Shown piece by piece: positions 1 to 64,000 of a DNA stretch of 64,000 bases (the first letter of the stretch is position 1; each line of letters begins with the position of its first letter). This DNA comes from a virus. Taxonomy: Duplodnaviria; Heunggongvirae; Uroviricota; Caudoviricetes. Position numbers and translations under genes: made by a program. Below the pieces are notes generated by a model. The model was not told the DNA's origin and ran no database searches. It saw only the letters and a program-made list of their open reading frames with translations. The DNA lies in the IMG/VR virus record IMGVR_UViG_3300013232_000486. One strand, written 5' to 3'.

Positions 1-716
1 ATCACCCCTCGCTTCTCACCCGAGAGGAACTTGAGTCTGTCATCAATGATGTCACGCCAATGGCAAGACATGGCATAGGCAAAAACATTGTAATCGCTTC
101 TGCTGACCGACCCGCCCTTGTTGATGACATTGGTTACCGTCTGGGCCATTGACGGCTGGCCGCATGCGATGAACATTCTTCCCCAGAAATCCCAGTCTTC
201 CATCCTCAACAAGGTCTCGTCCCATCCGCCGATCTTCGACCATGCGCTGGTACTGTGTATGAACGAGGATATGGGCGCTATGTTCTGTTTAAGTAGGGCA
301 GTGGCGTCGTAGTAATTCTTTACGCCCTTGTTTCCTGGTTCTGGATCGATTGTCTCGCTTCCATCGGCATACTTGTATAGGGCCAGCGAGAACCCAAACT
401 CATGTCCCTTGTCAATCAGTCCAGACTGGACTTTGACGTACTCGGGAAGAAGCTCGTCGTCGTCGTCAAGGTAGCAGATCTTGTCTGCCATCGGGGAGCA
501 ATTCAATATTCCCAAGTTTCTGGCCTTGGCTGGGCCAGAATAAGGACGAGGAGTCTTAATGACGAGGACTGACGAGTCTACCCTTGGAGGGATTACCCCG
601 TCGTCAACGACGACGACCTCGGCCTTGACGGTCTGGTTCAACGCAGAATTAACGGCCCGAACCAGCGTTTCTGGGCGGTCACACGTCGGGATGATGATGG
701 CTACGCCGCTTCCCAT
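1..716 (-). CDS. Glycosyltransferase family 2 (GT-A), truncated by the window edge
   Basis: Not in the ORF track because it runs off position 1. Manual translation from ATG 716 gives MGSGVAIIIPTCDRPETLVRAVNSALNQT..VVVVDDG..ARNLG..ICYLDDDDE..GGWDETLLRMEDWDFW, the classic GT2 motifs. Confidence 0.88.
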   Translation of the reverse strand, partial: MGSGVAIIIPTCDRPETLVRAVNSALNQTVKAEVVVVDDGVIPPRVDSSVLVIKTPRPYSGPAKARNLGILNCSPMADKICYLDDDDELLPEYVKVQSGLIDKGHEFGFSLALYKYADGSETIDPEPGNKGVKNYYDATALLKQNIAPISSFIHSTSAWSKIGGWDETLLRMEDWDFWGRMFIACGQPSMAQTVTNVINKGGSVSRSDYNVFAYAMSCHWRDIIDDRLKFLSGEKRGV

Positions 717-838
717 GCACCGAAATCATAAACGCAAAACGGTGCTCGTCAAGCTACTTTTGACAACTTATTCGAAAACTTGTCCCGTCACACGGCCAAT
801 ACAGAATAACGAGATTGTAACAAGGCTAGTATGTAATT

Positions 839-2077
839 CTAAAAGTAGGTTATTACAACTACAACTCCATCTGCCCCATCTCCACCCTTACCGCCAACGG
901 TCGTTCCAGCGCCACCTCCACCTCCACCCGCACCATAATTTCCACCATCACCACCAGCGCCGCCTGTACCTCCAGCGTTTCCTCCACCTCCGCCGCCGCC
1001 GTCCCCGCCATACGTAAGGGGATCATTTGAATCACCAAGACCGCCTGCTGTACCTCCAGCAGAACCTAGAGTACCTCCACCATACGGACTGAACACACCT
1101 GCGCCACCTCCTGCATGCCCATATTTGTCGACGTTGGCACTTGTAATGTGTCCACCACCACCTCCCCCGCCACTGCCATATACGGACCCACCGCCAGCTA
1201 AACCATTTGACGTACTACCAGCGGAACGTGTCCCTCCGCCACCACCTCCACCATATTCCCCTGGTTGTCCATTAAGTGAATCGGCACCGCCGCCGCCACA
1301 TGGTCCAAAACCAGGTGTTCCTGCGGAAAGACCAAGGTCAGTAGCGGTTGCGCATCCACCAAATGTCGATGATCCAGCCCCATCACCGCCGTTTACAGAT
1401 CCACTCCCAGTGAGCGCTGCTCCCCCACCGCCACCGCCCGCCGATGCCGCAGCGTTGAATCCCGCGCCACCGCCTCCAGCGATCAGAAACGTATTATCCC
1501 TGAAATATGAAAGCCCTCCAGCAGTACCAACAGATCCCGCTCCCGCCGAACCACCAGCGCCTCCATCTCCTCCAGGACCAACAACGATGCTCTCGGTATC
1601 ACTCAAGGATGTTGCAGTTATTGTATGTATGGAGCAGCCTCCTCCACCTCCGCCCGTCCCGCCCGTCCTATTTGTTCCAGCGGATCCGCCTTGGCCACCA
1701 GCGCCTCCTCCGCCTCCCCCTCTGACAATAACCGTGACTGTTTTCGCACCGACTGGCTTTGTCCAAGTACCGTCAGATGTAAAAACCTGGATATCAGTAA
1801 CTTTACCACTACCGCTGAACCCGCTCGTTCCACTATCACCTTGTAGTCCAATCCCAGACCACCCTGACAACCCAGACCATCCAGAAAATCCAGACGACCC
1901 GCTCTCTCCACTCCATCCACTATAAGTACCAGAGAATCCGCTAGTACCGCTAGTACCGCTGGTTCCACTAGTTCCAGAATAGCCACTTGTACCAGACAGA
2001 CCAGAGTACCCAGACCCAGCAGGGCCAGCGCCTCCAAGATTAAATGCTTCAGCCATTGCAGCTAACCTTTCTACCAA
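839..2077 (-). CDS. Gly-rich phage tail fibre / virion protein with an N-terminal (Gly-X-Ser)n repeat
   Basis: SGTSG repeats, then IQVFTSDGTWTKP..V.VIVRGGGGGG....GADGVVVVITY, typical of phage glycine-rich fibre domains. Confidence 0.7.
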   Translation of the reverse strand: MVERLAAMAEAFNLGGAGPAGSGYSGLSGTSGYSGTSGTSGTSGTSGFSGTYSGWSGESGSSGFSGWSGLSGWSGIGLQGDSGTSGFSGSGKVTDIQVFTSDGTWTKPVGAKTVTVIVRGGGGGGAGGQGGSAGTNRTGGTGGGGGGCSIHTITATSLSDTESIVVGPGGDGGAGGSAGAGSVGTAGGLSYFRDNTFLIAGGGGAGFNAAASAGGGGGGAALTGSGSVNGGDGAGSSTFGGCATATDLGLSAGTPGFGPCGGGGADSLNGQPGEYGGGGGGGTRSAGSTSNGLAGGGSVYGSGGGGGGGHITSANVDKYGHAGGGAGVFSPYGGGTLGSAGGTAGGLGDSNDPLTYGGDGGGGGGGNAGGTGGAGGDGGNYGAGGGGGGAGTTVGGKGGDGADGVVVVITYF

Positions 2078-3234
2078 GCTCCAATTGAATTACGTCCTAC
2101 GGTGTTGTCCGTCCTTCCAGTCCATTGAACCCCAGAACCGTCTGGGTCATTTGCCGTATTACCAACGGTTGGCCACGTTGGCTCACTGGATCCCGAAGTC
2201 CCAGCCCTAGTACACTCAAATTTGACTCCCGCTGGAAGCCTGCGAGACACGAACGTTCCAAGAGCATAGTAGGTGTTGGGAAGCCAAGGCGGATTGTACG
2301 TTCCGTACGTGTCTCGGGTCGAATACCCCGTCATGTAGGTAGTATGACCTCCTGATATCCACGAGGCATCGTCCGACCTCCAAGCCGTCCCTACACTAGT
2401 CCCCGAGGTTCCGCAATACTGAGTTAAGACAAACGAAGATCTTCGGGCATGAACAGCATACCTAGTGTTCGAAAAATATGTGTAATACCCTTGGCCAAAC
2501 GAGTTGTCGACCGAAAACCCAGCCCCATAATTAGTGCTTGATCCGACTATGTAACTATTCCCCACATACACGAGACGACAATTTGTTCCCCTCACGCCAT
2601 ACCCGTCCGCCGCTGCCGAAGCAATGATTATTTTTATCTTTGTCACAACGCCAACAGAACAGTCCTCAAACAACACTCCTTCTGGTCCGCTGAAGTTCAG
2701 GATGACGGCTTGATTAGTTTGCAACACACCAGAGGAGGCAAATGTGTTTCCTTGTAGGTTAACGGCTCCAAAATTCCTACGTCCACGTATCCTTAGCGGA
2801 CCAGTCCAGTTGTACGTTCCGTCAGCAAACCAAATATTTAATATCTGTACGGGGCTTCTTTTCGTGAGTAAGTCGATCTTGTACTGAACATCTTCCATGG
2901 ACATGGAGGAGTTCACGCTTATGTTTTTATAAAATGCATAATTGTAAGCCCTGCCTGCTGTGTCGGCAGTAGTTCCCTCATCGCTTCCTGGACAGGCATA
3001 CGAGATTGTGGTCAGTGTCACACCAGTAATTAGAACCCAAGCGTTGTATCCAGTTCCGCCAACCGAGCCAATGGAGACATAATCGCCAACCCTCATCCCG
3101 TGAGAAGAGAACGTCAGAGTCGCGACTCCCGCAGACCTTGCTCGATGAGTGGTCGAATACGTAGTGATGGGCGCAAAAAGCTTCCCAGAGGAGGCTCTAG
3201 ACAGCATCATGTTGTTGGAGGTACGGTAAATCAT
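2071..3234 (-). CDS. Putative receptor-binding/tail protein, paralog 1 (beta-helix-like, with a C-terminal aromatic CBM-like module)
   Basis: Shares SSMS..I..L..F(A/S)DGTY..QGN..L(H/Q)TNQAVI with the next two ORFs; C-terminus PPWLPNTYYALG..FECTRAGTSGSSEPTWPT. Confidence 0.55.
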   Translation of the reverse strand: MIYRTSNNMMLSRASSGKLFAPITTYSTTHRARSAGVATLTFSSHGMRVGDYVSIGSVGGTGYNAWVLITGVTLTTISYACPGSDEGTTADTAGRAYNYAFYKNISVNSSMSMEDVQYKIDLLTKRSPVQILNIWFADGTYNWTGPLRIRGRRNFGAVNLQGNTFASSGVLQTNQAVILNFSGPEGVLFEDCSVGVVTKIKIIIASAAADGYGVRGTNCRLVYVGNSYIVGSSTNYGAGFSVDNSFGQGYYTYFSNTRYAVHARRSSFVLTQYCGTSGTSVGTAWRSDDASWISGGHTTYMTGYSTRDTYGTYNPPWLPNTYYALGTFVSRRLPAGVKFECTRAGTSGSSEPTWPTVGNTANDPDGSGVQWTGRTDNTVGRNSIGAW

Positions 3235-3944
3235 GAACCCCCCTGCTGATACGCTGACCCAGCATTCGACCCAGGCTGTGTTCCTGTGGGAGGGGTAAAA
3301 GTAGCCCCAATAGAAATAATGGTATATTGGTTGTTTACAGTTGACGAGTTATTTTGGGTGGCCAAATAGCCGTCTGTGAAGTTAAGCAAGGCGCAATATG
3401 AATTATCAATGTACGTCTGGTTAATGAATAATTTAGAACGAAAGTTGTAAACCATGTACCCTGCGCCGCCAACACTGTTTCCTTTCATATAGGAATTATA
3501 TACCCGTACGGCATCACAGTCATAACAATATAAACCAGTCTGACCACCAGACGTACTGACATCAACCCTTAGGTAGCCCACATTGACGATACATCCTATG
3601 CCATATAAACGCAGTCCGTATTTCACTGCCGCCACGGTACTCAAGATGACGGCTTGGTTAGTGTGAAGCCCGTTGGTTTCCCCAGTGTTTCCTTGTATGT
3701 TAATGCTTCCTCCTCCCCAGAAATTGGCGAAGTACAAGGAGTCTCCCAGCGTATATGTACCATCGGCAAATTGAACCGTAAGGACTTTCCCTGGTGGTAT
3801 GAATCTCGGAAGCAGTTCGATTTTCGCGTTTATGACATCATACGACATGCTGCTGTTCAGGTTCAATGTCATGGACGAACGGAGGCCGTCATCGACGTCT
3901 CCCCTGTTCGAAAAGAATTGGACCCTCTTCCAGCTCATGTCCAA
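3231..3944 (-). CDS. Putative receptor-binding/tail protein, paralog 2
   Basis: SSMSYDVINAKIELLPR..QFADGTY..IQGN..LHTNQAVI, followed by beta-helix-like repeats; 4-nt overlap with paralog 1. Confidence 0.55.
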   Translation of the reverse strand: MDMSWKRVQFFSNRGDVDDGLRSSMTLNLNSSMSYDVINAKIELLPRFIPPGKVLTVQFADGTYTLGDSLYFANFWGGGSINIQGNTGETNGLHTNQAVILSTVAAVKYGLRLYGIGCIVNVGYLRVDVSTSGGQTGLYCYDCDAVRVYNSYMKGNSVGGAGYMVYNFRSKLFINQTYIDNSYCALLNFTDGYLATQNNSSTVNNQYTIISIGATFTPPTGTQPGSNAGSAYQQGGS

Positions 3945-4642
3945 ATCCTCCCCCCGTTAACCGAAGTAGCAACCGACGTCACACACGATGGCGTTGTCCC
4001 ATAGTATCCGATTGATGCGTGATCGGCGAGGTATCCATACGTTGGCCTATCCCCCGCGCTAATGTCGTCATTGTCCCATACTAGGTTATTCGAGCAGGCA
4101 TACCCTAAAAAAAATTGCTGCAAAGCTCCGCCATAGTTGTTATAGAATCTCACGTTGCTGTAGTATGTGAGTACTCCGCGACAGGACTGGTTTTCAGAAT
4201 CAAAACAACATCCATGTATGGTGACGTCATAATCATTGACCGCTCCCAAGGAATGATAGTACAATAATGTCGCCGCCGATCTGTTAAACCTCATGTTTTT
4301 GACAATTACAGGGCAAGAACAGCTGGCAACATTCAAGCAAACCGTGGCATGATTCACGCCGAGCGTGAATATAACCGCTTGGTTCGTATGCAAACCGCTT
4401 TCGGAAGGATTGCCTTGGATAGTCAATGTCCCCGTTCCACAAAAACCGCCGAAGGTCCATATCTTCCCGTTATCGGGAACGTACGTCCCGTCCGAGAATT
4501 GGATGGTCAGGTTTGCATTTAGATAGCGAGGCAGATGGTCTATATGCGCTTGGATTTGGTCCATGGACATAGAACTCGTGAGCGTCAGCGTCATGTCTGA
4601 CCTCAGTTCTTCCTTCGCTTTTCTAAATCCAACGACTCCCAT
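3935..4642 (-). CDS. Putative receptor-binding/tail protein, paralog 3
   Basis: SSMSMDQIQAHIDHLPR..QFSDGTY..IQGN..LHTNQAVI. Confidence 0.55.
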   Translation of the reverse strand: MGVVGFRKAKEELRSDMTLTLTSSMSMDQIQAHIDHLPRYLNANLTIQFSDGTYVPDNGKIWTFGGFCGTGTLTIQGNPSESGLHTNQAVIFTLGVNHATVCLNVASCSCPVIVKNMRFNRSAATLLYYHSLGAVNDYDVTIHGCCFDSENQSCRGVLTYYSNVRFYNNYGGALQQFFLGYACSNNLVWDNDDISAGDRPTYGYLADHASIGYYGTTPSCVTSVATSVNGGRIWT

Positions 4643-4643
4643 G

Positions 4644-5291
4644 TTACGTGGGCCGCTCCTCTCCCATTAAATTGAATGCCAAGTTAGTCGTACTAGCATA
4701 GACTCGGACTATGTCGGCTGCTCCCAGCGTAAGCCCCATCATCGCGGTCATTGTCTCATACCCACTGATGGTTGTGTCGTAAAACAAGTAATCTTTGTTG
4801 GCCGTAGCCCCTCCACCAACGGAAACACTAACACGAAATGAAGCCGAAGCGGCGTTAGTATTGCATACAAACAGAGAACTGCTTACCGCAAATTTGCTGG
4901 CAGGGACGGTATACAACGTTGTCTCTGTCGTCGCAGACGGGGAGGATTGCCCAAGAACCTTCGTGTATGTCTCAGCCACTTCCTCACCCATGAGCGAGAA
5001 TGAGGCATTCGCCGTGTCGATATAAACCCTGACTATGTCGCTCGAAGAAAGCGTCAGCCCCGACAACAAGCTCAGCGACTCGTTTCCAGGAAGGAGCGAA
5101 TCATAAATCAAATAGTCCTTCGTAACCGTGGCTCCTCCTCCCACAGAAACCGAGACCCTGTAGAACACAGCCACGTTGGACCGATTACATACAATAAGAT
5201 TTCCGCTGACAGCGCTAGTTCCGCTAGCCGTATATAGCGCCGTTTCTGTCGTCGCATTTGGGGCTGCTTGCCCGAGTACCTTGATCGCCAT
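4644..5291 (-). CDS. Virion structural protein made of two tandem ~100-aa beta-sandwich-like repeats
   Basis: KVLGQ..P.ATTET.LYT...VCN...RVSVSVGGGAT..KDYL.YD...GLTL...DIVRVY...F.LMGEE occurs twice. Confidence 0.65.
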   Translation of the reverse strand: MAIKVLGQAAPNATTETALYTASGTSAVSGNLIVCNRSNVAVFYRVSVSVGGGATVTKDYLIYDSLLPGNESLSLLSGLTLSSSDIVRVYIDTANASFSLMGEEVAETYTKVLGQSSPSATTETTLYTVPASKFAVSSSLFVCNTNAASASFRVSVSVGGGATANKDYLFYDTTISGYETMTAMMGLTLGAADIVRVYASTTNLAFNLMGEERPT

Positions 5292-5301
5292 GATTCATCC
5301 T

Positions 5302-7995
5302 TTAGCCATTCATAAACATGAAAAATCTGTAGTACGGAATATTGTCCATTCCAAGTCCAGAGAAACCAGAGAACCCGCTAGGCCCAGATGACCCCATCCC
5401 CGAGAAGCCAGACGTAGCCGAGGCCCCTGACATTCCGCTCTCTCCGGATATACCACTATCGCCACTCCACCCACTGTAAGTACCAGAGAATCCGCTGGTA
5501 CCACTAATCCCACTTGATCCAGAGAAACCACTCGCGTTACCGTACAAGCCTCGCATCACTTGCACAACGGCACTGCTGGCGTCTATGCCAACAAGTACTG
5601 GTTTCGATACATAAGACCCATCTATTGCGTTCGGATCGCTTGGCGTCAAATCTCCAGCCGTAGGAGATAGATAGTAGTTTACGCCAGCCGAAAACCCAGA
5701 AAGACCAGCCAAGCCGTGCGTGACAACAACAAATGAGTTGGGCAGAGACTCCTCAACTACTCCAACAACCGATGAGTTTGCCGCTACGTCCGCTTCTGCT
5801 AACGCCCATGTCCCAGCAGTTGTCCTATATATGACTTGGTTTACCAAGAATCCATGACTTACTTGGCTAACAGTAAATCTAGTGGCTCCGCCAGGACCCG
5901 AGAATCCACTGAACCCAGACGGGCCAGATGGACCAGAGAAACCTTCGCCAGAGAAGCCCGAAGCTCCACTTGGGCCAGACGGACCAGAGAAACCAAGACC
6001 AGAAAATCCAGACGCTCCACTGATACCAGAGTTAGAAGAGTAACCACTCAGACCAGAGTATCCACTTGTACCACTTAATCCAGAGTATCCGCTTGTTCCG
6101 CTAAAGGCTGAATAACCACTTGTACCAGAGAAAGCACTGTATCCTGACGTTCCACTGTATCCACTAAAAGCTGAATATCCACTAACTCCTGACGATCCAC
6201 TGTAGCCAGAATATCCAGACGATCCACTAGTTCCACTATTACCACTAAATGCAGAATAGCCACTAGTACCAGACGTTCCAGAGAATGCACTATATCCTGA
6301 TGTACCACTACTGCCACTAAAAGCTGAATATCCACTCGTACCTGATGTACCAGAATCAGAAGAGTATCCACTCGAACCAGAATGACCACTACTTCCACTG
6401 TGTCCAGACGTTCCACTGTCTCCACTGTATCCACTAAATCCAAAAGCACCTTGTACACCACTAAATCCAGATGATCCGCTAGTACCACTAAAACTACTAT
6501 ATCCAGATACTCCACTGGTTCCAGATGAACCGCTTAGTCCTGAATCTGCCGAATAACCACTCAAACCACTCAAACCACTATATCCGCTTATTCCACTATA
6601 ACCACTTGATCCGCTAAATCCACTGAAGCCACTTTGACTACTGTATCCCGAGGCACCACTCGTTCCAGATGAACCACTAGTACCAGAGTATCCAATTTCA
6701 CCACTGTATCCACTAACGCCACTAAATGCAGAATATCCAGATGTACCTGATGTACCAGAAAGAGATGAGTATCCACTCAGTCCACTATATCCTGAAGTAC
6801 CAGAATATGAGACTTCTCCTGGCGCTCCTGAAAAACCACTCGTTCCAGATGGACCAGAAGGACCACTAAATCCCTCTCCACTAAACCCAGAAAACCCACT
6901 CTGACCGCTCATTCCACTAAACGCGCCAGAGAAACCGCTTGCTCCAGAATCGCCGCTAGTACCAGACTGCCCACTCCATCCACTTGCTCCAAACCCAGAA
7001 AAACCACTCAGTCCAGAGAAGGCTGAGTATCCACTAGTACCAGACGAACCACTATGTCCAGATGCTCCTGAGTCACTTGAGAAACCAGAGTATCCGCTAG
7101 TCCCAGAAAAGGAACTATATCCAGACGTACCTGATGTACCTGATTCTCCAGACAGGCCGCTCGTTCCACTTTGACCAGAAACACCGACAAGACCAAATCC
7201 TATCCAGCAGTCTTTGTTGTTGCGCAACGGACTTCCCGAGTCCGACTCATATGAGATCGCTGGGAATTTTACATAGCCTCCAGCCCCACCAGATAAAATT
7301 GGAGCAAGACTTACAACAAAAATAAGCCACCTAGTCACATCATCCTTTTCTTGGAAATAGATTCTCGACCCAACACTAATATTGAGAAGAAACGCTGAGA
7401 CATCAACCCCCGCCTTGTTGTACACATCGACAAATGCCTGCGAAGAAGAAGGCTGGACTATATTATCAAGCCTAAAATAGCCAGCTCCTGGGTCGGAATC
7501 TGACGTCGAGGAGTCGAATACATATATGAACGACATAATCGCTGAACCTGGAGCTCCAGATGTTCCGCTAAATCCTGACGTTCCAGACCAAGCGCTATAG
7601 CCAGACAGACCACTATCACCACTATCACCACTATAACCGCTTATACCACTTTGTCCTTGAACACCACTGAATCCAGAGTCACCAGTTAGACCAAGACCAC
7701 TAAATCCTGATGTACCACTTTCTCCGCTAGCTCCACTATACGTACCTGAAAATCCACTTGTTCCGCTGTACCCAGAAATGCCTGATGGACCTGACGGGCC
7801 AGACGGGCCAGAGTACCCCTCGCCTGAGAATCCGCTGAAACCTGACGGGCCAGAGGGACCAGAAGGACCAGAATAACCTTCGCCAGAGAACCCGCTAAAC
7901 CCAGAAGGTCCAGACGGGCCAGAAAAACCCTCACCCGAGAACCCAGACGTCCCGGAGATCCCGAACCAATATTTCCTGCTTAGAACGTTGCTCAT
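5302..7995 (-). CDS. Long collagen-like fibre protein, (Gly-X-Ser)n, with two inserted globular domains
   Basis: Gly at every third residue over long stretches (GTSGYSGFS...), interrupted by non-repeat domains FIYVFDSSTSDSDPGAGYFRLDN and HGFLVNQVIY..WALAEAD..VVGVV. Confidence 0.75.
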   Translation of the reverse strand: MSNVLSRKYWFGISGTSGFSGEGFSGPSGPSGFSGFSGEGYSGPSGPSGPSGFSGFSGEGYSGPSGPSGPSGISGYSGTSGFSGTYSGASGESGTSGFSGLGLTGDSGFSGVQGQSGISGYSGDSGDSGLSGYSAWSGTSGFSGTSGAPGSAIMSFIYVFDSSTSDSDPGAGYFRLDNIVQPSSSQAFVDVYNKAGVDVSAFLLNISVGSRIYFQEKDDVTRWLIFVVSLAPILSGGAGGYVKFPAISYESDSGSPLRNNKDCWIGFGLVGVSGQSGTSGLSGESGTSGTSGYSSFSGTSGYSGFSSDSGASGHSGSSGTSGYSAFSGLSGFSGFGASGWSGQSGTSGDSGASGFSGAFSGMSGQSGFSGFSGEGFSGPSGPSGTSGFSGAPGEVSYSGTSGYSGLSGYSSLSGTSGTSGYSAFSGVSGYSGEIGYSGTSGSSGTSGASGYSSQSGFSGFSGSSGYSGISGYSGLSGLSGYSADSGLSGSSGTSGVSGYSSFSGTSGSSGFSGVQGAFGFSGYSGDSGTSGHSGSSGHSGSSGYSSDSGTSGTSGYSAFSGSSGTSGYSAFSGTSGTSGYSAFSGNSGTSGSSGYSGYSGSSGVSGYSAFSGYSGTSGYSAFSGTSGYSAFSGTSGYSGLSGTSGYSGLSGYSSNSGISGASGFSGLGFSGPSGPSGASGFSGEGFSGPSGPSGFSGFSGPGGATRFTVSQVSHGFLVNQVIYRTTAGTWALAEADVAANSSVVGVVEESLPNSFVVVTHGLAGLSGFSAGVNYYLSPTAGDLTPSDPNAIDGSYVSKPVLVGIDASSAVVQVMRGLYGNASGFSGSSGISGTSGFSGTYSGWSGDSGISGESGMSGASATSGFSGMGSSGPSGFSGFSGLGMDNIPYYRFFMFMNG

Positions 7996-8001
7996 TCTTC
8001 A

Positions 8002-9285
8002 TCACACGCGCCTGATCATGAGCGCGATCGTGGCCCTCGTTATTGTTGTGTTTGAGACAACATAGAAAGCGAGCACGTCGCCACTTGAGATGGTAGTCGT
8101 TGACCATCCACTGAAGTCTGTCGTGGATGAGTATCTCTGGTTCACAAGCTCGGGATAATTCGTTCCCGTGATCGTATTCCCTGGAAGTGGAACGTCTTGG
8201 TTTCTCTTCCAGATGTCAACCTCCATGGTTCCTTGCATGTCAGATACTAGCGTTACCTTTTCAATAACCCCGTCATAGTCAAGAACAAGGTTGCCTTTCT
8301 CTCCGGTCGAAACCGCCATCCCGCCACCGTCTATCATGAAGTTTTCAGTGTCGCCGGGGAGAGAGCCAGAGAAGCCCGAGAAGCCTGATGTTCCCGCTCC
8401 AGTTGGACCCTCTTGACCGCTAAATCCACTGGCTCCAGACTCGCCTTGTGATCCGCTATCCCCAGAGTATCCAGACGTACCAGACATACCTGAGAAGGCG
8501 CCAGAGAATCCAGACGTACCAGAGTCGCCACTTAAGCCGCTAGTCCCAGACAGACCACTATACCCAGATTCTCCAATGCCAGAGAATCCCGACATGCCAG
8601 AATCAGCGCTAAATCCGCTCGTTCCAGACTCACCAGACGTACCACTGTACCCAGACTCGCCAGAAAATGCACCGCTAAAACCAGACGCGCCAGAGTATCC
8701 GCTATAGCCACTCTCGCTACTGTATCCAGACAACCCACTGAAACCGCTAAAACCACTCTCACTACTGTATCCACTGTATCCACTAATACCAGATGGTCCA
8801 CTGTATCCAGAAAGGCCTAGGCCACTGTATCCAGACGTTCCAGACGGCCCTACTTGTCCAGAATACCCAGACCGACCTGACGGAGAACTATATCCAGACG
8901 CGCCACTGGTTCCGCTGTATCCCATCTGTCCGCTTGTACCAGATGAGCCACTTAGACCAGATAGGCCGACATTACCAGGCGAACCAGAGTACCCTGATTC
9001 TCCGCTGAAACCAGATATCCCGCTGTACGCACCAGAGAATCCGCTGTACCCGCTGGTCCCAGAGCTGCCAGACAGACCAGAGTAGCCAGACGTACCAATC
9101 CCGCTGAACCCGCTTATGCCACTATACCCAGACTCGCCCAAGACCGAAATGCCAGACGTCCCAGAACTTGCCAAGGCTCCCAAATCTATGACATATGACT
9201 TTGGAGTCGGGGGTGACTGCGCAGAGAAACACGGAGTCACTGGGATCGTTCCAGTAAGATAGTTATGTGTTCCTTGGACAGCCAC
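8002..9285 (-). CDS. Collagen-like (Gly-X-Ser)n fibre protein with a C-terminal globular domain
   Basis: SG-X repeats followed by FMIDGGG..STGEKG..I.KVTLVSD..G..EVDIWK..GDVLAFYV. Confidence 0.72.
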   Translation of the reverse strand: MAVQGTHNYLTGTIPVTPCFSAQSPPTPKSYVIDLGALASSGTSGISVLGESGYSGISGFSGIGTSGYSGLSGSSGTSGYSGFSGAYSGISGFSGESGYSGSPGNVGLSGLSGSSGTSGQMGYSGTSGASGYSSPSGRSGYSGQVGPSGTSGYSGLGLSGYSGPSGISGYSGYSSESGFSGFSGLSGYSSESGYSGYSGASGFSGAFSGESGYSGTSGESGTSGFSADSGMSGFSGIGESGYSGLSGTSGLSGDSGTSGFSGAFSGMSGTSGYSGDSGSQGESGASGFSGQEGPTGAGTSGFSGFSGSLPGDTENFMIDGGGMAVSTGEKGNLVLDYDGVIEKVTLVSDMQGTMEVDIWKRNQDVPLPGNTITGTNYPELVNQRYSSTTDFSGWSTTTISSGDVLAFYVVSNTTITRATIALMIRRV

Positions 9286-9400
9286 GGGATCTTCTCCGGG
9301 GAAAAAGGCCTCTCGGTCATTAACTTCTGTCTCAGAGGGCGCTCATCCTCTTGCAAGGGAAGACGAGTCCCCGCGTTGTAGGATGGAATAGGAGAATTCT

Positions 9401-9694
9401 ATGCGCAGACGCATCGTCTGGAGGTATGGGGACTCACCGCCAGTCTTCGGCAACCTCGTTGCGGCGGTAGAAGGAGATGGCGAACTCATCGTCTACACGG
9501 GGTTCCCGGTGTCGTCGGCTGAAGTGGCCTTCTCTAAGATCTACAACCGATACATGATCGACCAGTACGGTTACGAGTACCAGAACTACGCATTCGCCCC
9601 AGAAGTCTACGTCAGCGAGGTCCACGACGACGGGTTCACCCTCTGCTACAAGAACATCGTGGACTCATTAGACGTCAACTACTTTGTCATGTGA
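9401..9694 (+). CDS. Hypothetical protein
   Basis: 97-aa ORF with an AGGAG ribosome-binding site, divergent from the fibre module. Confidence 0.65.
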   Translation: MRRRIVWRYGDSPPVFGNLVAAVEGDGELIVYTGFPVSSAEVAFSKIYNRYMIDQYGYEYQNYAFAPEVYVSEVHDDGFTLCYKNIVDSLDVNYFVM

Positions 9695-17666: not shown

Positions 17667-19304
17667 ATGGCAGAGATCGATTACCCACCGTGTGAGACTG
17701 ACAAGGAGATACAGACCCTCCTTCTGGCCAACTACTCCATCATCTACGTGGTTTCATACGAGGAAAACCGCGTCATCAAGGCCATTCAGAAAGCAATCGA
17801 ACACCCCAACCTCAATACCACTTTGAACGTGTGGGACTCAGCGAGAGGCTTGCTTGCGCCAGCCAAAAACGACGAGATGGTCGTGGTTGAAGGAGACATG
17901 AACTCGGACAGTGAAAGCTGGATACTTGACCACATTCAGGCACAGGCCAAGGACAAGAAGAGAAAGATGGGCCAGGACAAGGGCAAAATATCAAGAGGTC
18001 CCGTCTTTGTCCTATGTGATTTCTTCAGGTATTTGGACGAGAGTTCTGGTAATTTGGCCGTGGAGCGCAAGCTGAGGGTGTTGTCCGACGTTCTCCATCG
18101 TGTAAACATGCACATCATTATCATTTCTCCAGAACTTCGATTGCCAGTCGCCTTGCAGAAATGCGTGTCTGTCATCGACTATCCTCTCCCCGCGAAGGAA
18201 CAGATGGTGACGCTCGTCGATCACGTCAAACAACGTCGCGTCTCGTCACACAAGATCAAGGAAGAGGAAGCCAAGGCCATCGACTCGGAGAAATACGCCC
18301 AAGCTCTCCTCGGTCTTACCATCGGCGAGGCTGAGGACGCCATAGCTCGATCGCTTGCCATCAAGCAGTCCTTTGACGTCCCGACGCTTCTTGAACTGAA
18401 GAAGCAAGTCATCAGGAAGGGACAACTGCTCGAATACGTCCATAGTGGCGAGAACATGGACAACGTCGGAGGTCTTCAAGGGATCAAGGAATTTGTTAAG
18501 CTCAGAAAGTCGGCGTTCTCTGAGGCCGCTCGGAAGTATGGCTTGCAAATGCCAAAGGGCTTATTCCTCCTGGGCGTCCAAGGGGCTGGAAAGAGCCTAT
18601 GTGCAAAGGCCATCGCGAACGAGATGCAAGTCCCGCTGCTGAAGATGGACATGGGACGCTTGCTTGGCATGTACGTGGGTGACAGCGAACACAACACGCG
18701 AAGGGCTATCCAGTTGGCCGAAAGCATCGCGCCTTGTGTTTTGCTGATCGACGAGTTCGACAAGGCCGTGTCTGGATCTGGTTCTGGAAGTGATAACGAC
18801 CACGTTGCCAAGCGCGTCGTTGGGTACTTGCTGGACTGGCTGAATGACAAGACAGCCCCTGTCTTCGTTGTTGCTGCCGCCAATTCCATAGCAAACATGC
18901 CACCCGCCCTGATAAGGAAGGGACGTTTTGACGAATGTTTCTTCGTTGACTTGCCGACGAAGGACGAACGTAGTCAGATCTTCTCCATCCACATCAGGAA
19001 GCGTGGTAGAGATACCGCCAAGTTTGACTTGGACAAGCTCTCCACGGCTACTGAGAAGTTCTCTGGAGCAGAAATCGAGGCAACCATCGTGGATGCCATG
19101 TCTGCCGCGTTTGCCGACAAGGAGCGCGAGTTCACGACAGACGACATTACACGATCCATCCAGAACACGAAGCCGCTGGCCGTCATAGCGAAGGAAGAGT
19201 TGGACGCGCTGATCGACTTCGCATCAAACAGAATGCGTCCAGCCAACGCTCCGTATTATAGGTCCGAAGGGAGTGCCTTGGACGACAGGTTCACGACCAT
19301 CTAG
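17667..19304 (+). CDS. Ycf46-like AAA+ ATPase
   Basis: YVVSYEENRV; GGLQGIK; Walker A GVQGAGKS; Walker B VLLIDEFDKA; SRH motif RKGRFDECFFVDLP. Confidence 0.88.
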   Translation: MAEIDYPPCETDKEIQTLLLANYSIIYVVSYEENRVIKAIQKAIEHPNLNTTLNVWDSARGLLAPAKNDEMVVVEGDMNSDSESWILDHIQAQAKDKKRKMGQDKGKISRGPVFVLCDFFRYLDESSGNLAVERKLRVLSDVLHRVNMHIIIISPELRLPVALQKCVSVIDYPLPAKEQMVTLVDHVKQRRVSSHKIKEEEAKAIDSEKYAQALLGLTIGEAEDAIARSLAIKQSFDVPTLLELKKQVIRKGQLLEYVHSGENMDNVGGLQGIKEFVKLRKSAFSEAARKYGLQMPKGLFLLGVQGAGKSLCAKAIANEMQVPLLKMDMGRLLGMYVGDSEHNTRRAIQLAESIAPCVLLIDEFDKAVSGSGSGSDNDHVAKRVVGYLLDWLNDKTAPVFVVAAANSIANMPPALIRKGRFDECFFVDLPTKDERSQIFSIHIRKRGRDTAKFDLDKLSTATEKFSGAEIEATIVDAMSAAFADKEREFTTDDITRSIQNTKPLAVIAKEELDALIDFASNRMRPANAPYYRSEGSALDDRFTTI

Positions 19305-19313
19305 GAGACGATC

Positions 19314-19598
19314 ATGTTTGTTTTCTCGAGCGAGGACAAGGAACTTCTTGAAGTGTTCAAGCAGATCCATATTGCCGCCCGAAAAAAGGAAATGAACGAC
19401 TCAAGGTATGCCAAAGAGTTCGAACAACGAAGGATTGAACGAGCGCAAGCGTACAAGGACGGAAGGCTTGATCCCATCACGAAGATCTATCTGGAATACA
19501 TGGACGAGGGAAAAGAGGCCACGGACGAAGAGATCAAAAAGGCCCATGAAGAAGAATTAAGGAGATGGAATGAACGCAAAGCAAGCTCCAAAGTTTAA
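19314..19598 (+). CDS. Hypothetical charged helical protein
   Basis: 94-aa ORF with an AGGAG ribosome-binding site. Confidence 0.6.
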   Translation: MFVFSSEDKELLEVFKQIHIAARKKEMNDSRYAKEFEQRRIERAQAYKDGRLDPITKIYLEYMDEGKEATDEEIKKAHEEELRRWNERKASSKV

Positions 19599-19812
19599 GG
19601 CTGGAGACGTCGTTCAACTACGCTCTGGTGGCGAAAACATGACTGTCGAGGTCGTGTTACCCTATCATAAAGTCCATCCAGCCGTAGGCTACATCTGTGT
19701 TTGGATGAAGGACGGATGTCTTATCAGGGAAGAAATTTCCGAGTCTGCTTTGTGCATCATAGGAAGAGGCTGCTATGGTGGTACTCCGTTCGTTGAGGGA
19801 GAACCAGACTGA
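19570..19812 (+). CDS. YodC/DUF2158-like small protein
   Basis: FKAGDVVQLRSGG..MTV..CVW motif. Confidence 0.7.
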   Translation: MNAKQAPKFKAGDVVQLRSGGENMTVEVVLPYHKVHPAVGYICVWMKDGCLIREEISESALCIIGRGCYGGTPFVEGEPD

Positions 19813-19942
19813 TGGACTGGCTATTCTGGTGGGCTGCGGATGCCGCAAGGCAGCCCGAAACAAGAGGCTGCATAAGCGACTTCTTGCTGATTGCTCTGCT
19901 CACGTCGTTGGCGTTCCTGATCGGAACTTTGATCTGGGGAGG

Positions 19943-20416
19943 ATGAAGATGAAGATGTCACCTGGGGAAGTCTGTGACAAGTACGTGATCCTTCGAATGA
20001 AGGCCAAGCTGAACCGAGAGGCAGCAAAGCTTGGGAAGGTCAAGATCAAGGAAGACCTACAGAAGGAAGAGAAAGCCTACGAGTTTGAATATCTGTCCTT
20101 GATTGTCGAGGCGGAAGCACAAAGAAAAATACCGCACTTTCTCAACAATATCTTGACGCTGATGGAGATTAATGCCAAGATATGGGTGTTGGAAGCATCC
20201 TTGAGGGCTTCAAATCCAGAAGATCCGTGCGCCCAGGAGAAGCTGGACATGGCAGAGGTTGGAAAGAGGGCCTTGAGGATCCGAGATTTGAACTCGACGC
20301 GAGTGGCGGCAAAGGTGTCCATTGACAAGATGTTCGGGGCATGTCCAGACGAGAAAGTGGATCATGCCAGTGTCAAGAACCAGAACGAGGACTACGAACC
20401 TCCGAGAATCCCATGA
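19943..20416 (+). CDS. DUF6165/DUF4254-like helical protein
   Basis: SPGEVCDK..IL.MK...L.EIN.KIW.LE..LR...R.LN..R..AK..ID; start placed after GGGAGG. Confidence 0.5.
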   Translation: MKMKMSPGEVCDKYVILRMKAKLNREAAKLGKVKIKEDLQKEEKAYEFEYLSLIVEAEAQRKIPHFLNNILTLMEINAKIWVLEASLRASNPEDPCAQEKLDMAEVGKRALRIRDLNSTRVAAKVSIDKMFGACPDEKVDHASVKNQNEDYEPPRIP

Positions 20417-21678
20417 ATTGTACGAGATGCGGACAACCAGTTAGCAAGATCGAGGATGGAAAAGAGGTCCACCTTCGTTGCTATTGCGAGTGGCAACGCG
20501 GGTATGCCGAACGGCTGCGAAAGACCATCCACCCAGAGTTCTTGAAGCCCGTCAAGACCATCAAGGACTGGAACCCGAAGCTGTTCACGTCTGGTTTCAT
20601 GGAACTCATGGAAGTTCAGAAGGTACTGGCGATTAAGAGACTGAAGGACTTCGCCTACGGAAACGACTTTGATCGCAAGGCGCTGGACACGAACATCGCA
20701 GAGAGAAATAACCTCTTCATAAGAGGCCCGTCTGGATCTGGACGCGGGCTACTGTTGTCGACCATAAAGATGCATGCCGCCATCCGCGAAATCATGGTCA
20801 CGCCGATTCCATGTGACTACGACATCTTCCGCGCAGATATGGCGGAGGCTGACTCCTTTGGTTCGATCGGTCAGGAGAAGAAGATTCACGTCGCCTTGAA
20901 GTATGAGCGACCTCAACTCATGATCGTCGAGAATGTGAGGGCTGAGGGGTACTTCCCGACGTCATCTGGTCAAGTCACGAAGAAGATCAAGGGCGTACAG
21001 TCAGCCGACGCCACCGTCGCGAAGCGCCTGGCAAGGCCTGGCAGCATCGTCATAAGCTCGTATGACTTCGTCGGTGAGATAAAAGACTCGATGGGGGAGA
21101 GGATGTTGGAGGTACTGGAATCCCCAAGAACCAAACACATCCTCATGTTTGATCCGAACGAGTCTCTGACATTGAGGAAGTCTCTCTGGGACCGAAAGAA
21201 GCTCATGCTGGAACGCATGACCCAGATCAGAACCGACGATTCCGAGAAGAGGATGCGGATGGAAAAGATGGGAGAGGACGAGCAATTCGCCGTCCTCGAG
21301 GACGCCCTTTTCTTTGAGGAAGCTTTCCGTGGCATGAAGCCGATGCCAGGGGACGACGTGATGCCAATTCAGGCCCAGATGGAAATGGGCGCTCCAAATT
21401 GGGTCAAGCGTGATCGCGTTCTCAAAACATGGGAAACGTTCGTCTCAGCAAGACAAGATCAAGACGCCCAGTACAAGCAAGGCATCCAGCGTGCTCGAGT
21501 TGAGGCGGTTCGAGGATGCAAGGTCATGGCCCAGAAGATGACCGAAAGCGAGATGCTTGAAACTGGGATGATGCTGTCTTACGCATGCATGGTCAACGCT
21601 GACGGGGACGATCCAAAGCTGTCCGAATGGAAGAAACAAGCCGAAGAGAGCAAAAACAGGATGGTCTCTGATGGATAA
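20413..21678 (+). CDS. DnaC/IstB-like helicase loader with an N-terminal Zn motif and a degenerate P-loop
   Basis: CTRC..CYC; NLFIRGPSGSGRG; immediately upstream of DnaB; ATGA overlap at 20413. Confidence 0.55.
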   Translation: MNCTRCGQPVSKIEDGKEVHLRCYCEWQRGYAERLRKTIHPEFLKPVKTIKDWNPKLFTSGFMELMEVQKVLAIKRLKDFAYGNDFDRKALDTNIAERNNLFIRGPSGSGRGLLLSTIKMHAAIREIMVTPIPCDYDIFRADMAEADSFGSIGQEKKIHVALKYERPQLMIVENVRAEGYFPTSSGQVTKKIKGVQSADATVAKRLARPGSIVISSYDFVGEIKDSMGERMLEVLESPRTKHILMFDPNESLTLRKSLWDRKKLMLERMTQIRTDDSEKRMRMEKMGEDEQFAVLEDALFFEEAFRGMKPMPGDDVMPIQAQMEMGAPNWVKRDRVLKTWETFVSARQDQDAQYKQGIQRARVEAVRGCKVMAQKMTESEMLETGMMLSYACMVNADGDDPKLSEWKKQAEESKNRMVSDG

Positions 21679-23434
21679 AACAGAAGAAAAAGCCACGCAG
21701 GACAAAGATCTCGAACAATATGAGATCAAGCAGTTCGGAACCATGGACCAACAGACCTTGGAAGGAATGTTGGCTGGATACTTGGTTTATGACAAGACGC
21801 TTGAAACCCTTGATAAGAGGCTGACCGACCCTAGGAATGGAGAATTGCTTGTTGAGTCTGGTATCGAAGGAAAGATGTTCGAGAACAAACAAGCGGGAAA
21901 ACTCTTTGATGGAGTTCTGAACTACTACAAGATGTATAGAAAGATGATGACGCTGGATGATTCTACTCAGCTACAACTGATCACGGGGAGTTCCCATGAC
22001 CAGTCCCTCGTCTACTCAGAGATGCTTGCCGACTGCCATGCGGCGGTCGTAGCTAGGCATGTAAGTCTAAGACTACTCATACAGAGGTTTAAGTCACACT
22101 ATTATGTCCAGCGGGCCGACGCCATCTACCAGCAGTTCGTCCGAAACAGGACACAGATGGATCCAAAGAAGGCCGTCGAGAAGTTCTGTACCGAATGCAG
22201 GACGGAGTTGTCCGAGCAAGACACCCAGCCGCTGATAGAGTACGATTTGGGAGAAGACTCCAAGAAGACCATATCTTGGGTTCTGGACATGAAGCACAAC
22301 CCAGAGAAGTACATGGGTTGTCGCTGCGGGATCGAGAAGGTCGACAAGTCAACAACTGGCTTCAAGCCTGGCCAACTGACGGTGTTCGTCGGTCGTCACG
22401 GTGGTTACAAGACCACGTTGATGACCAACGTCGGCTATGGGCTGCTGATGAACGGCTACAACGTCCTCTATGCCTCTCTGGAAATGGAAGAGGATCTCTT
22501 GATGGCGAAGATCCTTTGCCGACATAGCCGAAAGATATCATGGTCAAAGATGTACCAAGGAAGGATATCCGAGCCAGGAGACTGGGATCTTAAAGAAGAG
22601 GCGGCAAGAAAAACACAAGACGAATCCCTCTCTGATGCAGAACGGGCGGCATGGGAAAAGAAACTTAAGAAGTTGTCTGACATTACCTCAAACGTGACGA
22701 GGGGAGAGGAAGAGGTTCTTCTTCTTAACCAAGCCAGAGAATCCATACTCGCTCTCCCAAACAAGCTGAAGATCGCTCGCGTTGGACAATCCGACAAGAT
22801 CAAGATCGGGTACCTAGAGAAGTGGATAGAGGAGAGAATCGAGGTCTGGCAACCAGAGGTCGTGATCGTAGACTATCTTGCCCTTGTTGCCTCCGACGAA
22901 TCTCACAGTGACCGTCGAGATCTTGAAGTTGGAGACGTCTGCAAGAAGTTCCGCGCAATGGGATCAAGGCTTGGGTTCCACGTGATAACCGCAGCCCAAT
23001 ACAAGCGCGGAGCCATCGAGAGGATCAGGGAATACGGATTCGCAAACCCAGAGAAGGCCATGCTGGGTACGGACGACATCGCCGAGTCCAACCAGATCGG
23101 CGCAGACGCAGACACGGTGTTCATGCTGTGGCCAGAAGACGGGGGCAACAGGCTCCGCGTCTTCGTACCGAAAGCCCGTCACGCCGGGACGAACGTCGAA
23201 AGCTTTGACGTCCTTCAAGTCGATCAAGACCACTGTACCATTTCTGACGACATCATGGACACCCAACAGGTTTCCAATAACATAGGACTTGGAACGGCAT
23301 TGTCTTTGGCACAAGCCCTCGGTGACGGCAATCCGCTTGCCCCAAAGATACCAGACGGGGAAGACGTTTTGGACTCTCCTTTCGCCGTGTCTCAGGAAGA
23401 ACCCATGGAAAAGACAGAAGAGGAGTTATTCTAA
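21671..23434 (+). CDS. dnaB: Replicative DnaB-like (SF4) helicase
   Basis: GFKPGQLTVFVGRHGGYKT; YASLEM; VVIVDYLAL; ITAAQ; IAES..I..DADTVFML. Confidence 0.88.
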   Translation: MDKTEEKATQDKDLEQYEIKQFGTMDQQTLEGMLAGYLVYDKTLETLDKRLTDPRNGELLVESGIEGKMFENKQAGKLFDGVLNYYKMYRKMMTLDDSTQLQLITGSSHDQSLVYSEMLADCHAAVVARHVSLRLLIQRFKSHYYVQRADAIYQQFVRNRTQMDPKKAVEKFCTECRTELSEQDTQPLIEYDLGEDSKKTISWVLDMKHNPEKYMGCRCGIEKVDKSTTGFKPGQLTVFVGRHGGYKTTLMTNVGYGLLMNGYNVLYASLEMEEDLLMAKILCRHSRKISWSKMYQGRISEPGDWDLKEEAARKTQDESLSDAERAAWEKKLKKLSDITSNVTRGEEEVLLLNQARESILALPNKLKIARVGQSDKIKIGYLEKWIEERIEVWQPEVVIVDYLALVASDESHSDRRDLEVGDVCKKFRAMGSRLGFHVITAAQYKRGAIERIREYGFANPEKAMLGTDDIAESNQIGADADTVFMLWPEDGGNRLRVFVPKARHAGTNVESFDVLQVDQDHCTISDDIMDTQQVSNNIGLGTALSLAQALGDGNPLAPKIPDGEDVLDSPFAVSQEEPMEKTEEELF

Positions 23435-23686
23435 GTGGATGACGACGAAATCAAGGACAAGGAAAGGCTGCGGAAGCTGGAGCTTCTGACCAAGATATCG
23501 CTAGATCAGTTGCTTTCGATCTTGTCCGAGCTAAACGAGAAGGATATCTACAACCTTCAAGAGATCGGCAAGGAGGTCATTTCCGAATCAGACCTAACTC
23601 CAGGCCTAAAGGCCGCCATAAAGGCTATTTTCTGCGTTGGCGTGGCCACCGCCCTTAACGTGGCAAAGGAGAGAAAAGATGAGTAA
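23435..23686 (+). CDS. Hypothetical protein
   Basis: 83-aa ORF abutting dnaB. Confidence 0.55.
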   Translation: MDDDEIKDKERLRKLELLTKISLDQLLSILSELNEKDIYNLQEIGKEVISESDLTPGLKAAIKAIFCVGVATALNVAKERKDE

Positions 23687-23882
23687 GAAGCTTCCATCCC
23701 TTGAGGTGTTGATCGTCACGTCGACGCTTAACGAAGGACTTCTTTCGTTAAGGGTATACGACAAAACAGACAACAGATTACACACACCAAAAAAATACCT
23801 TGAAATCGCTGGGTTCAAGGACGGTGACAAGGCGATTCTAAAACTGGTCCCCAAGAAGAAAGCGAAGCTGAAGGGGAAGTAG
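23679..23882 (+). CDS. Hypothetical protein
   Basis: ATG after AGGAGAG; overlaps the previous stop. Confidence 0.55.
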   Translation: MSKKLPSLEVLIVTSTLNEGLLSLRVYDKTDNRLHTPKKYLEIAGFKDGDKAILKLVPKKKAKLKGK

Positions 23883-23883
23883 A

Positions 23884-24447
23884 ATGGCAATCCTTGATAC
23901 CATTCAGGAGATGTGTCGCCGATTCAAGATGAGCGACTACCTCCGCGCCAAGGGGTATGACCTCCAGAGGGCTGGAAAGTACCTCCGTTGTGCATGCCCT
24001 CTTCCAGAACACCCCAACGAGAGAACTCCATCGTTTTATGTCCGAGAGAAGGATGGAATTGAACTCTTCAAGTGTTTCGGATGTGGCCGCGCTGGAAACG
24101 TGTTTACGATCATAAAGGCCCTTGAAAAAAGAAGTACTGGCCAAGTCTTGAGACACTTGTCAAAGCAGACGGGTGTTGCGCTGGGTGGATATGACGAGAA
24201 CGCCGTTCAAGCAGAACCGCAAGCTTCTGACGTGTTGTCTTCGTTCTGTGACGAGGATGCTTCCATGATGCGTCTGACGGCATACGCGCAACAATTCATG
24301 CGAGCACATGGATGTGACGAGGTCGTGGTGGACATTGTCAGCGACGTATACAAGTACCTTGACCAGAAGATCGAGGAGGGTGACAAGGCCGCTATTGAAA
24401 AGACATTGGATCGGCTCAAGGTTGTCATGTATAAGTACAAGAGTTGA
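23884..24447 (+). CDS. Stand-alone CHC2 zinc-finger (DnaG primase zinc-binding domain) protein, no TOPRIM domain
   Basis: CPLPEH..ERTPSFYV..FKCFGCGRAGNVFT; only 187 aa long. Confidence 0.82.
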   Translation: MAILDTIQEMCRRFKMSDYLRAKGYDLQRAGKYLRCACPLPEHPNERTPSFYVREKDGIELFKCFGCGRAGNVFTIIKALEKRSTGQVLRHLSKQTGVALGGYDENAVQAEPQASDVLSSFCDEDASMMRLTAYAQQFMRAHGCDEVVVDIVSDVYKYLDQKIEEGDKAAIEKTLDRLKVVMYKYKS

Positions 24448-24496
24448 AGGTTGAATAAAAGATCACCTAGAACAGTCAACAGAGAAGGAGAACGTC

Positions 24497-24871
24497 ATGC
24501 TCAAGTACGCGCTCATGGTAGTTTTGCTCGCTGGATCGGCTTACGCGAGTGACTTCAGGATATCGGTCGGAATCGGGTATCGGCCTGCCCCAATCTGCCA
24601 GACGGTGGTCGTCGAAAGGCCTTCGGTAGTCTGGGTCCCGCCAGTCTACGAGAATCGAGTTGACGTCGAAGGAAACGTCTATGTGGTTCTGGTCAGGCAA
24701 GGCTATTACCAGGAAGTCAGACCCGTGGTCTACGCGCCTTCCCCAGTCTATTATGCTCCAGCGCCAGTCTATTACGCGCCAGCATATCGTCCCATGTATG
24801 CTCCGTGTCCAAGACCGTCTTTTGGGTTTGGATTCTCGTTTGGATCATCTCATGGTGGACATCACCGCTAG
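24497..24871 (+). CDS. Secreted Pro/Tyr/Val-rich (PXPV-like) repeat protein
   Basis: Signal peptide MLKYALMVVLLAGSAYA; VYYAPAPVYYAPAY repeats; GFGFSFG..HHR tail. Confidence 0.65.
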   Translation: MLKYALMVVLLAGSAYASDFRISVGIGYRPAPICQTVVVERPSVVWVPPVYENRVDVEGNVYVVLVRQGYYQEVRPVVYAPSPVYYAPAPVYYAPAYRPMYAPCPRPSFGFGFSFGSSHGGHHR

Positions 24872-25224
24872 CCGTACTGTGTGACCATTCCCCACTTGAT
24901 GGACAATGACCCAAAGGTCTTCTTCAGTCTCTTCAAGTCGGCGTTACACTCCTTGGTCATCTTGGAGATGTCGCGCTTGATCATTTCCTCGTCTACGTCA
25001 AACACGACCGTACCACCATCTCCGTCGACTTCTTTTCCGAAGTCTTCAAAGCTGTCCTCGTCACAAGCATAGTCTGGGACGAAAAGTGGAATGGCCCCGT
25101 ATGAAAAACAGCGCATCTTTTTTAGGCCAAGGCCATCCGTATCTCCGTATGCATACTTGTCCTCCCATTCCTTGTCCTTCTTCGCCAAGACGTATGGCCC
25201 AATGTACCTGCTGGTGTCTCCCAT
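24868..25224 (-). CDS. Hypothetical protein
   Basis: 118-aa ORF with an AGGAG ribosome-binding site and its own promoter. Confidence 0.7.
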   Translation of the reverse strand: MGDTSRYIGPYVLAKKDKEWEDKYAYGDTDGLGLKKMRCFSYGAIPLFVPDYACDEDSFEDFGKEVDGDGGTVVFDVDEEMIKRDISKMTKECNADLKRLKKTFGSLSIKWGMVTQYG

Positions 25225-25244
25225 GATCGTCTCCTTTCCCGTAT

Positions 25245-25295
25245 ATTGTACAGCACCGTTTTTGTCTTGACAACGGTGCTTTTCAGATATATTCT
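25245..25295. promoter_or_regulatory. Overlapping divergent promoters (+ strand TTGACA-17-TATTCT; - strand TTGTCA-17-TACAAT) with a 9-bp inverted repeat
   Basis: AGCACCGTT (25252-60) and AACGGTGCT (25272-80) bracket the -35 boxes. Confidence 0.65.
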
Positions 25296-25301
25296 TAACT
25301 C

Positions 25302-25901
25302 ATGAAGATCGAGGAGGCACAGAAACTCTACTCCGAGATGAAGTCGTGCAGCGCTTGCGCCATGCGCCAGGGCTGTACCCAAGTCGTCACGTATGACGGT
25401 TTTCTTGACGATACTCCTCTCCTTCTGATCGTTGGAGAATCGCCAAGGAAGGAAGATGACGAGCAAGGCAAGCCGTTTTCTGGTGATTGCGGGATACTGC
25501 TTCGAGAGGCGCTTCGTGCGACCAAGGTTCTAAAAAAGAACAATACCGTGATAACCAACACGATCAAATGCCAGCCGCCTGGAGAAAAGTTCCCTACGGA
25601 CAAGAATATCCCTAGGCTGTGTATCTCAAAGTGGTTGGATAAAGAGATCGCGACAATCGAACCAAAGCGCATGATTCTTCTTGGTAGCATGCCTCTTTTG
25701 TTTGTCGCCGGGCTAAAGGGCATCTCCAAAACCAGGGGAAACTGGCTGAACGTCAAAGGCGTTAGGACCATGGCGACGTTTCATCCCTCGTACGTGATCC
25801 GACAGATGAACGAGGGCGACCTGGAAACGCGCCAGAACTTCTTTGACGACATCAAGATGGTTGCTGATGAAATCGCCCGCTTGCAGGGGGTTCTGACATG
25901 A
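25302..25901 (+). CDS. Uracil-DNA glycosylase family 4 (4Fe-4S)
   Basis: CSACAMRQGC; IVGESP; NTIKCQPP; ATFHPSY. Confidence 0.88.
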   Translation: MKIEEAQKLYSEMKSCSACAMRQGCTQVVTYDGFLDDTPLLLIVGESPRKEDDEQGKPFSGDCGILLREALRATKVLKKNNTVITNTIKCQPPGEKFPTDKNIPRLCISKWLDKEIATIEPKRMILLGSMPLLFVAGLKGISKTRGNWLNVKGVRTMATFHPSYVIRQMNEGDLETRQNFFDDIKMVADEIARLQGVLT

Positions 25902-26491
25902 CCCCCTACAAGGGAAGCTGGGCCGCAAGCCCAAAGTTTGATGCTTCTGGCAGCGCCGTGGTCACGTTCTTCGGCCAGCCAGCCCATGTCACGGTTCATT
26001 GGCAGCAAATCGGCGTTCCGCTAGGTAGGCTGATCTGTCCAAGGACAATAGACGTCGCCAAGTCAGAGTGTTGGTTGTGCAAGAAAAAGGACCTAAACCA
26101 GACAGTACCTCCAACAAACGACGGGCCACGGATACTGAGCATGATCTACGACTGGGGACAAGAACGGTTTGGGACGTTCGTGATGACGACTCCAGTCATG
26201 CTCGAGATCGTTGGGGCGCTAAAGGTGGCTGGGTATGACGCACAAGCCATCGAGTCTGGGAACGGGCCGTCGTTCGGTCTTCAGCGAACCCAAGACAAAA
26301 GGACGCTTGTCGCAGCCCTGGCCATCAAACAAATTCCAAAAGAACTGCCTAGCATGGAAGCAATGCTTGCACGGACGGAACAAGAGTCCGCGTACGCCCA
26401 AGACGAATCGAAGTTCATCATGTCGAAGCCCGAGGGGCAGAGGCTCTCGTGGGGCAAGGACAATCCACAAGATCGATGGACTTTCATTTGA
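25898..26491 (+). CDS. Possible gp32-like ssDNA-binding protein
   Basis: HW..CP..CWLC..R..IYDW pattern in a replication context; the match is weak. Confidence 0.35.
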   Translation: MTPYKGSWAASPKFDASGSAVVTFFGQPAHVTVHWQQIGVPLGRLICPRTIDVAKSECWLCKKKDLNQTVPPTNDGPRILSMIYDWGQERFGTFVMTTPVMLEIVGALKVAGYDAQAIESGNGPSFGLQRTQDKRTLVAALAIKQIPKELPSMEAMLARTEQESAYAQDESKFIMSKPEGQRLSWGKDNPQDRWTFI

Positions 26492-26503
26492 GTTGGTGAA
26501 ACC

Positions 26504-27073
26504 ATGAAGAAAACAACGAAGATTCCAGAATGGTACGAGTCGATTCTGAACGATTCGATGGAACATTCAGTCAAGAAAAACAAAGAATACATGGTGTCCT
26601 TGACCAACGCGGTTGGAACACAGTTCATCAGCATGAAGACACTATGTGAAGAGTTTGGGCTTGACTACGCAGAAGAGGTCAAGCGGATGAAATCAGAGGG
26701 GCTGTTGAAGGGGGACGGTCGCGTAATCACGGCAAGAACGCTCGTTCAGAGCATTGCCTCTCCAGAAGAGCTGGCCGAATGGGACGAGGCTCAGAACAAG
26801 GCCTTGGTCGTTGACAAGAAAAATGGTTCCAAACTTGAAGGTTCATGGAAACCTGGAGCGCCTGCTTTCTCTGGAACTTCATTGCCAAAGAAAGAAGTAG
26901 ATATTAATCCTTGGCTTGACTTCATTAAGGAAAAGAAGGCCATAGAGAACTTTATTGGGTTGTCAAAACCGAAACCGAAACCAAAGAAACACAAGGCAAA
27001 GAGCAAGCCGCCACCAGAAGAGCACGTAATAGGGTTTGATAGGTGGGACTTTGTAGAAGGTGCGTCATGCTAA
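26504..27073 (+). CDS. Hypothetical protein, possible antirepressor-N-like DNA-binding segment
   Basis: FISMKTLCEEFGLDY..E.KR resembles the P22 antirepressor N-domain; C-terminal DRWDFV. Confidence 0.5.
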   Translation: MKKTTKIPEWYESILNDSMEHSVKKNKEYMVSLTNAVGTQFISMKTLCEEFGLDYAEEVKRMKSEGLLKGDGRVITARTLVQSIASPEELAEWDEAQNKALVVDKKNGSKLEGSWKPGAPAFSGTSLPKKEVDINPWLDFIKEKKAIENFIGLSKPKPKPKKHKAKSKPPPEEHVIGFDRWDFVEGASC

Positions 27074-27366
27074 GGTTCAAGGTGTTGGCAGACTGTCAGA
27101 TTTTCGTCCACGGAAAGTCTCAGCCAGTCCATAAAGGCGACGAGTTCGACGTGGGGCTGTATGACGACGACACGACTTGTAACTGGATTTCAAGTTTGCT
27201 TGCGAGCAAGGTCCTAGAAATCGTCGGATGGATCGAACTTGAGGACGAATTACCTGACCCAGAAGAAAAGCTTCTGAGGCGATTCCCACCACAGTACCTT
27301 GAGGAGCCAACGAAAAAAGAACTAAGTGAAGGCGTGGCTTTTGACCGACTTGATTTTGTGGAGTAG
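27067..27366 (+). CDS. Hypothetical protein (C-terminal DRLDFV)
   Basis: ATG 27067 overlaps the previous stop; N-half resembles the next ORF. Confidence 0.65.
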   Translation: MLRFKVLADCQIFVHGKSQPVHKGDEFDVGLYDDDTTCNWISSLLASKVLEIVGWIELEDELPDPEEKLLRRFPPQYLEEPTKKELSEGVAFDRLDFVE

Positions 27367-27369
27367 CTC

Positions 27370-27702
27370 ATGCTTTGGTACAAGAACGTTTCGAACCATT
27401 GCATTCAGCTAGACAACTGCGCTGGGTTTGCGAGACCCGGCGAAGAGTTTTGCGTCGACGAGCATGGCGACGAGGGAATGATCAGAAGCCTTTCATTGCT
27501 CATCTGCAAGGGATACGTGATCTACTGCCCAGCGGTGAATGGGAAAACGGTCAAGACATGGGTTCTCGGCGTTGACGCGGAAGACCTCATAAACGAGGAA
27601 GAAGACCTGAAGAATCTGGTTTCTGCGAAAAAGGTTGCAGTTAAGCCGAAGGCTTCGGCTAGGAAGGCAGCGGTCAATCCTGACCGCTGGGATTTCATTT
27701 AA
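27370..27702 (+). CDS. Hypothetical protein (C-terminal DRWDFI)
   Basis: 110-aa ORF; ML.(F/Y)K..G(D/E)EF.V..LL.K shared with the previous ORF. Confidence 0.65.
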   Translation: MLWYKNVSNHCIQLDNCAGFARPGEEFCVDEHGDEGMIRSLSLLICKGYVIYCPAVNGKTVKTWVLGVDAEDLINEEEDLKNLVSAKKVAVKPKASARKAAVNPDRWDFI

Positions 27703-27713
27703 GGAGGAGAGCC

Positions 27714-28052
27714 ATGACTCTCAAAAAGCTGGTCGAAACGAAGCGCGTTAAGCTTCTCTGTGAGACGGACGATGGGGTCTACTATGTCCCCAGGGCGATG
27801 GTTCGTCGCATGGAAGTAAAGAAGAGGAGTTACATGGAGGCAACCGTCGTCGACAAGAGCGTAAAAATCAAGCCTGTCGGAACGTACGGGAAGAAGAAGG
27901 CCAAACTCGTGTACGTTGACGCTCGAGGGAACCTTCGGGTACCAAGTTCTCTTGTGGTTCAGGCACGTGGCGAGTACAAGTGCGGTCCGTTCGGGGATTT
28001 TTACGAGGTTCTCGCGGTTCAAGAGTGCGTCAACGAGATCACTCTCATCTAG
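27714..28052 (+). CDS. Hypothetical beta-rich protein
   Basis: Strong ribosome-binding site AAGGAGGAG. Confidence 0.7.
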   Translation: MTLKKLVETKRVKLLCETDDGVYYVPRAMVRRMEVKKRSYMEATVVDKSVKIKPVGTYGKKKAKLVYVDARGNLRVPSSLVVQARGEYKCGPFGDFYEVLAVQECVNEITLI

Positions 28053-28099
28053 GAGGAAGCTGGCGATGGCATGGCGTAGTATTGGAATGAGGAGTCCCA

Positions 28100-28564
28100 A
28101 TGCTACGTCTTGCCATGCCACATGCTGGCTTCAACCCGGATAACGCCATTGCCTATCCAGAGGTGATTAGGCCTACACAGGCCGTTCCAAAGAGTCCAGC
28201 TTACGACTGGATGATCGAGATGCTCGGGCAAGATTTGTCCCAAAAATGGGTTGCCGACAAGATTGGTGAGCATGGATGGAGACTCAAGGCGTTTGAGAAT
28301 TACAGAGACTACATCCTCTCGACGTATAACACCCTCGACGCGAGGGGCGTATATACGAAGTGGTTCTCCAAGGACAACGGCAAGCTGCCAGTATGGGACA
28401 GGACCAGTGACTCCGCCACGGAACCGATTGGCTGGTTCGACGTGGAAACGCAACGCTTCCGTCGCGGCCCACAAGAAGAATTATTGCACGAGGACGCGCC
28501 AGACGTCAAGCCAGAAGTATCATTGGTATCGGCTTGGCTCAGGCGGCAATGTCGTTTCGGCTGA
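28100..28564 (+). CDS. Hypothetical protein
   Basis: GAGGAG ribosome-binding site; 154 aa. Confidence 0.7.
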   Translation: MLRLAMPHAGFNPDNAIAYPEVIRPTQAVPKSPAYDWMIEMLGQDLSQKWVADKIGEHGWRLKAFENYRDYILSTYNTLDARGVYTKWFSKDNGKLPVWDRTSDSATEPIGWFDVETQRFRRGPQEELLHEDAPDVKPEVSLVSAWLRRQCRFG

Positions 28565-28590
28565 TCCAACCAACAGAACTGGAGAATGAC

Positions 28591-28833
28591 ATGGAAAAGA
28601 CACTGACTGTGAAACTGTTTCTTCTCACCAGGACGGAGAGCGCTGCTGGCGACGAGTACTCGGCTTGCGTAGTGGCCGCAATCTCCGAGAAGGCGGCCCG
28701 CGAGATCGCCAATGGTGAAAGCGGATCCGAAGGCTACGTGTGGATCGATAGCTCTCGGGTAGAAGCCAAGGAATTGGGGGTGGCCGGAGATGAAGCCGCA
28801 GGCATCATCCTTTGGTCGAAGGAAACCAATTAG
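28591..28833 (+). CDS. Small conserved phage-type hypothetical protein
   Basis: KLFLLTR..DEY.ACVVAA.SE..AR pattern. Confidence 0.6.
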   Translation: MEKTLTVKLFLLTRTESAAGDEYSACVVAAISEKAAREIANGESGSEGYVWIDSSRVEAKELGVAGDEAAGIILWSKETN

Positions 28834-29203
28834 CCAACTTGCCAAGATCGCCGCTTCGGCGGGGATCACGGAAGGCGACCTCATTCAGACGATCTTTGAT
28901 CGTCTCGAGGAAGGCTCGGTCATCGACTGCTTCAAGATAGGTGTGCAAGCCCAGTTCGACGACTGGATAATGAAGCACAACTTGTTGGACGGTGGAAACT
29001 TCGGACTTATATTTAAGCTCTCTCCAAAGATCGCTTTGCGTTGTTGCTGTTTTGTTGACATGTCAGGAGACGTCCCGTTGTACAAGGTCACGCAAAGGGT
29101 CTTCGGGAACCCCAAGATCACTCCAAAATATTTCAAGGACATGCCTTGTTTTTCTGTGCAGATTTCTTGGCTTGACCCGATGGAGGTCTTCGGGTACGTT
29201 TAG
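28790..29203 (+). CDS. Hypothetical protein (start uncertain)
   Basis: ORF filling the gap within the operon. Confidence 0.55.
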   Translation: MKPQASSFGRRKPISQLAKIAASAGITEGDLIQTIFDRLEEGSVIDCFKIGVQAQFDDWIMKHNLLDGGNFGLIFKLSPKIALRCCCFVDMSGDVPLYKVTQRVFGNPKITPKYFKDMPCFSVQISWLDPMEVFGYV

Positions 29204-29224
29204 CGGCACGAAAGGGAACTAGCA

Positions 29225-29449
29225 ATGGCAAATGTTCAGATCGTCGAAGAGAGTTTGGTCATTCGCATGAAGATTACCGAGGATGGCGTTGATTATAGCG
29301 TACAGTTTGCCTTCCCGGCTGAAGACGTCAAGAAGGCCGCGATGACTGTTACACTTGGAAACCAAGTTCTCTGTTCCATACCAGCGACCGTCGCCAAGTC
29401 CGCTTTGCAAGTTCTCGCGGAGACGAAGGTCGAGTTTGCCGAAGGCTAG
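29225..29449 (+). CDS. Hypothetical protein
   Basis: 74-aa ORF in the operon. Confidence 0.6.
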   Translation: MANVQIVEESLVIRMKITEDGVDYSVQFAFPAEDVKKAAMTVTLGNQVLCSIPATVAKSALQVLAETKVEFAEG

Positions 29450-29464
29450 TTTTAGGGATCCTAC

Positions 29465-30463
29465 GTGACCCGTGACGAGTTGGCAAGCAAGGTCTCTGGA
29501 ACCATCCTTGGGATGGTTGTTGGGGACGCCTTGGGGGCTCCTGCGAGGGGTATGTCCCCGTATCAAGCGCGAAAGCGCTTCCAAGCCCTTGATGCCTTCT
29601 ATCCATACGGAAACGAGAAACCAGGGACATATACCTCTTCGGCCCAGCTTTCACTTCTCTTCACGAGCGCGTTGACGAAAGGCCCTCTGACAAACGAGTT
29701 GCTAGAGGCAGAACTAAAGGCCGCTACCATCAAGCCCGTTGATCAAGTCTCTCAAGAAGCATTCAAGAGGCTGTTTGCAAGAGTTCCCTACCCTCAATGT
29801 CCACAAAAATCTCCCCAGACGGCTTGGCTGACCAGAGTCGTTCCAGTCGGCTTGTTCGGCGCGGTCAGAATGTTCGAGCCGAAGGAGATATTGAGGCATT
29901 GCGTCAGCGTTTCTTGGCCAACCCATGCTCACAAGCCATCCATAGCGTATGGAGCGGCCATCGCATGTGTCATCAAGACTTGCATCGTAAGCGCTGAAAG
30001 CTGTTCGAACCCATACGAGATGTTCGGTTCCGACAAGTCCTTGATGGCCCGAGTGATTTACATGTTGAAATGGGCCGACAACAAGATCGAGCCTTCTTGG
30101 CTGACCGAGGAGCCAATCTGGATAAGGGTTCAAGAGACGTGGAGAATGCTACAGCGCAAGGCCACTCCAGAGGAGTTTATTGGATACTTCGGCCTCAAGG
30201 ATGAATGCGTAGACGCGGTTTGTCTTGCCTTGTTCTTGTTCATGCGCAACCCAGGCAACTTCAAGGCGGTCCAACAAGCTGCTGCCCTTGGAGGACCGTC
30301 AAACGTTACGGCTGCATTGGTGGGAGCCATGTGCGGAGCGTATGCTGGCAAGTTCTTCGTGTCGCAGGACATGGTCGACGCCGTGGAGAACTCTGCCAGA
30401 GTGGTTTCTTTCTGCGAGAGGCTGGCCGAGAGCCTGTATGAGGAAATGCCAAAGGAGGCCTGA
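29465..30463 (+). CDS. ADP-ribosylglycohydrolase (DraG/ARH) fold protein, catalytic acidic residues absent
   Basis: G.ILG.VVGDALGAP; RV.PVGL; THAH; A..LGG....A.L.GA..GA. TDD is replaced by TSS and DxDT by PSNV. Confidence 0.8.
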   Translation: MTRDELASKVSGTILGMVVGDALGAPARGMSPYQARKRFQALDAFYPYGNEKPGTYTSSAQLSLLFTSALTKGPLTNELLEAELKAATIKPVDQVSQEAFKRLFARVPYPQCPQKSPQTAWLTRVVPVGLFGAVRMFEPKEILRHCVSVSWPTHAHKPSIAYGAAIACVIKTCIVSAESCSNPYEMFGSDKSLMARVIYMLKWADNKIEPSWLTEEPIWIRVQETWRMLQRKATPEEFIGYFGLKDECVDAVCLALFLFMRNPGNFKAVQQAAALGGPSNVTAALVGAMCGAYAGKFFVSQDMVDAVENSARVVSFCERLAESLYEEMPKEA

Positions 30464-30696
30464 TGGACGAGGGCCGCATAGAACAGCTAGAAAAGATGTT
30501 CCCGAATGGGTTCCTCATATTGGTTCCGAGAAACCTTGACAAGTCGCCGCTTGCGGTATGGATGTACTTCTCAAACCCAAAGGCGTCTCCAGCCATAGAC
30601 CAGATGGTTGACGACGTCTACTTCTCGCTCAACAAGGACTCCTATTGGCAGCTTCCTCCTCCAAAGGAGAAGAAGGACGATGAACCTCAAGGCTAG
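30463..30696 (+). CDS. Hypothetical protein
   Basis: Stop/start overlap with the ARH gene. Confidence 0.6.
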   Translation: MDEGRIEQLEKMFPNGFLILVPRNLDKSPLAVWMYFSNPKASPAIDQMVDDVYFSLNKDSYWQLPPPKEKKDDEPQG

Positions 30697-30943
30697 GCGC
30701 GTCTTCGAGAAGCTTCTTGACATGGCCAAGTTCGACGTCACGCTTTCTGGGTCTCCAACCAGAAGGATGCTTGAAAGAGCGGTCGAAAAGGGAGAACCAA
30801 TCCCTAGAAAGGCCCTTCCAGGAGCCCTCCTAAACAGACTCACGAGCGAGGAAAGAAAAGAGTTGGAGTGGCTTACTGTAGATGACTTGACCTCCAGCGT
30901 GTGGATCTCGCTGAGTTCAATTTTGAACAAAGACAGGCCTTGA
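30680..30943 (+). CDS. Hypothetical protein
   Basis: ATG after AAGGA; overlapping gene. Confidence 0.55.
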   Translation: MNLKARRVFEKLLDMAKFDVTLSGSPTRRMLERAVEKGEPIPRKALPGALLNRLTSEERKELEWLTVDDLTSSVWISLSSILNKDRP

Positions 30944-30988
30944 CTTTTCATAAAAGTCTGACAAGATGCGTGCCAGAAAGGGGATCGC

Positions 30989-31420
30989 ATGAGATACTTG
31001 TGTGCAGTGTTCGCTTTGGTTTTGGTCCAATTGTCAGTCGGGGCAGCAGACGACGGAATGGCCGTCTGGAACGAGTGGAAGCCCGAGGTCGTCAAGGCCG
31101 CGAAGGCTTACGTTGAAAAATTTGCCACGGCAAAAGACAAAAAGAAGTGGACCGAGTGGATTGAGGAGAAATGTGAAACTCGGAGCCTTGAGACTGTCGC
31201 TCTTGACTGGTTTTTTGACAATGAGCAAGGCCTCAGAGACAAGAACCCAGAGAAGATTAAGCAAGCTTGTTTTCTCTTCATCAGGTTTGCCGAGACTAAT
31301 ACCCCTCCGCCTGGTCAGATTAGGGACAGACTCACAAACGAGAACATGGCGTCTCTCGTTGAGTTCCTGAACAGTGGCGTCGTGGAGCTAAAGTTAAATG
31401 CCAATCCTGCTCGACGTTGA
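30989..31420 (+). CDS. Secreted hypothetical protein
   Basis: Signal peptide MRYLCAVFALVLVQLSVGA; upstream TTGACT-16-CAAGAT. Confidence 0.65.
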   Translation: MRYLCAVFALVLVQLSVGAADDGMAVWNEWKPEVVKAAKAYVEKFATAKDKKKWTEWIEEKCETRSLETVALDWFFDNEQGLRDKNPEKIKQACFLFIRFAETNTPPPGQIRDRLTNENMASLVEFLNSGVVELKLNANPARR

Positions 31421-31976
31421 TGGAGTGATGGTTGATCTGATAGATGGCATTTGCCAGCTATACGGTACTACATCCGAAGACATCAAGGAGAAGTGGCGCG
31501 TCACCAGCAACAACTGGACCGATAAGCATGAGCATATCAGTCCGACGCTGGGGACAACGTCACAAGACATTTGGGACAAGATGGAGGAATGCGGCCCAGA
31601 CTTCTGGCTCGAGTTGAAGGAGTATCCATGGGCCAGAACCTTGTACGATTACTGCAAGTCCAAGGCCCCGACGTACTTCGTCACCGCTCCGACCCCATAC
31701 GAGGGCTGTCTTCGGGGGAAACTCGAGTGGATGAAGCGCTTCACTGGCGATCCGATGTTCATGGATTACCTCATTGGCAGACCGAAGTTCCTATGCGCAG
31801 GGAGAGGGCAGAACATCCTCATTGATGACAGCCAAAAGAACTGCAATGAGTTCAACCTGCATGGAGGGAGATCAATCTTGTTCCCTCAGTACTGGAACGG
31901 TAACGAGGTTGCCGATCCGTGGATCCCAGTCGTTCAGAAAATACACGACATGTGTCCAATCGAGGTGGTTAAATGA
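31398..31976 (+). CDS. 5'(3')-deoxyribonucleotidase (HAD, NT5C-like)
   Basis: ILLDVDGV; FVTAP; K..W; ILIDDS..N..EF..GG. Confidence 0.85.
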   Translation: MPILLDVDGVMVDLIDGICQLYGTTSEDIKEKWRVTSNNWTDKHEHISPTLGTTSQDIWDKMEECGPDFWLELKEYPWARTLYDYCKSKAPTYFVTAPTPYEGCLRGKLEWMKRFTGDPMFMDYLIGRPKFLCAGRGQNILIDDSQKNCNEFNLHGGRSILFPQYWNGNEVADPWIPVVQKIHDMCPIEVVK

Positions 31977-32338
31977 GCAACGTCGAAGAGAAAAAGGAAC
32001 ACTGGACAGCGGTGATGGGCGGCTGTTTTCTGTGGGTTGCGATCATGGGCCTTTTCATATATGGCGTGGTAATGGTAATACTCTGGTTCAAGAGTAACAG
32101 AGATATCGAAAACGAAAAGACTCAAAGGGCATTGACCGTCAAAGAAGCCATGGCTCCAATTGGCAAGGCAGACGTTTTTTCGATCGACTCTCCGTTCTTC
32201 AATAGCCCAGTCATTGTGTATAGGGCGAAGATCGGCGACAATTACTACGTGATCGTACAAGGCAGGAACGGTTCGGTGTCCATTTGCCCCGAGCCGACGA
32301 CCAAGGTCGTCGGTCGGGGCATTGACGAGGTGTTCTAG
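31973..32338 (+). CDS. Single-TM membrane protein
   Basis: Hydrophobic helix VMGGCFLWVAIMGLFIYGVVMVILWF. Confidence 0.65.
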   Translation: MSNVEEKKEHWTAVMGGCFLWVAIMGLFIYGVVMVILWFKSNRDIENEKTQRALTVKEAMAPIGKADVFSIDSPFFNSPVIVYRAKIGDNYYVIVQGRNGSVSICPEPTTKVVGRGIDEVF

Positions 32339-32346
32339 GCTTTCAT

Positions 32347-32374
32347 TTGACTTTGTGTTGGTCATTTGTACGAT
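32347..32374 (+). promoter_or_regulatory. Promoter TTGACT-N16-TACGAT
   Basis: Intergenic; hexamers read directly. Confidence 0.65.
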
Positions 32375-32415
32375 ACAGAGAAGTGATAGCAAGCTGGCGT
32401 CGAGCCAGAGAAAAA

Positions 32416-32820
32416 ATGACCGAGATTTACAAGCTGGAAATCACCCCAGACCACAAAAAACTTGGCCTCAAGCTTCTGCTCGGGCGTGCCGTCGCCTACT
32501 TTGATTCCATACCTACGAAGGCCAAGGCTCTCAAGGTCTTCATGCGGGCAAAAAGAAGCAGAGTTAGCAAGTTTGACAGGAAATACATGGGGTCAAAACT
32601 GGCAAACGAACACCAGCGAGAGAACCTCATCTTCTACAAGGCCGTAGAGAGCATCCTCAAAGAAGTTGACGTGTCAAAGGCCTCGTTCAAGACTCCGAAA
32701 TGGAGCAAGGGCGAGATGAAGGAACTGTCGGCGGAAGAACGCAGCATCGCTGCGATCTCGATCGGCGCAAAGGATGGGCGTTTTTACATTTCAAGGCTAA
32801 GAGTTTGGAGCGCAAAATGA
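32416..32820 (+). CDS. Hypothetical basic protein
   Basis: ATG downstream of the promoter. Confidence 0.6.
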   Translation: MTEIYKLEITPDHKKLGLKLLLGRAVAYFDSIPTKAKALKVFMRAKRSRVSKFDRKYMGSKLANEHQRENLIFYKAVESILKEVDVSKASFKTPKWSKGEMKELSAEERSIAAISIGAKDGRFYISRLRVWSAK

Positions 32821-33146
32821 AAAAGAAGAGCGTCAGCAAGGAAGAACCAGAAAACGGCGTCTTGGCATTCTACAAAGACAAGAAGAAGTGGGTACCGTAC
32901 GAAGAGAAAGAGGCCCCAAACATCAACCAGTTCGGTCGCAATGCGACACTTCATAACGCAACCGACTGGGTGGTTAACCAGATCATGCACAATGACATGG
33001 GTGACGGAGTAAGGTTGGAATTCTGGGCCATTGACGATGGTGGAAAGAAGAACTTTGGGATCTTCGTCATCGAGGGCGTGATCACCGAGGAGAAAGATGG
33101 GTCGTGGGTTGATGTAAAGATCAGGATGCCTTGGCTGGTGATCTAG
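32817..33146 (+). CDS. Hypothetical protein
   Basis: ATGA overlap with the previous gene. Confidence 0.6.
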   Translation: MKKKSVSKEEPENGVLAFYKDKKKWVPYEEKEAPNINQFGRNATLHNATDWVVNQIMHNDMGDGVRLEFWAIDDGGKKNFGIFVIEGVITEEKDGSWVDVKIRMPWLVI

Positions 33147-33189
33147 TATCATCTTCCGATGGCCTTTGAGTGGCTAATTGGAAGAAACC

Positions 33190-34047
33190 ATGATAGATCT
33201 CGTCATTCCCGTCTTCAACAGGCTAGAGTACACCGAGACTTGCCTCTCCTCGCTGCTTAGAAACGATCCTGGGACCGTTTTAAGGCCAATAGTGGTCGAC
33301 AACGGGTCTAGACGAAGAACTCGCTCCTACATCGAACAGTGGGTCAAAGACGCCCAGTCCTCAACTTACCTACGCGATCCGATAATCGTTACCAATGTCC
33401 AGAACCTAGGCTTTGCAGCAGCGGTGAATTCTGCCATAAAGCATAGCCCAGAAGGGAAATACGTTTTTTTGATGCATAACGACTGCGTCCCGTTTGATGG
33501 ATGGGCTGGGGAAATGCTAGAATGCCTCAAGTTACACGAGGAAGAAGACGCAATCGCGGTCATACCCAGAACTAGTTATGCCAACGAGCCCGTTCCATGC
33601 GTCCCAGAGGTTCGCCAAAAGTTCGAAACGATGAAATTTGGGAACAAGGACGCGGTTTCTGTTGACGACATCGCTGGACTTCTTTCCAGGTTGTATCCAG
33701 ATGGGATGAGACCCATCGTTGATGGTCTCAAGGTCGCTCCAAGGACGAGTTACGTACCAGAACTTTGTTCATACTGTGTCCTTTTGCACAAAGAACTGCT
33801 CGTACAGATGCCGCTGGACGAGGATTTCTGGCCTCGCTTCTTCGAGGATAAGTTCTGGTTCCTCCACCACGAGAGGCAGGGTTGTGTCTGCATGATTGCT
33901 AATCATGCATATGTACATCACTTTGGCAATATCTCATCGGATGGGCCAGGGTTCGCCATGCCAGACTTGTTCAGGGCAAACGAACTCAAATTCAAGGAAA
34001 AGGTTCGGATACTCAACGAGAATTCCGTTCCAAAGAAGGAGAAGTAG
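33190..34047 (+). CDS. Glycosyltransferase family 2
   Basis: IDLVIPVFNR..VVDNGS..NLGFAAAVN..FLMHND..F.PRFFED..HHFG. Confidence 0.9.
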   Translation: MIDLVIPVFNRLEYTETCLSSLLRNDPGTVLRPIVVDNGSRRRTRSYIEQWVKDAQSSTYLRDPIIVTNVQNLGFAAAVNSAIKHSPEGKYVFLMHNDCVPFDGWAGEMLECLKLHEEEDAIAVIPRTSYANEPVPCVPEVRQKFETMKFGNKDAVSVDDIAGLLSRLYPDGMRPIVDGLKVAPRTSYVPELCSYCVLLHKELLVQMPLDEDFWPRFFEDKFWFLHHERQGCVCMIANHAYVHHFGNISSDGPGFAMPDLFRANELKFKEKVRILNENSVPKKEK

Positions 34048-34050
34048 GGC

Positions 34051-35418
34051 GTGGACCTCCAAAACCAGCCAATCGTCCATGCCAGCGGAGCGTCCAGAAA
34101 GGATCCTCTGTTTATTTCCCTTTGCAACAAGTACTTTAACGTCAGCATCCCAGACGACGTGACGGTGGTCACATACTCGGACGAAAAAGCTGGCCCCTAT
34201 CTGCTCGAAAAACAGTTGCTTCATAACGGGATACACTATGTGACCGTCAAACTTGACGGAAAATACCATAAGGAGCCGTTCTGGCAAAAGATTCATGCTT
34301 TCAGAGACGCGCTGCCACTCATCAAGACGAAATGGATACTGGCGCTTGATGCCTTTGACGTGATACTTCGTGGCGGCATAGAAGGGATGCTTAGATACGT
34401 CAAAGAGAACGATCTTGATGCCTTTTTCGGAGCGGAATGGGGACACTGGCCACATAGTTGCATGACCAGCGAGAAAGAAAGGGCGTTTCACCCCAATTCG
34501 TTATGCCAGTACTTGAATTCTGGCGTCATTCTGATGAAGCGAGACTGGATCGACGCCAAAACGCGAAGCTTGACAGAGCCAGTAAGCGATCAGCCATTCT
34601 ACAAAGAGCTGTACGTCAAGGAGTTTCCAAAGGTCGATATCGATCATGAGTCGAGGTTCGTCTTGAACTTGAATGGACTGGATCGAGAGCGAGGATTGTA
34701 CACCAAAGAGGAGAATGAAAGGCTTGTCCTGGAGGCCAGGAAAATGGTCTCGTCTATTCCAGCCAAGGAGCTTGGCGTCATCTTCTTGTCGCATAGAACA
34801 TGCGGGGCGACGTACAGAAACTACAGCGCCTTCAAGGAATTCAACCCTTCGGCAGACGTGGTCATGGTCAATCTGGCAAGCCCACGTTTTCCGTTCGGCT
34901 ACGACTTCTCAAGCAACGACTTTTGTAGGCGTTTGACACACGGCGACAAGGAATTGTGGTGGATCAATGAAGATGCACTTTACTACGAGTACTATCGTAG
35001 GAGAGAGGAAAACTGCAAGAGATGGCTCCTCGCCGAATGGGACCTGTTCTGTAATGGAGACGTAAAGGACTTCTTCGGTCCGCTCTGGGACAAGCCGTTT
35101 GTTTCGGCGGACATACATTCGGACATCGCTGACGGATGGTATTGGTTCAGAGACATCGACAAACTGCCCAAGAAGGCTCACAAGCATGCCGCTGGGGCGA
35201 GCATTCTGGCTGGGACGCTGATTTCTGACGAATGCATGGAAAAGATCGTTCTAGAGTCGTGGTGGGTTGGGCTTCCCGTTTTCTGCGAACTCAGGATCGC
35301 AACCTTGGCCAAGATGGCTGGGTTTGAGTTGAATCTGAACCAGAACGCCCAAGGTCTAAGATGGAAAATCAAACCAGCGATTACCGGGCGCGGGTTGTGG
35401 CATCCGATGAAAGAGTGA
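34051..35418 (+). CDS. Two-domain glycosyltransferase: PLOD-GT-like domain plus a DUF3405-like domain
   Basis: LDAFDVIL..FGAE..YLNSG..DQ..Y..IDHE..F..NL; second half WLLAEWDL..GD..FF. Confidence 0.65.
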   Translation: MDLQNQPIVHASGASRKDPLFISLCNKYFNVSIPDDVTVVTYSDEKAGPYLLEKQLLHNGIHYVTVKLDGKYHKEPFWQKIHAFRDALPLIKTKWILALDAFDVILRGGIEGMLRYVKENDLDAFFGAEWGHWPHSCMTSEKERAFHPNSLCQYLNSGVILMKRDWIDAKTRSLTEPVSDQPFYKELYVKEFPKVDIDHESRFVLNLNGLDRERGLYTKEENERLVLEARKMVSSIPAKELGVIFLSHRTCGATYRNYSAFKEFNPSADVVMVNLASPRFPFGYDFSSNDFCRRLTHGDKELWWINEDALYYEYYRRREENCKRWLLAEWDLFCNGDVKDFFGPLWDKPFVSADIHSDIADGWYWFRDIDKLPKKAHKHAAGASILAGTLISDECMEKIVLESWWVGLPVFCELRIATLAKMAGFELNLNQNAQGLRWKIKPAITGRGLWHPMKE

Positions 35419-35422
35419 CCCC

Positions 35423-38400
35423 ATGTTCCTAGTGACCAACGACAAAGTCGTCGACGCAAGCGGGCCGATTGACGAGATGAGGGCCTTGCTCGCCAAAGAC
35501 GAGTACAACTATGCTTGTTTCCTGTACTCTGACAAGCTTTCCGTCTTGTTCGACCAGGTCAAGCCAGAAAAGGTCAGGCTGATGGGAGACTGGGAAGGGC
35601 AGAACTTCTTCTTCCCAGAGGTTCCAACCGCATTTCTGTACCCGTCCGAGGATAATTACAAGTTTGCGAATGGATCGCCACTGGTTCACTTTTCGTGCCT
35701 GGGATGGGCCGCTGACAGCCCCCTTTGGACGGAGAACAGAATGTCAGAGGACAAGTATACCGAGAGGTTGCTGAACTTGTCCAAGTTCGCTTCGAAGAAA
35801 CGGCTATTCTTTTATGGAACCAAGCCACAGGAGGAGACTGGCGGGATAAGGAGGACTCGTCGTATCGAACAACTGTCCATCCTCAGCAACAGTGGGTTCA
35901 CCGTAGTTTCTACTGGTTTTGTACCAACCAAGGACAAAAAGCTAATCGACGCGATGGAAGAAGCAGAATGCTTTGCGGCTGTGGGGCTTGACGGACTGAG
36001 CATAGGATGCAAGAGGGATCACGAACTTCTTTTGTCTGCCGTTCCATTCATGCGGGTGACCCACAAGAAGGAATACCTCCGTTTCGTCGACCCTCTTCAT
36101 ACTGGTTGGGCAGTTTCAATTGATGGGATAAGGGACGTTCCAGGGATATGGAACGACATCAAGAACGGATTGTCTGATGGAACTTTGACGAGGAGATTGT
36201 TTGACGCAAGGGACATGTCGACGTACCTTATTGAAAACGTTCGGTTCATGCAAGTTCTTGACTCTGTGGCATTCAATCACAACATCACCGACAATATATT
36301 CAAGGGTCTTGCGCTAGACGAGCTGCCGCAAGCTGACGCCGTTAAGCAAGTACTGGAAAACGCCACGAAAGTAGCGGCGAGTCGAGTTGACGGATACTCG
36401 TTCTGTGACGCGCAAGGCGATACTCTACCAAACAAGTACTCTGTGCTAATACCAGACAAGTTCAAGGAAAACGTTCTTCCTTTGAGCCAGTCGCTCATCG
36501 TTTCGTCCAAAGGAAAGGAAACCCCGACCAAACCCAAGTTGTCTTTCATTATTCCGTGCATGGGAAGACTTGATCATCTCAAGCAAACTCTTCCTAACCT
36601 CTCGGCTCAAGTGGACTCGGAAGTCATTGTCGTGGACTGGTCTTGTCCAGAGAAGAGCGGAGAATGGGCCGCTCGTTGGCCTGCGACAAGGGTAGTCGAC
36701 GTGCTTGGAGAGAAGAAATTTAGTTTGTCGAAGTCCAGGAACATAGGAGCAAAGGCCGCTCGTGGAGAATGGCTTTGTTTCTTGGACTGCGACATGGTCG
36801 TCATTCCAGACTTTTCAAAGATCATCATCGACATAATCGTCAACAAGATCGAGCCCGTCGACGCCAAGGACGGCGAGATCAACTACTTCATTAGTTTCGG
36901 AACCTCCAACGAGGCTGGTCACTCGGGGATGACGACGTGTCGCAAGGTGGACTGGGAGGTCGTTGGCGGCTACGACGAGCAGATGGAGGGGTGGGGATGG
37001 GAAGACACCGACTTCAAGAAGCGTCTGAAGATCAAGGGCGTCCTGGAATTCCCAGTTGATAAGGGACTCGCAAGGCACATAGATCATGGAAACGAAGAAC
37101 GAACCAAGTACTACGACGACAAGGACCAGAACATCAGTCACGTCAGAAACCAAAAGTTGTCAGACGAGAAACTAGAAAACTTCAAGAACATGGGTGGGTT
37201 TTGGAGCGCCTCCCATGCCAACTGGACAGGGGCGTTGTTGTTCAACGCCAACGGGACGTTTGAGAGATATCGGCATCACGACAAGGGCAACTGGATGGTC
37301 GAGGGCAAGCAACTGGTGCTCAAATGGTTGCAGTGGCCGCCAGAAAAACTCGATGAACGAAGCCCTGGATACTACGTTGGGAACACGCTGAGGATCAAGA
37401 AGGTAAAGAACGGGATTGAAACGTGGGCCTCGTACTTCGAGCTCGGTGGAGGGCTTGGAGACAAGCTTTGCGCCTTGTCCGCCATCAAGGAATACGCCAA
37501 GAAGACCACGCAAAGAGTCAAAGTTTCCAATCCAGAGCTGGCCGACGTGATATCGGCATATGAAGACACCACCATGTCGTTTGGCCTTGGCGGCAAGAAG
37601 GTATTTTGTGATAACGGGTCAAAACATTTCGGAAGAAACTATTTCGAGGCATTCAGAAGCTCTCTCGGGATGCCACTAGGCTCTCTGCCACGACTGGATC
37701 TTCCGAGACTAAAGCCACATCCAGACTACGAACCAGGCTCGTACATAGTTGTTCAGCCAGTTGGAAACTCATGGGTCAACCTTCCAGAGGCGTCTCTGCA
37801 AGAGCTCGTAGACAAGTGTTCCAAAACGAGTAAGGTCATCGTTGTTGGTAATCCAAAGACGCCAAAAACATTGAAGGGTGTCGAATACATATTGGATCAC
37901 GACATACTGATCATGCTCAGGCTAATCAGCTACGCCAGGGCCGTCTTGACCCCTCATTCCGCCTCGGCTCACATCGCGGCTGGATACAACGTTCCTACCC
38001 TAATATGGGCCGACCTAGACCTAAGACATGAAATGCATTTTGAATATCCCGGATGGAACAAGATAAGGATATCCCCGCTGGCCACCGTCCCAGAGCTGTT
38101 GCGAGCCCTTGATGATCTGCTTAGCGGAAAGCAACTTGAGCCAATTGGACTAACCACGAAGACTTCTGGCCGTCTTGGAAACGAAATGTTCCAATATGCC
38201 GTCACACGTTTGTTGGCCGAAGCTGACGGCCTGGCGTTCAAGGTTCCTTGTCAACATGTCAACAAGGCTTATCCTAAACTGGAGATGGAACGCGGAACGG
38301 CAAGCTCGTACTTACACATATCAGGAGACCCGTACTACCACTCTTACGGCTCATGCGTTGATCTGGTCTTGGCTAATGCTGACAAGATGGCAGAATGGTT

Positions 38401-39727
38401 CCCCGTATCCGACTATGGACGCAAGATATTGGACTCGCATGGAAACCCGCCCGTCATTCATGTGAGGGGAACAGACTTCCAAGACATGGACTGGACGCTT
38501 GGACAGTTCTATTATGCCAGTGCGATCAAAAAGCTATCTTCCAAGCCAATCGTTATTACGGATGACCCAGAGTATGCAAGGGAACTCTTTCCAGACCTCG
38601 TGATCGTCAGTACCGAGGACGACTTCTCGGTTCTGGCCCACGCCACGGAACTGGTATGCAGTTATTCGAGCTTCTGCTGGTGGACCGCGTTCCTCGGTAA
38701 GCACAAGCTGGTTGTGGTTCCAGAAAAAGACGAGTTGTTCATAAGGTCCTCCACGGCATTGGAGTGGACGATGCTTCCTTGTGTACTTGGAGAGGGGGCC
38801 GTTCCCGCCGCCACCATGGCTCCAACTGATATAGACGTCACTGGAGAATGGAAAGTAAGTCACGCACAATGGTCTGACGTGATACGACTAGACAAAGATG
38901 GCTCGTTCATCAGAGAAAACGCAGCCTGGGACATTGGAACATGGGAGGCATCCGAGGGGAAGGTTGTCTTAAAGTGGAAGAGGTGGGACCCTGAGGAAGC
39001 CGTCATCAAGGACGGGAATCTAGTTGGGAAAAGGTTCGTGGCCACACGAAAATGGAAGCTCAAGAACCCGAAGATCTCGTTCTGTACAACTTGCAAGGGC
39101 AGGTTGTGGCAACTTGAACAGACGTACGTCAAAAACATCGAAACAGCCATCGCAGAGTATCCGAACGTCGAGTTCATTCTGTTGGACTACCGTTCTCCAG
39201 ATGGCCTTGAGGAATGGGCGAAGAAGAACTTGAGGACGTACGTTGACAAGGGAATCGTCAAGTACTTCAAGCTATATGACGACTTGCCTTGGCATGCTTC
39301 AAAGTCAAGAAACATGGCGCACCGAGTTGCCAGCGGAGACATACTGTGTAATCTCGACGCAGACAACTTCCTTGAGGAAGGCTATACGGTACGTCTTTCC
39401 ATGTACATTGGTCCGAAAATGGCATCAAGGATTGGAGGTAATAGGTCGCTTGGTGGCAGAATAGCCCTGTACAAGGGAGACTTCTATGACGTCGGAGGGT
39501 ATGACGAGTCTCTGGCCCCAATGGGACACTTGGATAACGACATTGAGAAGCGACTTGCCATGGCCGGTGTGGCTGTGTCTGTCTGGCCAGCCACGATTCT
39601 TCCAATACCAAACACTGATGAGCAACGGGCAGAGTTCTGTGGAATGTCCTACGAAGAATGCTGCAAGATCAGCCAGAAGAAGATGAACGAGAACTCATTC
39701 ATGAAGAGGGTAAAAGTGAACGAATAG
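35423..39727 (+). CDS. Giant multi-domain glycosyltransferase (unknown N-domain + GT2/GT7C + W-rich domain + GT9-like + GT11-like + W-rich domain + GT2/GT7C)
   Basis: SFIIPCMGRL..FLDCD..GGYDE..GWG.ED (~36530-37190); GGGLGD (~37440-38120); GRLGNEMFQYA..HVRGTDF..SSFCWW (~38160-38770); SFCTTCKGRL..NLDAD..GGYDE (~39070-39720). Confidence 0.85.
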   Translation: MFLVTNDKVVDASGPIDEMRALLAKDEYNYACFLYSDKLSVLFDQVKPEKVRLMGDWEGQNFFFPEVPTAFLYPSEDNYKFANGSPLVHFSCLGWAADSPLWTENRMSEDKYTERLLNLSKFASKKRLFFYGTKPQEETGGIRRTRRIEQLSILSNSGFTVVSTGFVPTKDKKLIDAMEEAECFAAVGLDGLSIGCKRDHELLLSAVPFMRVTHKKEYLRFVDPLHTGWAVSIDGIRDVPGIWNDIKNGLSDGTLTRRLFDARDMSTYLIENVRFMQVLDSVAFNHNITDNIFKGLALDELPQADAVKQVLENATKVAASRVDGYSFCDAQGDTLPNKYSVLIPDKFKENVLPLSQSLIVSSKGKETPTKPKLSFIIPCMGRLDHLKQTLPNLSAQVDSEVIVVDWSCPEKSGEWAARWPATRVVDVLGEKKFSLSKSRNIGAKAARGEWLCFLDCDMVVIPDFSKIIIDIIVNKIEPVDAKDGEINYFISFGTSNEAGHSGMTTCRKVDWEVVGGYDEQMEGWGWEDTDFKKRLKIKGVLEFPVDKGLARHIDHGNEERTKYYDDKDQNISHVRNQKLSDEKLENFKNMGGFWSASHANWTGALLFNANGTFERYRHHDKGNWMVEGKQLVLKWLQWPPEKLDERSPGYYVGNTLRIKKVKNGIETWASYFELGGGLGDKLCALSAIKEYAKKTTQRVKVSNPELADVISAYEDTTMSFGLGGKKVFCDNGSKHFGRNYFEAFRSSLGMPLGSLPRLDLPRLKPHPDYEPGSYIVVQPVGNSWVNLPEASLQELVDKCSKTSKVIVVGNPKTPKTLKGVEYILDHDILIMLRLISYARAVLTPHSASAHIAAGYNVPTLIWADLDLRHEMHFEYPGWNKIRISPLATVPELLRALDDLLSGKQLEPIGLTTKTSGRLGNEMFQYAVTRLLAEADGLAFKVPCQHVNKAYPKLEMERGTASSYLHISGDPYYHSYGSCVDLVLANADKMAEWFPVSDYGRKILDSHGNPPVIHVRGTDFQDMDWTLGQFYYASAIKKLSSKPIVITDDPEYARELFPDLVIVSTEDDFSVLAHATELVCSYSSFCWWTAFLGKHKLVVVPEKDELFIRSSTALEWTMLPCVLGEGAVPAATMAPTDIDVTGEWKVSHAQWSDVIRLDKDGSFIRENAAWDIGTWEASEGKVVLKWKRWDPEEAVIKDGNLVGKRFVATRKWKLKNPKISFCTTCKGRLWQLEQTYVKNIETAIAEYPNVEFILLDYRSPDGLEEWAKKNLRTYVDKGIVKYFKLYDDLPWHASKSRNMAHRVASGDILCNLDADNFLEEGYTVRLSMYIGPKMASRIGGNRSLGGRIALYKGDFYDVGGYDESLAPMGHLDNDIEKRLAMAGVAVSVWPATILPIPNTDEQRAEFCGMSYEECCKISQKKMNENSFMKRVKVNE

Positions 39728-39728
39728 C

Positions 39729-40463
39729 ATGGAAAAGGCCAGACTGGTGATGAATTGGGACAAAGATTTTCTGCTTCCAGAACAAGTCCCTATCATTGGA
39801 ACCTACCACGTTGCCATGATGAACGATTGGGTTCCTTTGGTTCAAGAGCAAGAGGCCCGACTAGTGAAATCTGGCTTATTAGGAGTCACCAGCAAGGTCT
39901 TTGTCGGAATGGTCGGCGATGCCGACGTAAAAAAATGGCAGATGACCACAGAGTTGTCTTCCAAAGCCTTGATCGTTCGAGATCCAGAGATAAAACACTG
40001 CGAGAACCCAACGCTGAACGCCTTGTATCAAGAGGCGCGGTCTTCCCCTTACTTTAAGGCATGGTACATCCATACCAAAGGGATTTCGTCTAGCCTTCGG
40101 ACAGTTGGAACCAAAGAAATGCCTGCTGGTGATCCAGAAGCGATCAGAGATTGGCGCTTGGTGATGGAATACTTTGTCATTGATCGATTCAAGGACTGCA
40201 TTTCCATCCTTAATCAATGCGACGTGTGTGGGGTCAAGCTGCAAAGAGAGCACCGTTACTTTAGTGGCAATTTCTGGTGGGCCAACTCGACTCACCTTAA
40301 AAGACTTCCACCCGTACTTGGAAAAGACAGGCTTTTTGCGGAGAAGTGGGTTGGGATGGCTCCCGGGATCCTTCGCAATCTATACAACTGTGAAGTTTCA
40401 TATACAAAGAGACTTCCAGAAGAAGAATACAGACCGTCATCAAAGGAGTTTGGTCATGGTTGA
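39729..40463 (+). CDS. Putative glycosyltransferase-like protein (YIHTKG..FSGNFWW family)
   Basis: WYIHTKG..DWR..MEYF..YFSGNFWWANS..AEKW, a pattern I associate with large-virus glycan clusters; N-terminal ARLVMNW. Confidence 0.5.
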   Translation: MEKARLVMNWDKDFLLPEQVPIIGTYHVAMMNDWVPLVQEQEARLVKSGLLGVTSKVFVGMVGDADVKKWQMTTELSSKALIVRDPEIKHCENPTLNALYQEARSSPYFKAWYIHTKGISSSLRTVGTKEMPAGDPEAIRDWRLVMEYFVIDRFKDCISILNQCDVCGVKLQREHRYFSGNFWWANSTHLKRLPPVLGKDRLFAEKWVGMAPGILRNLYNCEVSYTKRLPEEEYRPSSKEFGHG

Positions 40464-41148
40464 TATCTACTTCTTCGGCATGAGGCGCAGCGGCAACCAC
40501 GGAGTGATCAAACGGCTGCTTGGGCAGTTCGGTCACTTGGATCCAAGAGAAAACCTACGCGCCAAGGGGGTGTTCTACAACGACTACAACAATTCGTCCG
40601 AGGACTTGGTTCCCGTCGAGCCAAGAAAAGACGTGGTTCGCTTGATCAGCTATGAAGATGACGTGCGACTACTCAGCCGTGACCATAGAGACAAGCTTCT
40701 TAAAGACGAAGTCGGCATGAAGAAGCATTGTTTTGTGCTGCTAAGGAACCCATTGAACTGGTACGCCTCTTATGGGGTTCTTGGAAAAGAGTTTGGCTGG
40801 CCTCCACTGACCCCGAAGTCATGGAGCGTGGACACAACGATTGAGTACTTCGAGAGCTTTTACATAAGATCAAAAGACCCCAGAGTCCACCCAATCCTTT
40901 TTGATAAATGGTTTAAGGAACCCTCATACAGAAAGGCGATCGCAAGGATAGTCGTTAACACTCCAAATGATAGAGGGTTCGGGATAATGGATCCGCAAAG
41001 CGCTCCAAGTTCTTTTGAAGGACGGAAGCATGTTGATAGCGCCTCAAAACTTGGAGTATTGGAGAGGTGGAGGTCTATCCCAAAAGAAGAACTGGAAGAG
41101 CTTCTTAAGAACGAGCGACTAGTCAGGATAGTAAAGAGGCTTGGGTAA
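40456..41148 (+). CDS. Sulfotransferase-like protein (untagged paralog)
   Basis: FFGMRRSGNH (5'-PSB-like); LLRNPLNWYAS (3'-PB-like). Confidence 0.55.
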   Translation: MVDIYFFGMRRSGNHGVIKRLLGQFGHLDPRENLRAKGVFYNDYNNSSEDLVPVEPRKDVVRLISYEDDVRLLSRDHRDKLLKDEVGMKKHCFVLLRNPLNWYASYGVLGKEFGWPPLTPKSWSVDTTIEYFESFYIRSKDPRVHPILFDKWFKEPSYRKAIARIVVNTPNDRGFGIMDPQSAPSSFEGRKHVDSASKLGVLERWRSIPKEELEELLKNERLVRIVKRLG

Positions 41149-41149
41149 G

Positions 41150-41971
41150 ATGCCCTTTCAACCCGCCAAGCTTACAATGAATTGGGCTAACAAGATCGGG
41201 CTCGAAACAATCGGTGCTCCACAGTTTCCTGCGATTAAGGTCGCCCCCGACTCTTTGGCGATACTGAGGAATCGTCTCTACAAGACGATCCCAGCCGTCA
41301 TTCATTGCCCAGACATTAGCAAACCACACGGTGACGGTCGAAACGCCCTCATGCGAGACCTCATGTCGTCAAAGAATACGAAAGCTACCCTACCACCAAA
41401 TGTCTCGTTGGTAACATGGAGCAACAGGCCAAGCCCATCGCCACTTGAACTTCAATGTGATGCGATCGGACTGCCCATTCACGTGCTTGGAAAAGAGATT
41501 CGGGACTGGCGCAACGGTCTTAAAGGGCAGCTTTTGATTAAGTTTGCCAGATCTTCCGACAAGGAGTTTGTTGTGGCGCTTGACGCTTTTGACATAAAGA
41601 TACAAGGAGACCTCTCCCTTTGCGTAGCAGAACTAAATAAAATGGGATGCGGGGCGCTTTTCGGAGCAGAAACGAACTCGTATCCGAACGAGCTTCATTC
41701 AATCTTTGAATCGGAAAGGTATCGCTTTCCGTTTCGCTTTTTGAATTCTGGAATGATGATCGCAAGAAGTAATTTTCTTACGGAAATAGAAGACCAGGCT
41801 TGGGGGTGTTCAGACCAAGAGGTATGGCGAGACATTCACAGACAAAAATGGCCACAGATCAGCCTGGATGACGGATGTAACGTGTTCCAAAACATAAATT
41901 TAAGTGCAATATCTGCTAGTGTGGCAGAGATGTTTGAGGTAGTATATCCTGGAGAGTCCAAAGAGGCTTAG
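41150..41971 (+). CDS. PLOD-GT-like glycosyltransferase with the N-terminal FQPAKLxxNW tag
   Basis: VALDAFD..FGAE..FLNSG..DQ..W..LDD.C.VFQN. Confidence 0.65.
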   Translation: MPFQPAKLTMNWANKIGLETIGAPQFPAIKVAPDSLAILRNRLYKTIPAVIHCPDISKPHGDGRNALMRDLMSSKNTKATLPPNVSLVTWSNRPSPSPLELQCDAIGLPIHVLGKEIRDWRNGLKGQLLIKFARSSDKEFVVALDAFDIKIQGDLSLCVAELNKMGCGALFGAETNSYPNELHSIFESERYRFPFRFLNSGMMIARSNFLTEIEDQAWGCSDQEVWRDIHRQKWPQISLDDGCNVFQNINLSAISASVAEMFEVVYPGESKEA

Positions 41972-41975
41972 CTAG

Positions 41976-42833
41976 ATGTCATTCCAGCCTGCCAAACTCA
42001 CGATGAACTGGGCAGTCGACGTGGTCTGCGACGACAAGCTGAAACTCGTTCCGTACGAGGTACCAAAGAACAGGGAACGATTGCCGATACGGAAGCTCGG
42101 CCCTCTTCTACCAGATTCCGCATTCTCCGGGATCCTTGAGGTTCTTCGTGGCAAGAGATGGGCGTTCTTCCAGTTGCCTGGCAATGTCGGCGACTCAATG
42201 ATTGAGGAGGGGACGCAGCAACTGCTCAAGCGGAATAGTATTGTCATGAGCAAGTACAATGGAGACATACCAGAATGGGCAGAAGGGCTGCTTTTGTCTG
42301 GCGGGGGGAACATCGGAACAATCTGGAGTTACGAGCGAGTACGAAAGCCCCATTTCGACCAGGCAAGCGACAGGAGTTTGCCGATCGTCATATTGCCACA
42401 AAGCATATGCAATCCAGATGAGCGCATTCCAAAGAACGCGGTCGTATTTGTCAGAGAGGTCGAGTCGCTTAGGCACTGCCCAAAGGCACGTCTTGCGCCA
42501 GACATGGCCTTCGCGTTGACCACAAACCTCCAGTTATACTCGCCTAATAGAAAGAGGGGAGTCTTCTTGCGAAGTGACTGCGAGAGCGTTTTTGGGTCTC
42601 CGTTTGGAACTGATCCCGTCAACATCGCGAATGGATGGGTAGAATACATTAGGCTCGCCTCCGAGAATGAGGAGGTCGTGACTGATCGATTACACTTTAC
42701 GATGTGTTCGATTTTGGCTGGAAGAAAAACGACGATACTAAGAAACTCGTACCACAAAAACCAAAGCATGTGGGAAACGTGGCTGAAGAACATGGGGTGT
42801 CTGTTTGGGACCGAGACATCAGGAGATCAGTAA
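41976..42833 (+). CDS. Polysaccharide pyruvyltransferase (EpsI/YxaB-like) with the N-terminal tag
   Basis: PGNVGD; GGGNIG; ILPQS; FVRE..S; APDMAF; VTDRLH; NSYHK. Confidence 0.82.
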   Translation: MSFQPAKLTMNWAVDVVCDDKLKLVPYEVPKNRERLPIRKLGPLLPDSAFSGILEVLRGKRWAFFQLPGNVGDSMIEEGTQQLLKRNSIVMSKYNGDIPEWAEGLLLSGGGNIGTIWSYERVRKPHFDQASDRSLPIVILPQSICNPDERIPKNAVVFVREVESLRHCPKARLAPDMAFALTTNLQLYSPNRKRGVFLRSDCESVFGSPFGTDPVNIANGWVEYIRLASENEEVVTDRLHFTMCSILAGRKTTILRNSYHKNQSMWETWLKNMGCLFGTETSGDQ

Positions 42834-43612
42834 TGCCCTTCCAGACGGCGCGGCTTGATAGAAACTGGTCTACCGAGATCGCTGTAAAGTCTAGCGGGGT
42901 TCCGTCAAGTCCATCGGACGTGATTGACATTTACTTCTTCGGCATGAAACGCAGTGGCAACCACGGGGTGATAAAATGGCTGCTTGGGCAGTTTGATCAC
43001 CTAAATCCAGAAGACAACCTGCGCAGCAAGGGGATATTCCATAACGATTACAACAGCGTTTCCAGGTCACCGCTTCCAGAAACTCCGAGGAAAGACAAGG
43101 TTCGCCTGGTCAGTTATGAAGATGATGCACGGCTGCTGGATCGAGAATATAGGGACTCGCTTCTCCGTTCAGAACTAGGAATGACGAAGCATTGCTTTGT
43201 ACTTTTAAGGCATCCGTTGAACTGGTACGCCTCATACAAGGTTCTTGCTAAGCAATGGGGATGGTCCGAGCTTACACCGAAGTCTTGGCTCGTCGACATG
43301 ATGCTCAAGTACTTCGAGAATTTTCACATGGAATCAAAAGACCACAGAGTCTGCCCGATCATTTTCGACAAGTGGTTCAAGGATCCTTCGTATAGAAGAT
43401 CAATCGCGGCGACCGTCACAGACCGCCCCAATGACAGGGGATTTGGGTCTATGGACGCGCATAGCGTTCCGAGTTCGTTTGAGGGATGGACACATATCAA
43501 GAATGCCAAGGAACTCGGAGTATTAGAGAGATGGAAGTCAATCACAGAAGAAGAGCTAAAAGAACTCCTCGGGAACGAGCGCCTGGCCAGGATAGTTGAG
43601 GGGCTCATCTAA
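42833..43612 (+). CDS. Sulfotransferase-like protein (tagged paralog of 40456..41148)
   Basis: MPFQTARLDRNW plus a linker, then DIYFFGMKRSGNH..LLRHPLNWYAS. Confidence 0.55.
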   Translation: MPFQTARLDRNWSTEIAVKSSGVPSSPSDVIDIYFFGMKRSGNHGVIKWLLGQFDHLNPEDNLRSKGIFHNDYNSVSRSPLPETPRKDKVRLVSYEDDARLLDREYRDSLLRSELGMTKHCFVLLRHPLNWYASYKVLAKQWGWSELTPKSWLVDMMLKYFENFHMESKDHRVCPIIFDKWFKDPSYRRSIAATVTDRPNDRGFGSMDAHSVPSSFEGWTHIKNAKELGVLERWKSITEEELKELLGNERLARIVEGLI

Positions 43613-44457
43613 TGCCGTTTCAGCCATCTCGTCTTCTGATGAACTGGACTACGGAAGTTTGCATTAACAGCCGCGAAATTTCACGTGTCAACTTGCCTAG
43701 ACATGTAATTTTAGAGAACTCTAAAATTTGTTTAAGACCAAACGGATTCGGACTAGGGGACAAAGTATGCGCTTTGACCGCTACTAGAGTACTTGCAAGA
43801 TCCTATAACAAACAGTTTATTTTTGACGGACTTCCAGATATTATAGACGCCTACGGAGATAAGTTGGTTGAACGAGCAAACGGAACTAGTAATTTGACGT
43901 TCCAATGGAAAATGGACTGGATCGATACAAGAACCAACGGATTAAAATACGGAAATCTAGTTGGCGCATTTTTGTCAAGCATCGGCTTAGAGGCAATGAA
44001 GTTGAGACCAGAGTTGCCGCTATTTAAGCCAGAACTTACCGATAAAAGCTATATTGTGATTCAGCCATATGGTTGTTCCGTAGGAAATCCAAGTAAAACA
44101 TTCTTGCAAGCAGTTGTTAACGCAACAATAAGCGCTTTTCCAAATAAAAAGATAGTAGCTGTTGGTAGGGACACAGGAGAAGTTCTTCAAGGAATTGATT
44201 ACACGTTTCTTTCTGGATCTCTCAAGAAGATGTTCTCTTTGATACAACACTCGTTTTTGGCTTTAACTCCAAACTCAGCGACGGCACACATCGCGGCGGG
44301 ATACCAAGTGCCATCATTGATATGGATAAACTTTGGAAATAAAAATAACGCAGAACAAGTATATTTTTTTGATTACCCTGAATGGAGGAGACAGACGATT
44401 TCATTCTCCTCCATAGAATGCATTCGCAGTTCTATTTTAGAACTTTGTCAATCCTAG
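43612..44457 (+). CDS. GT9 (heptosyltransferase-like, GT-B) protein with the N-terminal tag
   Basis: GFGLGD..IVIQPYG..LTPNSATAHIAAGY.VP; paralogous to the GT9-like domain of the giant GT. Confidence 0.72.
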   Translation: MPFQPSRLLMNWTTEVCINSREISRVNLPRHVILENSKICLRPNGFGLGDKVCALTATRVLARSYNKQFIFDGLPDIIDAYGDKLVERANGTSNLTFQWKMDWIDTRTNGLKYGNLVGAFLSSIGLEAMKLRPELPLFKPELTDKSYIVIQPYGCSVGNPSKTFLQAVVNATISAFPNKKIVAVGRDTGEVLQGIDYTFLSGSLKKMFSLIQHSFLALTPNSATAHIAAGYQVPSLIWINFGNKNNAEQVYFFDYPEWRRQTISFSSIECIRSSILELCQS

Positions 44458-45778
44458 TAACCATCGACTCTGGGACTTTTTCGAATGTCCCAGCCCACAT
44501 CCGTACTCTCATCCCACCACTAACAATAGTAAAACCGAATGTATTGGGGCCTTCCCATTTGAAAAGCAGAGTCTGTCCATCCTTTGTGAATGAGTTCGTA
44601 GTTGCGCTCTTTTTAACTTTTCCGTCTTGCGTCAGGTCGCTTACACGTAACTCATATCCCGTACCGACCTTCTTGACCTGCAACGAAAGTGGATAGCTTA
44701 GCGCCACTTGCCAAGTTCCACTCCAATCTTGATTCTTGATCATATAGGCAATTAGGGCGCTTTGTCCAGCGCCTGCCCGACCCTTAATCTCGGCGCTGTT
44801 CCCAGATTCCTTCACCGCGATACGGACTGGCTGCGAATCTTTGAATCCCTCCTTTGCCGTCGCAACTACGGCATTCCCAGCGGGCAACTGAATCGTACAA
44901 GGAGCCACCGCAGGCTTCCCCGTCTTATCCATCACTGGCTTCCCGTCCACGAACACGCTCCAGCCCTCGCCCATCTCAGCGGATACAGTGACCTCCACGT
45001 CATACTTGGGGAACTCCATCTTCACAACGTCGGGCTTGGTAATGGCGTCACCCGCCACGACCTGAACCTCGGAATCCTCATACTTGTCCTTGCGCAGAAC
45101 CAGCGTCGTCGGCCCCTTGGGCAACTGAACCAGCGAAGGGGTCTTGGCCCCCGTGTCCCGAAGCTCGTTGTTCTGACGGACGAGGATCGACGCTCCGATG
45201 GGATTGCTCTGGACGTACACCTTCCCGTCACCCTTCTCAGCGGCTCCGACCACCTTGTTGGCGGGTTGCGCCACTTTGGCTTGCTGGAGGAACTTCAGGG
45301 ACTTCTCAAGGGCTTGATCCCCTTCGGGCGTCCCCTTGAAACGGCTGGCGACCTCAAAGTACCTGACCGCGACCAAGAAGCCATCCTTCTGGCTCTCCGC
45401 ATATCCGTCAACCTTGGCCAGCCACCCCTTGGCGTCCTCTGGCTTGACCGCCACAGCGACAACGGCCTCCATCTTGGCCACGGCAGCTTTTGCCACGCCG
45501 TTGCCTTTGGCGAGGAACATGTCGATCTGCGCGATGGTCATCTTCTTCTTGGCCCAGAAGAGGCAGGAGTTGACCTCCTCGGCCTCGGCGTCCTTGCCTT
45601 CGGCAATCAAGGCATCGGCTGCTTGAGAGAGGAAGCGGGCGGCGACCACGATCTGGTCGGGATCGGCCTGGGCCGCTCGGAGGGCCTCGATGCCCTTGGC
45701 TTTGAGTTCGGCTCCAGTTTCGCCCCCGAAGGCGGTTCCAAGGAAGGCCAGGACTAGGATCAGAATGACGGTTCGCAT
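44432..45778 (-). CDS. Secreted PEGA-domain protein
   Basis: Signal peptide MRTVILILVLAFLGTAFGG after GGAG; V.VQSNP.GA.I..G..TP..V.LP.G...L.L.K..Y. Confidence 0.72.
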   Translation of the reverse strand: MRTVILILVLAFLGTAFGGETGAELKAKGIEALRAAQADPDQIVVAARFLSQAADALIAEGKDAEAEEVNSCLFWAKKKMTIAQIDMFLAKGNGVAKAAVAKMEAVVAVAVKPEDAKGWLAKVDGYAESQKDGFLVAVRYFEVASRFKGTPEGDQALEKSLKFLQQAKVAQPANKVVGAAEKGDGKVYVQSNPIGASILVRQNNELRDTGAKTPSLVQLPKGPTTLVLRKDKYEDSEVQVVAGDAITKPDVVKMEFPKYDVEVTVSAEMGEGWSVFVDGKPVMDKTGKPAVAPCTIQLPAGNAVVATAKEGFKDSQPVRIAVKESGNSAEIKGRAGAGQSALIAYMIKNQDWSGTWQVALSYPLSLQVKKVGTGYELRVSDLTQDGKVKKSATTNSFTKDGQTLLFKWEGPNTFGFTIVSGGMRVRMWAGTFEKVPESMVTRIDKVLK

Positions 45779-45846
45779 TTCAACGTCTCCTTTCAGTTGA
45801 AGTATACCATGCTCATTGTGCCTTTCAACTTGGCGTGCCGCTGTGC

Positions 45847-46344
45847 CTAGGGCATAAGATGGTTTTTCCCACACGCTTTTAGGTTCTCGACCATCCTGGC
45901 TGGGGCGATCAGGCGCGGGGTCCATTGGAGATGCCCGCAAGACAAGATCTCTCCCCATGATATCCATTCGGTTTGTTTTCGCCAGTTGGCCACCAAGAAC
46001 TGGTCAGTCCACGTTTTCCTGGGCTTGCCCTTCTTGTAGGCAACGGCAAGGACTGAGTGGAAGCCTCTCTCGCAATGGACGGCCATGGCGCAAGGAAGGT
46101 ATTTGGCGACCCAATAGACGTCCCATTGGAGGTCGAAGTACTCTAGGCCGAGCCTTTCACGCTCAAATTTGGTTTCCAGCGCCGAGCCATGGATGCATTT
46201 GGCCTTTTTGCAGATCTCCTTGTACCGCCTCGTCCCAATTTTCGGGACAAGGCGCTCAAGTCCCCAAAAACGAGCCGCGTTCCAGATCGAAACGAGCTTG
46301 CATTCCGAATATAGCTGCTCGTTCTGGTACTCAGGGTGATTCAT
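45847..46344 (-). CDS. Possible papain-like (C39-type) peptidase
   Basis: Q..SEC near the N-terminus, GFHSVL and VANW, in the order of a catalytic Cys/His/Asn triad. Confidence 0.4.
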   Translation of the reverse strand: MNHPEYQNEQLYSECKLVSIWNAARFWGLERLVPKIGTRRYKEICKKAKCIHGSALETKFERERLGLEYFDLQWDVYWVAKYLPCAMAVHCERGFHSVLAVAYKKGKPRKTWTDQFLVANWRKQTEWISWGEILSCGHLQWTPRLIAPARMVENLKACGKNHLMP

Positions 46345-46853
46345 GCCTTTTCCTCTTCCGCGAGGGTGGTTATGTTTGTGGAGAAGCCCAAGTAGCTTTC
46401 AAGGAGACTTTCGGCCCTTCCGATATGAGCGGTCAGTTGGTCGAAGTAAGGCGCTCTCCATTTGGTTCTCATCCCAGCTTTGTGAGCAGTGTTAATAAGC
46501 CCGAACACACGTCGTATCTCCTTCACGTTGGCCTTAACCATGCTGGCCGCCTCGGAAGGGGAGCCGTGATCAAAGCCACATTTATGGAGCAGCGCTGCCA
46601 CCTTTTCGGCCCGTTTCGGGTTATCTCTCACCTTTTCAGAGCATACCGCCATGATCTTCGCGGCATATTTCTCCATCAACTCCATCTGGGCCAGCTTCAG
46701 ATTCTTCATGGCTCCCATTTTGAGCCTCCTTTGCCTGAAGTATACCCTATTCTGACTATCGTTCAATGCCTCGTGCCTGGTATGATTGAACCATGAGCTT
46801 TCAACCAGCGCGACTTGTGGGAAACTGGGCGAATAAGATCGCTCTTGGTTCAA
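46341..46853 (-). CDS. Hypothetical protein (true start likely near 46709-46718)
   Basis: Helical ORF with a 4-nt overlap to the downstream gene; the long 5' extension overlaps the opposite-strand gene. Confidence 0.6.
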   Translation of the reverse strand: MNQERSYSPSFPQVALVESSWFNHTRHEALNDSQNRVYFRQRRLKMGAMKNLKLAQMELMEKYAAKIMAVCSEKVRDNPKRAEKVAALLHKCGFDHGSPSEAASMVKANVKEIRRVFGLINTAHKAGMRTKWRAPYFDQLTAHIGRAESLLESYLGFSTNITTLAEEEKA

Positions 46854-47605
46854 CTACGGCGGCGGTAGAAAACCCGCCACTAACAATTGGCCTTCCTCAC
46901 GACGTTGGTGGCAACCCATTCAATAACAGCATTGTCTTTTGGCACGGAAGGTGGCTGATGACTTATCGACGTTCAGCAAACCTTTTCATTATTGAGTTGT
47001 CTAACAATTTTGAATACATAGACAAAGCGAGGCTGCTGATCAAGAACGCGATAGATGGAAGACTTTGCATATTGAATGGCAGTTTGTATTGCTCCTACTC
47101 GTCACTTGAGCAAGGTACCCGTTGCCATATGCACATCTGCAAACTCGACGATAACCTAAACATGGTCTTTGAAAAGCATTTCGATCCCATAAAAAAGCAT
47201 TGGGAGAAAAACTGGATGTTTTGTTCAATTGACGAAGAGATTTTCTGTGTTTACGACTACCAGCCCCTGTTGACTGTGTGGCATATGAACGAAAATTTTG
47301 AAGTAACTAACATCATTGCCAAGAAAACCATCGGTTGGGAATATGGGGCTATTCGAGGGAATACACCGCCGATACTGATCGACGGGAACCTCGTGATGAT
47401 CGTCCACTCCAAGATCAATAGAGGCTTGTACGTTAACGCTGTTTTACGGATGACAAAGAGTTTTGATATCCTCTCCATGCAAAAAATTGACATTGACAAC
47501 TTCGGAATTGTATTTCCATGTGGACTTGTGGAGTATCACGGGAAGTACTTCGTGTCATACGGAATAGATGATCGTGCTTGTAGGGTTCGCGAGGTTCTGC
47601 TATGA
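46793..47605 (+). CDS. Five-bladed beta-propeller glycosidase-like (GH130/DUF377-like) protein with the N-terminal tag
   Basis: FNNSI..YR..DGRL..EKNWM..RG.TPP..VFPCGL..VSYG.DD. Confidence 0.65.
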   Translation: MSFQPARLVGNWANKIALGSTTAAVENPPLTIGLPHDVGGNPFNNSIVFWHGRWLMTYRRSANLFIIELSNNFEYIDKARLLIKNAIDGRLCILNGSLYCSYSSLEQGTRCHMHICKLDDNLNMVFEKHFDPIKKHWEKNWMFCSIDEEIFCVYDYQPLLTVWHMNENFEVTNIIAKKTIGWEYGAIRGNTPPILIDGNLVMIVHSKINRGLYVNAVLRMTKSFDILSMQKIDIDNFGIVFPCGLVEYHGKYFVSYGIDDRACRVREVLL

Positions 47606-48060
47606 CATGGGCCGTCAAGGATAACATGATCCAATGGATTTTCGGTCACATTCCGCGTGGTCAAGCCATCGTCGAACTTGGAAGCGGCGATGGAACCACC
47701 AGGCTGTTATGCGAAGACTACGTCCTCTACTCTGTCGAGCATGATCTGAAGTGGCTTAACAAGTACCCCAGTCAATACATTTTTTCTCCCATCTGTGACG
47801 GCTGGTACCATCCTATCTTTCTTCGGGACAACTTACCAATGGAATACCGCCTTCTTATTATTGATGGTCCTATTGGTACAAACAGAGTTGGGATTATTGA
47901 CTTCTTCTATCTGTTCAGACGCGACATTCCCATAGCCATTGATGACATCAAGCGGCCAGGAGAGAAGAAGATCATCGACTTCTTGGTTGGGCTAGGGTAC
48001 AAGATCGGATACAGCGACACATCAGATTCAAAGAGATGGTTAGTGATGGTCCCAGTATGA
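47602..48060 (+). CDS. Class I SAM-dependent methyltransferase-like protein
   Basis: IVELGSGDGT; SVEHD..W; LIIDGP; IDD..R. Confidence 0.75.
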   Translation: MTWAVKDNMIQWIFGHIPRGQAIVELGSGDGTTRLLCEDYVLYSVEHDLKWLNKYPSQYIFSPICDGWYHPIFLRDNLPMEYRLLIIDGPIGTNRVGIIDFFYLFRRDIPIAIDDIKRPGEKKIIDFLVGLGYKIGYSDTSDSKRWLVMVPV

Positions 48061-48067
48061 TCTACCC

Positions 48068-48244
48068 ATGATAGACGCTGCGCTCGAAATACTCTTTATG
48101 TTGATTCTAGTTACTCTTCTGGACTCTTTGTCGCGGTTCAGTGAATGCTATGGCATTACCGCTGGCTTGTTTTCATTTATGGTCGGGTGGGAAACTGGCC
48201 ACTTATTGACGAACTTGTTCAAGAGCAGCGAGAGAAACGGCTAG
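48068..48244 (+). CDS. Small two-TM membrane protein
   Basis: Manual translation MIDAALEILFMLILVTLL..AGLFSFMVGW (58 aa, below the ORF-track cutoff). Confidence 0.4.
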   Translation: MIDAALEILFMLILVTLLDSLSRFSECYGITAGLFSFMVGWETGHLLTNLFKSSERNG

Positions 48245-48772
48245 AATCTTGTCGTACTCGTCGTACCCAACGACCTCCAGCGGGATTCCAGCCTCTCCCA
48301 TCGTGTCCTTGATGATCTTGTCCATCTCTGCGGCTTGGGCCTGATCTTCGTAGCGTCCGACACGACTATAGGTCAAGTCTTTTCGATCCACGAAGAAGTT
48401 GAACGACGGATAGTCCTCGCCGAAGCGCATGCCGATCTTAAGCAAGTCGCGCCATATCGGAAGATTGTTTCTGCGGGCATAACAGATACCAAGAAGAACG
48501 GGGCTGTCAGTGACGATCAGAGAGTTCGACGCCCTTAAGACCACGTCTTCTCTGTGCATTTGCTTGGCGAGTATGTAGAACTGGTCATATCCGCGTATCT
48601 TCGTCCCGATGAAGCTCCACGCCTTCACGTATTCCCCCGCGAACTCTGCTTGTATCCCACGAAGCTTCAAGTCTGCCGTGAGTCTCATGGCCAGAGTGGA
48701 CTTTGAGCAGTTCGGGCCACCAAAGAACGATATTCGGCGAGTGATTTTTGGTACCACTGGAACGCTATCCAT
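48203..48772 (-). CDS. NadR/Ttd14-like AAA_28 P-loop ATPase
   Basis: ISFFGGPNCSKSTLA; EYVK; IVTDSP; R....R. Confidence 0.78.
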   Translation of the reverse strand: MDSVPVVPKITRRISFFGGPNCSKSTLAMRLTADLKLRGIQAEFAGEYVKAWSFIGTKIRGYDQFYILAKQMHREDVVLRASNSLIVTDSPVLLGICYARRNNLPIWRDLLKIGMRFGEDYPSFNFFVDRKDLTYSRVGRYEDQAQAAEMDKIIKDTMGEAGIPLEVVGYDEYDKILAVSLAALEQVRQ

Positions 48773-48791
48773 GTGTTTCCTCCTCTTGACG

Positions 48792-48819
48792 ATGATAGCG
48801 AATGGTGCAAACCAGTCAA
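48792..48819 (-). promoter_or_regulatory. Promoter TTGACT-N16-TATCAT
   Basis: Upstream of the AAA_28 gene. Confidence 0.65.
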
Positions 48820-48845
48820 GAAACATTGTCGAGGAAGCGTACTAC

Positions 48846-48873
48846 TTGTATGTGCCAGTACGTGTGGTACAGT
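48846..48873 (+). promoter_or_regulatory. Promoter TTGTAT-N16-TACAGT with an extended -10 TG
   Basis: Upstream of AAGGAG and ATG 48896. Confidence 0.5.
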
Positions 48874-48895
48874 AGTACTGAAAGGAGCCACAACC

Positions 48896-49795
48896 ATGGC
48901 CAAGAGAGAGAAGACCAGTCAGAAGACGAAGGCGGGCAACCAAGGGGACGTTCCCAAACACGTGAGCCTGATGTTGCTCGCGGGGAAGCTTTTGCAGATC
49001 CATAATCACCTTTCCGAACCGTTTATCTACCTTGAGACTCACGCTGGATACCCGAGCTATCCTTTGTCGAAAGGCGGTTCTTGGGAAGAAGGCGTGGAAA
49101 GGCTAGACAAGGCTCTTGGCCATGCCGTCAAAGGCCTCGTGGGCGGACACCCCATGTCAAAGCCTCTGTTGTCACCATACGCGCCGTTTGACGAATACCT
49201 GGAAACGAGTGGCTTCCGTGTGACTGAAAAATCAACGTACTATGGATCGTCAACGCTCGTCGAAAATGCCGCTCATGCCCATCTAAAGAACATTCATATG
49301 ATCCTCCATGACACAAACAAAGGTACTTGTATGTCTCTCAAAACTTTCTTCCCGTCACATCAGATCGAACTTGGAGATGGGTACGAGGGGGCCAACGTCT
49401 ATTGCCGACAAATCCAACCCACTCCCAATCTCGTCCTGATCGACCCGTTCGCCCTCGGAGAAAACCAAGAAGACGATATCCGTCCGCTTGTCACCCTGCT
49501 GGCAGACAAGGGCATTCCGTTCCTCTGCTGGACACCGCGCCTGGGTCCCATCGGGAAGCATTCCAAGGTCAGCAAAAAATACCCCGAAGAACCCAAGTAC
49601 GTCGCGTTCCAGGAATGGGCCAAGGGAAGAGGGCTAAAGCCCATCTTGCTTTCGTGGAAGAAGCCGAACCCTCACATGTGGGGCTGCTGCCTTCTTACCA
49701 ACGAGGTCTTCGAGCCCATGATCAGAAGCAACATGCAAAATCTCTGCGTGGTCATGAGCCACGTCAAGGGTACGCAGTGGGTTTTGTGGCCGTAA
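48896..49795 (+). CDS. RlmJ-like (N6-adenine) methyltransferase
   Basis: KAGNQGDV.KH; YLETHAG..Y.L; YYGS; DGYEG; LVLIDPF. Confidence 0.72.
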   Translation: MAKREKTSQKTKAGNQGDVPKHVSLMLLAGKLLQIHNHLSEPFIYLETHAGYPSYPLSKGGSWEEGVERLDKALGHAVKGLVGGHPMSKPLLSPYAPFDEYLETSGFRVTEKSTYYGSSTLVENAAHAHLKNIHMILHDTNKGTCMSLKTFFPSHQIELGDGYEGANVYCRQIQPTPNLVLIDPFALGENQEDDIRPLVTLLADKGIPFLCWTPRLGPIGKHSKVSKKYPEEPKYVAFQEWAKGRGLKPILLSWKKPNPHMWGCCLLTNEVFEPMIRSNMQNLCVVMSHVKGTQWVLWP

Positions 49796-49803
49796 CGTGC
49801 CAG

Positions 49804-49831
49804 TTGACAAATCGACCTTCGGTTGTATGAT
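49804..49831 (+). promoter_or_regulatory. Promoter TTGACA-N16-TATGAT
   Basis: Upstream of the Ubl gene pair. Confidence 0.72.
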
Positions 49832-49870
49832 TCAAACAGAGTCGAAGAGGAACCCTCAAGGAGAGAGACG

Positions 49871-50173
49871 ATGAAGCTGAAGATCATGTGTAAGACTGGC
49901 CCGAACGGCGGAGACTTGCGCTTGGAAGCGCCCGTCGAAGACGCCAAGGTCGTGTTCGACCGTTTGACGGGTCGGACGTCCAAGGCCATGCCGCGTGAGA
50001 TCGCGGATCGCATGGGCCTTCGTGAAATCCCTGGCATCGAGAGCGAGGGGATCAAGATGGGCTATATCGTCGCCCGAGAGCGCCCCAATGACGTCCCTGA
50101 AGTCATCAAGCGCTTTGAGGACCTTGTCCCCGAGGACTCGGTCATCTTGATGCCGCCTCAGGTCGGCGGGTAA
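49871..50173 (+). CDS. Small ubiquitin-like candidate (C-terminal diglycine)
   Basis: 100 aa ending EDSVILMPPQVGG-stop. Confidence 0.6.
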   Translation: MKLKIMCKTGPNGGDLRLEAPVEDAKVVFDRLTGRTSKAMPREIADRMGLREIPGIESEGIKMGYIVARERPNDVPEVIKRFEDLVPEDSVILMPPQVGG

Positions 50174-50203
50174 GCTTCGGCCACTTGAAGAGCGAGTCGA
50201 ACC

Positions 50204-51028
50204 ATGATCACCATCGGCCCAACTCGCTGGTTCGCTCAGGCAACCCGCGTCTCAGAGCGGGGAGGTAGGACGAAGTACGACCTTCGCCTCCTTCCAGAGG
50301 CCGACAAGTACCTCATCACCAAGCTGGTCTACGAAGGCCTCAACGAGAAACTCGTTGAGGCCGAGTTGTTCCCAGAAGACATCTCCGTGACCGCGTGGCT
50401 GAACACGTGGGAGGCTTGCGGGGCCGAGGAGTTGCGGCTCTGCAAGTCGCTCTGCGAGGAACTCGCCGCCCAGGCCGTTGGCGAGGGCATGCGCCTTCAC
50501 ATTTTCAGGCCAGAAGGGCTGGAAAAGTACGCCCGTCAGTTGGTCATCAGCGAGGGCTTGCTGAGGGCCATACAGAAGCCGAACGAGACTCCCACGTTCA
50601 TTGAAGAGGCGGATGTCCGTGAGGACTTGCGGGAGGTCATTGACGCTAAGCGTCTTGCGGCTGAACGGGCCGCTCAAGCTGCGCAAGAACAGTATGAGCG
50701 TGAACACAAATACAGCGCCGAATCACGCAAACGATCCATGGCGTTGCTCTACGAGAATCTTCCAGAGGACATGGTGAAGGAAGCCAAGGAGCAACGGCAG
50801 ATCACCGTCAAAACCGAAAAGGGCGAGAGGTTCGTCGTCCCCGTCGAATCCCATGGCTTGGTCGAGCGGTACAACAAGGATGGCGTCTACGTCGGTCGGT
50901 ACTGTCTCATCTTCGCCGAGCATTCCATGCCCGTCGGTGACGAGGTCTTGATGAAGATGATCCTGATCAAGTCTGACCTCAAGACGTTCGTCAAGAAGGC
51001 GAATTTCTTCGCTGGTGATCGGTTCTAG
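50204..51028 (+). CDS. Uncharacterised partner of the Ubl-like protein
   Basis: Coiled-coil middle; C-domain LL..L...G.RF.V..G.V...RYC..P.GD.VL.K..LI..D...F...AN. Confidence 0.7.
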   Translation: MITIGPTRWFAQATRVSERGGRTKYDLRLLPEADKYLITKLVYEGLNEKLVEAELFPEDISVTAWLNTWEACGAEELRLCKSLCEELAAQAVGEGMRLHIFRPEGLEKYARQLVISEGLLRAIQKPNETPTFIEEADVREDLREVIDAKRLAAERAAQAAQEQYEREHKYSAESRKRSMALLYENLPEDMVKEAKEQRQITVKTEKGERFVVPVESHGLVERYNKDGVYVGRYCLIFAEHSMPVGDEVLMKMILIKSDLKTFVKKANFFAGDRF

Positions 51029-51030
51029 CA

Positions 51031-51058
51031 TTGACTCCAGCACGATCCTTGATATTAT
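51031..51058 (+). promoter_or_regulatory. Promoter TTGACT-N16-TATTAT
   Basis: Intergenic; followed by GGAGG and ATG 51078. Confidence 0.68.
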
Positions 51059-51077
51059 CAAGCTGGAGGGATAATGT

Positions 51078-51683
51078 ATGGCGTTGTTGATCTCGGCTTA
51101 TTCTGACACTCACGGCGAGAGGCCCCCAGCCATACCCGGCGACCTAGTTCTCCACGCTGGAGACGTCTACGAGAGTGATCGTCACGTGGAAGGCGTCAAG
51201 GAGTGGGCCAAGATAGACAAAAGGATCTTGGCGGTCAGAGGCAATCACGACGGGTTCGATCCAGTCGGGTTCTTCAACAGCAGAGAATTCACGGTCACGG
51301 CGGAAGGAAACCTTTGGTTCATCGGCCTTGGGTTTGCCACGCAAGACTTGTCGTATGGCCCATTCGCGGTTCCGAGCGAGCGTGGACTGTCCAGCATCGT
51401 CCATGAGGTTCTCAAGGAAACCGTTGACTTGATCCCGCCTGGAGCGCAGACCATCATTCTGTCGCATTATGCCCCGACGTCCATGTTCCATGGGCCGCAA
51501 GAGGGGTTCTTTTTCAACTGCATCCCGCTGATGTGTAAGGCGTTACGTCCAGTAGCCTTGCTGCATGGTCACATCCATGAGCTTTTCGGGCGTTCCTATT
51601 TCGTTGAGGGGACGCCGACATATTCGCTAGGTCCCAAAGGCTTGACTTTCACGGTCGAAGATGGCACAATCCGCGTTCGTTGA
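51078..51683 (+). CDS. Calcineurin-like metallophosphoesterase
   Basis: SDTHG; AGD; GNHD; SH.AP; HGHIHE. Confidence 0.88.
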   Translation: MALLISAYSDTHGERPPAIPGDLVLHAGDVYESDRHVEGVKEWAKIDKRILAVRGNHDGFDPVGFFNSREFTVTAEGNLWFIGLGFATQDLSYGPFAVPSERGLSSIVHEVLKETVDLIPPGAQTIILSHYAPTSMFHGPQEGFFFNCIPLMCKALRPVALLHGHIHELFGRSYFVEGTPTYSLGPKGLTFTVEDGTIRVR

Positions 51684-51693
51684 GGAGGTGTCC

Positions 51694-52062
51694 ATGGCCA
51701 CAAAGAACGACCCCGATGTTGTGTCCATACAGAAGCGTCGTGATTTGAAAGCGGCATACTACGACGCAATGGAGCAAGCTGGACTCGACGCTGGCCCAAT
51801 GGCCGAGTGGGAGCTGTCTTCCGACAAGATGATGACCGATCTCCGTGAGGCGCGAACCATTCGGGCCTGGAACAAGCACGCAAAGATGATCGAATCGGTA
51901 CATGAGTTCATCGACGCCGTCATCCAGATGAAAGAGATCGGAATGCCGCACGGGAATGTTTTTGAAGATAGCGATTTCAAGGAGTATCTCGAGTTTGCCA
52001 AGAGGTTCCTTGCCGAGCATCGCAAGGTGGAGACGCGACATGAAGGTAAAGACGCTGTTTGA
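51694..52062 (+). CDS. Hypothetical protein
   Basis: Strong ribosome-binding site GAGGAGGT. Confidence 0.65.
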   Translation: MATKNDPDVVSIQKRRDLKAAYYDAMEQAGLDAGPMAEWELSSDKMMTDLREARTIRAWNKHAKMIESVHEFIDAVIQMKEIGMPHGNVFEDSDFKEYLEFAKRFLAEHRKVETRHEGKDAV

Positions 52063-52288
52063 CGATCCCGCTGGGCGATGGGCGGCTGGTGAGATAGGCG
52101 ATGTTCTCGAGAACACGTACGCCGAGAAGTACGACTTCGAGGTCAAGCTTAGAGGAACGGTTCCTCTGCATAACTTCCTCGGGACGGGGCAAACGATATA
52201 CGCGGTGAGGGTCTACTACTTCTACAAGGACGAGGTTGAGGTTCTGCCAGAGGAGCAAGTCAATGGACAGGCAAATCATCGGGAATAA
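52040..52288 (+). CDS. Hypothetical SH3-like small protein
   Basis: ATG after GGAG; overlaps both neighbours. Confidence 0.5.
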   Translation: MKVKTLFDDPAGRWAAGEIGDVLENTYAEKYDFEVKLRGTVPLHNFLGTGQTIYAVRVYYFYKDEVEVLPEEQVNGQANHRE

Positions 52289-52838
52289 CGCCCCGAAAGT
52301 TGGCGTCACTCCATCCGTCGTTCTTGTTAATCCGAAGTTCCCGCATAACGTGGGAACATGCCAGCGGGCGTGTTCTTGCTTTGGGGTCAAGCAGCTTTGG
52401 TGGACTGGATCAAGAGTGAGGCTTGAGCCAGAGAAGGGCCAGCGCTTGCCAAGAGAAGAGAGGATGCGCGGCTACAAGGACGTTGATCTGATCGCCTACG
52501 ACCGCCCTCTCGACCAGTTCCCCAAGGGAACGGTTCCGATCGCCATCGAGGTTCGCGACAACAGCGAAGTGATGGACCTTGACTTCATCCATCCAGACAA
52601 TGCGGTGTACGTGTTCGGCCCAGAAGACGGCTCAATCCCGAAGCAGTTTCTACAGCATTGTCACCGCTTCGTGGTGATCCCAACGAAGCATTGCCTGAAC
52701 CTCGCAGCCGCAGTCAACGTCGTTTTGGCTCACAGGATGTTGACGCGGGGCGAGAGGTACGACATTGGCCAGATCGAGAACAGGGCTTGGGCCTCTCCGC
52801 CAGAAACAGACGTCTTTGAGCTTGAAGGAGTTGAATGA
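52263..52838 (+). CDS. TrmH/SpoU (SPOUT) RNA methyltransferase
   Basis: VLVNPKFPHNVG..R; IAIE; VYVFGPED; VVIP..CLNLAAAV. Confidence 0.88.
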   Translation: MDRQIIGNNAPKVGVTPSVVLVNPKFPHNVGTCQRACSCFGVKQLWWTGSRVRLEPEKGQRLPREERMRGYKDVDLIAYDRPLDQFPKGTVPIAIEVRDNSEVMDLDFIHPDNAVYVFGPEDGSIPKQFLQHCHRFVVIPTKHCLNLAAAVNVVLAHRMLTRGERYDIGQIENRAWASPPETDVFELEGVE

Positions 52839-53383
52839 TGAGTACTCCGATGTGTTACTGCGATTGGGTCAAGGCGGCTCAAGGAGATGAGCAAGCCTAC
52901 GAGCAGATGAGCAAGACGCTGAAGATGAACGTCCGCATTGGACACTACACCTCTTTCGGATGCTCTCATACTCCGCCTTGTCACGCGACCCAAGAACAGT
53001 TTGACGCCCTCAATGTCAGGCTCAAGAAGGACGTGTATGACAAACTCGAGGAAGAGCGTGATGCCGCTGCCCTTAAGTTTGACAAGGACGGCAAGCTTGT
53101 GACTGCCTTGTACATGGCTGGATCCACATACCGAGACTCCTTCCAGAGGGACGTTGAGTTGTGTATGGATTACTGTGGGTTTCCAGGGCCTTCGGGATCT
53201 GACAAGGATCCAGAATACCGTGACTCCATTTTGTCCATTCACATCGAAACGATGATCAAGTGCCTTGCCAGACTGTGCAAGTCTCGAAATGACCCTCGAC
53301 TGTTCGAAAGCCTCAAAGAAAAGATCAGCGAGATTGAAAAGGGCTTTGATCTTGCCAAGAAACCAGACGCAGAGAAAGCTTGA
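52835..53383 (+). CDS. Hypothetical protein
   Basis: 182-aa ORF with an ATGA overlap. Confidence 0.7.
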   Translation: MMSTPMCYCDWVKAAQGDEQAYEQMSKTLKMNVRIGHYTSFGCSHTPPCHATQEQFDALNVRLKKDVYDKLEEERDAAALKFDKDGKLVTALYMAGSTYRDSFQRDVELCMDYCGFPGPSGSDKDPEYRDSILSIHIETMIKCLARLCKSRNDPRLFESLKEKISEIEKGFDLAKKPDAEKA

Positions 53384-53744
53384 CATACATGTCAAGTCGG
53401 GGCCGCTGCTGGCCACAGGTTACACGCGCTTGGTTGTGGGTGGCCGTGGGCCATACGTCGAGATCCATCCGTCCCAACTAGTCCGAGAAGAGGTTGAAAT
53501 CGAGCCTGGCGAGGAGTATCGGCTAGGCGGGGAGTGGCGCGAGAAGGTCTTCTACGCATGGTACAGGACCAAGGTTGGCCACTACAAGGTCTATGAACAG
53601 TTCAAGTGGGTTGGGTACGCCGACTACGTTCCTGGATACTTCTACGTGAGTCCAGACGATGTCGTCTTTGATGGCGAATTGTATGCCGAAGTGTCCAAGC
53701 AAGTCGCCAAGAAAGACGAACAGCCGCAAATAGATTTCTCGTAA
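53265..53744 (+). CDS. Conserved-looking hypothetical protein (start uncertain, possibly TTG 53346)
   Basis: GYTRLVVGGRGPYVEI..Y.WY..KVY.Q..V.YADY..G.FYVSP. Confidence 0.6.
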   Translation: MPDCASLEMTLDCSKASKKRSARLKRALILPRNQTQRKLDIHVKSGPLLATGYTRLVVGGRGPYVEIHPSQLVREEVEIEPGEEYRLGGEWREKVFYAWYRTKVGHYKVYEQFKWVGYADYVPGYFYVSPDDVVFDGELYAEVSKQVAKKDEQPQIDFS

Positions 53745-53842
53745 TACGGTCATTTGTAATGGTTTTTCTGGAGTTGTAACTGTTTTGGCGAGCCAGAATG
53801 ACATTTGTACGCTTTTTTCATACTCGTCTTCCCCTTGAAAGA

Positions 53843-53858
53843 TTGGCATGTTTTTTGT
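53843..53858 (+). promoter_or_regulatory. Possible sigma54 -24/-12 promoter TTGGCATG-TTTTTT-GT
   Basis: GG-N10-GT spacing (GC is canonical) upstream of the Hsp20 gene. Confidence 0.35.
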
Positions 53859-53899
53859 TAATCTGTTCTGCGGGATCTGACTCATGAAAGGAGAACAAC

Positions 53900-54259
53900 A
53901 TGAATCCCACACTCTCGGAAGTATTTGACGGCATTTTGGGCGCAATGGATCGGACCTTCGGCGGGTTCGATGCATGGAAGGATGGAGACAAGCTGGCCTT
54001 GCGGTTTGAACTGGCTGGCTACGATAAGGGCAGCATTTCCGTGGTTGCCGAGAATGGAGCGCTCGTGGTCGAGGCCACCAGGGATTCTCCGAACCACAAG
54101 TACATCGTCAGGTCGTCCACGGACAGCTTCAGACGGGTGGTCGCCATCCCAGAGGAATACGATCCCGAGCGGACAGACGCCACGTACGAGAACGGGGTCT
54201 TGACGATCACCATTGAGAAGGCCGACGGAAAGAAGTCCAAGAAGGTACAAATCAAGTAG
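53900..54259 (+). CDS. Small heat-shock protein (Hsp20/alpha-crystallin)
   Basis: FELAGY....I.V..E.G.L.V..SF.R...P...D....A.YENGVLTITI.K. Confidence 0.9.
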   Translation: MNPTLSEVFDGILGAMDRTFGGFDAWKDGDKLALRFELAGYDKGSISVVAENGALVVEATRDSPNHKYIVRSSTDSFRRVVAIPEEYDPERTDATYENGVLTITIEKADGKKSKKVQIK

Positions 54260-54284
54260 TCACAGATTTCTCACGGAAAGTCAC

Positions 54285-54313
54285 TTGACTTGCCCTCCCT
54301 ATGGGGCTAGTAT
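54285..54313 (+). promoter_or_regulatory. Promoter TTGACT-N17-TAGTAT
   Basis: Followed by AAAGGAGG and ATG 54337. Confidence 0.68.
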
Positions 54314-54336
54314 TCCCCCAGAAAGGAGGGCATTTC

Positions 54337-55068
54337 ATGATCAATGCCCAGGAAACACGAAGGGACGAGCGCGTGGAGCTTGCCGACATTGAGTCGGCGG
54401 TGAAGGCGCTTGAGAAGCGCATCCAGAGGATGCTGAAGGCGCTCGAGGACAACAAGAAGTCAGTCGGAACCCAGGTGTTCAAGGCGCAAGAAAAGCCCCG
54501 CGTGAACAAGACCATTCTCGCGGAGGGGCATGCCTTGTCCACGGTGAAGGGCTCGTTGTACACCGCCATTCTCACGGCCATGGGGAAGCTTGGCAGTCTG
54601 GCGTCGTACGACACGCACATCACCAACTACAACGACTGCAAGCTGGCTAATCGCCACTTCCCGTTCGAGCAGTTCCTCAGGCTGTTCGGCGTGATGGACT
54701 GGCAGATCGAGGCCTTCGTCCGAAGCAACCCCGACTTCCAGGCCCATTGCGAAAAGCAGACTGCGCGTCTTCAGGAACGGGCCGCGCATGGCAACGCCAA
54801 GGCCAGGAAGGTCTTGGCCAACCCCAAGATCTGCGTTGACGGCAAGTGGAGGGGCGACTTCGAGACGGCGTACGAGGTCCTTCGCCAAGGCCATTGCCCC
54901 GCCAACACGAGAAGGCGCAGGAACTTGGCCATCCTCAACGTCGCTGGTCTGCTTTTCGACGAGATCAGGATTCGTGGTCAGCGCCTCTTCTTCTTGTACC
55001 CCGAGAAGTACCACAAGGAGTTCTCGGAGATCAAGGCGCTTTGTTACGCTAACGGGATCGTCATCTAG
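54337..55068 (+). CDS. Hypothetical protein
   Basis: Promoter plus ribosome-binding site; 243 aa. Confidence 0.75.
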   Translation: MINAQETRRDERVELADIESAVKALEKRIQRMLKALEDNKKSVGTQVFKAQEKPRVNKTILAEGHALSTVKGSLYTAILTAMGKLGSLASYDTHITNYNDCKLANRHFPFEQFLRLFGVMDWQIEAFVRSNPDFQAHCEKQTARLQERAAHGNAKARKVLANPKICVDGKWRGDFETAYEVLRQGHCPANTRRRRNLAILNVAGLLFDEIRIRGQRLFFLYPEKYHKEFSEIKALCYANGIVI

Positions 55069-55295
55069 TCCCGCTCGTCATAGTCGTCCTCGTCGTCCCA
55101 GTACGGGCATGACGGGTCGATCCGCAGAAGCCACTCACGAGCCCTCGGGTCGGACATCTTCACGATGAACCGACCCGAGGCTTCGCATCGGGCGTACGTT
55201 TCAAAGTCCATTTTGTGGCGTTTCAGGCAAGGACATCGTGCGCAGCAATCGACTTCATTCATGACGTATAATACCGCATGGGTCCAATGTTTCAT
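55065..55295 (-). CDS. Small Cys-rich hypothetical protein
   Basis: CCARCPC..C..CP; convergent with the previous gene. Confidence 0.45.
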   Translation of the reverse strand: MKHWTHAVLYVMNEVDCCARCPCLKRHKMDFETYARCEASGRFIVKMSDPRAREWLLRIDPSCPYWDDEDDYDERD

Positions 55296-55922
55296 AGGCT
55301 TGAGTTGGCCATTTCCAATATTCTAGATCCAGTCGTATTCGAGATTGGCGCTCATCGCTGCGAAAGCACATCGCGTATTCTTGAGGTTTTTTCTGGAAGG
55401 GTCAGGTATTACGCCTTCGAGCCAGATCCCAGAAACATAGCCGTCTGCATGAGGCATCCCTTAGTTAAGAATCAAAAGATAAAGTTCATGCCCGTTGCCA
55501 TCGGCAACGAACCAGGCCGACTCCCCTTTTACATGTCTGGCGGGAAGTTCCGCCACTCAAAGGACTGGGACGAATCGTCCTCATTGCTGCGTCCAAGCGG
55601 GCATCTTCTTCTATACCCCGAGATAAACTTTGACCGACAGACAGAGGTTGAAGTCTCCACGCTGGACAAGGTCTGCGAGGACGAGGGGATCGATCACATA
55701 GATTTCATCTGGATGGACGTTCAAGGCGCGGAGCATTTGGTCTTCGAAGGAGGGAAGAAGATGCTGCCCAAAACCCATTTCATCTACACGGAATGTAGCA
55801 AGGTTGACCAACTCTACTGCGGACAAATGCTGCTTGAACAACTACTGGGCATGTTGCCGAAGACGTTTTGTATTGATCAAGACTACGAGTCTGATGTTCT
55901 TTTTGTGAACACTACTTTTTAG
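55278..55922 (+). CDS. FkbM-family methyltransferase
   Basis: VFEIGAH.C; AFEPDPRN; AIG; SSSLL.P; TLD; IDFIWMDVQGAE. Confidence 0.9.
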   Translation: MGPMFHRLELAISNILDPVVFEIGAHRCESTSRILEVFSGRVRYYAFEPDPRNIAVCMRHPLVKNQKIKFMPVAIGNEPGRLPFYMSGGKFRHSKDWDESSSLLRPSGHLLLYPEINFDRQTEVEVSTLDKVCEDEGIDHIDFIWMDVQGAEHLVFEGGKKMLPKTHFIYTECSKVDQLYCGQMLLEQLLGMLPKTFCIDQDYESDVLFVNTTF

Positions 55923-56100
55923 GTTTCTCGACGGCAACTTTCATCGCTCCGTCTAGACAAGCGCATGTAATCGAGCAATACGCCTTGCCCGTATGGTCGT
56001 CTGGAACCTCGATCATCTGAGTCCCGCGAGCCTCGTCTGGACGCTCGTAATGGACGCGGTACTCGCCGCATTTCGGGTACGAGCAAGGAACCTTCTTCAT
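55912..56100 (-). CDS. Small Cys-rich protein
   Basis: CSYPKC..YCSITC; ATGA overlap. Confidence 0.55.
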   Translation of the reverse strand: MKKVPCSYPKCGEYRVHYERPDEARGTQMIEVPDDHTGKAYCSITCACLDGAMKVAVEKPKK

Positions 56101-56351
56101 TTTCTGTCCCACCTGACATGTCGGCCACATTGCGGACACTTCCCACGACAACACGGCATGCAATGCCTCATTCCATCAAACGTGTGGCAGATGCAGTCAC
56201 AGAAAACATGCTTCGAGCAATCTGGCCGAGGCTTCTTGCGCAAGCAATGTTTGCACGTGACCTTGGACCAGTCTCTCGTTTGTTCGGTGTCGAAGACCCC
56301 GTAGATGTGTCCAGTGGACCAAGGGCATCCATTTGAGAAGTGTATCGTCAT
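56097..56351 (-). CDS. Small Cys-rich (Zn-binding) protein
   Basis: VTCKHC..CDCICH..CC..CPQC. Confidence 0.55.
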   Translation of the reverse strand: MTIHFSNGCPWSTGHIYGVFDTEQTRDWSKVTCKHCLRKKPRPDCSKHVFCDCICHTFDGMRHCMPCCRGKCPQCGRHVRWDRK

Positions 56352-57523
56352 TGACACTTGAAGACTCCCCTCAGGAAGTTCACGTACCTTTCGTCCTCAC
56401 ACATCACCTTTCCTGGGCTGTCGCTCAGCTTCGCCACGGGCTGTCCGTTGCAGCGTACCATCTTGATCACCACGTTCAAGGGCTTGACGCCCATGTCATT
56501 GGTCAAGTTGGTACCGATGCCGAAAGACACGCCGATACGGTCATGGAACGCCTTCCAGATGTCGTACGCCTTCGGCAAGTCGAGGCTGTCACTGAAGACC
56601 AGCGTCTTCGTCTTGGGGTCAATCTTCAGCGCGTTGTAATGGAGGATGACCTTCGCGCCAAAGGTGAATGGATCACCCGAGTCATGGCGGACGCCGTCGT
56701 ACAGCTTGGCAAGGTACAAGTCGAAGTCGCGTAGGAAGGCATCAATCCCGACCACGTCGCTCAAGGCGATCCCGAGGTCGCCGCGATACTCCTTGACCCA
56801 TGCGTTCAGCATGAAGCGCTGGCTGTCCTTTATCGAGGTCAATGCTTGTCCAGCTTGCAGCCACTCGTGGGCCATCGTCCCGATCGGGGTAAGTCGCAAC
56901 TTTTTGGCCAAGTAGACGTTGCTTGTCCCGACGAATTTTTCTGGACAGTGGGTCTTGAGTTCGGTGACCACATGCTCATGCCACTCCGAACTCCATCGTC
57001 GCCGTGTCCCGAAGTCGCAGAATTTCATCTGGCTGTCGGAAAGGGGGCTGTTGCACAAGTATCGCATCTTCGAGGTCAAGCGCTTGCGACCTTCATTCTC
57101 GGCCTCTTCGTGACGTATCAGCGACATGGTTCGCTTGAAGAACAGCTCGTTCACCAGTGCCAGAAGCGGGACTTCCCAAAAGATCGTCTGGAGCCACGAT
57201 CCCCTGACGCGAATGTCGAGCGCTCCGTCCTTTCTGGACACGAAGACGTTCGTCGGGTTCAAGTGGTATCCACGCATGAAATTGACGAAGTCTGGCTTGA
57301 TGAAGCGAAGACTCCCGAGGAAGTCTAGTTCGGCTTCGGTCATTCTCAGTTCGCCAAGCTTCTCGATCTGGAACCGAAGCTCGTGTTCCATGTCGAGAAG
57401 TTCGCGTGGGTCATGACTTCGACAAGCGAACTTGAACTCGACTTCCACCCAAGGAAACTGATGGAGTACGGCTTGCGCCATAGTCATTTTGTATAAATCT
57501 GTATCCAGAAGCGAAGGGATCAT
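56348..57523 (-). CDS. pncB: Nicotinate phosphoribosyltransferase
   Basis: SLLDTDLYK.TM; DFGTRRR; GTSNV; GTMAHEW; RHDSGDP; VFSD.L; FGIGT.LTND; KLSD.PGK. Confidence 0.93.
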   Translation of the reverse strand: MIPSLLDTDLYKMTMAQAVLHQFPWVEVEFKFACRSHDPRELLDMEHELRFQIEKLGELRMTEAELDFLGSLRFIKPDFVNFMRGYHLNPTNVFVSRKDGALDIRVRGSWLQTIFWEVPLLALVNELFFKRTMSLIRHEEAENEGRKRLTSKMRYLCNSPLSDSQMKFCDFGTRRRWSSEWHEHVVTELKTHCPEKFVGTSNVYLAKKLRLTPIGTMAHEWLQAGQALTSIKDSQRFMLNAWVKEYRGDLGIALSDVVGIDAFLRDFDLYLAKLYDGVRHDSGDPFTFGAKVILHYNALKIDPKTKTLVFSDSLDLPKAYDIWKAFHDRIGVSFGIGTNLTNDMGVKPLNVVIKMVRCNGQPVAKLSDSPGKVMCEDERYVNFLRGVFKCQ

Positions 57524-57876
57524 TTTTGCTCCCCTTTCTCGCACGGGTATGGTCGCCCGCATTCCTTGCATTTCGGGACTTCTTTGACGGGTGGTTCCTC
57601 GTACGTGATGGCAGCGAATGAGCCATGCCAGTCACACGTTACGCTAACGATCTTCTTGTCCTTGTTCTCGGAGATCCATTTGATGAAGGCCGCTCGTATC
57701 CCAGGGCCATACAACATCGCCGTTGTTTGACCATGAGAGTTCTTGATTTCTGTCGGGTTTGCGGCAGCCCCGTCACCACAAGAGCAAAGGGCTGTCGTAA
57801 GACCCACCAGAAGCAGCGCAATGCTGGCGTAAAAGCAAACCACGTCAATCGTTCCGTCCGTGTCAGTTTTGGCCAT
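57520..57876 (-). CDS. Putative lipoprotein
   Basis: Hydrophobic leader IALLLVGLTTALCSC (lipobox-like). Confidence 0.5.
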   Translation of the reverse strand: MAKTDTDGTIDVVCFYASIALLLVGLTTALCSCGDGAAANPTEIKNSHGQTTAMLYGPGIRAAFIKWISENKDKKIVSVTCDWHGSFAAITYEEPPVKEVPKCKECGRPYPCEKGEQK

Positions 57877-57889
57877 TTCTAAACCCCTT

Positions 57890-58111
57890 TCATCGGCAGT
57901 CGTCGGACGTGCCGCGACGTCTTCCCTCTTCGAAGCCCGTATTCCATGCCCGTTTGATCGCCTCCAGCATCTCTGGCGTGGCATTGGTCGCGAAAATGAC
58001 CATTTTCTCTCCAACGGGGAGCTTCTCTGGCGTCCCCACGAGTATAAACCTATTTTCGCCTTGCAACTCGCAACCGTCCACCAAGATGACTACTGGGAAT
58101 TGGCTTTCCAT
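57890..58111 (-). CDS. Hypothetical protein
   Basis: AAGGAG ribosome-binding site. Confidence 0.55.
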   Translation of the reverse strand: MESQFPVVILVDGCELQGENRFILVGTPEKLPVGEKMVIFATNATPEMLEAIKRAWNTGFEEGRRRGTSDDCR

Positions 58112-58250
58112 CGTGATTTGCTCCTTGGTCCCTCACTGGTAAGCATACCATCATTGGCTTCCTTTTCAAGGCACAGAAAATCGGGCACTGGTGGTTGACT
58201 TGGGTGTGAAAAAGGATAATCTTGACCTAGGCCACTACGGAGGAAATCAA

Positions 58251-58439
58251 ATGAAGTCGGAATTGGTCGTATGTGGTTCCACCCAACATGTCCCCGCTGG
58301 CTGCAAGGAACTCCACATTCCAGCCTTCCCGCATGACGAGTGTCCCGTATGCAGAAAGAAGACGCGGGATACCTGGCGTCAGCAGAAGGCGATCGAAGCA
58401 GCCGAGGAAAAGAAGAAGACGCTCACAGCCACGGCGTGA
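58251..58439 (+). CDS. Small Cys-containing hypothetical protein
   Basis: GGAGG ribosome-binding site; C..CPVC. Confidence 0.5.
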   Translation: MKSELVVCGSTQHVPAGCKELHIPAFPHDECPVCRKKTRDTWRQQKAIEAAEEKKKTLTATA

Positions 58440-58634
58440 AGGCTCGTTCTATCGCCTCGATCAACCTCAAGGCAAACGGGCGCTTCTTGAAGTCTGGGCA
58501 TGGCTTGATCCGCTGCGAGCATCTCGGCGGGTAGCTCGGCTTTCCAGAATGGCATCGCCCATGCACGTGACTGTAGCACTTTCTGCATTTCTTTCGCATA
58601 TCCCTATCCTTTAGCAACGGCAAGCATATTTTCC

Positions 58635-58662
58635 TTGACTGGAGGCCTTTTTGCAATAGCAT
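58635..58662 (+). promoter_or_regulatory. Promoter TTGACT-N16-TAGCAT
   Basis: Upstream of the WYL gene. Confidence 0.6.
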
Positions 58663-58692
58663 TTGTTAGGGGGAACCGTGCAAGGAAAGGGA

Positions 58693-58986
58693 ATGATAAT
58701 GGACTTGAAGCAACTGAACACGAATCAGACGTACCGAGTAATCCAAGCCGCGATGAAAGGATCCGACGAACTCGTCTTCGTGTACGAGAAGGAGGCTGGC
58801 GACGAGACAAAGCGACTAACGCGTTTTGTTCGACCCATCGAGGTGACCAACGGTCCAGAGGAGGCCTCCGTCCTATGTCAACAGATCTTGCCGAAGTCGG
58901 GGTTCAGGAGATTCAAGCTGAACAAGATCGTGTCTGCGTACCGAGTCCAGACGCGGGAATCGTTCAGCAGCCTCGCCCAGTCGTAG
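58693..58986 (+). CDS. Stand-alone WYL-domain-like protein
   Basis: I..A....L.F.Y......R.V.PI........C......R.F.L.KI; no HTH domain. Confidence 0.65.
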   Translation: MIMDLKQLNTNQTYRVIQAAMKGSDELVFVYEKEAGDETKRLTRFVRPIEVTNGPEEASVLCQQILPKSGFRRFKLNKIVSAYRVQTRESFSSLAQS

Positions 58987-59161
58987 AACACAAGTTCCTG
59001 GCGTTCTTGGCCTTCATTTTGTCGGTCGAGACCGTCGCATTCTGTTCGTTCATGGCCGCGTTCGCGTATTACGAGCAGCAATGGCTGGTCATGAGGCAGT
59101 CCTTGATCGGACTGGCCATCTGCTCGTTCGTCAGCATGTACTTGTACTTGCGGAGATAAGT

Positions 59162-59413
59162 ATGATCAGGGCATTCAATGCCACGCAAGGCGTCGTCGGA
59201 GGGCCATTCAAGTCTTTCACAAAGGCCGTTTCATGGGCCAAAGAACATTTGCCAGGAGTCCCTCATATCAACATTAGGAAGCTGTCAAAGGACTTTAAGG
59301 ACGAGGGGATCGTATCGATCGACGAGGATCCCTCAAAATCTTTCGCCGAAGATGTCGTCATCTTCGATGATAAGCGTCACGAAATGGACGAGGAGGGCTA
59401 CGTAGATTGGTAA
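59162..59413 (+). CDS. Hypothetical protein
   Basis: GGAG ribosome-binding site. Confidence 0.55.
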   Translation: MIRAFNATQGVVGGPFKSFTKAVSWAKEHLPGVPHINIRKLSKDFKDEGIVSIDEDPSKSFAEDVVIFDDKRHEMDEEGYVDW

Positions 59414-59652
59414 TCAAGACCATCATCAGGTACGCTTGCCCGCTCTGCAAGCAAGAGATCAGAGAGGAAATCGACCAGCGTAACATTGGCAGCTTCGTCC
59501 AAGGCCTCGTTGCATGCAAACGGTGCTGTTCCATGCCGCCTAAAACGAAGGAATCAAGGTCTCAAGGCTACACCCGAAAGGAACGCGTGAACATCGAGCG
59601 CGGCGGCAGATTCCCAGTCAGATTCCAGGAAGCGATGAAGAATCAGAAGTAA
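59407..59652 (+). CDS. Small Zn-finger-like protein
   Basis: CPLC..CKRC. Confidence 0.5.
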   Translation: MVIKTIIRYACPLCKQEIREEIDQRNIGSFVQGLVACKRCCSMPPKTKESRSQGYTRKERVNIERGGRFPVRFQEAMKNQK

Positions 59653-60074
59653 CGCTTGACCAGAGACTCAAAGTCTTCGAAGCAAGTCTTCGGAAGGGCG
59701 TTTTTCGGGAACCATTCCCATGGACCGTGCTTTTCTGGCTCAAGGTCCAGCGGAGTCCCAGAGGCGTTATTTGCCACGAAGAACAACGTGACGTAATGGT
59801 CGCCGCTCTCCACGATGCCCTTGTTGACTGCGGTCAGCAACTTGACCTCGTTGATGTCCAGCCCAGTCTCTTCTTTGACCTCTCTTTTGCAGCAGCCCTC
59901 GAAGGTCTCCCCCATCTCAAGATGTCCGCCAGCCAGGCCCCATGTTCCCGCCCCGTTGCCCCTCAATCGCTTGCTCATGAGTATTTTTCCGTCTCTCAGG
60001 ATGAAAACAGCCACCCCGATCTTCGGTAGCTTTCTGTCTGGGGATTCGTTCACGTTGGTTCTCCTTGCTTTCAT
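59643..60074 (-). CDS. Nudix hydrolase (MutT/NUDT15-like); real start may be GTG 60053
   Basis: Nudix box GGHLEMGETFEGCCKREVKEETGL; EPEKH..W.WF. Confidence 0.92.
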   Translation of the reverse strand: MKARRTNVNESPDRKLPKIGVAVFILRDGKILMSKRLRGNGAGTWGLAGGHLEMGETFEGCCKREVKEETGLDINEVKLLTAVNKGIVESGDHYVTLFFVANNASGTPLDLEPEKHGPWEWFPKNALPKTCFEDFESLVKRYF

Positions 60075-60090
60075 GGTACAGAAAAGTGCC

Positions 60091-60118
60091 TTGATTCCAA
60101 GTCTTTTTGAGGTATTAT
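60091..60118 (+). promoter_or_regulatory. Promoter TTGATT-N16-TATTAT (with a divergent TTGGAA-16-TACCAT)
   Basis: Lies between the divergent Nudix and MBL genes. Confidence 0.55.
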
Positions 60119-60183
60119 TCCAGTGGCGGGTCTATCAAGGCCCGAAGGGCGCAAACGGGCTATCATGCCCAAAGGAGACACAC

Positions 60184-61161
60184 ATGTCATTAGTCATTCC
60201 AGAAGTATCCCTCACGTTCGCTGGCTGTGGGTCGTTCTTCGCGACTCAAGACCAGTACCAGTCCAACCTGGTCATCGAGGCCAAATACCCTGACGGAACG
60301 CTTAAGCGGCTGCTTTTTGACTGCGGTACAGATGCCAAGTTTTCCATCAAAGAGCTTGGCCTGGCCCCAGCCGACTTCGACGCCGTCTACATCTCCCATC
60401 AACATGGAGACCACTCTGGAGGATTGGAGTGGATGGCCTTCGGGACGTATTTCGCGGGCAAGCCTAAGCCAAAGCTGATCTGCGAAGAACGGCTCATGGA
60501 AGAGTTGTGGGAGAATGGCCTGAAAGGGGCCATGACCACACTTCCTGGGAAGACGGCAACCTTGTCTGAGTTCTTCCACTGTTGCGCCGTTCCACGTGAG
60601 GGCGCGTTCTTTTGGAACAACATCTACTTTAGGCTTCATCAAACCGTTCATGTCTGCTCAGGAATGACCATCAAACACTGTTATGGATTGGTCATGCAGC
60701 CTGCTTTCTGCCTCAAACCGCAGAACACGCATTTCTTGCGTCGAAATGCTTCTAATGAAGATGTGTACGTTCTGTCTGCTCCGCCGCGAGACGCTGGAGA
60801 GATCAGCGACTTCGACAAGATCGATCTCCAGAGGTGGGGACGTGGATCGGGCGTTGATTTGCCTTACGACAAGGTACGGTTTGGAGAAGGTGGCGAACCG
60901 AAAGTACTGATCACGGGCGACACGCGGTTTGACCCCGACATGTTCAGGTATGCGTACGAAACCAGCGGTCTGATCATCCACGATTGCGAGACGGCTCCGT
61001 ACAGGAGCGGCGTCCATCCGTCCTACGAAGACCTCTGTACGCTTCCTGGTGGCCAGAAGGCCAAGATGCTTCTCTTCCATTACCAGCCCACAGACAAGGA
61101 TGCCATCAGGGACGGCTTTATGGGCTTCGCCCAAAAAGGGCAGAAAGTGAGACTCTGGTGA
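60184..61161 (+). CDS. Metallo-beta-lactamase-fold hydrolase (RNase Z / phosphodiesterase-like)
   Basis: LFDCG; SHQHGDH..G; TGDT; HDCET; HP.Y; LFHY. Confidence 0.87.
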   Translation: MSLVIPEVSLTFAGCGSFFATQDQYQSNLVIEAKYPDGTLKRLLFDCGTDAKFSIKELGLAPADFDAVYISHQHGDHSGGLEWMAFGTYFAGKPKPKLICEERLMEELWENGLKGAMTTLPGKTATLSEFFHCCAVPREGAFFWNNIYFRLHQTVHVCSGMTIKHCYGLVMQPAFCLKPQNTHFLRRNASNEDVYVLSAPPRDAGEISDFDKIDLQRWGRGSGVDLPYDKVRFGEGGEPKVLITGDTRFDPDMFRYAYETSGLIIHDCETAPYRSGVHPSYEDLCTLPGGQKAKMLLFHYQPTDKDAIRDGFMGFAQKGQKVRLW

Positions 61162-61283
61162 GATCAAAACAAGAAGAGAACGCGAGTCGTCTGCTACAAG
61201 CCGAAGGAATGCGGGCGCGGGGCTTCACTGCGTTTGCGCGGCCTGTATCGAGTACGGCGCTCTGCGCTACCGTGTACATTCCC

Positions 61284-61532
61284 ATGAAGGACTACCCAGA
61301 GCCAGGTGATGTGCCAGAGAAGAAAAAAGTCGCCGTCAAAAAGAAAAAGAAACGGGATCTACGTTATCACATTGACGAGATCACCGAGGGAGAAGTTGTT
61401 CTCGCCCCTTGGATTGATGCAAAACATGCCGCCCCAGCGATCCTCGAACTCTACGGGCGTGGGGTAGACACGATCTGCGTCATGAGGAAGAAGAGGAAGG
61501 TCGCTATCTGCGGCTTTAAGGAATCCACATGA
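61284..61532 (+). CDS. Hypothetical basic protein (start uncertain)
   Basis: 3' part of ORF 60984..61532. Confidence 0.45.
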   Translation: MKDYPEPGDVPEKKKVAVKKKKKRDLRYHIDEITEGEVVLAPWIDAKHAAPAILELYGRGVDTICVMRKKRKVAICGFKEST

Positions 61533-61717
61533 AAAGGCAACCAGCTAGCGTTTGCCCCAACTGTGGAAAACCAGTACGCTGCCGCAACGGGCGCATGAAA
61601 TGCGCCCGTTGCGGGACGACGGCAAGCCTCCGCTGGTCATGGATGGTCGGACATCGAGAGGTTCCTTTTGCCGTCTTTGTCAAGGCTTTCGCGAGAATGG
61701 CAAGGAGGGCAGTATGA
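61529..61717 (+). CDS. Small Zn-ribbon protein
   Basis: CPNC..CARC; ATGA overlaps at both ends. Confidence 0.5.
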   Translation: MKRQPASVCPNCGKPVRCRNGRMKCARCGTTASLRWSWMVGHREVPFAVFVKAFARMARRAV

Positions 61718-61923
61718 GAGGCCCACGAGGATGCCAAGGACCTGACCACGACAAAAGACGTGTCAATAGGGTCTACAAGGACGTGGTCAAGTACCTTCAA
61801 GAGAAACATGGTCTCATGCAGCCGTCAGAGTTCATGACGGAAGAGGCCCAGAAGGAACCTTTTGTCGTGTTGAAGAAGGCCATCGACGTCATCGTGTCTA
61901 ATCAAGAATGTACGAACTGGTAG
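61714..61923 (+). CDS. Hypothetical protein
   Basis: GGAGG ribosome-binding site. Confidence 0.5.
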   Translation: MRGPRGCQGPDHDKRRVNRVYKDVVKYLQEKHGLMQPSEFMTEEAQKEPFVVLKKAIDVIVSNQECTNW

Positions 61924-61939
61924 CCACGGCACGCAACTA

Positions 61940-61967
61940 TTGACTTCTGCTGACGTTGTGGTAGTAT
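61940..61967 (+). promoter_or_regulatory. Promoter TTGACT-N16-TAGTAT
   Basis: Intergenic; upstream of AAGGAG and ATG 62007. Confidence 0.68.
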
Positions 61968-62006
61968 GGTCTTATGGGAACGTAGTCTACGGTAAAAGGA
62001 GTCGTC

Positions 62007-62594
62007 ATGGACCACGAGCATCGCAGAAACGCCTACGCGACGAAGGTCTTCAACCTTCACAAAAAGGAATGCGTTTCCTTCGCCAAGCGAACTGGAATGT
62101 CCGTCAAGACTGCCGCCCCGCGTGAGCGTCATGGGATTTACTACTGGGTATACCTCAAGCCCAACTGGATCCTCAAGGTCTTGTTGGACGACACCTTCTC
62201 CGACTTGGGGCATCCAGCCTTGTGGAGAGACTTGGCCCAAAACGTCATCGCTCCTCACTACAAGATCACCAACCCAACGCTCTTGAGAGAGCTTTCGAAC
62301 ATTCCGTACTCCATGCCTCGGGGGCGGTTGGTCAACATCAAGAACACTCAAGGCGAGCGTCAGTTCATCTTTTGGAACGGCAACGACTTCAAGATGACCG
62401 ACCAGCAGAAGCGGCAGCTCATCGAGGAGTTCGGACTGGGCCAAGAGTACGTCAATGGACGCGTCCGCTTCTCGTATGACGACCACGAGGTCATGCTTCC
62501 AGATGATGTCGCCCAGTTGAAGAACATCATCAGGGTAAACAGCTTTGGCACGAAGGTCAAGGCTCCCAAACTCGCGCCAGACGTGGAGGACTAG
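62007..62594 (+). CDS. Hypothetical protein
   Basis: Promoter plus ribosome-binding site; 195 aa. Confidence 0.75.
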   Translation: MDHEHRRNAYATKVFNLHKKECVSFAKRTGMSVKTAAPRERHGIYYWVYLKPNWILKVLLDDTFSDLGHPALWRDLAQNVIAPHYKITNPTLLRELSNIPYSMPRGRLVNIKNTQGERQFIFWNGNDFKMTDQQKRQLIEEFGLGQEYVNGRVRFSYDDHEVMLPDDVAQLKNIIRVNSFGTKVKAPKLAPDVED

Positions 62595-62801
62595 ATGCAA
62601 AAGGCAGTGATCATAACGCCGCAAGGTGGAAGCGGGGCTGAGGGCGTCCTTAACGACTACCTTTCTCAAGGATGGCGCGTTCTCAGTGTCACAGCGCAAC
62701 ATGTTTCAAGAGCAGGAGACTTGGGATCGACTTCCCATGGATCATTCCTTGTTGTCTTGGAGAAGGCCGATGAAGTACGACTCCCGTCCACCGTACGATA
62801 G
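62595..62801 (+). CDS. DUF4177-like small protein
   Basis: LN.YL..GWRV.SV pattern. Confidence 0.5.
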   Translation: MQKAVIITPQGGSGAEGVLNDYLSQGWRVLSVTAQHVSRAGDLGSTSHGSFLVVLEKADEVRLPSTVR

Positions 62802-63099
62802 CCTCTGGCAGCAAGAGGTCAGAGGCATTTCCGTGATCGTTCCAGAAGCCGAAGAGTTCGGTTACTACGACGGCTGGCATTTATGCTATTTCGAGGCCGA
62901 AAAGCCATTCGACTGCGACACGTCGGAAGTGGGTCTTCGACATGATGCCGCATTCGCCGCCGTGGCGGCTGCGGCCTGGCATCGTCGATGTTCCAAGCCC
63001 AAGGAAGTCCAGTGTCAGTGTACGTGTACGCAATGCGTCCTCGCTCATGCCTGGCAGAGAATCTACGAGAAGGTCATGGAAGAACTGGAGGCCAAATGA
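62770..63099 (+). CDS. Cys-containing hypothetical protein
   Basis: GGAG ribosome-binding site; CQCTCTQC. Confidence 0.5.
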   Translation: MKYDSRPPYDSLWQQEVRGISVIVPEAEEFGYYDGWHLCYFEAEKPFDCDTSEVGLRHDAAFAAVAAAAWHRRCSKPKEVQCQCTCTQCVLAHAWQRIYEKVMEELEAK

Positions 63100-63611
63100 A
63101 GACTTGGTACAAGGCCGTCTGTAACGAATGTGGAGAGGCCATTGACTTGTTTGTCAATAATCCAACCTGTACCAACTACTACCTGTCAAAACAGAGCGTA
63201 CAGATTCAAGCATGGCTGATAAAACACGAGGGCTGCGCTCCCTTGAAATTAATTTGGCGGGATGATCAGTTGGACGCACTTTGGGATATGGGATACGAGC
63301 GACAGCGACGGGATGACCAGTGCGACGGCGGTTTTGATGTTCTGGTTCGGAGGACCAAGCCCAAAGCGGCTGGTGAGGATTGGTTGCGTTCGGGACCATG
63401 TCGTTGCATAATTGTTGACCCGAGTGGGATGACGCTTGGACGTGATCAACAGGGGTTCGTCGCGACATGTCCTCCAGAAGTCAAAACGCATGTTGGAAAA
63501 AAGGGCTTCGCCGAGAGGATGAAGCCAGGAGAGGTTCGCATCATACTAGACGATGGGACAACTTTGCATGGATCCGAATGCTGGTGGATCAAGCTGGAGA
63601 AGGGACAATGA
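63096..63611 (+). CDS. Hypothetical protein
   Basis: ATGA overlap; CNEC. Confidence 0.6.
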   Translation: MKTWYKAVCNECGEAIDLFVNNPTCTNYYLSKQSVQIQAWLIKHEGCAPLKLIWRDDQLDALWDMGYERQRRDDQCDGGFDVLVRRTKPKAAGEDWLRSGPCRCIIVDPSGMTLGRDQQGFVATCPPEVKTHVGKKGFAERMKPGEVRIILDDGTTLHGSECWWIKLEKGQ

Positions 63612-64000
63612 AGGCTCTGACGCTCTGGCAACCTTGGGCCTCGGCCATCCTTTGTGGGTTGAAGAACTACGAGACGCGTAGCTGGTCGACAAAGCATCGC
63701 GGACCGCTGGCCATACACGCATCCAAGGGCGTCCCAACGCAAGTTGCCCGCGATCCCGTGTACAAGAACCTCTACCAAGAAGTCATGGACAAGATGGGCG
63801 AGCTGTTTGATTTCGATGGCCCGTCACTGCCGACGTCTTGCATCGTAACAACGTGCCTCGTTGACGACTGCATCTCGACGGATGACGTGGTAGACAAAGA
63901 CAAGGAACTCCGCTGGGGCAATTACTCCCCAAATCGCTTCGCATGGAAGCTGTCTGGCGTGTTCAGGGAATTCAAGCCAATCACTTGCTCTGGGACGCAA
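63608..64000 (+). CDS. ASCH-domain protein (truncated by the window edge)
   Basis: Manual translation MKALTLWQPWASAI..G.K..ETRSW.T.HRGPLAIHA; not in the ORF track. Confidence 0.9.
   Translation, partial: MKALTLWQPWASAILCGLKNYETRSWSTKHRGPLAIHASKGVPTQVARDPVYKNLYQEVMDKMGELFDFDGPSLPTSCIVTTCLVDDCISTDDVVDKDKELRWGNYSPNRFAWKLSGVFREFKPITCSGTQ

Follow-up and report, generated by a model that had tools for sequence, protein, structure and literature searches.

Encapsulin cargo-loading peptides are short, terminal, common to unrelated cargo and read by an HK97-fold shell that is related to phage capsids; dockerins are folded, Ca-binding domains of ca. 70 residues, and PKS docking domains are helical bundles. 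To our knowledge, docking logic of the cellulosome or PKS kind has not been described for glycosyltransferases, and it is an open problem how a pathway that lacks a template arranges its soluble glycosyltransferases and tailoring enzymes. The capsid-targeting sequence (CTS) of phage T4, found on the internal proteins IPI-III and on Alt, is a portable and conserved N-terminal peptide carried by otherwise diverse proteins of a variable locus (PMC3012670). Microcompartment encapsulation peptides, such as those of PduP, PduD and EutC, are terminal, ca. 18 residues long and joined by a poorly conserved linker to diverse enzymes of one pathway, whose co-assembly they drive (PMC12339742, PMC11157265).

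Here we analysed a stretch of 64,000 nucleotides (hereafter the window) in which enzymes of a glycan island begin with a common peptide tag. The original prediction knew of no described equivalent of this tag, a statement that does not stand in view of the T4 CTS (PMC3012670) and of the microcompartment peptides (PMC12339742). Like the T4 CTS, the tag is a single N-terminal peptide, present on 15 ORFs of at least nine folds in a variable array; unlike the CTS, with which it has no sequence similarity, it is not followed by a conserved [LI]xE and is carried by the enzymes of one biosynthetic pathway, where T4 has anti-defence proteins. Its layout of peptide, disordered linker and enzyme is the same as in the microcompartment systems, but the peptides of the latter are amphipathic helices that bind shell tiles whereas AF2 gives no helix for the tag (pLDDT below 50), and Pfam detected no BMC or EutN shell family among about 55 ORFs of the window (64 of ~250 kb). 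Encapsulin peptides differ in being usually C-terminal with a GSL-type consensus, and no encapsulin was identified here. In cohesin-dockerin (cellulosome) and PKS/NRPS systems, different enzymes assemble through a common small element, either on a scaffold or on the module that comes next. Here, too, many enzymes carry the same small element, which may replace fusion, as the fused proteins of a tagless relative suggest (see below); in contrast to those systems, the element is an 18-residue disordered peptide and no cohesin-like repeat was identified. Trp-rich modules found in a large glycosyltransferase of the locus could, purely as a guess, act as a cohesin-like reader.

Tagged genes of the window

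The tagged genes and their neighbours are as follows.

35423..39727, + strand: 1434-aa multi-domain glycosyltransferase (hereafter giant GT), immediately upstream of the tagged array; candidate scaffold
39729..39776, + strand: shortened tag MEKARLVMNWDKDFLL, starting a 244-aa YIHTKG/DUF8361-type enzyme (gene 39729-40463)
40456..41148, + strand: untagged paralogue of the 42833 protein (67% identity), beginning directly at the catalytic domain
41150..41203, + strand: full tag MPFQPAKLTMNWANKIGL, on a PLOD-type GT (gene 41150-41971; Pfam GT_PLOD, E = 7e-8)
41976..42029, + strand: full tag MSFQPAKLTMNWAVDVVC, on a polysaccharide pyruvyltransferase (gene 41976-42833; Pfam PS_pyruv_trans, E = 3e-15)
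42833..42886, + strand: full tag MPFQTARLDRNWSTEIAV followed by an 11-aa linker, on a P-loop-like enzyme of unassigned family (gene 42833-43612)
43612..43665, + strand: full tag MPFQPSRLLMNWTTEVCI, on a GT9-like enzyme (gene 43612-44457)
46793..46846, + strand: full tag MSFQPARLVGNWANKIAL, on a GH130-like beta-propeller protein (gene 46793-47605)

The six near-identical N-termini originally predicted are all present at these positions. They share the motif M[PS]FQx[AS][KR]LxxNW, which is full in five ORFs and shortened in the one at 39729, whose tag (MEKARLVMNW) retains the second half only, [AS][KR]LxxNW. Five of the six fit the back-translated pattern ATGNNNTTYCARNCNDCNMRNYTNNNNNNNAAYTGG, which never occurred in 100 shuffled versions of the window, and a six-frame scan of the 64 kb detected the motif nowhere outside the six tagged ORFs. 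Since five of the six tagged ATGs are preceded by an in-frame stop at a distance of 1-6 codons, and four of them by an AGGAG/AGAGG-like site at 8-12 nt, the motif is located at true N-termini, and the tag is strictly N-terminal.

The tag also extends further than first proposed, with a weaker stretch, [AST]x[DEK][IV]x[LVIC], found after NW and a consensus of ca. 18 residues, M[PS]FQ[PT][AS][KR]Lx[MV]NW-xx[DE][IV]x[LV]. Its L, N and W are invariant, the Trp being residue 12, and its basic residue is replaced by S, M or Q in three members. Residue 10 is M in the window and in the related contig L003, and V in the related contigs L036 and L008. A linker of 5-30 residues, often Pro-rich, connects it to the enzyme. 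It contains none of the features of Sec, Tat or lipoprotein signals (no hydrophobic run, no RR, no Cys lipobox), in agreement with the earlier view that it is not a Sec signal.

Regarding enzyme families, Pfam supported the labels first given to the proteins at 41150 (GT_PLOD) and 41976 (PS_pyruv_trans), whereas "sulfotransferase-like", proposed for 42833 and 40456, found no support in Pfam, NCBIfam, PHROG or PDB; the 46793 protein has a weak, sub-threshold Pfam match to GH130. All other ORFs of the window are untagged, and so are two GT4 genes located ca. 20 kb downstream (L037). Elsewhere in the window, positions 5302-9285 encode collagen-like fibre proteins. Because several stand-alone enzymes of the same island are untagged (33178, 34051, 40456, 47602 and the GT32-like gene of the related contig L008), the tag is not required by every island enzyme.

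Selection on the peptide and its position relative to the enzyme folds

Among the five full tags of the window, codons for identical residues differ synonymously in 34 of 57 pairs (60%), the 30-nt core of the tag has 65% nucleotide identity, and the alternation of K and R spans AAR, CGN and AGR codons. The proportion of differing pairs, together with the low identity of the core, shows at codon level that selection acts on the peptide and not on a DNA repeat, as had been proposed.

The 40456 paralogue matches the 42833 protein over residues 30-258 of the latter, and the 41150 GT is covered by its untagged paralogue (34051-35418) over residues 72-250 only. Residues 45-264 of the 43612 protein share 35% identity with the segment 675-884 of the giant GT. 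Cellular homologues of the pyruvyltransferase start ca. 45 residues later than the 41976 protein. For the 42833 protein, one orthologue (P0096) has an identical tag and another (P0097) has lost the tag core by deletion. The AF2 model of the 41976 enzyme has a pLDDT of 88.7, with residues 1-22 below 50 and devoid of secondary structure, and the tag is thus predicted to be free (disordered) in the enzyme monomer. Because of these untagged relatives, of the deletion in P0097 and of the predicted disorder, alignments and modelling together show the tag to be modular and to lie outside the catalytic folds, which extends the argument originally drawn from 40456. The opposite case, a tag forming an integral strand of a larger conserved N-terminal domain, does not agree with its absence from 40456, P0097 and the cellular homologues, nor with disordered residues modelled beside a confident domain.

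Related contigs and a tagless relative

A scan of this and related genomes for the motif, suggested in the original prediction, recovered the tag in three related metagenomic contigs, L003, L036 and L008, which add nine genes (4, 3 and 2, respectively) to the six of the window, for 15 tagged ORFs on four contigs. Further folds are a SAM methyltransferase, GT2_4 and a VGNGPS domain, so that at least nine catalytic types are tagged (DUF8361/YIHTKG, GT_PLOD, PS_pyruv_trans, P-loop-like, GT9-like, GH130-like, SAM-MT, Glyco_tranf_2_4 and the VGNGPS domain). The same giant multi-GT precedes the tagged genes in all four, and the gene content of the array downstream of it varies from one to the other. 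The tag is kept in the pyruvyltransferase orthologues P0002 and P0004, and the L008 orthologue of the 46793 protein is tagged as well. In this sample of four short-to-medium contigs, the tag occurs only in the array that follows the giant GT, and only in one lineage of uncultured giant phages.

The situation found in the tagless relative L002 is different. There, 39729-like and 46793-like domains are fused within one 784-aa protein, the latter as an internal domain. This protein and the GT9-like enzyme of L002 have in common another N-terminal domain of ca. 95 aa (ca. 80% identical, by eye on the printed alignment), and a third L002 enzyme begins with a Trp-rich module of the giant GT. In both L002 and L003, domains homologous to 39729 are fused behind other domains and have no tag stretch; this domain is tagged only when it occurs as a separate protein. 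These fusions and other N-terminal modules therefore indicate that the same position carries interchangeable shared add-ons on domains that are physically linked elsewhere. As Rosetta-stone evidence, L002 suggests that a docking element may substitute for covalent fusion.

In the window, the giant GT holds two Trp-rich modules of ca. 75 aa, one at about 37175-37438 and the other at about 38810-39073, and its residues 49-58 form a stretch that resembles the tag. Because the giant GT and its Trp-rich modules are also present in L002, their presence does not track that of the tag.

Database searches and structure prediction

A profile of the tag compared with 1.84 billion representatives retrieved a fragment of the protein from the window itself, a low-complexity repeat and nothing else, a result which is not evidence of absence because the motif is too short to reach significance. 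A word-index search limited to residues 1-40 gave no tag candidate, searches of IMG/VR yielded neither the tag pattern nor any protein related to the giant GT, and among INPHARED phages there was no match at DNA level and only weak single-domain similarity to the giant GT. Neither the tag profile nor the N-terminal domain of L002 had a meaningful match when compared with PDB sequences. In 185,579 species genomes, the tag pattern occurred 10 times, always in short ORFs, and these matches were attributed to chance. In JGI metagenomes it occurred 22 times against ca. 25 expected by a rough estimate, with L008 as the only clear family member; one or two chance N-terminal matches are estimated for a collection of that size. 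A TauD dioxygenase encoded beside ThyX (L005) was discarded because the Pfam TauD model itself covers the residues resembling the tag.

Other identities were rejected. An HMM built from the Trp-rich module fails to pick up the tags, which speaks against their being vestiges of it; NW[ST], as in an N-glycosylation sequon, is found in under half of the tagged members; and a double-glycine leader, a PIP-box or beta-clamp motif and a split intein did not fit when read against the alignment. Complex prediction of the tag (40 aa, 12-row alignment) with the N-terminal domain of the giant GT (1-370) and both Trp-rich modules scored 0.00, a value that speaks neither for nor against binding, and the AF2 model of this N-terminal domain, built from a 3-row alignment, had a mean pLDDT of 37.7 and was unusable for placing the stretch at residues 49-58.

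Possible roles of the tag

The reading that we favour, with about even confidence, is that the ca. 18-residue tag is a putative modular peptide for docking or targeting, used in place of covalent fusion. It would act as a portable short linear motif, attached via a linker to separately encoded glycan-tailoring enzymes. We infer both that it binds at all and what it binds: most likely one common partner, for which the giant multi-GT encoded just upstream or the glycan acceptor are candidates, so that the enzymes would work as a non-covalent assembly line.

The tight packing of the tagged genes, with stop/start overlaps (TAATG) at 42833 and 43612, and the high plasticity of the array between relatives would also be expected if the tag were the inherited 5' end of a cassette, devoid of any docking role, in which genes enter behind a fixed start whose codons are retained either because expression needs them (translational coupling, early elongation) or because they offer a handle for recombination. 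We consider this unlikely. The core, with 65% identity and mostly randomised synonymous sites, has diverged too far to be such a handle, and its pattern indicates selection at the amino-acid level; in addition, RBS regions upstream of the tagged genes are not conserved, and an expression signal would not need an invariant Trp12 and a patterned second half. A signal that targets proteins to the virion or capsid in the manner of the T4 CTS, by which enzymes would be loaded into the prohead or another virion compartment and delivered with the DNA, the tag being perhaps removed by a morphogenetic protease, appears about equally unlikely. It would account for an architecture like that of the T4 internal-protein locus, with a conserved N-terminal peptide, diverse proteins and a hyperplastic array (PMC3012670), the content of which differs among the window, L003, L036 and L008. 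However, the cargo consists of nucleotide-sugar- and cofactor-dependent tailoring enzymes in one pathway with an untagged 1434-aa GT, head genes are absent nearby, and the sequence behind the tag has no conserved cleavage site of the [LI]xE type: position three after NW is occupied by D, E, K, T, S or Y.

Also unlikely, to a similar degree, is an N-terminal degron or timing signal, recognised by an AAA+ protease or adaptor of host or phage origin that would restrict how long the enzymes persist. In its favour are the predicted disorder and the terminal position of the tag, the first half of which, Q-[PT]-A-[KR]-L, loosely resembles the ClpX N-motif-1, reportedly described by Flynn et al. in 2003 (a paper cited in PMC5415555) for lambda O and Dps as polar-T/phi-phi-basic-phi near the free N-terminus. 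In three members of the tag family S, M or Q stands in place of the basic residue. Degrons are short and loosely conserved, whereas in the tag 18 positions are patterned, L, N and W never vary, the second half has a pattern as well, and a linker follows; the degron reading would moreover leave unexplained the fusions of L002 and the other N-terminal domains carried by orthologous domains.

Within the docking reading, a more specific and doubtful version, which we put forward tentatively, is that the tag represents the client half of a phage-encoded glycan docking system in which exchangeable enzymes would share one reader site on the giant GT or on the acceptor. If so, the phage could re-wire its glycan by swapping tagged cassettes. 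A peptide common to one viral glycan pathway would provide a direct experimental handle on such a pathway and, possibly, a tool for synthetic glycan assembly lines. Regarding the shape that the tag might adopt, the conserved L8, W12 and I16 of the alignment fit one face of a helix, and L8, M10 and W12 together with I16 and L18 fit a hairpin equally well.

A peptide shared by six glycan-island enzymes

Inspection of the ORF list, together with a motif scan in six frames, located a common N-terminal peptide, M[PS]FQx[AS][KR]LxxNW (the tag), at the start of six ORFs found directly 3' of the gene for a 1434-aa multi-domain glycosyltransferase (giant GT), at the positions of the original prediction:

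35423-39727 (+), giant GT, with GT2/GT7C, GT9-like, GT11-like and second GT2 regions
39729 (+), tagged; its start, MEKARLVMNW, is the second half of the tag only
41150 (+), tagged; GT_PLOD, with Pfam support
41976 (+), tagged; PS_pyruv_trans, with Pfam support
42833 (+), tagged
43612 (+), tagged
46793 (+), tagged; GH130, weak Pfam match only

The back-translated pattern ATGNNNTTYCARNCNDCNMRNYTNNNNNNNAAYTGG is met by five of the six tags and by none of 100 dinucleotide-preserving shuffles of the window, and no further tag motif was found in any frame of the 64 kb. In-frame stops 1-6 codons 5' of the ATG (five of the six ORFs) and AGGAG/AGAGG-like sites 8-12 nt before the start (four ORFs) indicate that the tags are genuine N-termini. 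The tag exceeds the length first described, NW being followed by [AST]x[DEK][IV]x[LVIC], and is joined to the catalytic domain by a linker of about 5-30 residues that varies and is often rich in Pro. Among the five full tags, identity over the 30-nt core is only 65% and the same residue is encoded by a differing codon in 34 of 57 comparisons, supporting the earlier view that the constraint is on the peptide; the K/R alternation uses AAR, CGN and AGR codons.

A tag outside the catalytic folds

The 40456 protein, which shares 67% identity with residues 30-258 of the 42833 protein, starts with the catalytic domain and is without a tag; the "sulfotransferase-like" label initially given to both found no confirmation in any library searched. 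Other untagged relatives are the 34051 protein (for 41150) and giant-GT residues 675-884 (for 43612, 35% identity). The tag is kept in metagenomic pyruvyltransferase orthologues (MLMGFQPAKLTMNW in P0002, MFQQAKLEMNW in P0004), and cellular homologues of this enzyme, e.g. in Blastopirellula, begin about 45 residues later. P0097, an orthologue of the 42833 protein, keeps only MTFQPS joined to the catalytic domain, indicating that the tag core was deleted. In the AlphaFold2 model of the pyruvyltransferase (mean pLDDT 88.7), residues 1-22 score below 50 and have no secondary structure. Untagged paralogues, cellular homologues, P0097 and the AlphaFold2 disorder place the tag outside these folds and argue against an integral strand of a larger N-terminal domain.

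Tagged arrays in related phages

Scanning of metagenomic contigs revealed nine additional tagged genes:

L003, 6055, pyruvyltransferase
L003, 6908, VGNGPS+DUF8361 fusion, MPFQTASLSVNW
L003, 8234, SAM methyltransferase
L003, 16375, P-loop-like enzyme, MGFQHAMLVKNW
L036, three consecutive genes after the giant GT end, Glyco_tranf_2_4 enzyme, pyruvyltransferase and VGNGPS protein
L008, GH130-like protein
L008, PLOD-GT, MPFKPARLTVNW

With those of the window, this amounts to fifteen tagged proteins of at least nine catalytic types, all fifteen encoded 3' of the giant GT and on the same strand, in arrays whose composition is unlike in each phage. The region downstream of the giant GT (39729-47605 in the window) is hyperplastic, in that the set and order of tagged cassettes vary among related phages, as do domain fusions such as VGNGPS+DUF8361 in L003. 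At tag position 10, M predominates in the window and L003, and V in L036 and L008. This may reflect a concerted, genome-specific drift and, when further genomes become available, could help to trace the protein that would recognize the tag (the reader). A scan of 185,579 species genomes did not reveal the tag, its 10 matches all lying in short ORFs. One metagenomic match, a TauD dioxygenase (L005), was treated as due to chance because the Pfam TauD model spans the "tag" residues.

A tagless relative with fused domains

In the more distant phage L002, the giant GT has a homologue, with 35-42% identity across some 1280 residues, and the tag is absent. An L002 protein of 784 aa (N-domain, Methyltransf_24, DUF8361 and GH130-like, in this order) contains 39729-like and 46793-like domains internally, so that domains that are separate and tagged in the window are covalently joined in L002. 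On the 39729 domain, the tag occurs solely when this domain stands alone. Judging from these arrangements, the tag may replace covalent linkage and would thus mediate association, L002 being the strongest indirect argument.

A ~95-aa N-terminal domain is common to the 784-aa protein and the L002 GT9-like enzyme (11601-11990 and 13952-14290 in L002), the two copies being about 80% identical as judged by eye on the printed alignment. It has no match in Pfam, PDB or the atlas, and is apparently a counterpart of the tag specific to this lineage. A third, separate L002 enzyme of 291 aa has as its N-terminus a ~75-aa Trp-rich module (10729-10965 in L002) that occurs in two copies in the window giant GT (37175-37438 and 38810-39073) and in three in that of L002. 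These fusions and shared modules indicate that enzyme N-termini carry interchangeable shared add-ons across lineages. Language-model features provide no more than a lead, placing the Trp-rich module close to lipocalin-like/Atu4866 domains (score 0.91).

Possible role and partners of the tag

Docking or targeting, as originally proposed, is the best available reading and has about an even chance of being correct, its reader being putative. In phage T4, the capsid-targeting sequence is a described case of one N-terminal peptide conserved on proteins that otherwise differ (PMC3012670); a comparable packaging role is improbable here since, unlike in T4, the tag is not followed by a protease motif and its cargo forms a biosynthetic pathway. 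Retention of the cassette 5' end for expression or recombination, although also unlikely, ranks ahead of packaging, and a degron is the least probable of the three. Microcompartment encapsulation peptides have the same layout of peptide, linker and enzyme, but Pfam searches of about 55 window ORFs showed no shell genes, and the AlphaFold2 model has no helix in the tag. Cohesin-dockerin and PKS docking domains follow a similar logic but differ from the tag in size and fold.

Complex prediction of the tag with the giant-GT N-domain and both Trp-rich modules weighs neither for nor against binding, and an HMM of the module does not detect the tags. The small ORFs 32347, 32700 and 46341(-), to which no family was assigned, have homologues in the tag-bearing L003 and none in 20.7 kb of L002, and are candidate binding partners. 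Giant-GT residues 49-68 (35567-35626), PEKVRLMGDWEGQNFFFPEVP, resemble the 39729 protein N-terminus MEKARLVMNWDKDFLLPEQVP with a BLAST E of only 0.98; they match a relaxed form of the tag, [QE]x[AV][KR]Lxx[ND]W, and are conserved in L003, the Trp being lost in L002.

Genomic context

The window belongs to a ~250-kb contig of an uncultured jumbo phage, to which no IMG/VR or INPHARED entry is closely related, and encodes collagen-like tail fibres, helicases, a DnaB-type helicase, a primase zinc finger, UDG and similar products. Immediately to its right, a DNA cytosine methylase and two GT4-family glycosyltransferases, both without the tag, are found on L037, a contig extending the window to about 68.5 kb. 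A 165-aa ORF (45847-46344, -) has a PEGA protein on one side and the last of the tagged genes on the other. Its Cys...His pattern looks like that of a small papain-like peptidase; neither Pfam nor PHROG gave a match, and a homologue was found in neither L002 nor L003. Finally, two collagen-like tail-fibre genes (5302-9285, -) occur alongside two PLOD-type GT domains (34051-35418 and 41150-41971). Because animal PLOD GT domains glycosylate collagen hydroxylysine, these fibres would be a plausible candidate acceptor of the island's glycan.
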